From Edaphobacter aggregans (lineage in GTDB: Bacteria; Acidobacteriota; Terriglobia; Terriglobales; Acidobacteriaceae), in the NCBI RefSeq assembly GCF_003945235.1, contig NZ_RSDW01000001.1, forward strand, positions 3,600,001-3,632,000: a stretch of 32,000 bases of DNA, in the 5' to 3' direction. Below, piece by piece: positions 1-32,000 of the stretch. The notes under the pieces are model-generated. The model searched no databases. It saw only the letters and a list, made by a program, of their open reading frames with translations, and was not told the DNA's origin. A program made the translations under genes and the position numbers. The stretch's first letter is position 1. Every line of letters starts with the position of its first letter.

Positions 1-1
1 C

Positions 2-871
2 TTCAACATGGCAGAGCGCCTCAAGCTCGCCGGTCACAAGGTTGTCGGCTTCGACTTCAACAAGGACGCCACCGCAAAGCTCACCGCCACCGGCTCCCTC
101 GGCGTCAACTCGCTCGAAGACCTCGTCGCCAACCTTTCCGCTCCGCGCGCCGTCTGGATCATGGTCCCCTCAGGCGACCCTGTCGACCACACCATCGCAA
201 GCCTCGAAGGTCTTCTGTCCCAGGGCGACACCATCATCGACGGCGGCAACTCCAACTACAAGGACACCCAGCGCCGCCACGCACAACTTGCGCCGACCGG
301 CCTCGACTTCGTCGACTGCGGAACCTCCGGCGGAGTCTGGGGCCTCAAAGAGGGCTACTCCCTCATGATCGGCGGCGACAAAGCCCCCGTCGAGCGCCTC
401 ACTCCCATCTTCCAGGCCCTCGCCCCCTCGCCCACCGAAGGCTGGGGACACGTCGGCCCTTCCGGCGCCGGCCACTTCGTCAAGATGGTCCACAACGGCA
501 TCGAGTACGGCATGATGCAGGCCTACGCCGAAGGCTTCTCCATCATGCAGGCCAAAAAGCCCCTCAATCTCGACCTCACCCAGATCGCGCACATCTGGCA
601 GAAGGGCTCCGTCGTCCGCTCCTGGCTCCTCGACCTCACCGCCGGCGCGCTCGACCACAACCCAACCCTCGCCGGCCTCGAAGCCTGGGTACCCGACTCA
701 GGCGAAGGCCGCTGGACCGTCACCGAAGCCATCGACCTCAACATCTCCGCTCCCGTCATCACAGAGTCCCTCATTCGCCGTCTTCGCTCCCGCGAAGAAA
801 ATAACTTCACCGACCGTATGATCTCCATCATGCGCGGAGCCTTCGGCGGCCACGACGTCAAAAAGGCCTAG
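2..871 (+). CDS. gnd: 6-phosphogluconate dehydrogenase (decarboxylating), short ~300-aa Gnd/YqeC-like form; 5' end cut by window edge
   Basis: The reading frame is open from nt 2, and the Met at nt 8 aligns to an internal position (..NMAERLKLAGHKVVGFD..). The N-terminal GxGxxG therefore lies upstream of the window. Family motifs are present: VWIMVPSG, IDGGNS, DCGTSGGVWG, HFVKMVHNGIEYG. It sits directly upstream of zwf. Confidence 0.85.
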   Translation, partial: FNMAERLKLAGHKVVGFDFNKDATAKLTATGSLGVNSLEDLVANLSAPRAVWIMVPSGDPVDHTIASLEGLLSQGDTIIDGGNSNYKDTQRRHAQLAPTGLDFVDCGTSGGVWGLKEGYSLMIGGDKAPVERLTPIFQALAPSPTEGWGHVGPSGAGHFVKMVHNGIEYGMMQAYAEGFSIMQAKKPLNLDLTQIAHIWQKGSVVRSWLLDLTAGALDHNPTLAGLEAWVPDSGEGRWTVTEAIDLNISAPVITESLIRRLRSREENNFTDRMISIMRGAFGGHDVKKA

Positions 872-930
872 GCAGACCTCACCCGCCAAGCCACCAAATT
901 TCTAACCATTAGCACGAGAGGTAATCTGAA

Positions 931-2493
931 ATGCCGACCTTAGAAGCCAATACATCACTCTCCGCCGCCCCGGCAACCCCGCAGCCCGAGCGCACCCCTG
1001 ACCCCTGCATCGTAGTCATCTTCGGTGCGTCAGGCGATCTCACCAAGCGCAAGCTCCTCCCTGCGCTCTATCACCTCGAGCAGGCAGGCCTGCTCCCCAA
1101 GGACTTCGCCGTCGTAGGCGTAGCCCGGCGTCCCCTCGAGGAGAGCTTCGCCCCCGACATGAAGGAAGGCATCGTAGCCGGAGGCGGTGTCGAAGAGAGC
1201 GATCCCAAACTCGCCCCCTTCGTCGATCGCATTCAGTACCACGCCATGAACTTCGACGACCCGTCCGGCTACGACGCCCTCAAGACCAAGCTCGCCGAGC
1301 TCGATAACAAGTACAACACCTGCGGCAACCGCCTCTTCTACCTCGCCACCGCACCCGAGTACTTCTCCGACATCGTCAACTACCTCGGCGAGCACGGCAT
1401 GGCCAAGCCCGACGTCGAAACCGCCCCCAACGGCTGCAAAGTCTGGGTCCGTACCATCATCGAGAAGCCCTTCGGCCACGATCTCAACTCCGCCAAGGCC
1501 CTCAACGACGAAGTCAACAAAGTCTTCTCTGAAGACCAGATCTTCCGCATCGACCACTACCTTGGCAAAGAGACCGTCCAGAACATCCTCGTCTTCCGCT
1601 TCGCCAACGGCATCTTCGAGAACGTCTGGAACCGCAACTACATCGACCACGTCGAGATCACCGCCGCCGAATCCATCGGCATCGAAGGCCGCGGCCCCTT
1701 CTACGAGACCGCCGGAGCCCTCCGCGACGTCGTCCAGAACCACGTCATGGAGCTACTCAGCTTCGTAGCCATGGAACCGCCCGTCTCCTTCGAGGCCTCC
1801 GCCGTCCGTGCCGAAAAGGTCAAGGTCTGGAAGGCCATCACCCCCATCCACCCCGCCGACACCGTCCGCGGCCAGTACGGCCCCGGCATCGTCGACGGCA
1901 AGCCCGTCATCGGCTACCGCCAGGAAGATCGCGTCCACCCGCGCTCCCAGACCGAGACCTACGCCGCCCTTCGCCTCGAGATCGAAAACTGGCGCTGGGC
2001 AGGAGTCCCCTTCTACATCCGCGCCGGCAAACGCCTCGCCAAGCGCGTCACCGACATCACCATCCAGTTCAAGCAGCCCCCTCTTCTCCTCTTCAAGGAC
2101 CAGCAGGGCAAGGGCGGCGAAGGTGTCAAGCCCAACGTCCTCTCCATGCGGATCCAGCCTGACGAGGGCATCACCCTCCGCTTCGGCGCCAAAATCCCTG
2201 GCCCCAGCATGAACATCGGCACCGTCAACATGGACTTCAGCTACGCCGAAGCCTTCGGCAAGTCCTCGGCCAACGGTTACGAGCGCCTCTTGCTCGACGC
2301 CATGCTTGGCGACGGAACCCTCTTCGCCCATCGCGACGGAGTCGAAGCCACCTGGGCTCTGATGACTCCAATCCTCGAAGCCTGGAAGAAAGACCCGGTC
2401 AAGGACTTCCCCAACTACGCCGCCGGAACCTGGGGCCCATCCGCAGCCGACGCACTCCTGGAGTCCGAAGGCCGCAAGTGGCGCAAACTCTAA
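931..2493 (+). CDS. zwf: glucose-6-phosphate 1-dehydrogenase
   Basis: 520-aa ORF with the NADP-binding motif GASGDLTKRKL and the G6PD active-site signature RIDHYLGKE. An SD-like GAGAGG lies ~9 nt upstream of ATG 931. Confidence 0.95.
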   Translation: MPTLEANTSLSAAPATPQPERTPDPCIVVIFGASGDLTKRKLLPALYHLEQAGLLPKDFAVVGVARRPLEESFAPDMKEGIVAGGGVEESDPKLAPFVDRIQYHAMNFDDPSGYDALKTKLAELDNKYNTCGNRLFYLATAPEYFSDIVNYLGEHGMAKPDVETAPNGCKVWVRTIIEKPFGHDLNSAKALNDEVNKVFSEDQIFRIDHYLGKETVQNILVFRFANGIFENVWNRNYIDHVEITAAESIGIEGRGPFYETAGALRDVVQNHVMELLSFVAMEPPVSFEASAVRAEKVKVWKAITPIHPADTVRGQYGPGIVDGKPVIGYRQEDRVHPRSQTETYAALRLEIENWRWAGVPFYIRAGKRLAKRVTDITIQFKQPPLLLFKDQQGKGGEGVKPNVLSMRIQPDEGITLRFGAKIPGPSMNIGTVNMDFSYAEAFGKSSANGYERLLLDAMLGDGTLFAHRDGVEATWALMTPILEAWKKDPVKDFPNYAAGTWGPSAADALLESEGRKWRKL

Positions 2494-2496
2494 CGT

Positions 2497-2671
2497 AGCT
2501 GCAGTTCTACTTGCGCTTGCTTTTGTAGTTGCACTTGCACTTGCTTTTGTACTTGCACTTGCCTTTCTTGCTTGTCATCCCCGAAGGGGACCTGCTTTTG
2601 CTTCGAAAGGGCGCGGCTTCAGCCGCACCATAAACTCGCATACCTCGGGGGCTTTAGCCCCCGAGGTATGC
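2497..2671. repeat. Composite intergenic repeat R1: 24-nt tandem units, GTCATCCCCGAAGGGGACCTGCT core and two hairpin modules
   Basis: Tandem 24-mers CTTGC(G/A)CTTGCTTTTGTA(G/C)TTGCA occupy 2510-2533 and 2534-2557, with a partial third unit. The 23-nt core at 2574-2596 is identical to 4768-4790. A GCGGC-TTCA-GCCGC hairpin is followed by CACCATAAACTCG. A perfect 14-bp hairpin GCATACCTCGGGGG/CCCCCGAGGTATGC spans 2638-2671 with a 6-nt loop. Confidence 0.75.
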
Positions 2672-2717
2672 CTTCTCATCCGCAGTCGGAAATCACAAAC
2701 CGCAGGACACTAAAACC

Positions 2718-3509
2718 ATGCCCCGACCAGTCACCGTCACCTACCGCATCTCCTCCACCCCCGCTGAAGTCGCCGCCGCCGCCGCCCAGCTCTTCACCAC
2801 TGCCGTTATCGAAGCCGTCAAAGCCCGAGGCGTAGCCCGAGTAGCCATCTCCGGCGGCACCACGCCCAAGGCGATGTTTGCCCTCCTCGCCGCCGAGCCC
2901 TTCGCCTCCCAAATCCCCTGGGACAAGCTCGACCTCTTCTGGGTCGACGAGCGCTGCGTCCCTCCCGACCACGCCGACTCCAACTACCGCATGACCCGCG
3001 AAGCCCTCCTCTCCAAGGTCCCGCTCCCCGCCGACCGCATCCACCGCATGGAAGGTGAACTCGACCCCGAAGTCGCCGCCGCCCGCTACGAGTCCACCAT
3101 CCGCAACGCCTTCCGCCTCGAGGGAGCCGAAACCCCCACCTTCGACCTCATCCTCCTGGGCATGGGCGACGACGGCCACACCGCCTCCCTCTTCCCCCAC
3201 ACCGAAGGCCTCAACGACCTCACCCACATCGTCATCGCCAACCATGTCCCCCAAAAGGACACCTGGCGCATCACCCTCACCTCGCCCGTCATCAATCAGG
3301 GCAGGGAAGTCGCCTTCCTCATCGAAGGAGCAGCCAAGGCACAGGTCCTTCATGACGTCCTCCTCGGCCCGTTCCAGCCCGACACCTACCCCTCGCAGAT
3401 CATCCGTCCCGCCAGTGGCCAGCTAACCCTCTTGCTCGACTCCGCCGCAGCGGCTAATCTGCCAGAACCGGCCAACGCAGACCAAACCGGTACCCTGGAG
3501 CTTCGCTGA
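2718..3509 (+). CDS. pgl: 6-phosphogluconolactonase
   Basis: 263-aa ORF with ISGGTTP, FWVDERCVP and LLGMGDDGHTASLFP motifs of the Pgl/NagB-like family. It lies between zwf and glk. Confidence 0.9.
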   Translation: MPRPVTVTYRISSTPAEVAAAAAQLFTTAVIEAVKARGVARVAISGGTTPKAMFALLAAEPFASQIPWDKLDLFWVDERCVPPDHADSNYRMTREALLSKVPLPADRIHRMEGELDPEVAAARYESTIRNAFRLEGAETPTFDLILLGMGDDGHTASLFPHTEGLNDLTHIVIANHVPQKDTWRITLTSPVINQGREVAFLIEGAAKAQVLHDVLLGPFQPDTYPSQIIRPASGQLTLLLDSAAAANLPEPANADQTGTLELR

Positions 3510-3546
3510 AGCTATTGCACGCTTGCTGTGCCTGTTTTTTTGAAGT

Positions 3547-3606
3547 GTCATCCTGAGCGAAGTCATGGCAACGCCATGACGAAGTCGAAGGACCTGCAGT
3601 TGTTGG
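3547..3606. repeat. Intergenic repeat R2, a variant of the R1/R3 core with an inserted hairpin
   Basis: Sequence GTCATCCTGAGCGAAG-[TCATGGCAACGCCATGA]-CGAAGTCGAAGGACCTGCAGTTGTTG. It has the same GTCATCC...GGACCTGC ends as the R1/R3 core. The insert is an 8-bp hairpin, GTCATGGC/GCCATGAC. It lies between pgl and glk. Confidence 0.6.
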
Positions 3607-3632
3607 GGCAACATTCTCTGGAGATTCACTAA

Positions 3633-4685
3633 ATGATTCTTGCTGGTGACGTCGGCGGCACAAAGGTGCACCTCGCTCTCTACGATTTCTCAAGCGGCAA
3701 ACTCCACGGCATCCGCGACCAGAAGTTCCCGGCCCACGAATTCACCGCACTCGATCAGATCGTCACCAAATTCCTCGCTGGCGACGACACCTGCCCCCGC
3801 GTCCACCACGCCGACATCCTCGCCACCTGCTTCGGTGTGCCCGGCCCCGTCCGCGAAGGCCGTCTCAAACTCACCAACCTCCCCTGGGTCCTCGACTGCA
3901 AAGAGCTCTCCAAGTCCCTCGGCATCCAACACGTCTTCCTCATCAACGACCTCGAAGCCAACGGCTACGGCATTCCGGAGCTAGCCGCCGACAAGATCTT
4001 CACCCTCTACGCCGGCGACGAATCCGCTGTCGGCCACCGCGGCCTCATCGCCGCCGGAACTGGCCTCGGCCAGGCGCTCCTCATCTGGGACGGCAAGCAC
4101 CACCGCCCTATCGCCTCCGAAGGCGGCCACTGCGACTTCGCCGCCCGCTCCACCCGCGAAATCGCTCTACTCGAGTACCTTCGTGCCCAGCTCAACGGTC
4201 GCGTCTCTTGGGAGCGCGTCGTCTCCGGCCTCGGCATCAAAAACATCTACACCTTCCTCCGCGACGTCGAAAAAATCAACGAACCCCAGTGGCTCCGCGA
4301 CCGCATGAAGGCCGAAGACCCCAACGCCGTCATAGGCCAGTGCGCCGAAGACGGCTCCAGCTTCCTGTGCTTCGAGACCATGAAGATCTTCGTCTCAGCC
4401 TACGGAGCCGAAACCGGCAATATCGCCCTCAAGGTCCTGGCCACCGGAGGCATGTACCTCGGCGGAGGCATCGCCCCCAAGATCATCAAGACCCTGCAGA
4501 ACGGCTTCTTCACCCAGGCCTTCCTCGACAAGGGCCGCCTCTCCCCGCTGCTCCAATCCATCCCTGTACGCGTCATCCTCGACGACACCTGCGCCCTCCT
4601 CGGAGCCGCCGCCTACGCCGAAGCCCGAGCCACCGAGCTAGGCAGCCAATCCGAACGCGCCGCCTCCCTCCAAACCGCCCTATAG
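3633..4685 (+). CDS. glk: glucokinase
   Basis: 350-aa ORF with the N-terminal sugar-kinase phosphate-1 motif LAGDVGGTKVHLAL. Length and Gly-rich segments are glucokinase-like (GTGLGQA, GGMYLGGGIAPK). A GGAGA SD precedes ATG 3633. It is the last gene of the zwf operon. Confidence 0.85.
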   Translation: MILAGDVGGTKVHLALYDFSSGKLHGIRDQKFPAHEFTALDQIVTKFLAGDDTCPRVHHADILATCFGVPGPVREGRLKLTNLPWVLDCKELSKSLGIQHVFLINDLEANGYGIPELAADKIFTLYAGDESAVGHRGLIAAGTGLGQALLIWDGKHHRPIASEGGHCDFAARSTREIALLEYLRAQLNGRVSWERVVSGLGIKNIYTFLRDVEKINEPQWLRDRMKAEDPNAVIGQCAEDGSSFLCFETMKIFVSAYGAETGNIALKVLATGGMYLGGGIAPKIIKTLQNGFFTQAFLDKGRLSPLLQSIPVRVILDDTCALLGAAAYAEARATELGSQSERAASLQTAL

Positions 4686-4726
4686 CCCTCACACCCCACT
4701 GCTATCTCAGTTACGGTCGACGATTG

Positions 4727-4845
4727 TCATTGCAGTTGCAATTGCGGCTGCAGTTGCTTTTCTTGTTGTCATCCCCGAAGGGGACCTGCTGTTGTCTTTG
4801 CAGTTGCTGTTGCTGTTGTCGTCCCCAACCCACCCATAAATCGTC
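4727..4845. repeat. Composite intergenic repeat R3, same family as R1
   Basis: GCAGTTGC-type 6/12-nt periodic tracts flank both sides. The core GTCATCCCCGAAGGGGACCTGCT at 4768-4790 matches 2574-2596 at 23/23. The CACCCATAAATCG tail parallels CACCATAAACTCG of R1. Confidence 0.7.
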
Positions 4846-5035
4846 CCTTGCGCAGTGGAGAGACCCCCGCATTTCGCTGTTGTTTGTTCTTCTCCCGACA
4901 AGGCCAAACCCCGTCAAGCCCGCAAGCACCATATCCCATTACTCATCAACAACATACCTGTGCCGAATCACCCTCGCCATCCAGCTATACTAGTTAAAGA
5001 ATCAAAAACAGCCCAAGCCATCAAAGCCCAATCGA

Positions 5036-5099
5036 GGTCCGGACCTAAAGTATCCCGAATCAAGACTTTGGATACTTTCAGCCGGGGTGGGGGATACCC
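5036..5099 (-). repeat. ~62-nt 'C-run' repeat family, copy C1 (strand given for the C-rich sense)
   Basis: Plus strand reads GGTCCGGACCTAAAGTATCCCGAATCAAGACTTTGGATACTTTCAGCCGGGGTGGGGGATACCC. It shares three blocks with the copies at 18342-18403, 18471-18533 and 30430-30488: GGTCCRGACCTAA, ACTTTG and GGGG(A/T)GGGGG-TAC. It overlaps the stop codon and last 6 codons of the phosphoribosyltransferase gene. Confidence 0.6.
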
Positions 5100-5776
5100 T
5101 CGGCCAAAGCCTGCATCACCTCATCGTCCGAAGTCTGCCGGAAGTCCTCATAGAACTGCCCAACCGCAAACAACCTACGCGGAACCAACACACAAAAGAC
5201 ATCATCCGCCACCGACCTAAGCATCTCAACCGCCTCGCCCGAAGCCACCGGAACCGCAACCACAATCCGCTCCGGCCCCAGCATCCGCACCGCCCGAACC
5301 GCAGCCAGCATCGTGTACCCGGTAGCCACCCCATCGTCCACTAAAAGAGCCATCTGCTCAAAAACATCAAGCGACGGCCGCCCCGCACGATAAGCAAACT
5401 CCCGCCGAACCACCTCCTCCTTCTCCCGGACAATGGCCGCCTCGAGCGCCCCCTGCGAGATCCGCATCGAAGCGATCGCCGCATCATCCAGCACCACAAG
5501 ACCACCCGCAGCAACCGCTCCAATCGCCAGCTCCGGCTGGCTCGGAGCGCCCAGCTTGCGGACAACAAAGACATCCAGCGGCAACGCCAGCGCCCGAGCC
5601 AGCGCAGCCGCCACCACGACTCCCCCACGCGGCAGCCCCAGCACGACTGTCTGCGCCCGGCCTTGATATCCGGCCAGCAACCCGGAGAGCAGCTCCCCCG
5701 CATGTCTGCGGTCGCGAAACATAACCGGTTGGATGCCAAAGGAGTCTAACGAAGGAAGGTGCTGCGTCATCGCCAC
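5078..5776 (-). CDS. phosphoribosyltransferase-family protein (type I PRTase fold, substrate unknown)
   Basis: 232-aa ORF with the PRPP-binding loop [13 protein letters not shown]. It uses mostly G/T-ending codons, unlike its C-ending plus-strand neighbours (see the strand-composition finding). Confidence 0.75.
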
Positions 5777-5850
5777 TCGTCACAATCGATCCGCGTCCCG
5801 CGCCGCAACCCGCAAATAATCCCTCTCAATTGGGTATCGTCGAAAGATAT

Positions 5851-8538
5851 ATGTTGAAAGCCGGCCTCCGCAGGACCCTCCTCGCTCTATCCGCCCTCGC
5901 CCTCACAGCTATCAGCGCTCACGCCCAGCGCCTTCCCGGAGGAGCGGTCCCCGAGCACTACACCCTGGCGCTCACCCCCGACCTCCAGGCCGCCACCTTC
6001 ACCGGCAACGAGACCATCGACCTATTCCTCGGCTCCCCCAGCAAAACCATCACCCTCAACGCCGCCGAGATCAAAATCGCCTCCGTACAAGCCACATACT
6101 ATCCCCACGCGGTCAGCTACGTGACCAAGGGCGGTGCGGGCAAGCAGAATGAGTTCAGCGGCACCATCCCGGGCAAACCGTCTTTCGCTCTTGCCACCGT
6201 CACCTATGACGACGCTAAGGAACAAGCCACCTTCATCTTCCCGAACGAGCTTCCCGCAGGCAAGGTCACCCTCGACATCAGCTACACCGGAATCCTCAAC
6301 GACAAACTCCGCGGCTTCTACCTCTCCAAGACCAAGGCCCGCAACTACGCCGTAACCCAGTTCGAGCCCACCGACGCCCGCCGCGCCTTCCCCAGCTTCG
6401 ACGAGCCCGCCTACAAAGCCACCTTCGACATCGCCCTCACCGTCGACGCTGCCGACACCGTCATCTCCAACACGAACCAGATCGCCGACACGCCCGCCAC
6501 CCCCGGCAAGCATACCCTCAAGTTCGCCACCACACCCAAGATGTCCACCTACCTCGTGGCCTTCCTCGTAGGCGACTTCAAGTGCACCACTGGCAAATCC
6601 GACGGAGTCCCCATCCGCGCCTGCTCCACTCCCGACAAGGTCGACATGACCAAGTTCGCCGTCGAGTCAGCCGAGTACATCCTCCACTACTACAACACCT
6701 ACTTCGGCATTAAGTACCCCATGCCCAAGCTCGACATGGTCGCCCTACCCGACTTCGAAGCCGGCGCCATGGAGAACTTCGGCTGCATCACCTACCGCGA
6801 GACCGACCTCCTCGTCGACGCTAAGACAGCGTCGATCCCGGTGAAGAAGAACGTCGCTGAAGTCGTCGCCCACGAAATGGCGCACCAATGGTTCGGCGAC
6901 ATGGTCACCATGCAATGGTGGGACAACCTCTGGCTAAACGAGGGATTCGCCACCTGGATGGAGACCAAGCCCGTCGCCAAGTGGCATCCCGAGTGGAACA
7001 TCGCCCAGGACGACGCCCAGGAACTCGACAACACCCTCAATTACGACTCCCAGGCCACCACCCGCACCATCCGCGCCAAGGCCGAAACCCCGGGCGAGAT
7101 CAACGAGATGTTCGACGGTATCGCCTACGGCAAGGCAGGCGCCGTCCTCGGCATGGTCGAAAACTACCTAGGCGAAGAGACCTTCCGCCAGGGAGTTCAC
7201 AACTATCTCCAGGCACATCTCTACGCCAACGCCACCGCCGAAGACTTCTGGACCGCCCAGACCTCCAACTCCCATCTCCCAGTCGACAAGATCATGGAGA
7301 GCTTCGTCACCCAACCCGGCGTCCCGCTCCTTACCTTCAGCGATGCCTCGGCAAGCGGCGCACCTGTAGCGCAAAGCCGCTTCTTCCTCTCCGCACCGGC
7401 GAACGCCAGCACCACGCAGCAGTGGACCCTTCCCGTCTGCCTCAAGACCACCGGAAAGCCCATCTGCCGAGTCCTGAACGCGGGTGACTCCACCCTTCCC
7501 ATACCCGCAGACGCGCCGATGACGTTCTTCTACGCCAATGCCAACAGCAAAGGCTACTACCGCACGGCCTATACCCCGCAGCAGTTCAACGCCATCGTAG
7601 CCAAAGCCGAAACCGCCCTCACCCCACCCGAGCGCATCGGCCTTCTAGGTGATCGCTGGGTCCTCGTCCGCTCTGGTCAGGGCAACGTCGGCGACTACCT
7701 CAACCTAGTCCTCGCCCTCAAGCAAGACCCCAACGCTGCTGTTCTCGAAAACGCCTTCGGCAAAGTCAACACCATCGACGCTCGCATCGCCACCGACGAC
7801 GACCGCACCCAACTAGCTACCGTTCTCCACCGCGAGTTCAGCCCCATCTACATCGCTCTCGGCCAACCTTCGAAGAGCGACTCCTTCGACCGCCAGCAGC
7901 TCCGCGCTCTTCTCTTCGAAACACTCGGTGCCGCCAAAGATCCCGCAATCGTCAACGAAGCCCGCCAGATTGCTGACCGCGCCTTCGCTAATCCCGGTGG
8001 TAAGGACAAAACCCTCGACCCACTCCTGACCGACGCCGCTATTGCCATCGCCTCCCGCAACGGCGACGTCGCCTTCTACGAAAAAGTCCTCGCTGCCAGC
8101 AAGGATTCGAGCGACCCTGGCCAGCAGTCCGAAGCCCTTCGCACTCTCGCTCACTTCACCGACCCAGCCCTCGTCACCCGCACCCTCGACTACGCCGTCT
8201 CCGGTCAGGTCCGCAATCAGGACAGCTGGATTGTCCTCGCCATACTCCTCAACAATCGCGAAACCCGCGAACAGACCTGGACCTACATCCAGCAGAACTG
8301 GGACAAAGTCCACTCTCAATTCACCACCAACTCCGGCGTCCGCGTCGTTGCAGCCACAGGCTCCTTCTGCAACATCAACCAGCGCGACGAGGTCAAAAAC
8401 TTCTTCGCCACCCACAAGGTCGACGCCTCCGAACGCACTCTTTCGAAGGCCATCGACAGCATCAACGACTGCATCCATCTACGCGCCACACAGGAGCCCA
8501 GCCTTCACCAGTGGCTAGCGACTCAATCGAAACAATAG
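5851..8538 (+). CDS. pepN: secreted M1-family zinc aminopeptidase (aminopeptidase N-like)
   Basis: Contains the GAMEN exopeptidase motif and the [10 protein letters not shown]...WLNEGFA (HEXXH-X18-E) zinc site, followed by a long ERAP1-like helical C-terminal region. A signal peptide is present: [29 protein letters not shown] 5851 is preferred; the in-frame TTG at 5830 is an alternative start. Confidence 0.9.
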
Positions 8539-8562
8539 CCACACCCTTGCTGCATAGTCGAA

Positions 8563-8600
8563 GTGCTGTTGCAATAATTCTGCAACGGCACTTTTTCTTT
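8563..8600 (+). terminator. intrinsic terminator after the M1 peptidase gene
   Basis: An 11-bp stem GTGCTGTTGCA / TGCAACGGCAC (one G-U pair) has the loop ATAATTC and is followed by TTTTTCTTT. Confidence 0.6.
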
Positions 8601-9873
8601 GCCTCGCACAAACGATCAGGAGAAGCCCATTCAACCCCAACCCGCACTCCGCCAATGGGCACCCTGCATCGCCATGCTTCTGCTATCGTTCCTCAGCTAC
8701 GTGGACCGCAGCGTCCTCGCCATCCTAAGCCCAACTATCCTCACTGAGCTCCATCTCTCGGCCACGCAGTACGGCTACGCGATCCTCGTTTTTAGCCTCT
8801 GCTACATGATCGCCAACCCAATCTGGGGATTCTGGATGGACCGGGCCGGCCTATGGATCACTACGCTAACCGCCGTCCTCATCTGGTCGCTCGCCTCAGG
8901 CGGTCATGGCCTCATGCTGGGCTTCGCAGGAATGTGCGTCGCCCGCGGTTTCCTGGGATTCGGCGAGGGAGCAGCCTTCCCCGCCGGCCTCAAGACCGTC
9001 GCCGAAACCCTTCCCCCCAGCAAACGTTCCTTCGGCCTCGGCATCGCCTACAGCGGAGGCTCCCTTGGAGCCGCTCTTACCCCGCTGGTTATCACCCCCA
9101 TCGCTCTGCGTTACGGATGGCGTTATGCCTTCGCGCTCACAGCCCTCCTTGGACTCGCCTGGATCACTCTCTGGCTCATCCTGCGAACCACCGGTTGGTA
9201 CACATCTCCGACCTCCGTGCGGCCCATCTACAGCGACCCAACACCAGCAACCTCCCGATGGAACCGCAATCTCTTCGCCGCCGCCGCAGTCTACGGCCTT
9301 GGAGCAGCACCCCTGGCCTTCGGCCTCTACGCCGCCCCACTCTACCTCACCCGAGTCCTCCACCTCGACCAGCGCACCCTCGGTCATCTCCTCTGGATTC
9401 CGCCCGCAGGCTGGGAGGCTGGCTATCTCTTCTTCGGCAGAATCGCCGATCGCCTCCGCCAGCGCAGCATAGGTCAGCCATCTCGCCCCGGAGCCATCTT
9501 CCTCTTTTTCTCCATCGCCGGATTTCTTATCACGCTCTTACCCCTCGCAGCCTCCAGCCCCTATCCACGTACTGCCACGATGCTGCTCTTCTTTTTCCAG
9601 ATGTTTCTCGGCGGAGGCTTCGTTGTCTTCGCCCTCTCCGACGGCATGGCCGCGCTGCCGAAACAGCATACCGCCTTCCTCGCTGGTATCTGCATCTCCG
9701 CATGGGCGCTGACGACGGGCATTCTGATGCCCATTCTTGGCCACTTCTTCGACCAGCACCGCTACACCCTCACATTTTGGATCGTCGCCAGCCTCCCACC
9801 ACTCGGTACCATTCTCTGGCGAACCTTGGCCACTACCTCACCTGGCACTCTCTCCCCGATTCATGAGAATTGA
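8599..9873 (+). CDS. MFS transporter
   Basis: 424-aa ORF, hydrophobic throughout (about 12 helices). MFS-like features are the N-terminal FLSYVDRSVLAIL...L..TQYG and the loop motif WMDRAGLW. The start is uncertain: TTG 8599 overlaps the terminator T-tract, and ATG 8674 would shorten TM1. Confidence 0.8.
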   Translation: MPRTNDQEKPIQPQPALRQWAPCIAMLLLSFLSYVDRSVLAILSPTILTELHLSATQYGYAILVFSLCYMIANPIWGFWMDRAGLWITTLTAVLIWSLASGGHGLMLGFAGMCVARGFLGFGEGAAFPAGLKTVAETLPPSKRSFGLGIAYSGGSLGAALTPLVITPIALRYGWRYAFALTALLGLAWITLWLILRTTGWYTSPTSVRPIYSDPTPATSRWNRNLFAAAAVYGLGAAPLAFGLYAAPLYLTRVLHLDQRTLGHLLWIPPAGWEAGYLFFGRIADRLRQRSIGQPSRPGAIFLFFSIAGFLITLLPLAASSPYPRTATMLLFFFQMFLGGGFVVFALSDGMAALPKQHTAFLAGICISAWALTTGILMPILGHFFDQHRYTLTFWIVASLPPLGTILWRTLATTSPGTLSPIHEN

Positions 9874-10019
9874 CCCGATTTGGCTTTGAACCGGTACCTT
9901 TACCGGTGGAGGCCTCGAAGTTAGGCCAAAGATGCTACCCCAAAAGTGCTATGTGGTTAATCCCTTCTCGCGTCGAGAATCAATCTCGGGTCAAGGACTT
10001 TTCCCAAATGAGGACAACA

Positions 10020-10220
10020 ATGAAAAAATCGTCTCTCTTGCTTTTCGGTCTCGTTCTCTTCTTTTCCGTTGCCCTCCCCCTCCATGCTTACGACGGAGCG
10101 GAAGGTTGCGTCAACTCCCCTGAAAATCCGACCGCCATCCTCGCCGCTGTGGGTTCTGCCGGGGCATTTTTCGTCTCGGCCCGTGCTCGCATCAAGGCTC
10201 GTCGCGACTCAACCAAGTAA
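10020..10220 (+). CDS. small secreted protein with a PEP-CTERM-like (P-E-x-P-T) exosortase sorting signal
   Basis: Signal peptide MKKSSLLLFGLVLFFSVALPLHA, then YDGAEGCVNS, then PENPT, then the TM helix AILAAVGSAGAFFVSA, then the basic tail RARIKARRDSTK. A GAGGA SD lies 5 nt upstream of ATG 10020, and ATG 10008 is an alternative start. The gene ends 35 nt upstream of the exosortase gene. The listed 9870 ORF start is an unsupported N-terminal extension. Confidence 0.7.
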   Translation: MKKSSLLLFGLVLFFSVALPLHAYDGAEGCVNSPENPTAILAAVGSAGAFFVSARARIKARRDSTK

Positions 10221-10255
10221 TACCCCCAGCAAGTTGTCTCGAATCGGAATCCTTT

Positions 10256-11911
10256 ATGTCGACTCTTCCTGCGGCTGATCTTGGCCCTTATCCAATGCCA
10301 CGGGTGGCGAGACTATCGCCGCCCTACGCCGCAGGCTTCGCAGCCATCCTCGCGATCCTCGGCGTATGTTCCATTTGGTCCACTGCAGCTGCACTATGGA
10401 CGCTTTGGAGCATGGATGCCCTCAAGTCGATCGGCATGATGGTCCCCCTGGTCAGCCTCGTCCTCATACTCCGAGTCTGGCGCTCCCAAAACTGGCAGAT
10501 GGAAGGAAGCTGGTGGGGTCTGGTCGTTCTCACCGTCACTATCGCTGCGGTTCACATACGCGATCAGGCAGTTCTTATCCTTGTCGTCTCCCCAAAATGG
10601 GCGGTCTACTTCCCCCCCCACTCGCTTGTAGCCTTCGCCTACGGTGCAGGTGTGGTTCTCCTCTTTGGAGGTCCACGCCTCTTCCGCGCGGCGTTGTTCC
10701 CCATCGTTCTTCTCTGGTTCGTCAATCCCATCCCTCACTTCTTCAATGTTCTCGTCGATCTCCCACTGCAGCGCGTCTCGGCCCATGTAGCCCGGGCGTT
10801 CGCCATCGCACTAGGACAGCCGCTCTCGCCCGATCAGATGCGCCTCATGTTCACGCCGACCTTCGGAATGTTCATCGCCCCTGGCTGCAATGGCATTCGC
10901 GGAGCCGTCACCATGGGCTTCATCGCACTCATTGCTGGATACGTCTACCGCTTCCGCTGGTATGCGCACGCAGCAGTTGTTGCGGGAGCTGTTCTCCTTG
11001 GCTATCTATTCAACTTTGTCCGCCTCTGCACCCTGGTCCTCTATTACATCGTCGCGCTGCACTTCCACTGGCTGCGCTCCAGGGCTGAGATGGGCGATTA
11101 CATTATCGGGGCCTGCCTCTTCCTAGTTGCTACGCTCCTGCTCTTTTACGTCGTCCGCAGACTCGGAGAATCACCCCGACAGACCAAGCCTGTCTTGTCG
11201 TCCTCGCCATTTTCCTCGACCTCTCGGTGGTCATACAAACTGCGTTTCGCCGCTATGTTTCTGATCGCCACCTTCGGCTGCTACGGTTTCGCACGCGCCG
11301 TCGTCATCGCCGAGGCTACCGGCGAATTCGCACAGATCCGAGCCGATCAAAGAGCACCCGGCAAGTTTCCCCCTCGCATGGGCGCCTACACTCTCGTTCG
11401 CACATGGAACGAGAACCTCAACACCGGTACGCTCCTCTTTCACTGGGCCGAGTATGCCCCAGTCAACGGCGGAGCGCACATTAACCTCGGCATCTCTCCC
11501 GTCCTGGGCACACACGACACGCTCATCTGCCACTCCGCGCGCGGAGACGATCCCATCTGGCAAAACGAACTCACCACAAGCACCGCTGGCCAACCAAACG
11601 TCAGCTTCAACGGGGCGATGTTCAACAACAGCACATCACTCTCCCTTGAGGCCACCACCGTCTGCAGCGGTTCGTCCTGCGGCGAGTACGCCACCGATCG
11701 CTCTCACTTCGGTTTCGTCTACAGCAAGCCGAACTCTCAATCTCTGCTCACACAGGATCCACAGAGGCCCATCCCCATCATGCTTCGTACTGAACTGGGC
11801 GATGACTCGTTACCTGCAGACTATGCTCGCCAGCAAATGTCTGCTTCCCTTAGCACCTTCCTCGCCTCGGTCGACCTCAATGAACTCACTCGACCCTACC
11901 GCCACCGATAG
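10256..11911 (+). CDS. exosortase-family transpeptidase with a fused C-terminal TM segment and EpsI-like periplasmic domain
   Basis: The N-terminal ~300 aa is polytopic and carries the exosortase catalytic pattern. This comprises Cys in FIAPGCNGIRGAV, Asn/Arg in YLFNFVRLCTLV, and His in the following helix (ALHFHW). After an extra TM (LRFAAMFLIATFGCYGF) comes a ~230-aa soluble domain. Its FPPRMGAYTL...W and LGTHDTLICHSARGDDPIW segments resemble EpsI (exosortase-associated) domains. The exact subfamily cannot be assigned by eye. Confidence 0.8.
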   Translation: MSTLPAADLGPYPMPRVARLSPPYAAGFAAILAILGVCSIWSTAAALWTLWSMDALKSIGMMVPLVSLVLILRVWRSQNWQMEGSWWGLVVLTVTIAAVHIRDQAVLILVVSPKWAVYFPPHSLVAFAYGAGVVLLFGGPRLFRAALFPIVLLWFVNPIPHFFNVLVDLPLQRVSAHVARAFAIALGQPLSPDQMRLMFTPTFGMFIAPGCNGIRGAVTMGFIALIAGYVYRFRWYAHAAVVAGAVLLGYLFNFVRLCTLVLYYIVALHFHWLRSRAEMGDYIIGACLFLVATLLLFYVVRRLGESPRQTKPVLSSSPFSSTSRWSYKLRFAAMFLIATFGCYGFARAVVIAEATGEFAQIRADQRAPGKFPPRMGAYTLVRTWNENLNTGTLLFHWAEYAPVNGGAHINLGISPVLGTHDTLICHSARGDDPIWQNELTTSTAGQPNVSFNGAMFNNSTSLSLEATTVCSGSSCGEYATDRSHFGFVYSKPNSQSLLTQDPQRPIPIMLRTELGDDSLPADYARQQMSASLSTFLASVDLNELTRPYRHR

Positions 11912-11934
11912 CGACGTCGCTCACTCTGCTACCC

Positions 11935-13893
11935 TTGCCTCTAGTGAAATTCAATTCGCGTAGCCTCCTTGCTCCCCTCGCCGCGATCTCTGCCGGCATT
12001 CTTTCCTTGTCTCTCGCGGGTTGCGCTACGGGAATCTCCACAACCCCTACGCCCCCAACCACTCCAACACCTCCGACGACTCCAACTACACCTGTTGCGC
12101 CACCTGCCAACCCAGGCGTCTCCTTCAGCGGCAAGGTGACGGCCGGTTCACAGCCCATCGCCGGAGCAACCATCCAGGTCTACGCCGCTGGCACCACCGG
12201 CAATGGATCCGCTCCCACAGTGCTTCTCTCGACGCCCCAGACCACCGATGCCACTGGAGCCTTCACCGTGCCGGCAGCCTATCCCTGCCCGGCTAGCTCC
12301 TCACAGTTATACGTCGTCGCCCGTGGCGGCAATACCGGAACCTCTACTTCACCCAACTCCGCCATAACCTTGGCCACGGTAGTCGGGCCATGCAACCAGG
12401 TCACAGCCTCCAGCCAGTTCGTCCTTAATGAAGTCACCACCGTCGCCACCGTCTGGGGTTTGTCCCAGTTCCTGGCCACAGGAGCCAGCCTCGGCGCCTC
12501 ATCGACCAACACACAGGGCCTAACCAACGCCTTCGCCACCGTCGCTAATCTCGCCAATCTCACCACAGGCACATCTCCCGGAGCAGCTTTTCCAAGCAAC
12601 GGAATCTCTCCCGCGGCAAAGGTCAACACCCTGGCCAACCTGATCAACACATGCACCGCAGCTACTACTGACCTCACTCCCTGCACCAACCTGTTCACCG
12701 CGGCAACCCCGGCCGGAGCCTCAGCGCCCACCAACACTCTCGACGCCGCGCTGAACCTCGTCCGCAATCCGGGAACAAATGTTGCCGCACTCTACAAGCA
12801 ATCCACCGCCAGCAACGCCTTCACTCCCGCCCTCACCACCACCCCCGCCGACTGGACGCTCTTCATTAGCTACACCGGCGGTGGTCTCAACGAGCCCGGA
12901 GCTCTCGGCGTCGACTCCACCGGCAACATCTGGGTCTCCAACTACAGCGACTCCACCGGCACCTTCGGCATCGCATCCAAGTTCTCCCCCACCGGAAGTC
13001 CCATCTTCCCCACTGGCATCAAAGCCAACGGCCTCAGCGACTCCTACGGCCTCGCCATCGACGCCAGTGACAACGTCTGGATCCCCTATGAACATAGCCC
13101 GAGTGGTCTCGGCGCGGTCAGCGTTCTCAACTCAAACGGTCAGTCGATCTCAGGCGCAGCCGGCTACACCGCCGGAAACCTCTACTATCCCATCGCCGCC
13201 GCCATCGACCCCAACGGCAACGCTTGGGTCATCAACTACGGCAACGCTCACCTCACTCTCTACTCAAGCACCGGCCAGGTCCTCTCCGGCACCACCGGCT
13301 TCTTCGCCCCTTCCTTCGCCTTCCCCGCCGCCATCGTCGTCGACGCTAACCACAATGCCTGGATCGGCGACGAGAACGACGGCTTCATCACCCGCATCTC
13401 CTCTGACGGCACGCAAAACCTTCCCGTCTCCTGCTGCAACAGTCCCAACGGCCTCGCCATCGATCAGCGCGGCTACGTCTGGGCCGCCAACTTCGCCGGC
13501 GACAGCATCAGTCAGATCTCCGGTTCCGGTACCGTCGTCTCCAATGGCTACACCGGCGCAGGCCTCGACCACCCTCAAGGCATCGCCGTCGACGGGGCCG
13601 GCACCCTCTGGATCGCCAACTATCGCAGCCCAGCCCTCACTCAACTGGCAGGATCGGCCTCCTCCAACCCCGGCGCAGCGCTGTCACCGGCCACCGGCTG
13701 GGCCCCCGACGCAGCACTGCCACCACCCCCCGGATCGAGTACTCCCGTCAAACTCCTCGAGGCCTTCGCCGTCGTCATCGACGCGAGCGGCAATCTCTGG
13801 GTCACCAACTTCGGCACCAACACCCTCACCGAGTACATCGGTCTCGCCGTACCCATCAAGACCCCTCTAATCGGCCCGCCCCAAATTCCCTAG
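11935..13893 (+). CDS. NHL-repeat beta-propeller lipoprotein
   Basis: A lipobox signal (LSLSLAGC) is followed by a Pro/Thr linker (TTPTPPTTPTPPTTPTTPVAPP) and a beta-sandwich-like segment. At least six NHL-type blades follow (GLAIDASDNVWI, AAIDPNGNAWVINY, AIVVDANHNAWIGD, GLAIDQRGYVWAANF, GIAVDGAGTLWIANY, AVVIDASGNLWVTNF). The start is TTG 11935 or GTG 11944. Confidence 0.8.
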   Translation: MPLVKFNSRSLLAPLAAISAGILSLSLAGCATGISTTPTPPTTPTPPTTPTTPVAPPANPGVSFSGKVTAGSQPIAGATIQVYAAGTTGNGSAPTVLLSTPQTTDATGAFTVPAAYPCPASSSQLYVVARGGNTGTSTSPNSAITLATVVGPCNQVTASSQFVLNEVTTVATVWGLSQFLATGASLGASSTNTQGLTNAFATVANLANLTTGTSPGAAFPSNGISPAAKVNTLANLINTCTAATTDLTPCTNLFTAATPAGASAPTNTLDAALNLVRNPGTNVAALYKQSTASNAFTPALTTTPADWTLFISYTGGGLNEPGALGVDSTGNIWVSNYSDSTGTFGIASKFSPTGSPIFPTGIKANGLSDSYGLAIDASDNVWIPYEHSPSGLGAVSVLNSNGQSISGAAGYTAGNLYYPIAAAIDPNGNAWVINYGNAHLTLYSSTGQVLSGTTGFFAPSFAFPAAIVVDANHNAWIGDENDGFITRISSDGTQNLPVSCCNSPNGLAIDQRGYVWAANFAGDSISQISGSGTVVSNGYTGAGLDHPQGIAVDGAGTLWIANYRSPALTQLAGSASSNPGAALSPATGWAPDAALPPPPGSSTPVKLLEAFAVVIDASGNLWVTNFGTNTLTEYIGLAVPIKTPLIGPPQIP

Positions 13894-13956
13894 CCGAACC
13901 GCTCCATCCTTTTGCATTCCTGGGCCAGCACTTTCGTAGCCTCTAAAAATGAGGTA

Positions 13957-13980
13957 GAACCAATAGTTTCCTATTGGTTC
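13957..13980. promoter_or_regulatory. perfect inverted repeat GAACCAATAG-TTTC-CTATTGGTTC (candidate operator or weak terminator hairpin)
   Basis: A 10/10-bp palindrome with a 4-nt spacer, 64 nt after the NHL gene stop and ~210-270 nt upstream of the receptor gene. The CCAAT half-site motif recurs as ATTGG (14024-14028) and CCAATAG (14040-14046). Confidence 0.35.
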
Positions 13981-14094
13981 TTCGCGGCGTATCCCCTGCT
14001 CTTCATCAAAGGCCGGCCCCGTAATTGGCAATCTTCCAGCCAATAGCACGCATCCCCGAAAAGGCACAACAGTAAAAAAATTACATTCCACCTC

Positions 14095-14122
14095 TTGACA
14101 GACGTTGTCGCAAAGGCAGAAT
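14095..14122 (+). promoter_or_regulatory. candidate sigma70-type promoter for the TonB-dependent receptor gene
   Basis: TTGACA at 14095-14100, a 16-nt spacer, then CAGAAT at 14117-14122, within the relatively AT-rich gap upstream of the gene. Pattern match only. Confidence 0.25.
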
Positions 14123-14190
14123 CTTGCAATCGCAATCAAGTGGTCTGACCATAGCTTCTTGAAACGATAAAAAAGCGCCCAAACGCGCCC

Positions 14191-17100
14191 ATGAACAAAA
14201 AGTTTTACCCGCAAAACCTAGAGAGGTTACAGATGATGCTCAACAACGATCGATCCACCATGTTCCGCTCCGGCAAAGGCGAAGAATCAAGCCCGCTCCG
14301 CCATCTTCTTCCGAGGCTCTTCCCCATTCTGCTGGTTCTCCTCACGGTCGTTCTGCTCTGCGGAACACCGGCCAACGCTCAGCTCGCCGGTAAGGGCGAA
14401 ATCAAGGGTACGGTGACCGACCCTTCCGGCGCAGTCGTCCCCGAAGCCACCGTCGTCGCGACATCGACAAGCCGCGGCCTCAAGTTCACCACCAAGAGTT
14501 CATCGTCCGGTGACTTCTCTGTCTCGGCACTCGATCCGGACATTTACACCCTCACCGTCACTGCCACGGGGCTCTCGACGACCACGCAGGAAAACATCCA
14601 CGTCAACGCGCTCGAAGTCGCAAACGTGAACGTCAGCATGAAGGTCGGCTCTGAAGCTGAGACCGTCACCGTTACCGCCGCTCCTCCCGCGCTCGAAACC
14701 AGCAACGCAGCCCTCGGCGCGACCATGGAGAACGACATGTACTCCGCGCTTCCCATCCAGATGGGAGCCTACGGCCAGCCTGACCAGCGCCGCGCCACCG
14801 ACTTCGCGTTCCTCATGCCCGGCGTGCAAGGCAACAACACCAACGGCAACGCCACCACCAACACCGGAATTGTCAACGGATCGGGAAGCCGCGGCGCCGT
14901 CTCTGCCGTGTATATCGACGGCATCCCATTCGTGCGTGCCGGAGGCAACGGCGACCCGCGCTACGTATGGACCGCCATCTCCGTCGATGCGGTCGACCAG
15001 TTCCAGGTTCAGACCGCCGGATACTCCGCCATCTATGAAGGGCAGGGAATTCAGAACTACGCCATCAAGCAGGGCGGCATCAAGTATCACGGGAGCGTCT
15101 ATTATTTCTTCCGCAACACGGCCCTCGACACCTGGGGCTTCTTCGGCGCTGTTCCCAACCCCGTCACCGGCGTAGTGGCCAAGCCAACCGAGCACAGCCA
15201 CGAGTACGGCATTGCTCTCAGCGGCCCGCTCGTTCCCGTTGGTTCGTTGAAAGACAAGCTCTTTTTCTTCGGCAACTACAACGGCTTCCGCTATTCAAGC
15301 CAGACCCCGACCAGCCTGACCTTCCCGACCGCAGCCCAGCAGGCAGGTAACTTCGCGGGACTGGTCAGCGGCGGTATCTTCGATCCCACGACGCAGGCAG
15401 CATGCACGGCTCATAGCACTGACGGTCCGTGCCGGTACCGGTACGGTTACATAGGAGGCAGCGCGGCAGGGTCCAGAGGAAATCCGGTCCTCTCAGGCCA
15501 ACCTGTAGACGTGATTCCGTCGAGCGAATTCTCGCAGATCGCCCTCAAGCTCCAGAGCTATCTCCCGAGCGGTATTGGCACGTCGGCGCAGAACAACTTC
15601 AACTCCCCCAATTCGACTGGCTTGACGAACTGGTCCACGACCAACCGTATCGATTATGCGTTCACCTCGAAGGACACGCTGACCCTGGTGGCAGCCATCG
15701 GCCGTCAAGCGAGTTCCAATCCCACCGGCCAGACGACTGCAGGGCGCAACGTAGGTCCGGTCCCGTATAACTACGGTCAGGTCTTCGCTCCCAAGACAGC
15801 CGTAGGCGTCATCGAGGAAACCCATATCTTCTCGCCGCATCTCATCAATCAGTTCAAATGGGGATACGCCCGGTACAACGGTCCCACCTTCCAATCGAAT
15901 CAAGTCCCCGTCTACGCTGCAACAGCTCAGGGCCTGACAGGCCTGCCAGCCGGACCGGCATCCCAGGCCTTCCCGATCGTCACCTTCGCCGGTACCAACG
16001 CTCCAACCAACTGGGCTGGTCAAGGTCCCAATATCACTCTTGCTGAGAACTACACCCTGCTCAACAACGTGCAATGGAATGTTGGAAAGCACTCGTTCAC
16101 CTTCGGTGGACAGATCGCTTGGCTCCAATACAACGTCACACCAAATACCGGCGGTTCAAGCCCGCTTACCATGGCCAATGCCGTTACCGAGACCGCAGCG
16201 ATCAACAAATCAAGCAATTCAAGTCCTGCCTATGCGGCGACCTCTAACACCGGCTACTCCTACGCCAGCTTCCTCATCGGTCAGATCGACAAAGGCAGCC
16301 TGACTCAGAATCTCGTGCAGCAGTTCAATTCGCGCTTCCGCGCCATCTCCCCCTACGTTCAGGACAACTGGAAGGTCAACGAAAAGCTCACCCTCGATCT
16401 TGGCCTGCGCTGGGACTATTTCCCCACGCTTCTTGATGCGCACGACAACATGAGCTTCTTTAGTCCCACTCTGGCTAACCCCATTACCGGCACGAATGGA
16501 GCGCTGCAGTTTGCCGGCACCGGATCTGGTACCTGCAACTGCCGTACACCGGTCAATAACTACTTCAAGAACTTCGGCCCGCGCATCGGCCTCGCGTACC
16601 AGGTCGATCCAAAGACCGTCATCCGGTCCAGCTACGGCATCATGTTTACCCACGGCAATGCCGTTGGCGGCGGCGGTTCCACCGCTGGCTTGGCTGGCAA
16701 CTCCCTTGGCTTCTCGGCCAGCCCAAGCTTCTCGGCTAACGGCCAACTGCTATCCACCTTCCCGCTCACCGGGACGAACAGCGCATTCCCGTCCTTTGCA
16801 CCTGCCGCAGGCCGCGCCGTGGGCCCGGCCTTTGGAACCGGCTATACGACGACGAGCGGTTACACCGGCACGCCGTCTACCGTCAGCTACTACGATCCAT
16901 ATCTCGGCAGCCGTGCTCCTGAGTATGTCAACTGGACCCTTGGCTTCCAGCACCAGTGGACCAATGCACTTACCTCGAGCATCACCTACGTGGGATCGCA
17001 GGGACACTTTCTTCCTGCCGATGCCAGCAACGCTCGTGGCTTCTGGGCAAACCAGCTCGATCCGAAGTACCTGTCCCTGGGAACAGCTCTGAACTCGGCT

Positions 17101-18036
17101 GGTACATCGGCCTGTGCAGCGAACGGCCTCACTTGCCCATCGGGCTTTACCACAGGGCAGCAGCTCAATGTGGCTCTCCGTCCGTTCCCGTTCCAAGGGG
17201 TCACCGATCAGTTTGCTTACGTCTCCAACTCCAACTACAACGCACTCCAGGTGACCCTCAACATGCGCGCCACCCATGGACTCACCTTCATGGCCAACTA
17301 CACATGGTCGCGCTCCATCGACGATGGAGGCACCTTCCGGACCGGATACGATATTCCGGCTGCATTCTCCGGCGATGGACAGTTTCACAAGGCTGATTCC
17401 ATCGAGCGCAGCGTATCCACTAGCAACCAGCCACAACACATAGTCATCACGGGCGTATGGGATATGCCCTTCGGCCGCTCTATGCTCAACAATAGCGGAT
17501 GGGAGCGAGCGATCTTTGGCGGATACAAGCTCTCCACCATCTACCAGGCCTACTCTGGTTCGCCGCTCGCCATTACAGGAGCAACCTGCAACGCCAACCC
17601 GGCGCAGATTACCTGCATGCCCAGCTACAATCCCTCCTTCGCCGGTCCAGCCCGCATCAACGGCAGTTGGGGGCATGGCGTCACCCGTACCAACTACAAG
17701 GACACCACCAATCCTGGCTCCTTTTTCATCAATTCAAACGCGTTCGTCTATGCGCCTGCTTACACCTTCGGCAACAATCCACGTACCGCTCCGTACAACA
17801 TCTACGGTCCGGGCAACTACAATCTCGATCTCAGCCTCCGTCGCAGCTTCGGCCTTCACCTCGGTGAATCGTCCAGGTTGAACCTCCAGGCCGACCTCTA
17901 CAACGTCACGAACCACACCCAGTTCACAGTGGCCAGCACAGTATGGAGCCCAACCACCACGAGCTTTGGCCAGGTCTCCGGTACTCAGGCCAATGGTCGC
18001 CGTTCCGCGCAGCTTCACGCGCGTATCGAGTTCTAA
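14191..18036 (+). CDS. TonB-dependent receptor-like outer-membrane barrel with N-terminal carboxypeptidase-regulatory-like domain
   Basis: A signal peptide (..LLVLLTVVLLCGTPANAQ) precedes a CarboxypepD_reg-type beta-sandwich (GEIKGTVTDPSGAVVPEATVVA...GDFSVSALDPDIYTLTVTATG). A plug-like region follows (FLMPGVQG...VYIDGIPF), then ~1000 aa rich in Gly/Asn/Tyr/Thr strands, ending in the terminal ..HARIEF. A start at ATG 14233 (GAGAGG SD 6 nt upstream) is at least as likely as 14191. Confidence 0.85.
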   Translation: MNKKFYPQNLERLQMMLNNDRSTMFRSGKGEESSPLRHLLPRLFPILLVLLTVVLLCGTPANAQLAGKGEIKGTVTDPSGAVVPEATVVATSTSRGLKFTTKSSSSGDFSVSALDPDIYTLTVTATGLSTTTQENIHVNALEVANVNVSMKVGSEAETVTVTAAPPALETSNAALGATMENDMYSALPIQMGAYGQPDQRRATDFAFLMPGVQGNNTNGNATTNTGIVNGSGSRGAVSAVYIDGIPFVRAGGNGDPRYVWTAISVDAVDQFQVQTAGYSAIYEGQGIQNYAIKQGGIKYHGSVYYFFRNTALDTWGFFGAVPNPVTGVVAKPTEHSHEYGIALSGPLVPVGSLKDKLFFFGNYNGFRYSSQTPTSLTFPTAAQQAGNFAGLVSGGIFDPTTQAACTAHSTDGPCRYRYGYIGGSAAGSRGNPVLSGQPVDVIPSSEFSQIALKLQSYLPSGIGTSAQNNFNSPNSTGLTNWSTTNRIDYAFTSKDTLTLVAAIGRQASSNPTGQTTAGRNVGPVPYNYGQVFAPKTAVGVIEETHIFSPHLINQFKWGYARYNGPTFQSNQVPVYAATAQGLTGLPAGPASQAFPIVTFAGTNAPTNWAGQGPNITLAENYTLLNNVQWNVGKHSFTFGGQIAWLQYNVTPNTGGSSPLTMANAVTETAAINKSSNSSPAYAATSNTGYSYASFLIGQIDKGSLTQNLVQQFNSRFRAISPYVQDNWKVNEKLTLDLGLRWDYFPTLLDAHDNMSFFSPTLANPITGTNGALQFAGTGSGTCNCRTPVNNYFKNFGPRIGLAYQVDPKTVIRSSYGIMFTHGNAVGGGGSTAGLAGNSLGFSASPSFSANGQLLSTFPLTGTNSAFPSFAPAAGRAVGPAFGTGYTTTSGYTGTPSTVSYYDPYLGSRAPEYVNWTLGFQHQWTNALTSSITYVGSQGHFLPADASNARGFWANQLDPKYLSLGTALNSAGTSACAANGLTCPSGFTTGQQLNVALRPFPFQGVTDQFAYVSNSNYNALQVTLNMRATHGLTFMANYTWSRSIDDGGTFRTGYDIPAAFSGDGQFHKADSIERSVSTSNQPQHIVITGVWDMPFGRSMLNNSGWERAIFGGYKLSTIYQAYSGSPLAITGATCNANPAQITCMPSYNPSFAGPARINGSWGHGVTRTNYKDTTNPGSFFINSNAFVYAPAYTFGNNPRTAPYNIYGPGNYNLDLSLRRSFGLHLGESSRLNLQADLYNVTNHTQFTVASTVWSPTTTSFGQVSGTQANGRRSAQLHARIEF

Positions 18037-18055
18037 CCCAACACTCACAACAACC

Positions 18056-18090
18056 AAAAAGCCCCGGGGTTCGCCTTGGGGCTTTTGTTT
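18056..18090 (+). terminator. intrinsic terminator after the receptor gene
   Basis: AAAAA, then the stem GCCCCGGGG / CCTTGGGGC (9 bp including 2 G-U pairs) with a TTCG loop, then TTTTGTTTT. The flanking A-run also allows function on the minus strand. Confidence 0.8.
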
Positions 18091-18276
18091 TCCGCAGCAC
18101 AAAATGCCGGGCGCCCCATATCCGGCAGCCTCATTGCCAGAGGTGGGGGCATTTGCGTAGAAACGCGAACCACACTCCAGACCTGTCAAGCCTCATTCCA
18201 GTCTAACCCTTTTACTCACAATAACATCCGAATGGCATTTAATTCTCTCCAGCCCGCTATAATAGAACCAGAGAAC

Positions 18277-18311
18277 AAAAGAGCCCCGCCACGAGCCGGG
18301 GCTCTTTTTTT
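18277..18311. terminator. bidirectional intrinsic terminator
   Basis: AAAA, then the stem GAGCCCCG / CGGGGCTC (8 bp) with an 8-nt loop, then TTTTTTT on the plus strand. The minus strand reads stem then TTTTGTTCTC. Confidence 0.7.
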
Positions 18312-18341
18312 GACTGAGACTGAAAACTGAAACCGAACCAA

Positions 18342-18403
18342 GATCCAGACTTAAGTCCCAATTTTTTAATACTTTGCGTACTTAAGTGGGGGAGGGGGTA
18401 CTT
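18342..18403 (-). repeat. 'C-run' repeat family, copy C2
   Basis: Plus strand reads GATCCAGACTTAAGTCCCAATTTTTTAATACTTTGCGTACTTAAGTGGGGGAGGGGGTACTT. It is about 70% identical by eye to C3, 130 nt downstream in the same orientation, including an exact TAATACTTTG. Confidence 0.65.
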
Positions 18404-18470
18404 GCAATCACCCGTCGATTACCAACTGGACGGCGCAACAGAACGCAGGTCTAAGACCTGCCTAACCGGA

Positions 18471-18533
18471 GGTCCAGACCTAAGCCTAATCTTTGTAATA
18501 CTTTGAGAGTCAAGGTACGGGGAGGGGGGTACC
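18471..18533 (-). repeat. 'C-run' repeat family, copy C3
   Basis: Plus strand reads GGTCCAGACCTAAGCCTAATCTTTGTAATACTTTGAGAGTCAAGGTACGGGGAGGGGGGTACC. GGTAC/GTACC brackets the G-run, which is the C-run on the minus strand. The copy begins ~15 nt downstream (minus sense) of the 91-aa gene stop. Confidence 0.65.
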
Positions 18534-18547
18534 GCAGATGCCTAGGA

Positions 18548-18823
18548 TCACATGATTCGGAACCGTTCCCGCATCAGCCGTTGGAATCGTGGCTTCCAGA
18601 TCAGGTCGTAGGCCAGCTCTTTTCCGGGAAACATGGCTAGCGCCGCCTTCCTGCTGTCGGCGATCATCTGGGACGCATCATCGACCGTCAGCGAGGCATC
18701 CTGCGCGATGACCTGCATCACCATGTTCATCATCAGCTGCAGCCGGCGAATCAGCTTTTGCTCCTCCGCCCGCTCTTCGACACTGACCTCAGCTCCAGCA
18801 GCACCCGATTGATCCAGCTCCAT
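18548..18823 (-). CDS. hypothetical protein (91 aa, predicted helical, no recognisable domain)
   Basis: A strong GAGGAGG SD lies 7 nt upstream of ATG 18823, and the gene sits directly downstream of comEC on the same strand. No motif was recognised. Confidence 0.6.
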   Translation of the reverse strand: MELDQSGAAGAEVSVEERAEEQKLIRRLQLMMNMVMQVIAQDASLTVDDASQMIADSRKAALAMFPGKELAYDLIWKPRFQRLMRERFRIM

Positions 18824-18929
18824 CAGATAACCTCCTCAGCTATGCCATGCACGATCATCATGCTCTTCTGTAAGATGCACCCGCAAGAAGCTAGGAACCA
18901 AGGGAGAGTCATCCAGTGCGTTCCATTGC

Positions 18930-21668
18930 TTAGTTGTCGCCCGCGATAGCCTGAATCCCACCGTTACGGTCCAGCAGAAAGGTCGTCAGCCCAAACTCAT
19001 CGGTCCGGTATAGCCTTGTCCCGTTATCGGCGACCCGTTGAATCACCTCAAATCTGGGATGGCCGAACGTATTACCTCTTCCCACCGAGACAACCGCATC
19101 CTTTGGCGCCACCGCCGCGAAGAACTCCGGCGTCGTCGACGTTCTGCTCCCATGATGACCAACCTTCAGCAGCGTGACCGGAGCAAGCCGTCCACTGGCA
19201 ACCATCGCCCTTTCGCTGGAAGCCTCAGCATCTCCCTCGAGAAGCACGGAAGCCTTACCGTACTCGACGCGCATCACTAGTGAGTCGTTGTTCACTGGGG
19301 CTCCGCCGTTCACATAGCTCGCTTCGGGAGCCAGCACACTCACCTGCGTTCCACTCCACGCCAGATAGTCACCCGCGTGAAGATGGCGAACACGCACACC
19401 AATATCCTCAGCCTCTGACAGGAGAGCGCGATACGCCACTGAGTCCGGATCGACTCCGACCCAGAGTTCCCGGGGACGAAAGCTCCGCATTACCGCAGCC
19501 ATCCCCCCCATATGGTCACTATGCGCATGGCTCAATACGATCACATCGAGTCGTCGAATCTGCCGCGACCAGAGATAGGGCGAAACAACCTCTTCTCCAA
19601 CATCGAAGGTGCTGGTTGCCGCTGCCGTCTCGGTTACTGCTCCGACTGGGCCACCCGCATCGACTAGCATCATTCGTCCCTCCGGGCTAACGACGAGGAG
19701 TGAGTCACCCTGGCCAACGTCGATCGCCGTCACTTCCATCTTCTCCGGCGATGTTAGGGCCCGTTCTGGCCACAGCACCATCGCTGCAATCAGCGGCACG
19801 GTAATGACCGCTGCCCAAGTCCATCTGCGAGAACGCCGTACACCCCAACAACAGAAGCCCCATCCGATTAACGCCAAAATCGCCACGTGCCATGTTGGGC
19901 CGGGAGTTCGTAGGTCAGCCGACTGTATGTGACTCACGCGCGCGATCACCCAAGTGATTCCGTGGAGTAGCGCTGCGGTTACGGACGCTGGGATGAGTGC
20001 GATCCGTCGGCTTACGAGAGAGGCGCAGAAGGTGATTATAGCCAGGGGTGCCAACATCGTCACGACTGGCATTGTGACCATGTTGGCGGGTAAAGCGAAG
20101 ACTGTAGCGCGATGGAAGTAGAGTGCCATGGGGAGGACCATGATCATCTCCGCGACGAGTCCTATCAATGCGAGTTCAACCGCCCAGAGTGTGCATCGGA
20201 TCGATATTGCAGGAAGGTGGTGAGCCCAAGTTCCTAATATTTTTGCGAGAGCATTGCCCCAGAGCTGGAGCATCATGCGGAACTGCGCAACGGGTGGTGT
20301 GAAGCCCATATCTCGCCAGCGTTCATCGAGGTTCGATGCTGCACGAGCGTATGGTGCGAAGGTGCGCTCTCCCAGAGGCGCCGCGATGCCGCCGATTGCA
20401 ACGATCGCTAGAAACGTCATTTGGAAACTGGCTTCGAAGAGGCTCCTTGGCGACAGGATGAGGACGCCAAGCGCTGCCGCTCCTAGTGCGTTCAGGATGC
20501 TTTGGTCGCGTGAGATTAGCCGCGCGATGAGGAAGATGGTTGTCATGAACAAGGCTCGCTGTACGGGAGCACCGAATCCCGTCAGCAGGGCATAGCAAGC
20601 TGTTGCTGTCAGGGTCAGGAGTGTTGCTAGCCACTCTCGAAGTCGCATGCAGCGTGTGATCCAGAAGATGACTCCTGCGAGCAGCGCAACGTGCATTCCG
20701 GAGACGACAAAGAGGTGGAACGATCCAGTTCGCTCAAAGTCCAGTCGCAGATCGTGATTTAATCCGGCTCGGTCGCCGAACAGCATTGCGTTCAACATGC
20801 CTGCCTCGTCTGGCGTGATCCGCAGCGCTGGGGGGAGCCGATGGGTTGTACTCGATTGGGCAAACTTCAGCATGCGGTCGGAGGCCCAACTTTGCGCTGC
20901 GTAGAGACGACATTGCAGGCTTGCCTGAGGAGTTGCAGCCACGTGCAGCTTCGCCGCGCGAACTGTTGCGTGCGTTCCTATGCCTTGTGCGAGCAGGTAG
21001 TCTGCGTACTGCCAGGCTCCGGGATCGCGGTAGCGTTCCGGGATCTTGAGGCGCATCGGCGCTTCGACAATATCTCCGCAGTGCAGTTCGGGAAGAGCGT
21101 TTCCGTGGGTTAGAACGGTGGCTCGCACGCCGCCTGCTGTGGTGATCATTCGGGAAATATCCGGTGTTACTTCTTCTATGGCTTCAATTTGCAGATCGAC
21201 TGATAAGGCTTCTGCGGCTTCTGGCTCTTTCTCGATCCACCAAGCTGGGTCGTTGTCCTGGTCGGCTGCGTTTTGCCGCAGTGGAAGTGTGCGGACTCGG
21301 ACCACGCGGCCGCGTACTGTTCTGCTCAGGCCGTCTGCATACGGCAGCAAAGCTTGTTGCGACTGCGGCGGTGGCTGCGTCTCGGCGCACCAGAAGCCGA
21401 GTGTTATCCAGACGGCGGCTAGCGGTACGAGTGTTAGTCGTAACGAGTGCTTCAGTGCGGCTATTGCGAGCAGCAGGAGAACGAGCGTTGCGGTGAGCAG
21501 GATGATCCGTGGTTGCCAGTTTCTGGATAGCACTATGCCCAGCGCGAACCAAGATGCGGCGGCAAGCAGAGTGGCGCGGCGGAAGTGGAGTGCTTCTATT
21601 GCGGCTGCGGCCTTGGGCCACAGTGCAGGATTTGGTTTGCCTGTTTTCACTGACTTCGAGGAGCCCAC
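18930..21668 (-). CDS. comEC: DNA internalization-related competence protein ComEC/Rec2
   Basis: 912-aa ORF with an N-terminal TM plus OB-like region, a polytopic competence domain (GSFHLFVVSGMHVALLAGV...) and a C-terminal metallo-beta-lactamase domain (VTAIDVGQGDS, VIVLSHAHSDHMGG, KVGHHGS). GTG start at 21668. Confidence 0.9.
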   Translation of the reverse strand: MGSSKSVKTGKPNPALWPKAAAAIEALHFRRATLLAAASWFALGIVLSRNWQPRIILLTATLVLLLLAIAALKHSLRLTLVPLAAVWITLGFWCAETQPPPQSQQALLPYADGLSRTVRGRVVRVRTLPLRQNAADQDNDPAWWIEKEPEAAEALSVDLQIEAIEEVTPDISRMITTAGGVRATVLTHGNALPELHCGDIVEAPMRLKIPERYRDPGAWQYADYLLAQGIGTHATVRAAKLHVAATPQASLQCRLYAAQSWASDRMLKFAQSSTTHRLPPALRITPDEAGMLNAMLFGDRAGLNHDLRLDFERTGSFHLFVVSGMHVALLAGVIFWITRCMRLREWLATLLTLTATACYALLTGFGAPVQRALFMTTIFLIARLISRDQSILNALGAAALGVLILSPRSLFEASFQMTFLAIVAIGGIAAPLGERTFAPYARAASNLDERWRDMGFTPPVAQFRMMLQLWGNALAKILGTWAHHLPAISIRCTLWAVELALIGLVAEMIMVLPMALYFHRATVFALPANMVTMPVVTMLAPLAIITFCASLVSRRIALIPASVTAALLHGITWVIARVSHIQSADLRTPGPTWHVAILALIGWGFCCWGVRRSRRWTWAAVITVPLIAAMVLWPERALTSPEKMEVTAIDVGQGDSLLVVSPEGRMMLVDAGGPVGAVTETAAATSTFDVGEEVVSPYLWSRQIRRLDVIVLSHAHSDHMGGMAAVMRSFRPRELWVGVDPDSVAYRALLSEAEDIGVRVRHLHAGDYLAWSGTQVSVLAPEASYVNGGAPVNNDSLVMRVEYGKASVLLEGDAEASSERAMVASGRLAPVTLLKVGHHGSRTSTTPEFFAAVAPKDAVVSVGRGNTFGHPRFEVIQRVADNGTRLYRTDEFGLTTFLLDRNGGIQAIAGDN

Positions 21669-21710
21669 GAGTTGCGTTTACCACCCATCTCGCCGACAAA
21701 ATTCACTACT

Positions 21711-23021
21711 CTATTGCTGCAAGATCGCAACTGTCTCCAGATGGAAGGTCTGGGGGAAGAGGTCGATCATGTGCAGCTCTGCCAGCCTGTAGCCGGAGTC
21801 TACCATTGCCTTCAGGTCGCGTCCCAGTGTTACCGGGTCGCAGGAGACGTGGACGATATGTTTTGTCTTCAGGCGTGCAAGCAGGGAGCAGACTTCTAAG
21901 CCGACTCCTGCGCGTGGTGGGTCCAGGACGATAAGGTCGGGGCGTTCTCGCTGGACTACAGCTGCGCGGAGGAAGTCGAGGGTTGTGGCGGCGATGGCTC
22001 GTCTTCCTTCGCCCTTGAAGGTTCGTGTGAGGTCGTCGGCTGCGGCTTCTACGGCTACGACTTGTTTGAAGGTCTTGGTGAGCGCTCGGGAGAAGAGACC
22101 TACTCCGGCGAAGAGGTCCCAGGCGAGAGTTCCGCTGCGGTTGCTCGTGACGAGGTTTACGAGTTCATCGATCAGGAAACGATTGACCTGGAAGAAGCCC
22201 CCGCGGCTGACCCAGTAGCTCTCGTTTGCTGCTGTGTAGTTCAGGCCTTCGGTTCCCCACGAAGTTCCTTGTTTGATCTTCTGTACCTTGCGGCCTCTTC
22301 CTGCTTCGGTGGAGAGTATTGCTGTGCCTGCTCCGACGAGTTGTGGAATGAGTTGCTGGAGTTTGGTGCAGAGGTCGATGAAGCCTTTTGCGGGTTCCTC
22401 GCTGACGAAGAGGGTAATCTGGAGCTTGGTTTGGTCGGCTTTGGTGAAGAGTTCGATTTCGGTTGCGGCCTGCATCCAGCGCGAGGCGTTGGGATCTTGC
22501 TGGGCGAGTTGCAGAAGTGCTTCTGCGGCTTTGAAAAGAAGAGGCGCGGAGATTGGGCACATCTGTATGGGGAGAAATTCAGCGGAGGCGCGGCGAAGGT
22601 ATCCGACGCGAAGGTTGCCTTCGAACTTGGCGGCTCGGAGGCGAATTCGGTTTCGGTAGTGCCACGGTTTGTTTGTGTGTGTCTGAATTTGTAGTGGATC
22701 GGTCAGGCCTGCGCGTTCGAGGGTTTCGCGCAGGATTTCGTGCTTCATTTCAATTTGTGCTGCGTAGTCTGCGTGTTGATAGTGGCACCCGCCGCATTCG
22801 CCGAAGTGGGTGCAGCGTTGTTCGATGCGGTTGGCGGATGGTTCGATGATGTTGAGTAGCTTTGCTTCTCCGAAGCTGGATTTCTCTTCGCTTCGTTGTG
22901 CTTCGACCAGTTCGCCTGGGAGCGTGAAGGGGACGAAGATCGCTTTGCCCGCGTCTTTGCCTTCGGTTTGGTGAGCGAGGCCGGAGCCGCCGTAGATGGC
23001 TTTTTCGATTCGCAGCTTCAT
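21711..23021 (-). CDS. rlmD: 23S rRNA (uracil-5-)-methyltransferase, RlmD/RumA family
   Basis: An N-terminal TRAM-like domain precedes the Fe-S cysteine cluster CTHFGECGGCHYQH and a SAM-MTase fold (LFAGVGLFS). The catalytic C-terminal motif VSCDPVTLGRD is present. The start overlaps the upstream gene stop (ATGA). Confidence 0.85.
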   Translation of the reverse strand: MKLRIEKAIYGGSGLAHQTEGKDAGKAIFVPFTLPGELVEAQRSEEKSSFGEAKLLNIIEPSANRIEQRCTHFGECGGCHYQHADYAAQIEMKHEILRETLERAGLTDPLQIQTHTNKPWHYRNRIRLRAAKFEGNLRVGYLRRASAEFLPIQMCPISAPLLFKAAEALLQLAQQDPNASRWMQAATEIELFTKADQTKLQITLFVSEEPAKGFIDLCTKLQQLIPQLVGAGTAILSTEAGRGRKVQKIKQGTSWGTEGLNYTAANESYWVSRGGFFQVNRFLIDELVNLVTSNRSGTLAWDLFAGVGLFSRALTKTFKQVVAVEAAADDLTRTFKGEGRRAIAATTLDFLRAAVVQRERPDLIVLDPPRAGVGLEVCSLLARLKTKHIVHVSCDPVTLGRDLKAMVDSGYRLAELHMIDLFPQTFHLETVAILQQ

Positions 23022-23725
23022 TCGTGGCTCATATAGAAGAGGCTTAGGCGCGGTAGCTTGTTGCCTTCGAGGAGGCGCTTTTGCAGGAACTGTTGCTGGA
23101 CTTGTTTGATTTGGACTGCCTGCATCTTGCCGCGATAGGGAGCTAGTTCGCGGGTTGCCTGCTCGCGCAGGGCTACGAGCTGGTCTTCAGGTGTCGCGGT
23201 GAGGAGTGCGGCGAAGAGCTTTTCTTCGAGGACGCTCAGGGTTCGGTCGAGTTCTTCGAGTGAGTGTGCTGGATGGCTTCGTAGTTCGGTTGCGAGGACT
23301 TTCAAGCGTGCTGTGACTTCGACTGCGGTTGTGTTGGCTGGTGATAACAGGTTCGCGCCTGCGATAGAAGCCGCGTTTGTCTCGAGGAAGCGGGCTACGC
23401 GGTCTGACTCGAAGCCGCTGTCTATTGTTTCGGAGGGTCTGGCACCGATGGCTGCTTCGTTGGCTTGTTCTACGGCTTCCATGACGCTTTGAGCGCACCA
23501 GGCCAGGCCGTTGACCTTGCGGGTTCTGCCGGGCGGTCGCAATGACTTGGCGTCATGCTTGTCGAAGGCGCTGTCGATGCCTCGCAGGACGGCTTCGAGG
23601 GGAATTCCTGCTTCTTTCCAGGTTTCGATGAGCGCCCAATCGAGGGTGGAGAGCATGAGGAGGGAGCCTCGGCGTTGTTGGAAGCGTTCTTCGATCTCGG
23701 TGAAATAGTTGAAGTAGTTCTGCAT
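23018..23725 (-). CDS. conserved hypothetical protein; the N-terminal region loosely resembles a DnaD-type helical domain
   Basis: 235-aa ORF translationally coupled to rlmD (ATGA overlap at 23018-23021). The N-terminus YFTEIEERFQQRRGSLLMLSTLDWALIETWKEAGIPLEAVLRGI resembles DnaD-domain spacing, but this is an impression only. The C-terminal half looks coiled-coil-like. Confidence 0.55.
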   Translation of the reverse strand: MQNYFNYFTEIEERFQQRRGSLLMLSTLDWALIETWKEAGIPLEAVLRGIDSAFDKHDAKSLRPPGRTRKVNGLAWCAQSVMEAVEQANEAAIGARPSETIDSGFESDRVARFLETNAASIAGANLLSPANTTAVEVTARLKVLATELRSHPAHSLEELDRTLSVLEEKLFAALLTATPEDQLVALREQATRELAPYRGKMQAVQIKQVQQQFLQKRLLEGNKLPRLSLFYMSHE

Positions 23726-23860
23726 CGGGCCTTCTACAGCTTAGCTGGGTTCATGGGTCCCCTCGGGGGGATCAATTTACAAGTCGCTTATTTTCAAGCA
23801 GATGGAAAACGGCTTCGGCTAAAATCGTCTAAACAAAAGTGTTGCGGCTAAATCTTCATT

Positions 23861-23896
23861 CTAAAAGGGAAAGCCTCGGCACTGACCGAGGCTTTC
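23861..23896 (-). terminator. intrinsic terminator downstream of the GH18/acyltransferase operon
   Basis: An 11-bp perfect stem GAAAGCCTCGG / CCGAGGCTTTC (23869-23879 / 23886-23896) has a 6-nt loop. TTTT runs lie on both sides. It sits ~125 nt past the stop at 24020. Confidence 0.6.
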
Positions 23897-24019
23897 TTTT
23901 CCGATCTCTTGATTCAAGTATAGCGGGTTGAGCGGAATTATTCGGCAACGCAAATCGCCTTGATTGGCGCGGAGATTTGCGATTTGGGAGCTGACAGGTT
24001 TTCGCGCTGGTGGTCCCGC

Positions 24020-25252
24020 TTAAAGTTGCAGCCGAACCTTCAATCTCGTAAAAACCGCAGCTATCGCGAGAATGAATGCAGTGAAGAGTGCCGATCGTAT
24101 CGCTCCGGGCCACCCATAGTTGAGATGCGTTTCGAAGTACGTGATGCCTGCCAAGGCGAGGATGAAGTAGTAAAAGTCTGGCAGCAGGTAGGTCAGCAAG
24201 GTGTTCGAGCCGGCGGGACGAGCGAAGAAGGCCCATGCGGTTTGCTTCTTCACGTCGCAGATCCAGTAGAGTGCGGTGAATATTAAGACTGCGGCTCCGA
24301 TGCTGTAGAGACACCATGTAGAGGTTGCTCTGATTTTGGAGATGCCTAGCGGGGTGAGGAGCCATCCGGCTAGCAGGGTTGAGAAGGCGAATGCGAAGCC
24401 GAGAAGGGTTTTTGGGCGAAGTGTCTGCCAACGGTGATTGCCGAGAAAGATGACGGAAGTGACGACGCCTGCCATGGTGATGCAGGGCATGGCTCCGTTG
24501 CTGAATGGCCAGAAGTAGAGTGGGAGATGATGAGTGAAAGTGATCCACTTTGCTGTGCAGAGGCTGTTGAACGTCAACAGTGTGATAAACCATGCAAGCG
24601 GAAACCAGAGCCAACGACGTGTCGGAATATAGAGGATTGCTACTGCAAGATAGGTGTAGCCGATGAGGCCGAGGATCTCCGGGTAGGAGCCGTCGATCCA
24701 AGCGACGTGTCCGTCGTGTGTGGTACGGCGAAAGATGGCGAACATTGCAATGGTCAGGACAAAGCCGACGATGCGTAGCCAGCGATGCAGCGTTGCGTGG
24801 CGTTCTCCGTTATAGACGCTGAGGAATAGTGCTGCGCCTGTGAGAGCCAGAATCGCCCAGGCGTTGGGGTTGATGTGCATGAGGGCGCGATCGCCGCTTT
24901 CGGCGTTGGCTAAGATGAGCCCGAGAACGATGAGGCTGGCGGCTCGAAAAAGAACATGGAAGCAAAGGGATGGCAGGGATGGGTTCTTCTTTAATCGTTG
25001 GCGGATGGCGAGGGGAATCGACAGGCCGACGATGAAGAGGAAGAAGGGGTAGACCATGTCGACATAGGTCATGGCGTCGACGTTGGCCTTCATGTGGTAG
25101 TTCCACCAGGGCAGGCCGCGGACGCTCGCCAGATCGTTGACGAAGATCATCACTACCATCGTGAGACCACGGAAGATATCGATGGAGGCCAGGCGTGAGG
25201 TGGCGGATTTCTCTGTGAGGGTGACTGATGAAGTTTGCGTGGCCGGGGTCAT
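24020..25252 (-). CDS. polytopic membrane acyltransferase-like protein, HGSNAT/DUF5009 (COG4299-like) family
   Basis: 410-aa ORF with ~11 hydrophobic helices. The family-typical N-terminus is RLASIDIFRGLTMVVMIFVNDL...WWNY..H...DAMTYVDMVYPFFLFIVG. The start overlaps the GH18 stop (ATGA at 25249-25252). Confidence 0.7.
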   Translation of the reverse strand: MTPATQTSSVTLTEKSATSRLASIDIFRGLTMVVMIFVNDLASVRGLPWWNYHMKANVDAMTYVDMVYPFFLFIVGLSIPLAIRQRLKKNPSLPSLCFHVLFRAASLIVLGLILANAESGDRALMHINPNAWAILALTGAALFLSVYNGERHATLHRWLRIVGFVLTIAMFAIFRRTTHDGHVAWIDGSYPEILGLIGYTYLAVAILYIPTRRWLWFPLAWFITLLTFNSLCTAKWITFTHHLPLYFWPFSNGAMPCITMAGVVTSVIFLGNHRWQTLRPKTLLGFAFAFSTLLAGWLLTPLGISKIRATSTWCLYSIGAAVLIFTALYWICDVKKQTAWAFFARPAGSNTLLTYLLPDFYYFILALAGITYFETHLNYGWPGAIRSALFTAFILAIAAVFTRLKVRLQL

Positions 25253-26418
25253 TTCGTCCCATTATGCACGTATGGCGTTTTCTTCAGGCCCGTATCGATG
25301 GCGTCGAGCAGCGCGCCTGTGGGATCGCCGGAGTAATCCCAGAACATCATGCCGCCGAGTTTGTGGTCGACCACATACTTGCTCTTCAGGGCAAGGGATT
25401 CGGGATCTTCATACGAGACGAAGATTTTCTTTTCAGGGTTGTAGAGATAGGGGACCGAAGCGACGGGGTCCCAGTAACGTGTGTAGCCGTTGTTCAGCAT
25501 GGTGGTGGTGATGTTGCCATACCTCGCGAAGGCATTGGGAACCGGCTTGCCTGCCTGAAATAGGCCGTGATCTGTATCGGATACCTGGCCCCATACATGT
25601 CCATAGAAGGGGACGCCGAGAACGATCTTCGCTGTAGGGACGCCAGCTTGTTCGAACTCCTGAACGGACCTGTTACCCGAGATTTTTTTGGGGTCGGCGG
25701 GATTCGTGAAGAGAGGAGCATGGTGTGCGGCGATTGCGTCGGAGGAGGGCTCGTAGTAGTCATAGGCCATCAGGTTGACCGTATCGACGTATTTTTGTGC
25801 CTTACCCATTTCGGTATGCGCCAAAAAATCAGATGAGGCGCCAGTTGCGATCGTGAGGTAGAGTTGGCGGTGAAGCTTCTTTTCCTGCTGGTTGAAGCGA
25901 TGTCGAAGCTCTTTGAGGAGTAGCGTGTAGTTCTGCTTGTCCTCGGGGCGGAAATGATTGCCAGCGCCTACCATGCCTGGGTACTCCCAGTCGATGTCGA
26001 GTCCGTCGAGATGATTGTGATCGACGAACTCCACGACGCTTTCGATGAATAGATTGCGGCTCTTTTTGGTGAAGGCCATGTCGGAGAAGTTGCCCGACCA
26101 AGCCCATCCTCCGACGGAGACGAGTACAGTGAGGGAAGGATTTTCCTGCTTTAGTGCAACGAGCGCTGCTAGGTTTTTGTCGTCGTTGGTGAAGCCGTTG
26201 ATGATGCGGCCACCTTGCAGGTTGGCGAAGGCGTAGTTGATGCGGGTCAGCTTCTGTGCGGCGATCTGACCGGGCTGGATTAGATCGTTTCGCTGAAACA
26301 CATAGGCGACTATAACGGGCTTTGGAGTTTGAGCGGGTGCTGCGGCGAGTAAAACGGGACTGCAGGATAGGCCACAGATGAGCAGCAGCCTCTGTATACT
26401 CAGTCGATTTCTATGCAA
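25249..26418 (-). CDS. secreted glycoside hydrolase family 18 (chitinase-like)
   Basis: A signal peptide (LLLICGLSCSPVLLAAAPAQ) is present, with the catalytic DxxDxDxE motif LDGLDIDWEYPG. Further GH18 blocks are INYAFA, SVGGW, NLMAYDY and GGMMFWDYSGD. Confidence 0.9.
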   Translation of the reverse strand: MHRNRLSIQRLLLICGLSCSPVLLAAAPAQTPKPVIVAYVFQRNDLIQPGQIAAQKLTRINYAFANLQGGRIINGFTNDDKNLAALVALKQENPSLTVLVSVGGWAWSGNFSDMAFTKKSRNLFIESVVEFVDHNHLDGLDIDWEYPGMVGAGNHFRPEDKQNYTLLLKELRHRFNQQEKKLHRQLYLTIATGASSDFLAHTEMGKAQKYVDTVNLMAYDYYEPSSDAIAAHHAPLFTNPADPKKISGNRSVQEFEQAGVPTAKIVLGVPFYGHVWGQVSDTDHGLFQAGKPVPNAFARYGNITTTMLNNGYTRYWDPVASVPYLYNPEKKIFVSYEDPESLALKSKYVVDHKLGGMMFWDYSGDPTGALLDAIDTGLKKTPYVHNGTK

Positions 26419-26608
26419 AGCGCGTGAACTCCTTTTTGAGGAACATATCTTCTGTTTTCATTAGACGTCAGTTCTTCGTAATCTGTTTGGAAGACATGGC
26501 CAGTGTAGATTCATACTGTAGGATGTCGCGAGTGGCGGCAGGCATCGAGTTTGTCGGTTAGGCCGCAACGGTTGTTCTAAAGAGGGTAAAAAGATCAAAC
26601 GCATCTGG

Positions 26609-28426
26609 ATGCAGGTTCTAGCAGTTTGTTGTATGGGATCGTTTGGCTCTGCGTGCATGGGCCAGTTGCATGTCCTGGTGGATCATGTTGGATATGAGAC
26701 GCGCGCGCCCAAGCAGGCGCTTGTGGTTGGCGCGGACTGGGATCATCCTCAAAAGTTCGTGCTGATTGATACGGTGACGGGCAAGACAGTGTTGACAGGA
26801 ACTCTGACTCAAGGCGGCCAGGTGGATTCGTGGGGTGGGCGTGTCTTCTGGATCGCTGATTTTTCTTCGTGGCAAAAGGCTGGTCACTATGCGATTCAGA
26901 CGCAATCAGCTGCGGGCGAAGTAAGTTCGTGTTCGTTCGATATTGATGATGATCTTTTGGAACGTAATACGCTTTCGAATGTGGTCTTTTACTTAAAAGG
27001 ACAACGAGCTAGCGGGCTGATGGATCAAGCGGACCGTCATCTTCCGTTGCCTGCGGGCCAGTCAGGCTTTGTGGATGTGCACGGTGGCTGGTATGACGCT
27101 ACAGGCGACTACGGGATTCACTTGTCGCATCAGAATTTGACGTCCTATTTCAATCCTCAGCAGGTACCGCTTGTGGCGTGGACGCTGTTGAAGAGTTATC
27201 GCGTGCTTGAGGCGAGGCGCGATGACAACTTCAGTGAGTATGAGCGGCGCATGCTGGATGAGGGTCTATTTGGCGCTGACTATCTGGTGCGCATCAAACG
27301 GCCCCATGGCTCGTTCTTCGAAAGCATTACGGCGCCTGGGAAGGATAAGTTGCCGCAAGATCGAGCGATTGGTAATCCGAACTGGCGCACTCAGATCAAG
27401 AAAGATGCCTCGGATAGCACCGAGCGTATGCAGCGTGCTGAAAGGCCCGAGGACTTTGAGGCGAGCTTTCGTGCTGGTGGAGGTATGGCTATCGCCGCGC
27501 TGGCATTGGCCAGTACTATGCCTGCCGACGGGGACTTTACTCGCGCTGACTATCGGCGTGCTGCCGAAGAGGCGTTTCAGTTTCTAGATAAGCACAATCG
27601 CGAACTGTTGAACGATGGGAAGGAAAATATCCTCGACGACTACTGCGCGCTGATGGCGGCTACGGAGCTGTATCGCGCAACGAAGCAGGAGACTTACCGG
27701 GCTGCTGCAGATCGACGCGCTGCCCATCTGATGGCTCGGCTTACGACCATTGAAGGACGTCGTGACTCCTGGCGTGCGGACGACGGGGTGCGACCCTACT
27801 TTCATCCCTCGGATGCGGGCTTACCAGTTGTCAGTTTGCTTGAATATGCGCAGATCGCTACTTCGGCGGTGCAAAAACAAGTGCACGACGCGGTGGAGCG
27901 GTCGCTGCGTTTCGAGCTTGGTGTAACAGGCGAGGTCAACAATCCGTTCGGATACGCGCGGCAGTTGGTGAGAATGGGAGATGGTAAGGTTCGCACTGCA
28001 TTCTTCTTTCCTCACGATACGGAAGCGGCTCCGTGGTGGCAGGGTGAGAACGCTCGGCTAGCTTCGCTCGCCGCTGCGGCTCGGATGGCTACGCCGCTCT
28101 TTGATAAGGACCCTGCGTTTCAGTTGCAGCTCGAAGGGTATGCCTGGAACCAGTTGCACTGGATCCTGGGACGGAATCCTTTTGACACGAGCATGCTGAT
28201 GGGAAGCGGTCACGGGAATGCGCCGTACATGTTCTTCCGTTCGTATAAGTACACGAGCGCTCCGGGAGCCATTGTCAACGGCATTACTGCCGCCAACGGT
28301 GATGAAGACGGCATCGCTTTCAACGAAGGATATGCTGTGACCGGCAAGGATGAAGACTGGCGCTGGACGGAAGAGTGGCTGCCACATGCAGCCTGGTATC
28401 TGTACGCTGTCAGCCTTCCGCACTGA
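26609..28426 (+). CDS. divergent glycoside hydrolase family 9-like protein (Ig-like N-domain plus (alpha/alpha)6 domain)
   Basis: The N-terminal CelD_N-like segment reads VDHVGYETRAPKQALV...DFSSWQKAGHYAI. GH9-like blocks are GGWYDATGDYG (canonical GGWxDAGD with one inserted residue), ILGRNPFDTSMLMGSGHGNAP and a C-terminal W.WTEEW. The canonical PHHR is replaced by MFFR. No convincing signal peptide. Confidence 0.6.
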   Translation: MQVLAVCCMGSFGSACMGQLHVLVDHVGYETRAPKQALVVGADWDHPQKFVLIDTVTGKTVLTGTLTQGGQVDSWGGRVFWIADFSSWQKAGHYAIQTQSAAGEVSSCSFDIDDDLLERNTLSNVVFYLKGQRASGLMDQADRHLPLPAGQSGFVDVHGGWYDATGDYGIHLSHQNLTSYFNPQQVPLVAWTLLKSYRVLEARRDDNFSEYERRMLDEGLFGADYLVRIKRPHGSFFESITAPGKDKLPQDRAIGNPNWRTQIKKDASDSTERMQRAERPEDFEASFRAGGGMAIAALALASTMPADGDFTRADYRRAAEEAFQFLDKHNRELLNDGKENILDDYCALMAATELYRATKQETYRAAADRRAAHLMARLTTIEGRRDSWRADDGVRPYFHPSDAGLPVVSLLEYAQIATSAVQKQVHDAVERSLRFELGVTGEVNNPFGYARQLVRMGDGKVRTAFFFPHDTEAAPWWQGENARLASLAAAARMATPLFDKDPAFQLQLEGYAWNQLHWILGRNPFDTSMLMGSGHGNAPYMFFRSYKYTSAPGAIVNGITAANGDEDGIAFNEGYAVTGKDEDWRWTEEWLPHAAWYLYAVSLPH

Positions 28427-28447
28427 GCACCTAGATGAGACTTGCTT

Positions 28448-28969
28448 TTACAACAGGTAGAAGCTGAATTGATCGACGTTGGGTGGTCGAACTCCGAGAG
28501 TTCGCAACATGCTTATCACCTGGCCTCGGTGGAGCGTGGAGTGGTTCACCAAATGGGCTACGATCATTGAATAGGAGAGGCGCAACTCCTCTCCATCAGG
28601 CTTGAGGCAGGAAAGTTCGGTAGAGATGTCGGGTTCCTGCAAGTCTTCGAGCCATCGATGGAGACTGTGCCAGACTTCGGGCCACTTTTGTTTGAGGCTG
28701 TTCAAGTCAGGCTCAGGTGGCGGATCTTCGAACAGGCGCTGATCACCAACTTCGATCAGCGGTGGGAGTTTGCTTGCGAGGAGGCGATTTCTCCAGACAC
28801 GCTCGGCGTAGAAGATGTGGCGAAGGGTTTCGAGGATGCTTCGATGAGAGGCGCCGAGGTCGCGGCTTAACTCGTCTGTGGTGAGGTTAGAGCAGGCTTC
28901 AAGGAGTTGCTGGTCGGCCCATGCTGAATAATCGATGTCATTGAGTAGGAGTTCTCTGGTCGTCGCCAT
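28448..28969 (-). CDS. DinB-family (DinB/YfiT-like four-helix bundle) protein
   Basis: Contains ...SILETLRHIFYAERVW... and the C-terminal HLVNHSTLHRGQVISMLRTLG motif typical of the DinB superfamily. ATG 28969 gives the usual ~173 aa, and the upstream extension to 29131 has no support. Confidence 0.75.
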   Translation of the reverse strand: MATTRELLLNDIDYSAWADQQLLEACSNLTTDELSRDLGASHRSILETLRHIFYAERVWRNRLLASKLPPLIEVGDQRLFEDPPPEPDLNSLKQKWPEVWHSLHRWLEDLQEPDISTELSCLKPDGEELRLSYSMIVAHLVNHSTLHRGQVISMLRTLGVRPPNVDQFSFYLL

Positions 28970-29227
28970 GGTGACGAGTATAGAGAAGAGGGTAGGATTT
29001 ATCTGCACGTCCAGGCATTGACCGGGAGAGCGTAAGCTGTGTATATCTCGTTGTTCCTGTACTCGGTTGTGCGGATCCACTTTCTTCTCGAATTCAAGGC
29101 GCTCTCGAAACAAGATACGAAGAACTTTCACGACAGAAGGTCACTCAAACATGAGTCAGGAGAATGCAGGGATGAAGCTTGTTTGTTCCTTTGGGTTGCT
29201 TCGCGTAAGCGCCAGGAGATATAAGCC

Positions 29228-30145
29228 ATGGACCTGGTGACAATTTCTCGGGAATCGCTGAGTGGAGTGGTGTCCGACGCTCAGGCTCGGAGTTGGTGTG
29301 CGCAACTGGAAGCTGGCGGGATTCTCTACTTTCCGGAGACGCCGGTCCCAATTCGCCACGAGGACATCGCGTTTCTCCTCGGGCAACAGCAGACGGATAG
29401 TTCTCTGCACAAAAATATTGCGTATAAACCTAACGTCGACAAGTTGAGCGGCGTGGATACGAAGACAGCCGATGCAGCTGCAGTGGCCCGGCTACAGTCG
29501 ATTATGCGGCAGTATTCCAAGAGCGTTGTGGCATTCCTGACTGGGTTTCTGTCGCCGTATCAGGGGAAGTGGGAGTTGGATTACGCGAGCTTTCGTCCGC
29601 AGGAGGAACAAGGACGTGATCTGCCTTTGCGGAAGCGAAACGACCTTCTGCATACAGACGCGTTTCCGACACGGCCTACGCACGGTGCACGGATTTTGCG
29701 CTTCTTTAACAATATTCATCCCAGCCGCACGCGGGACTGGGTGGTGGGGGATCCCTTTGCGACGATCGTGCGGCAGTTCACACCGGCGGAGATCGCTCCT
29801 TCGCCCGATAGTGGGTTAGGTCGGGTGGCTAAGGGATTGGGACGGGCGGTTGGTTTGGGCGCGGCGCTGCCTTCGATCAAGCGGTCGCCGTATGACGACT
29901 TCATGATGCGGTTCCATAACTTCCTGAAGGAGAATGAGCGCTTTCAGGCGGAGTGTGCGAAGTATGCGTGGCAGTTTCCGGCGGGGTCGAGCTGGATGGT
30001 GTATACCGATGCGGTTCCGCATGCGGTGCTGGCAGGTCAGTATGCGCTCGAGCAGACGCTGCTGGTGAAGCCGGAGGCGCTGGTGGCTCCGGAGACTTCT
30101 CCACTGAAGGTGCTGGAAGGGATTGCTGGGACTGCGTTGGTTTAG
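29228..30145 (+). CDS. Kdo hydroxylase-like Fe(II)/2-oxoglutarate dioxygenase (KdoO family)
   Basis: 305-aa ORF with an AGGAGA SD 8 nt upstream. LEAGGILYFPETP, KNIAYKP, SFRPQEEQGR and LLHTDAFPTRPTHGARILRFFNNIHP (an HxD metal motif) match my recollection of the Kdo_hydroxy family. The distal His block DAVPHAVLAGQYALEQT matches as well. Not verifiable without an HMM search. Confidence 0.6.
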   Translation: MDLVTISRESLSGVVSDAQARSWCAQLEAGGILYFPETPVPIRHEDIAFLLGQQQTDSSLHKNIAYKPNVDKLSGVDTKTADAAAVARLQSIMRQYSKSVVAFLTGFLSPYQGKWELDYASFRPQEEQGRDLPLRKRNDLLHTDAFPTRPTHGARILRFFNNIHPSRTRDWVVGDPFATIVRQFTPAEIAPSPDSGLGRVAKGLGRAVGLGAALPSIKRSPYDDFMMRFHNFLKENERFQAECAKYAWQFPAGSSWMVYTDAVPHAVLAGQYALEQTLLVKPEALVAPETSPLKVLEGIAGTALV

Positions 30146-30148
30146 GCC

Positions 30149-30373
30149 CTAGCTGTCTTTGCGGTAGAGGAGATTGCGCATCGCTTGCCGGCGGGCTTCG
30201 TTCGCTTCCTTCGTGGTCTTGCGTTCTTCGGCGTCCATGTGCTGCTTGGTTGCGAGATCCTCGGCTGCTTCGGGGAGACTGCATTCGGGACAACGATTGG
30301 CGAATCCGGGCTTGTCGGGCTTCAGCTCAAACTCTTCAGAACAGATGACGCAGACTTTGATCGGGAAAGGCAT
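30149..30373 (-). CDS. small zinc-ribbon protein (CxxC...CxxC) with a basic/acidic helical tail
   Basis: 74-aa ORF reading VCVICSEEF...NRCPECS. It converges on the Kdo hydroxylase-like gene with a 3-nt gap. No family was recognised. Confidence 0.5.
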   Translation of the reverse strand: MPFPIKVCVICSEEFELKPDKPGFANRCPECSLPEAAEDLATKQHMDAEERKTTKEANEARRQAMRNLLYRKDS

Positions 30374-30429
30374 TTCGACTCCGTGATTAGTACATCATGT
30401 CTGGGCTCTCTGTTTCAAAATGCCACCTC

Positions 30430-30488
30430 TGCCCCTCCCCGGCAAAAGTACACAAAGTCTTCCAAACACGAGAGTTAAGTCTGGGCCT
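30430..30488 (+). repeat. 'C-run' repeat family, copy C4 (C-rich sense on the plus strand)
   Basis: Reads TGCCCCTCCCCGGCAAAAGTACACAAAGTCTTCCAAACACGAGAGTTAAGTCTGGGCC. Its reverse complement matches C1 closely in the block AAGACTTTG-(T/G)(G/A)TACTTT-GCCGGGG(A/T)GGGG. TGCC/GGCA brackets the C-run. Confidence 0.6.
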
Positions 30489-30620
30489 TGATCTGGCGTA
30501 TGGCACAGACAAAAACAGCCCGGCGGGTGCCGGACTCTCTTTCCTACTTGAGTTAAGGATATCAGTGGCGTCAATACCGGGTTGTGGATATTGTTGTCGG
30601 CGAGAGCCAAAGGAGGCGGT

Positions 30621-31007
30621 ATGAGGGCGATATGGAGGCGGGTTGGGGTTGGGGCGGGCTTTCTGGTGTGCAGCGCTCTGGCGGGGGCGAGCGATCTGAC
30701 AATTCATTTGAGTGGGTCGCAACCTATTACTCGAAATACGGCGAAGTATCAGTGCGATGCGCAGGGTGCGAAGATGGGACTTCCTGCGGAAATTTTTTCG
30801 GTTGAGTACATCAATGGGGCGGGAAATAGTCTTGCTGTCGTTCCTGTGGGCGGAAATTCTCTGATCTTTGCGAATGTTGTTTCGGGTTCGGGGGCACGGT
30901 ATGCTGCGGGGCAGTACATCTGGTGGGATGCGGGTGGGCGCGGGACTACTTTTTCATCGGGCTCGATAGCGGGGAAGATGTCGTCGGCGTGCCATCGGGT
31001 TCAGTGA
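30621..31007 (+). CDS. MliC-family protein (membrane-bound lysozyme inhibitor of C-type lysozyme-like)
   Basis: An AGGAGG SD lies 4 nt upstream of ATG 30621, and a signal peptide is present (MRAIWRRVGVGAGFLVCSALAGA). MliC-like pattern: YQCD...FSVEYING..NSLAVVPV.GNSLIFANVVSGSGARYAAGQYIWWDAGG. Confidence 0.65.
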   Translation: MRAIWRRVGVGAGFLVCSALAGASDLTIHLSGSQPITRNTAKYQCDAQGAKMGLPAEIFSVEYINGAGNSLAVVPVGGNSLIFANVVSGSGARYAAGQYIWWDAGGRGTTFSSGSIAGKMSSACHRVQ

Positions 31008-31041
31008 AGAAGACGGTTAGCGCGCAGTTCTGGAGATTGGT

Positions 31042-31821
31042 ATGCACGAGCGGAAACGACGCAGTCGCCCAAAGCCGTGGACGGAACACTGTCTCGAAGT
31101 CCGGGGCCCACGTTGGATGATGCTGTTTCATCGATTGGAATGGTGGTTTTCATGGATGGCCTGGGCGCTTGGGAACTGGGCTTTTCTCGATGTGCTGGAG
31201 CATCTTGGAACGTTCTCGGTATTGATTGCTGTGATTTTCTATTTTGCAGACAGTGGCAACCGCAGAAAACAGAAGCACTACCAGGCGTGGCAGGTCATTA
31301 ATACCGCACAAGGAAAGGGCGGCAGCGGTGGCCGGATTGAAGCGCTGCAGGAGCTCAACGCTGACCGTGTCTCGCTGATTGGAATTGAGGCGAGCGGAGC
31401 GTTTCTTCAAGGGCTATCGCTTCGAGGAGCTGATCTCAGTCGCTGCGATTTTCATGCATCTGACCTGAGAAATAGCGATTTTGCGAACTCGAGGCTCAAC
31501 TTCTGCGGTCTGAAGGATGCCAACTTTCGCAGTGCGAACCTGACAGGTGCAGCGATGGAGGATGTCGACATGGGGGGTGCCGATTTAAGTGGAGCCAATA
31601 TGGGCGGTGCTGATTTATCGAGGGCCGACCTCAGTCGCGCTGACCTCAGAAATGCCGACCTGAAAAACATCGTGTGGAAGGAGATCGGTTCCATGCGCCT
31701 GGCTAATGTTGCCGGGGTTCGAAATGCCTCGCCTGAATTTATGAAGTTTGCTGCCAAGGAGGGAGCCGTCATCCTCGATTCTGATGAGGAGTGGGATACT
31801 TTGCTCCGAAAAGAGCAGTAG
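31042..31821 (+). CDS. membrane-anchored pentapeptide-repeat protein
   Basis: Two N-terminal hydrophobic helices are followed by KHYQAWQVINTAQGKGGSGGRIEALQELN. Then come more than 15 pentapeptide units (ADLSRCDFHASDLRNSDFANSRLNF...GADLSGANMGGADLSRADLSRADLRNADLKN). A GGAGA SD lies upstream of ATG 31042. Confidence 0.85.
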   Translation: MHERKRRSRPKPWTEHCLEVRGPRWMMLFHRLEWWFSWMAWALGNWAFLDVLEHLGTFSVLIAVIFYFADSGNRRKQKHYQAWQVINTAQGKGGSGGRIEALQELNADRVSLIGIEASGAFLQGLSLRGADLSRCDFHASDLRNSDFANSRLNFCGLKDANFRSANLTGAAMEDVDMGGADLSGANMGGADLSRADLSRADLRNADLKNIVWKEIGSMRLANVAGVRNASPEFMKFAAKEGAVILDSDEEWDTLLRKEQ

Positions 31822-31855
31822 CCACATCGATTTGGCTTGAATTGGCCAATATATA

Positions 31856-31990
31856 TCAGGGGGTGGGGGCAGCTTCGACGCGGACGATCTTGCACTCGAC
31901 CTGTTTGCCCTCGGGGGTCTTGATTTTTGTCTTGTCGCCGTCGATCTGGTAGTTGATCTGGGTGCCTACGACGAAGTCGGTGGCGTTCAT
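31856..31990 (-). CDS. possible small ORF (44 aa), below the ORF-track threshold
   Basis: ATG at 31990 and TGA at 31858-31856, translating to MNATDFVVGTQINYQIDGDKTKIKTPEGKQVECKIVRVEAAPTP. The upstream region is cut by the window edge, so no RBS can be judged. The 3' end coincides with a GGGGGTGGGGG run. Confidence 0.2.
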   Translation of the reverse strand: MNATDFVVGTQINYQIDGDKTKIKTPEGKQVECKIVRVEAAPTP

Positions 31991-32000
31991 GGATTTTCCG

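Follow-up and report, generated by a model that had tools for sequence, protein, structure and literature searches.

An exosortase J/PExPT-CTERM locus of Edaphobacter aggregans with an almost cargo-less target and an NHL lipoprotein

The chemistry of exosortases is unsettled with respect to the cut site, the occurrence of transpeptidation, and the nature of the acceptor. In Edaphobacter aggregans, an exosortase gene is preceded by a reading frame whose 66-residue product seems to be little more than an export signal followed by a sorting signal. What can such an enzyme make from a target with almost no cargo? This question was addressed in a 32,000-nucleotide stretch of DNA (contig NZ_RSDW01000001.1, positions 3,600,001 to 3,632,000, forward strand; hereafter the window), in whose numbering all coordinates are given. 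Mass spectrometry could obtain answers most easily from a substrate whose mature part has about 8-12 residues, and the system is widespread in a phylum that ranks among the most abundant in soil.

Both proteins belong to curated families, and the pairing is already catalogued, since RefSeq names both of them in Edaphobacter aggregans. A literature search returned only false matches and no paper on exosortase J (XrtJ) or PExPT-CTERM in the meaning used here, in agreement with the preliminary description of this DNA, which had called the function of a cargo-less substrate unexplained. The present analysis adds an NHL partner, a split version of XrtJ, and family members encoded away from it.

The PExPT-CTERM mini-protein

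10009-10016, plus strand: Shine-Dalgarno sequence TGAGGACA, 4 nt from the ATG at 10020 and invariant across 8 aligned loci
10020-10220, plus strand: PExPT-CTERM mini-protein gene (66 aa, RefSeq WP_125485978.1, TIGR04200 match)
10020-10088, plus strand: predicted signal peptide, residues 1-23 (MKK, h-region, and P-L-H-A), from inspection of the sequence by eye and the family alignment
10089-10133, plus strand: exposed segment YDGAEG-C-VN-SPENPT, residues 24-38, with the Cys30 codon at 10107-10109
10134-10217, plus strand: C-terminal transmembrane (TM) helix (residues 39-54) and basic tail (residues 55-66), from the sequence and the family alignment

The reading frame ends with a stop codon at 10218-10220, and its start is placed at the ATG at 10020 rather than at the ATG at 10008 because of the conserved GAGGA Shine-Dalgarno core (10010-10014), 5 nt ahead of the former. 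Signal peptidase I is predicted to cleave after Ala23, at a junction conserved in the family alignment (63 unique copies) as P-L-[HY]-[AG] followed by Q. Beyond this point lie YDGAEGCVNS (residues 24-33), PENPT (residues 34-38), the hydrophobic stretch AILAAVGSAGAFFVSA, and the Arg-rich tail RARIKARRDSTK. The order of signal peptide, 10 residues, SPENPT, TM helix, and Arg tail, together with the coordinates of the gene, is that first described. The helix and tail are expected to be the part removed by XrtJ, on the model of other exosortase and archaeosortase signals.

The mini-protein is a member of the curated PExPT-CTERM family. It matches TIGR04200 (PExPT-CTERM protein / targ_of_XrtJ) over profile positions 1-57 of 57 with 84.8 bits (cut-off 40, E 2.5e-24), and the identical sequence in NCBI is named "PExPT-CTERM protein [Edaphobacter aggregans]", so that the family name put forward in the preliminary description was correct. 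The PEP-CTERM profile TIGR02595 is absent from its matches at E<=1. Nothing in the Pfam-A copy searched matches the window protein, and its relatives carry PF27850 (Targ_of_XrtJ). A lipoprotein reading of the window protein was rejected, as its A-E-G-C lies six residues past the h-region and is no lipobox ([LVI][ASTVI][GAS]C); the family-norm A-Q-x-G-C likewise does not fit. A few divergent mini-proteins do fit a lipobox (LGGC in L134, LIGC in L106, and LTGC in L145). His-rich variants occur as well (L081, L127, and L167).

Of the 68 loci with sequence upstream of XrtJ, 65 have the mini-ORF immediately before that gene, leaving 3 XrtJ loci without an adjacent mini-protein; the mini-ORF thus accompanies orthologous exosortases, a synteny that had been singled out for checking. 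From the Cys onward, variability at codon positions 1, 2, and 3 is 0.07, 0.04, and 0.50, and every synonymous codon is in use at the invariant residues, which shows a real gene under strong purifying selection. The preliminary description had allowed that the reading frame might be a decayed fragment. Its origin by chance, or as the decayed remnant of a larger PEP-CTERM protein's C-terminus, would fit its very short length and the missing Pfam-A match, but faces the E-value of the HMM match, the excess of third-position variability, and the mini-protein's own conserved signal peptide and Shine-Dalgarno sequence. Relatives fall into 418 clusters, of which the 120 listed representatives measure 61-116 aa, mostly 61-70, with no large protein among them. 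The sizes of the relatives and the codon variability refute this reading, which has next to no chance of being right.

The spacing of the core G-C-x-x-S-P-E-N-P-T is invariant in 65 genome loci, in the 120 cluster representatives, and in about 100 metagenome copies, the last collected with a scan pattern that itself demanded the PExPT motif. In 85 of 116 representatives the passenger consists of 6 residues (Q-x-G-C-x-x) before S-P-E. The window copy is atypical, with 10 residues and Tyr at the predicted mature N-terminus where Gln is usual. The entire exposed part is the conserved motif Q/Y..G-C-x-x-S-P-E-N-P-T and not a tag on a cargo, which bears out the earlier view of an essentially cargo-less target. 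No other PExPT-bearing protein was found among the related loci and the listed cluster representatives.

Exosortase J and its C-terminal domain

10256-11911, plus strand: exosortase J (XrtJ), 551 aa (TIGR04199, PF09721)
10343-11170, plus strand: exosortase domain within XrtJ, roughly residues 30-305
10886-10888 and 11021-11023, plus strand: codons of Cys211 and Arg256 within XrtJ
11225-11908, plus strand: extra TM helix (roughly residues 324-355) and periplasmic C-terminal domain (residues 360-551), from hydropathy and secondary structure

The XrtJ gene begins 35 nt after the mini-ORF, and its product is 100% identical to NCBI "exosortase J [Edaphobacter aggregans]". It scores 654.2 bits against TIGR04199 (exosortase J; residues 30-548, profile positions 2-522 of 522) and 123.5 bits against PF09721, as expected of the exosortase proposed in the preliminary description. 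The enzyme is exosortase J and not the "exosortase T" named there, because the TIGR04199 score far exceeds the cut-off of 200. A sequence search of the PDB with XrtJ gave no match. Among the Cys/Arg/His-type motifs first listed, the Cys and Arg hold, with C211 (PGCNGIRG), R215, R256 (NFxRLC), and C258 invariant in 62 sequences. The His of HFHW does not: H269 is conserved in 66% and H271 in 21%, and no histidine in residues 1-330 exceeds 90%. Invariant histidines are confined to the C-terminal domain (H420 and H426).

This C-terminal half had been described as a fused extra TM helix plus an EpsI-like periplasmic domain. The architecture stands, but the assignment to EpsI by sequence model does not. 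The EpsI profiles (PF11984, TIGR02914, and NF045609) found nothing in the fused domains at E<=10, Pfam found nothing in 10 stand-alone homologues at E<=0.01, and one of 20 C-terminal-domain sequences scanned against NCBIfam at E<=10 matched EpsI_type_B, with an E of 0.16. EpsI homology was rejected, nothing significant having emerged from these scans for either form. Plasmid sequences, screened by tblastn with the exosortase domain as a possible source of an EpsI sequence, also gave no match. The AlphaFold2 model of full-length XrtJ is poor (pLDDT 59.6); that of the C-terminal domain alone reaches pLDDT 78.8, and Foldseek found no fold match for it in the PDB (best E 0.05, TM <=0.35).

H420, C425, G430, C470, and C475 are kept in fused and stand-alone homologues. 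The stand-alone versions, of 210-262 aa, directly follow XrtJ-type exosortase genes of about 305 codons in other lineages, with an overlap of 4 nt between the two genes. No mini-protein was found beside three of these split systems (L073, L075, and L077). By comparison of layouts, the domain is a separable, TM-anchored periplasmic module that resembles EpsI in architecture only.

The NHL lipoprotein and mini-proteins away from XrtJ

9942-9953, plus strand: conserved upstream block AAAAGTGCTATG, from invariant columns in an 8-locus alignment
9971-9981, plus strand: conserved upstream block CGTCGAGAATC, -35-like, which reads CGTTGACTTTC in most relatives
11935-13893, plus strand: NHL beta-propeller lipoprotein, 652 aa (PF01436), with lipobox L-A-G-C and a Pro/Thr linker

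The NHL gene starts 23 nt after the XrtJ gene. Of 72 loci, 64 have an NHL gene after XrtJ, and a full-length homologue, 35% identical, follows a split XrtJ system in which the identity of the C-terminal domain is only about 22%. The lipoprotein is a real third component of the module, as had been suggested at the outset. Two other neighbours put forward at the same time fared less well: the MFS transporter gene adjoins the module in only 7 of the 72 loci and was rejected as a member, and the TonB-dependent receptor, present in 37, is only weakly linked. A palindrome and a promoter-like site separate its gene from the NHL gene. No terminators or attenuators were found between the mini-protein, XrtJ, and NHL genes. 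The conserved blocks at 9942-9981 are the probable promoter or operator of this operon, judging from their alignment; a sigma-70 consensus scan reported nothing promoter-like ahead of the mini-ORF. Neither the Rfam nor the tRNA scan returned anything in the window, which also holds no genes for exopolysaccharide (EPS) or lipid synthesis.

Mini-proteins also occur away from the enzyme. In the metagenome sample, XrtJ follows only 34 of about 101 copies, whereas a mini-protein stands beside an NHL gene with no XrtJ nearby in at least 22 loci. Ten sampled copies without an adjacent XrtJ, mostly NHL-adjacent, all pass TIGR04200 with 46-97 bits. Locus L087 carries a tandem array of two NHL-mini-protein units, and elsewhere the gene ahead of a mini-protein encodes an NHL+Big_3_5 protein of 1188 aa or a pro-kumamolisin+Big_3_5 protein of 1214 aa. 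The NHL lipoprotein family is the most consistent genomic partner of the mini-proteins, even without an adjacent XrtJ gene. A single dedicated target beside each XrtJ is what the family name and the preliminary description imply and what the window locus has, but this picture is incomplete for the metagenome sample, in which many members stand by NHL genes without XrtJ. Since the genes of many mini-proteins are remote from any XrtJ gene, the link between enzyme and substrate is one of co-occurrence only.

Fate of the peptide and comparison with known systems

On balance, the locus is an ordinary exosortase J/PExPT-CTERM locus of Acidobacteriaceae, in which XrtJ probably yields a Cys peptide that acts with the NHL lipoprotein. 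As part of this explanation, and with the same probability, the mini-protein would be transcribed first, then XrtJ, then the lipoprotein. The mini-protein would be exported by Sec and lose its leader to signal peptidase I, while its C-terminal helix and Arg cluster would retain it in the inner membrane. XrtJ, through Cys211 and Arg256, would cut inside S-P-E-N-P-T to form an acyl-enzyme, the anchor would be discarded, and the product would be a peptide of 8-12 residues with one invariant thiol. As to its fate, we infer from the analogy with archaeosortase A and rhombosortase that the new C-terminus would most likely be handed to an envelope acceptor and not simply hydrolysed. Lipid anchoring dependent on archaeosortase A (ArtA) is a precedent for transfer to an acceptor (PMC7157517), and both a Cys/Arg/His sortase-like mechanism and the concept of dedicated one-to-one systems have been proposed (bioRxiv 10.1101/2023.06.07.544157). 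The periplasmic domain of XrtJ, with its invariant His/Cys/Cys/Cys, may be placed so as to read G-C-x-x-S of the substrate, and the peptide would then act together with the co-encoded NHL lipoprotein. Counting against this explanation are the mismatch to PEP-CTERM, the lack of an invariant His in the exosortase domain, the lack of EPS and lipid-synthesis genes in the window, the three XrtJ loci without a mini-protein, and the many mini-proteins far from XrtJ. The NHL link, the separable domain, and the multiple copies lead to concrete, testable hypotheses.

The genomic bond with NHL genes could also mean that the sorting signal is split from its cargo, the mini-protein being a detachable anchor for a neighbouring large secreted protein such as the NHL lipoprotein, the NHL/Ig-like protein, or the sedolisin. 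Cargo and signal would be separate polypeptides coupled through the mini-protein Cys or by XrtJ-catalysed ligation. Mini-proteins do stand immediately before or after NHL genes, including the L087 array, and after the two Big_3_5 proteins. The cyanobacterial NHL-type proteins ScyD, ScyE, and ScyF have PEP-CTERM in cis and need cyanoexosortase B (PMC12188702), and the window NHL protein matches the ScyE and ScyF models, weakly. However, the NHL proteins are already anchored by their own lipobox, and a fused NHL-PExPT protein was not seen among about 100 copies. The family alignment, in which the C-terminal ...TP...P is invariant, has four conserved cysteines besides the lipobox (C118, C153, C240, and C250), probably forming two disulfides; with no odd one out, the disulfide-adaptor idea was rejected, and because the number is even, a simple disulfide between NHL protein and peptide gains no support either. 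To our knowledge, no chemistry joins a mini-protein to an NHL protein, and a split signal is unlikely. The mini-protein might instead remain unconsumed, a TM-motif-TM hairpin that stays on XrtJ in the role of pseudo-substrate or regulatory subunit, with the true substrates elsewhere. Its lack of cargo, the position of its gene at the head of the operon behind a strong Shine-Dalgarno sequence, and the JGI family name "XrtJ-associated TM-motif-TM protein" would suit such a role. Its N-terminal region, which looks like a classic signal peptide and has an A-x-A-type site followed by a conserved Gln at +1, does not, nor do the many copies encoded away from XrtJ, the C-terminal tripartite layout of a cleaved sorting signal, and the failure to find other PExPT-bearing proteins; we consider this doubtful.

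A different kind of alternative starts from the invariant Cys. In an Agr-like maturation, XrtJ would cut between P and E and the Cys four residues upstream would capture the thioester, giving a diffusible cyclic peptide with a 5-residue thiolactone (C-x-x-S-P) and a tail of 3 residues (Q-x-G). Cognate binding or receptor proteins for this peptide would be the NHL lipoproteins, and paralogous mini-proteins would be alternative precursors. The Cys-to-motif spacing fixed in every copy, the usual tail of 3 residues, the variability of the tail and of ring positions 2-3, the apparently several precursor genes per XrtJ gene, and the surroundings in the window, which are not EPS-related, are all consistent with this. 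Against it, there is no homology to AgrB or AgrD, and the Pfam scan of XrtJ gave no AgrB match; the invariant S-P leaves little room for specificity in the ring, the locus has no sensor kinase, and the peptide would still need to cross the outer membrane. With a conjectural cleavage position and a thiolactone chemistry that is pure conjecture, we rate this route as rather unlikely. It is improbable, more generally, that XrtJ is a peptide-maturation enzyme and not a protein sorter, with the mini-proteins as leader-core-follower precursors. Under such a scheme, a Cys core of 8-12 residues may be released in modified form, for example as the C-x-x-S-P thiolactone or another C-terminal derivative, and the NHL beta-propeller lipoproteins in the co-amplified cassettes may recognise it. 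If true, this would amount to exosortase-based peptide signalling or a RiPP-like system in Gram-negative soil Acidobacteria.

Among known systems, exosortase J (TIGR04199) with PExPT-CTERM (TIGR04200, PF27850) is the same one, by scores above the cut-offs and by RefSeq and GenBank names; the window copy differs from the family norm in its longer passenger (10 residues versus 6) and in Tyr for Gln. The XrtA/PEP-CTERM/EpsI systems of EPS loci (TIGR03109, TIGR02595, and PF11984/TIGR02914) belong to the same superfamily, PF09721. They share the tripartite C-terminal signal and a TM-anchored periplasmic accessory protein, separate or fused. However, XrtA has many large substrates and XrtJ tiny cargo-less ones, the PEP-CTERM HMM misses the mini-protein, the EpsI models miss the accessory domain, and the window lacks EPS genes. 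Archaeosortase A, which acts on PGF-CTERM, is from a homologous enzyme family and couples removal of the TM anchor to covalent lipid attachment (PMC7157517). Its substrates are large S-layer and surface glycoproteins, whereas at the XrtJ locus lipid-synthesis genes are not linked.

Like the mini-protein, AgrD is a small precursor in which an N-terminal leader is followed by a short core with one conserved Cys and a C-terminal part that is cut off; AgrB is a polytopic membrane Cys protease, and the product is of similar size, an 8-9-mer (PMC9388083). There is no sequence homology, however, and in Agr the follower is not a TM helix but a tail that is soluble and acidic. JDVT-CTERM/MrtJ and similar systems are alike in having a co-operonic target with an invariant Cys near the signature motif (bioRxiv 10.1101/2023.06.07.544157). 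They differ in their CPBP/Rce1-type proteases, in real cargo domains, and in a Cys that lies within the motif and presumably carries a lipid. In the case of ScyD, ScyE, and ScyF, NHL-type proteins of the periplasm have a functional tie to an exosortase, cyanoexosortase B (PMC12188702). There the signal sits inside the NHL protein, whereas in the window the NHL lipoprotein is without it and the signal is a separate gene.

The XrtJ cassette in the window

The 66-aa sequence is exactly that of RefSeq WP_125485978.1 (PExPT-CTERM protein [Edaphobacter aggregans]) and matches TIGR04200 (targ_of_XrtJ / PExPT-CTERM protein) across the whole 57-position model (84.8 bits, cut-off 40). The family is also covered in newer Pfam by PF27850 (Targ_of_XrtJ) and is named 'XrtJ-associated TM-motif-TM protein' by JGI; curators' names already reflect the cargo-less nature of this mini-protein. 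The 551-aa enzyme encoded next to it scores 654 bits against TIGR04199 (exosortase J; cut-off 200), carries a PF09721 match spanning residues 35-302, and shows 100% identity with the NCBI entry 'exosortase J [Edaphobacter aggregans]'. The cassette seen in the preliminary description, an exosortase beside an almost passenger-less substrate, is confirmed, with the mini-ORF 35 nt 5' of the exosortase gene and both in curated families. The family name PExPT-CTERM given there is correct, the letter of the exosortase proves to be J and not T, and the interpretation as a whole is partly supported. The system in the window is itself already known and annotated, and a literature search found no paper discussing XrtJ. 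The present analysis refines the inventory of the module (mini-protein, XrtJ with its separable H/C/C/C domain, NHL lipoprotein), takes the MFS gene out of it, and adds the pairing of mini-proteins with NHL paralogues away from XrtJ.

Features of the cassette in the window
9942-9953 and 9971-9981: two non-coding blocks 5' of the mini-gene, AAAAGTGCTATG and one that contains TTGAC, conserved across genera
Immediately 5' of the ATG at 10020, + strand: conserved Shine-Dalgarno TGAGGACA
10020-10220, + strand: mini-protein ORF, 66 aa (ORF reading)
10256-11911, + strand: XrtJ ORF, 551 aa, after the 35-nt gap
11935-13893, + strand: NHL lipoprotein ORF, 652 aa, 23 nt after the XrtJ ORF
13956-13981: perfect palindrome AGAACCAATAG GAAA CTATTGGTTCT, 11-bp arms, between the NHL and TonB-dependent receptor genes
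14095-14122: promoter-like site TTGACA/CAGAAT, preceding the TonB-dependent receptor gene

Because a site scan of the window found no terminator-like sites between the mini-protein, XrtJ and NHL genes, and the palindrome and promoter-like site precede the receptor gene, the three genes appear to form a single operon and the receptor gene to be a transcription unit of its own. The conserved upstream blocks suggest a shared promoter or operator.

Annotation of the window genes shows no EPS genes; other genes include zwf/pgl/gnd, an M1 peptidase, ComEC, GH18, GH9 and a Kdo hydroxylase. A glycoside hydrolase cluster at 24020-28426, made up of DUF5009, GH18 and a CelD_N-bearing GH9, seems to have nothing to do with the cassette. 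At 3650-4993 lies a 447-aa ORF without a Pfam match and with an unusually low GC3 (0.48 vs 0.7-0.85 in its neighbours), homologues of which occur upstream of the M1 peptidase in 51/72 related loci.

Constraint on the mini-protein

Comparison of 72 related Acidobacteriaceae loci, 68 of which have sequence upstream of XrtJ (contig ends truncate L047 and L056), placed a PExPT mini-ORF directly 5' of XrtJ in 65; it is missing in L044, L062 and L066. Starting at the Cys, codon positions 1/2/3 have mean minor-allele fractions of 0.07/0.04/0.50, and each of the invariant residues (C, S, P, E, N, P, T) is encoded by all of its synonymous codons. The mini-ORF is a genuine, constrained gene. A database search for relatives returned 418 clusters, and all of the 120 listed are 61-116 aa long (113 of them 61-70 aa). 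No large protein carrying the PExPT signal is among the matches listed, and the idea of a fragment decayed from a larger protein, raised in the preliminary description, is therefore rejected; the codon positions likewise show selection.

The mini-protein in the window reads MKKSSLLLFGLVLFFSVALPLHA / YDGAEG-C-VN-SPENPT - AILAAVGSAGAFFVSA - RARIKARRDSTK. Alignments of the family show C, S-P-E-N-P-T, L-A and G to be invariant, with constant spacing from the Cys to the motif in all mini-proteins compared. Gln is the predicted first residue of the mature protein in 101/116 representatives, and 85/116 have a six-residue passenger, Q-x-G-C-x-x, ahead of S-P-E. The predicted exposed part is thus essentially one conserved motif of 12 residues. 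The copy in the window, like its nearest relatives, departs from this norm: residue +1 is Tyr or Asp, and the passenger is 10 residues long. The gene at 5830-8538, upstream of the cassette, a position it has in 48/72 loci, encodes a secreted aminopeptidase of the M1 family that bears a signal peptide; its link with the conserved N-terminal Gln (possible pyroglutamate protection) may be real or coincidental.

Divergent mini-proteins of the PENPS type carry passengers rich in His, Asp and Trp, namely DKHDWERPWDGQHEDWGGQHEDWDGRGC with HEDW repeats (L081 1284-1568), AHHHGC (L127 ~1343) and AHPHHLRHGC (L167 ~13080), which look like metal-binding segments. A few mini-proteins carry a canonical lipobox right before the invariant Cys (LGGC, L134 ~1760; LIGC, L106 ~8213; LTGC, L145 ~654), and in these lineages the Cys could be a lipidated N-terminus.

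NHL proteins as neighbours

By tblastn over the 72 loci, the NHL lipoprotein is found in 64/72, the M1 peptidase in 48/72, the TonB-dependent receptor in 37/72 and the MFS gene in 7/72. Among the neighbours previously proposed for the module, the NHL lipoprotein is thus retained, the MFS gene is ruled out, and the receptor is weakly linked. In nearly every case the NHL gene begins a few tens of bases at most from the XrtJ stop codon, and its products there carry a lipobox; the family conserves C118, C153, C240 and C250, and the C-terminus has an invariant ...TP...P. One metagenome-assembled genome (CAVZGJ01) holds two XrtJ loci in one bin (L015, L032), each with its own mini-protein, and L015 has its NHL-like gene before the mini-protein instead of after XrtJ.

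Scanning metagenome contigs with the core motif as a pattern gave 120 loci (L082-L201) with ~101 bona fide mini-proteins. Because XrtJ is next downstream in only 34 of these, and at least 22 with flanks long enough to judge adjoin a same-family NHL lipoprotein gene without XrtJ (NHL->mini 11, mini->NHL 8, NHL on both sides 3), the family is not strictly one target beside one enzyme, and its most constant neighbour is an NHL-type secreted protein. Beyond the 22, a further 11 loci show NHL->mini as judged from the upstream side. Examples without XrtJ include a tandem [NHL-mini]x2 array (L087, 1-6193), L140 1923-4167 and L172 1238-3600. In other loci the mini-protein comes after an NHL+Big_3_5 or a pro-kumamolisin+Big_3_5 protein, or is convergent with an NHL gene. 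All 10 sampled mini-proteins without adjacent XrtJ pass the TIGR04200 cut-off (46-97 bits), and JGI naming puts them in the same family.

The enzyme, its partner domain and a candidate mechanism

Across 62 XrtJ sequences, C211 (PGCNGIRG), R215, R256 and C258 (NFxRLC) are invariant, bearing out the Cys and Arg motifs first noted. The histidines of 'HFHW' are variable (H269 66%, H271 21%), and no His in the exosortase domain exceeds 90% conservation in the alignment. This domain is followed by an extra TM helix and by a periplasmic domain of ~190 residues in which H420, C425, H426, R429, C470 and C475 are invariant. A confident AF2 model from a diverse alignment (pLDDT 78.8, pTM 0.78) gives the periplasmic domain an antiparallel sheet with C-terminal helices. 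A sequence search of PDB gave no relative of the domain, and Foldseek found no significant structural match there.

Searching 1.84 billion representatives with a profile of the C-terminal domain brought up 142 relatives. The long ones tested are XrtJ (10/10); those of ~210-260 aa stand alone, with an N-terminal TM helix, no Pfam domain and the annotation 'hypothetical'. Their genes (L073 5001-5714; L075 2413-3060; L077 6001-6789; L079 556-1206; L081 2529-3188) come right after ~305-aa exosortase genes, with a 4-nt overlap, making up a split XrtJ, and these exosortases match the N-terminal half of TIGR04199 (260-280 bits). Fused and split versions of the domain share the invariant residues H, C, G, C and C. 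XrtJ is therefore an exosortase fused to a dedicated partner. The split system L079/L080 is followed by a 655-aa homologue of the NHL lipoprotein, 35% identical over its full length. Another, on the P0353 contig (JGI 3300047160), has the order FG-GAP propeller protein, Targ_of_XrtJ, exosortase, C-domain protein, MJ0711_N protein and PlsC-type acyltransferase; it differs in having another propeller family than NHL and a lipid acyltransferase nearby.

Beyond the family membership, operon layout, selection on the mini-protein, invariant residues and NHL association established here, we lean slightly towards a general scheme of export, cleavage by XrtJ and peptide transfer, with the NHL protein as functional partner. 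Its steps follow what is known of sortase-like enzymes and of ArtA (PMC7157517), together with the exosortase literature. The mini-protein would be exported by Sec and lose its signal peptide, while its C-terminal helix and Arg cluster would retain it; Cys211 of XrtJ would then attack within S-P-E-N-P-T, the anchor would be lost, and an 8-12-residue Cys peptide would be passed to an acceptor. A split cargo/signal arrangement between the mini-protein and a neighbouring large protein is unlikely, if the most credible of the alternatives. Slightly less credit is given to an Agr-like reaction in which the invariant Cys captures the acyl-enzyme; C-x-x-S-P with a tail of 3 residues would resemble the AIP in layout (PMC9388083). 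Least probable is a mini-protein acting as a non-cleaved regulatory hairpin. As regards known systems, the extra TM helix and periplasmic domain had been described as EpsI-like: profile scans gave the domain no EpsI, Pfam or other NCBIfam match, and the likeness of the XrtJ partner to EpsI, not detectable in sequence, is one of architecture.

Follow-up and report, generated by a model that had tools for sequence, protein, structure and literature searches.

What kind of chromosomal boundary runs through the middle of an intact gene? This question is raised by a 32,000-nucleotide stretch of the Edaphobacter aggregans genome (hereafter the window; contig NZ_RSDW01000001.1, positions 3,600,001 to 3,632,000), whose given strand passes abruptly from C- and A-rich to G- and T-rich inside comEC. 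The original prediction offered two readings: the replicon's skew inflection falls within a gene, or segments of different histories are joined there, by inversion through homologous copies, by a domain fusion, or by an assembly chimera.

The change in composition is present as described. All seven hand counts of G:C per line proved exact (14:26, 11:26 and 12:23 on the left, and 23:11, 21:13, 22:12 and 23:9 on the right), and the sign change looked for near 19.9 kb appears in 1-kb sliding windows over the 32 kb, in which skew is negative throughout positions 1-20000 and positive throughout beyond. The maximum-likelihood change-point of G versus C lies at nt 19887 (2-log-likelihood support interval 19865-19962; LLR 369.6, where 300 shufflings of 1-kb blocks reached at most 160). 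The keto (G+T) change-point falls on the same nucleotide, and cumulative G-C skew has its minimum at 19886. The given strand is thus divided into a C-rich, mostly A-rich domain (1..19886; total GC skew -0.24, 4-fold skew -0.65) and a G- and T-rich domain (19887..32000; +0.17 and +0.44, respectively), the latter running at least 10 kb past the window end in the sister strain L088.

As had been claimed, and as is characteristic of a replichore boundary, the reversal is independent of gene orientation. In whole genes of both orientations, third-codon-position skew on the plus strand ranges from -0.28 to -0.70 on the left and from +0.09 to +0.59 on the right, and 4-fold sites agree: their plus-strand composition is C 61% and G 13% left of the switch, and G 46%, C 18%, T 25% and A 12% right of it, the right-side values being almost equal for plus- and minus-strand genes. 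The left-side minus-strand genes deviate at 4-fold sites in the same direction, albeit more weakly (C 49%, G 20%; n = 387), and the sign is shared by the PRTase gene (5078-5776), the 91-aa gene and the 3' part of comEC, whose third-position skew is -0.22. GC3 content tracks the gene rather than the side of the switch.

The host gene, comEC (18930..21668, minus strand), is unbroken across the flip, as the original prediction held; its 912-aa product carries DUF4131, Competence and Lactamase_B (metallo-beta-lactamase) matches, the three domains of the ComEC/Rec2 architecture, in one intact ORF. The switch lies at codon ~594, 56 codons ahead of the start of the Lactamase_B match (residue 650), with no indel at this point. 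Codon preference does flip within the gene, since the change-point obtained from third positions only falls at gene nt 1782-1785 (support 1674-1875, LLR 10.5). Codon positions 1 and 2 also step at the domain boundary in several of the orthologues checked (LLR 1.6-5.7), most clearly in loci L003, L033 and L034, so some of the sharpness of the total skew is protein-driven. Furthermore, third-position skew is damped to about |0.2| over all of comEC (plus strand, about -0.23 in the 3' part and then +0.17), as compared to |0.5-0.8| in the flanking genes. Because comEC orthologues of relatives carry the full amplitude, this attenuation is specific to the lineage of the window. Exact-protein look-ups for ComEC and 6PGD of the window and for E. 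albus ComEC returned no match.

The skew in fact shifts stepwise, with plateaus between the steps. A second step coincides with the boundary between comEC and the tRNA-methyltransferase gene (21669..21800), where plus-strand third-position skew rises from about +0.1 to +0.5-0.76. On the other side of comEC, skew amplitude falls from about -0.55 to about -0.3 over the convergent junction at 18037..18929. This junction, which is kept in many relatives, takes in the end of a TonB-dependent receptor gene and the 91-aa gene as well as an intergenic stretch bearing two terminator-like hairpins. Two minus-strand genes within 21711..23725, one tRNA (U5)-methyltransferase-like and one encoding 235 aa, form a core syntenic block with comEC and the 91-aa gene. 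The block was present in all of the approximately 18 loci that were compared closely and in most of the 80 Acidobacteriaceae species loci surveyed around comEC. Rfam and tRNA scans of the window gave no match.

Could the switch be an artefact in which two co-occurring relatives were joined within a conserved gene? Such a chimera is conceivable in that the window and its closest matches were taken as metagenome assemblies and comEC contains conserved stretches, but the join is reproducible. Three assemblies of another strain made by different pipelines (JGI 3300005533, ENA ERZ27279679 and Logan SRR5579871), although possibly from shared reads, are 100% identical to one another across the junction. 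They are collinear with the window at 98.3% identity and place the switch at the same position; the window thus represents a second strain with the same join. In a second species, L221 (a 1.4-Mb long-read contig whose comEC is 79% identical at the DNA level), third positions step at the matching gene position, nt 1773, and, as in the window, again at the comEC start, the boundary with the tRNA-methyltransferase gene. Long-read contigs of other species also switch within comEC, and the intact ORF aligns collinearly with 80 orthologues. We therefore consider a chimera extremely improbable. The switch is real and inherited, and no artefact.

The remaining forms of a junction between different histories found no support either. 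A domain fusion that built ComEC does not fit the finding that all 80 relatives have the three-domain protein whereas most of them lack the switch. Inversion through homologous copies is at odds with the E. paludis locus, in which gene order matches on both sides and skew is uniform; a second copy of comEC was not encountered incidentally. No break in gene order, phylogenetic neighbours or base content marks the switch. When ComEC was divided into three segments, identities to the nearest relatives were 81/84/84% and 80/82/87%, so that both the nearest relatives and the identity levels are equal on the two sides. Judged from these sequence comparisons, neither a foreign junction nor a domain fusion accounts for the switch. 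It was the other reading, a replicon skew inflection passing through a gene, that held up: the reversal is orientation-independent and reproducible, and gene order and phylogeny are continuous.

A mosaic junction would arise if homologous recombination with a close relative that replicates this region in the opposite direction had replaced a large tract ending in comEC, or would be a remnant of rearrangement; in either case each side would bear a skew gained in a genomic context of its own. Relatives with the same gene order do have opposite uniform skews (L002 positive, L003 negative), and recombination takes place in the population, in which the two strains diverge patchily (0 to 54 differences per kb). 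In addition, an inversion in L003 adjoins the locus. Nevertheless, we regard this origin as unlikely. Besides the matching relatives and identities, skew is at or near full amplitude on both sides, which implies near equilibrium rather than decay. L221 keeps the step position despite saturated synonymous divergence from the window, and of the two hybrid polarities that could arise, just one is found at conserved synteny, in at least four lineages.

Those lineages are the window with L001 and L221, a Tunturiibacter-like clade, L063, and L067 with L075, all of which switch from C-rich to G-rich. No strong switch of the opposite polarity was found at conserved synteny; such switches occur only where gene order breaks, and skew discontinuities at gene-order breaks downstream of comEC were seen in L023, L031, L035 and L045. 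The position of the switch varies by genus, lying in birA, in comEC, or at the comEC 3' end. This recurrence of one polarity at conserved synteny speaks for a replication pole and against a random junction. L003 and L077, which are as closely related as L221, have uniform skew; in L003 the downstream block is inverted relative to the window, and uniform skew is what would be expected if the inversion had moved the pole along with the block. An apparent coincidence in L033 and L034 (61% ComEC identity), which seemed to switch at the same alignment column as the window, was an artefact of the step in codon positions 1 and 2, as their third-position change-points lie ~600 nt further 3' (significant in L033; not significant in L034, LLR 3.4). 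The match between the window and L221 survives this third-position test.

If the switch is a replication pole, which pole is it? The polarity had been called formally origin-type but devoid of origin features, and both halves of this statement proved correct. The minimum of cumulative G-C skew is located at the switch, and a passage from C-rich to G-rich is, to our knowledge, the signature of an origin in every bacterium studied so far. In contrast, only three DnaA boxes (at most one mismatch) are present in the 32 kb, where 3.4 are expected by chance, and none is near the switch, which lies in coding DNA of about 58% GC with no AT-rich unwinding element. The genes dnaA, dnaN, gyrB and parAB were not found in the window, nor were signature motifs of dnaA, gyrB and parB in the 80 related loci.

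An origin-like reading would nonetheless be that forks diverge at comEC with the usual polarity, the leading strand being G/T-rich, maybe through DnaA-independent initiation in an ancestral terminus region. It may be likened to 'oriK' initiation, which is R-loop- or recombination-primed in E. coli rnhA and recG mutants. Divergence would give both the origin-type polarity, along with the classical co-enrichment of G and T, and the sharpness of the switch, and discrete initiation sites would produce stepwise plateaus just as well. Moreover, it would explain two observations taken up below, namely the placement of rRNA operons on the C-rich strand, where their transcription would run against replication, and an E. 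paludis locus with 65% of its genes on the G-rich strand. However, apart from the lack of a DnaA-box cluster, unwinding element and replication genes, ~80% of the genes within ~20 kb on either side would be transcribed head-on, and the genus-dependent position in birA, in comEC or at its 3' end is hard to fit with an origin defined in cis. We also know of no natural bacterium that replicates from such a DnaA-independent start in the terminus region. Taken together, fork divergence seems quite unlikely to us.

We instead favour, at about even odds, the view that the switch is a vertically inherited replichore boundary, likely a fork-convergence zone, of an Edaphobacter-like Acidobacteriaceae chromosome. 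At this boundary, a very strong strand bias of the replication type would pass from one strand to the other. This bias co-enriches G with T, which is the classical signature of cytosine deamination. We infer a zone of termination rather than an origin because the switch lies in coding DNA, has none of the features of an origin, and comes with reduced skew in stepwise plateaus; the plateaus would come from alternative fork-arrest points, and comEC would be a bystander, an intact gene that happens to straddle the boundary. If forks do terminate here, it follows that this strongly skewed lineage has a C/A-rich leading strand, contrary to the usual rule in bacteria.

Queries from E. coli, B. subtilis, Haemophilus and Caulobacter, along with the Koribacter and Solibacter sites given in the supplement of PMC3025954, recovered no dif-like 28-mer from ~20 kb left to 22 kb right of the switch (the window plus the 10-kb extension in L088), and the sole canonical dif-like site found for XerCD is in L032, 8.4 kb from comEC. 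G-rich strands diverge from the switch, and the polarity of a terminus would therefore be obtained only with a C-rich leading strand in this lineage, as the rRNA and E. paludis results below suggest. The converging transcription described by the original prediction as terminus-like is indeed present but is weak alone, because the gene-strand bias of the clade is close to 50%. Chromosome records place comEC at 49% (T. psychrotolerans), 98.7% (T. empetritectus) and 12% (E. paludis); in the two Tunturiibacter records it precedes the midpoint by 48.5 kb and the end by 50.6 kb, respectively. The Tunturiibacter coordinates are suggestive of a nearby pole, with the records contradicting each other as to which one.

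Other guides to replication direction were tried and set aside. KOPS-like polar 8-mers are not a direction signal here, since each polar word tracks base composition (for example, GGGNAGGG occurs 142:13, against ~17:1 expected). Gene-strand preference for the C-rich strand is 55-60% (p 0.04 to 0.3), too weak a bias in this clade to serve as a guide, and for tRNA orientation there were just seven tRNA genes in 1.8 Mb.

Two independent hints of a C-rich leading strand remain. First, the C-rich strand carries the rRNA operon in the strongly skewed acidobacterial contigs L102, L093, L118, L143, L180 and L200, and in L213 both flanks of the operon are C-rich on the sense strand (-0.19 to -0.32). 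Second, in the isolate genome of E. paludis (CP121195, dnaA-anchored by BLAST), the comEC locus, 12% along the chromosome, has a strong excess of C on the predicted leading strand; this datum is one 22-kb locus, possibly a locally inverted patch, and its G-rich strand carries most of the genes. These observations suggest that strongly skewed Acidobacteriaceae have C/A-rich leading strands. Reversal throughout the family is excluded, as the weakly skewed member A. dinghuense has ordinary polarity at its rRNA locus, and L125, which shares an rRNA-flanking gene with L102, has the opposite, moderate skew. A search with the KdoO homologue for a second E. paludis locus returned no complete genome.

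It is possible, though we hold it only tentatively, that the relation between skew and replication is reversed in an Edaphobacter- and Granulicella-like subset with extreme bias (third-position GC skew of 0.5-0.9), either because the leading strand is C/A-rich or because replication runs from the classical terminus region towards dnaA. Under a C/A-rich leading strand, the comEC switch would be a terminus that is split into discrete arrest points within this one gene and at its borders. The literature searched contained no account of skew reversal in Acidobacteria. Acidobacteria have been listed as the phylum with the lowest replichore-level bias (PMC4613354), which agrees better with cancellation or mis-set origins than with weak skew at the local level.

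How does the comEC switch compare with known systems? It resembles skew switches at termini (dif or fork-trap) in being an abrupt, orientation-independent reversal that can lie in coding DNA, in shifting position between related species, in the convergence of genes, and in plateaus like those expected from alternative fork-arrest sites. Unlike every described terminus, it has the opposite sign, the strands running towards it being C/A-rich; it also has no dif-like site in the region searched, and its third-position skew of 0.5-0.8 is far above the usual few percent. With oriC it shares the cumulative G-C minimum and the co-enrichment of G and T on the outgoing strands, whereas it has no dnaA or dnaN, DnaA-box cluster, AT-rich unwinding element or intergenic space, and lies mid-gene in a conserved gene at a genus-dependent position.

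Inversions and horizontally acquired DNA leave discontinuities that appear as 'forensic' anomalies in skew plots (SkewDB, PMC8941118). These likewise change the local sign of skew, but the window is continuous in gene order, reading frame, GC3 content and phylogenetic neighbours.

Animal mitochondrial genomes, in which strand asymmetry reverses after inversion of the control region, also show strong deamination-type skew that flips between related lineages with gene order largely conserved. As another type of replicon with another replication mechanism, they are a precedent for polarity flips only.

A skew switch inside a gene is unremarkable alone. What sets this one apart is the combination of a large amplitude, which is among the largest known for a bacterial chromosome, with termination-like anatomy, an origin-type sign and the two hints of a C-rich leading strand. 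For annotation, the lesson is that comEC is intact and that the switch is uninformative about competence. Prediction of origins and termini, misassembly checks of metagenome-assembled genomes and coverage-based growth rates all presuppose a leading strand richer in G than in C; if a C/A-rich leading strand is true of these abundant soil bacteria, tools built on this assumption would give inverted answers there. The mutational mechanism behind the skew would then also be testable in a natural contrast of close relatives, since A. dinghuense is ordinary in this respect and E. paludis is not.

The reversal of strand composition inside comEC is real, inherited and strand-wide. On the given (+) strand, GC skew in 1-kb windows is -0.13 to -0.33 over nt 1-20000 and +0.10 to +0.24 beyond, and the likelihood change-point for G versus C is nt 19887 (2-log-likelihood support 19865-19962; LLR 369.6, versus a maximum of 160 among 300 shuffles of 1-kb blocks). 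Both results bear out the sign change near 19.9 kb of the original prediction, whose hand counts of G and C per 60 nt were all reproduced exactly on recount, and the predicted G/T versus A/C reversal has its G+T versus A+C change-point at the very same base, nt 19887. Judged by its genes and their best protein matches, the window belongs to Acidobacteriaceae, near Edaphobacter. To the left lie genes that are almost all plus-strand (zwf-pgl-glk, the exosortase cluster and those for an M1 peptidase and a TonB-dependent receptor), followed by minus-strand comEC, tRNA methyltransferase, 235-aa, DUF5009 and GH18 genes in that order, and further right by the GH9, DinB, Kdo hydroxylase and pentapeptide-protein genes. 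As had been claimed, the bias is independent of gene orientation. Third-position skew of the + strand, for whole genes in both orientations, is -0.28 to -0.70 on the left and +0.09 to +0.59 on the right, with -0.22 in the 3' part of comEC. Similarly, 4-fold degenerate sites of the + strand carry 61% C and 13% G on the left, where minus-strand genes go in the same direction more weakly (49% C, 20% G), and 46% G, 18% C, 25% T and 12% A on the right, where values for plus and minus genes are nearly identical. The G-rich domain of the sister strain stretches for at least 10 kb beyond the window end and takes in glmS (third-position skew +0.72, + strand), so that there is one switch in at least 42 kb. 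About 7-8 kb past the right end, the sister-strain contig L088 carries an AAA_21 ATPase and DUF4276 gene pair (17285-19153) with GC3 of 0.40-0.46 and zero skew amid third-position skew of +0.4 to +0.7, which looks like a recently acquired island and is possibly a defence system.

An assembly chimera, one of the explanations proposed originally, is extremely improbable. Contigs of the region listed under three samples and assembled with three pipelines (JGI 3300005533, 120.7 kb; ENA ERZ27279679, 42.7 kb; Logan SRR5579871, 13 kb) are 100% identical to one another and 98.3% identical to the window, with which they are collinear in a single alignment and share the switch position; at this identity, the window represents a second strain with the switch. 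Furthermore, L221, a 1.4-Mb long-read contig of another species with the same gene order and 79% DNA identity in comEC, has a third-position step at nt 1773 of the gene (support 1428-2100), matching the position in the window, and a second one at the comEC start. Divergence between window 8931-31660 and the sister-strain contig L001 is patchy, from no differences at 24.9-27.9 kb to 54 per kb at 21.9-22.9 kb, which indicates frequent homologous recombination in the population.

The comEC ORF (18930-21668, minus strand) is intact, as had been stated; it encodes 912 aa with DUF4131, Competence and Lactamase_B domains, and the switch falls at about codon 594. Where the membrane channel gives way to the metallo-beta-lactamase domain, codon positions 1+2 show a skew step of about +0.1 to +0.3, clearest in the related loci L003, L033 and L034 (LLR 1.6-5.7). 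This step mimics or sharpens skew change-points, and in the window it makes the apparent switch sharper. In several orthologues checked, it lies at gene nt ~1700-1970 (window ~19700-19970). That L033 and L034, only 61% identical, seemed to switch at the very same alignment column is explained by the positions 1+2 step; in third positions their change comes about 600 nt farther towards the 3' end, significantly in L033 but not in L034 (LLR 3.4). In the window, third positions alone still place the change-point at gene nt 1782-1785 (support 1674-1875; LLR 10.5). Third-position skew of the + strand is attenuated along all of comEC (about -0.23 at 18.9-19.9 kb and +0.17 at 19.9-21.7 kb), whereas the TonB-dependent receptor and NHL genes show -0.4 to -0.8 and the value leaps to +0.5-0.76 at the tRNA-methyltransferase gene. 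Considering that orthologous comEC has full skew amplitude in uniformly skewed relatives, the attenuated plateau belongs to the locus in the window's lineage. The gene itself is a bystander of the switch. In L077, comEC lacks one nucleotide at about gene nt 1763 (L077 about 4390-4400), adjoining the switch position, and the L221 gene (276-3010) is called at just 708 aa; either may be a pseudogene or reflect a sequencing indel.

Continuity across the switch speaks against a junction of segments with opposite histories. In E. paludis the same genes flank comEC on both sides (tRNA methyltransferase on one; the 91-aa gene, M1 peptidase, PRTase, glk, pgl and zwf on the other), though with uniform skew; the shared gene order argues against inversion through homologous sequences. 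For three segments of the window ComEC, identity is 81/84/84% with L003 and 80/82/87% with L077; relatives rank alike in each segment, the flanking genes agree, DNA alignments contain no indel at the switch, and GC3 differs gene by gene rather than between switch sides, alike in all species compared. A domain fusion building ComEC is contradicted by the three-domain form in 80 of 80 related species, the majority of which have no switch.

We segmented the skew of comEC neighbourhoods from these 80 species genomes and tabulated third-position skew per gene. The conserved gene order shows three states: uniformly positive (e.g. L002, L022, L039, L043), uniformly negative (e.g. L003, L051, L071), and negative upstream with positive downstream, as in the window. 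On a ComEC tree, the last arises at no fewer than four separate points, namely the window with L001 and L221, a large Tunturiibacter-like clade (L006, L014, L015, L017, L033, L034, L036, L044), L063, and L067/L075; depending on lineage, the switch or its steps lie within birA or comEC, or at the 3' end of the latter. The mirror state, positive upstream with negative downstream, was found at full strength on conserved gene order in none of the 80 loci, and strong switches of this sign are confined to loci whose gene order is disrupted downstream of the 91-aa gene (L023, L031, L035, L045). A recombination mosaic seems unlikely, because random recombination or rearrangement junctions should yield both signs equally; the single sign at conserved synteny fits a replication pole staying near the locus. 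L003, L221 and L077 are about equally close relatives of the window. In L003 the downstream, zwf-side block is inverted relative to comEC (L003 13400-22700 versus window 1-18036), unlike in the window and most relatives, and the uniform skew is expected if the inversion carried the pole to the far end of the block. Synteny and the segment-wise comEC comparison thus favour the other original option, a replicon skew inflection running through a gene, over a junction.

Several observations concern local gene content. L003 lacks the TBDR-NHL-exosortase cluster at this locus, and the window and L003 have a rearrangement in common, with GH18 and KdoO instead of coaX-birA-nadC upstream of the 235-aa gene. 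A 116-aa ORF (9870-10220), directly upstream of the exosortase gene (10256-11911), overlaps a 66-70-aa gene called in the sister strain that matches PF27850 (Targ_of_XrtJ). The convergent intergenic region 18037-18547 contains two terminator-like hairpins (about 18060-18095 and 18282-18312) and two copies of a ~45-nt repeat, TAATACTTTG...GGGGAGGGGGTAC (about 18369-18412 and 18497-18540), and has no Rfam match.

By the textbook rule, the sign of the switch is origin-type, which would point to true fork divergence. We consider this even less probable than a mosaic. The sign was confirmed, but the site is coding DNA of 58% GC, DnaA boxes in the window are at chance level with none near the switch, dnaA, gyrB and parB signature motifs are absent from the window and all 80 related loci, and the position varies between genera. 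Furthermore, the skew profile is a staircase with plateaus, of the kind that converging forks with alternative arrest points would produce. Genes do converge on the site, as was pointed out originally, but with the phylum's gene-strand bias near 50% this argues only weakly for a terminus. A terminus normally has dif nearby; in agreement with the first reading, no dif-like site was found from ~20 kb left to ~22 kb right of the switch. Across all loci, the only convincing one is a canonical site, CCTCCGCATAACCGATATTATGTTCAGT, in L032 (1596-1623), intergenic and 8.4 kb upstream of comEC on a 4.73-Mb Edaphobacter chromosome, where local skew goes from about -0.1 to about +0.1.

Terminus-like anatomy and origin-like sign are consistent if the leading strand is C-rich. 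Markers of replication direction independent of skew were therefore examined. One is the rRNA operon, which nearly always runs with the replication fork. Metagenome contigs scanned for an acidobacterial 16S 5' signature yielded 120 loci, and wherever flanks of at least 3 kb were strongly skewed independently of orientation, the rRNA sense strand was C-rich (L102, which is Acidobacteriaceae by MarC matches, L093, L118, L143, L180 and the downstream flank of L200); positive-skew flanks were weak or at most moderate (L125). In L213, a 718-kb Acidobacteriaceae contig related to L102, a complete rRNA operon (11656-17000) has a strongly C-rich sense strand, with -0.19 to -0.32 over 11 kb upstream and 3.5 kb downstream. 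The L213 species is widespread, its flanking MarC protein being indexed in 81 blocks of the collection (23 MarC contigs examined). E. paludis genomes were circularised and then rotated to dnaA by BLAST (PMC11354219 and supplement), so at the comEC locus of CP121195 (0.514-0.537 Mb of 4.32 Mb) the + strand of the record is expected to lead; it is nonetheless strongly C-rich regardless of gene orientation (skew -0.22, third-position about -0.5); this single locus could be an inverted patch. Against a family-wide reversal count the weak, ordinary polarity of the A. dinghuense rRNA locus and the opposite skew sign of L125, which has an rRNA-flanking gene in common with L102. These data fit reversed mutational polarity in strongly skewed lineages, replication proceeding from the classical terminus region, or a patchwork of skew domains; the first two look alike at the level of sequence.

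An inflection of replicon skew within the gene is the best reading, given the single-sign comparative pattern and the continuity across the switch. The switch is probably a replication pole of one kind or the other. We give roughly even chances to the narrower proposal, the likeliest version, that it is a replichore boundary lying in comEC by chance and marks a zone of fork convergence, the skew sign of the lineage being reversed: converging forks would meet in the comEC region, C-rich leading strands would give a terminus the origin-type sign, and alternative arrest points would produce the plateaus. In core genes of the Edaphobacter MAGs L039 and L074, third-position GC skew is +0.75 to +0.86, and up to +0.91 in the comEC 3' part, far above usual bacterial values, with C almost absent from third positions of one strand. 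The finding matters chiefly because it reveals that strand asymmetry in these abundant soil bacteria is unusually strong and possibly of reversed sign.
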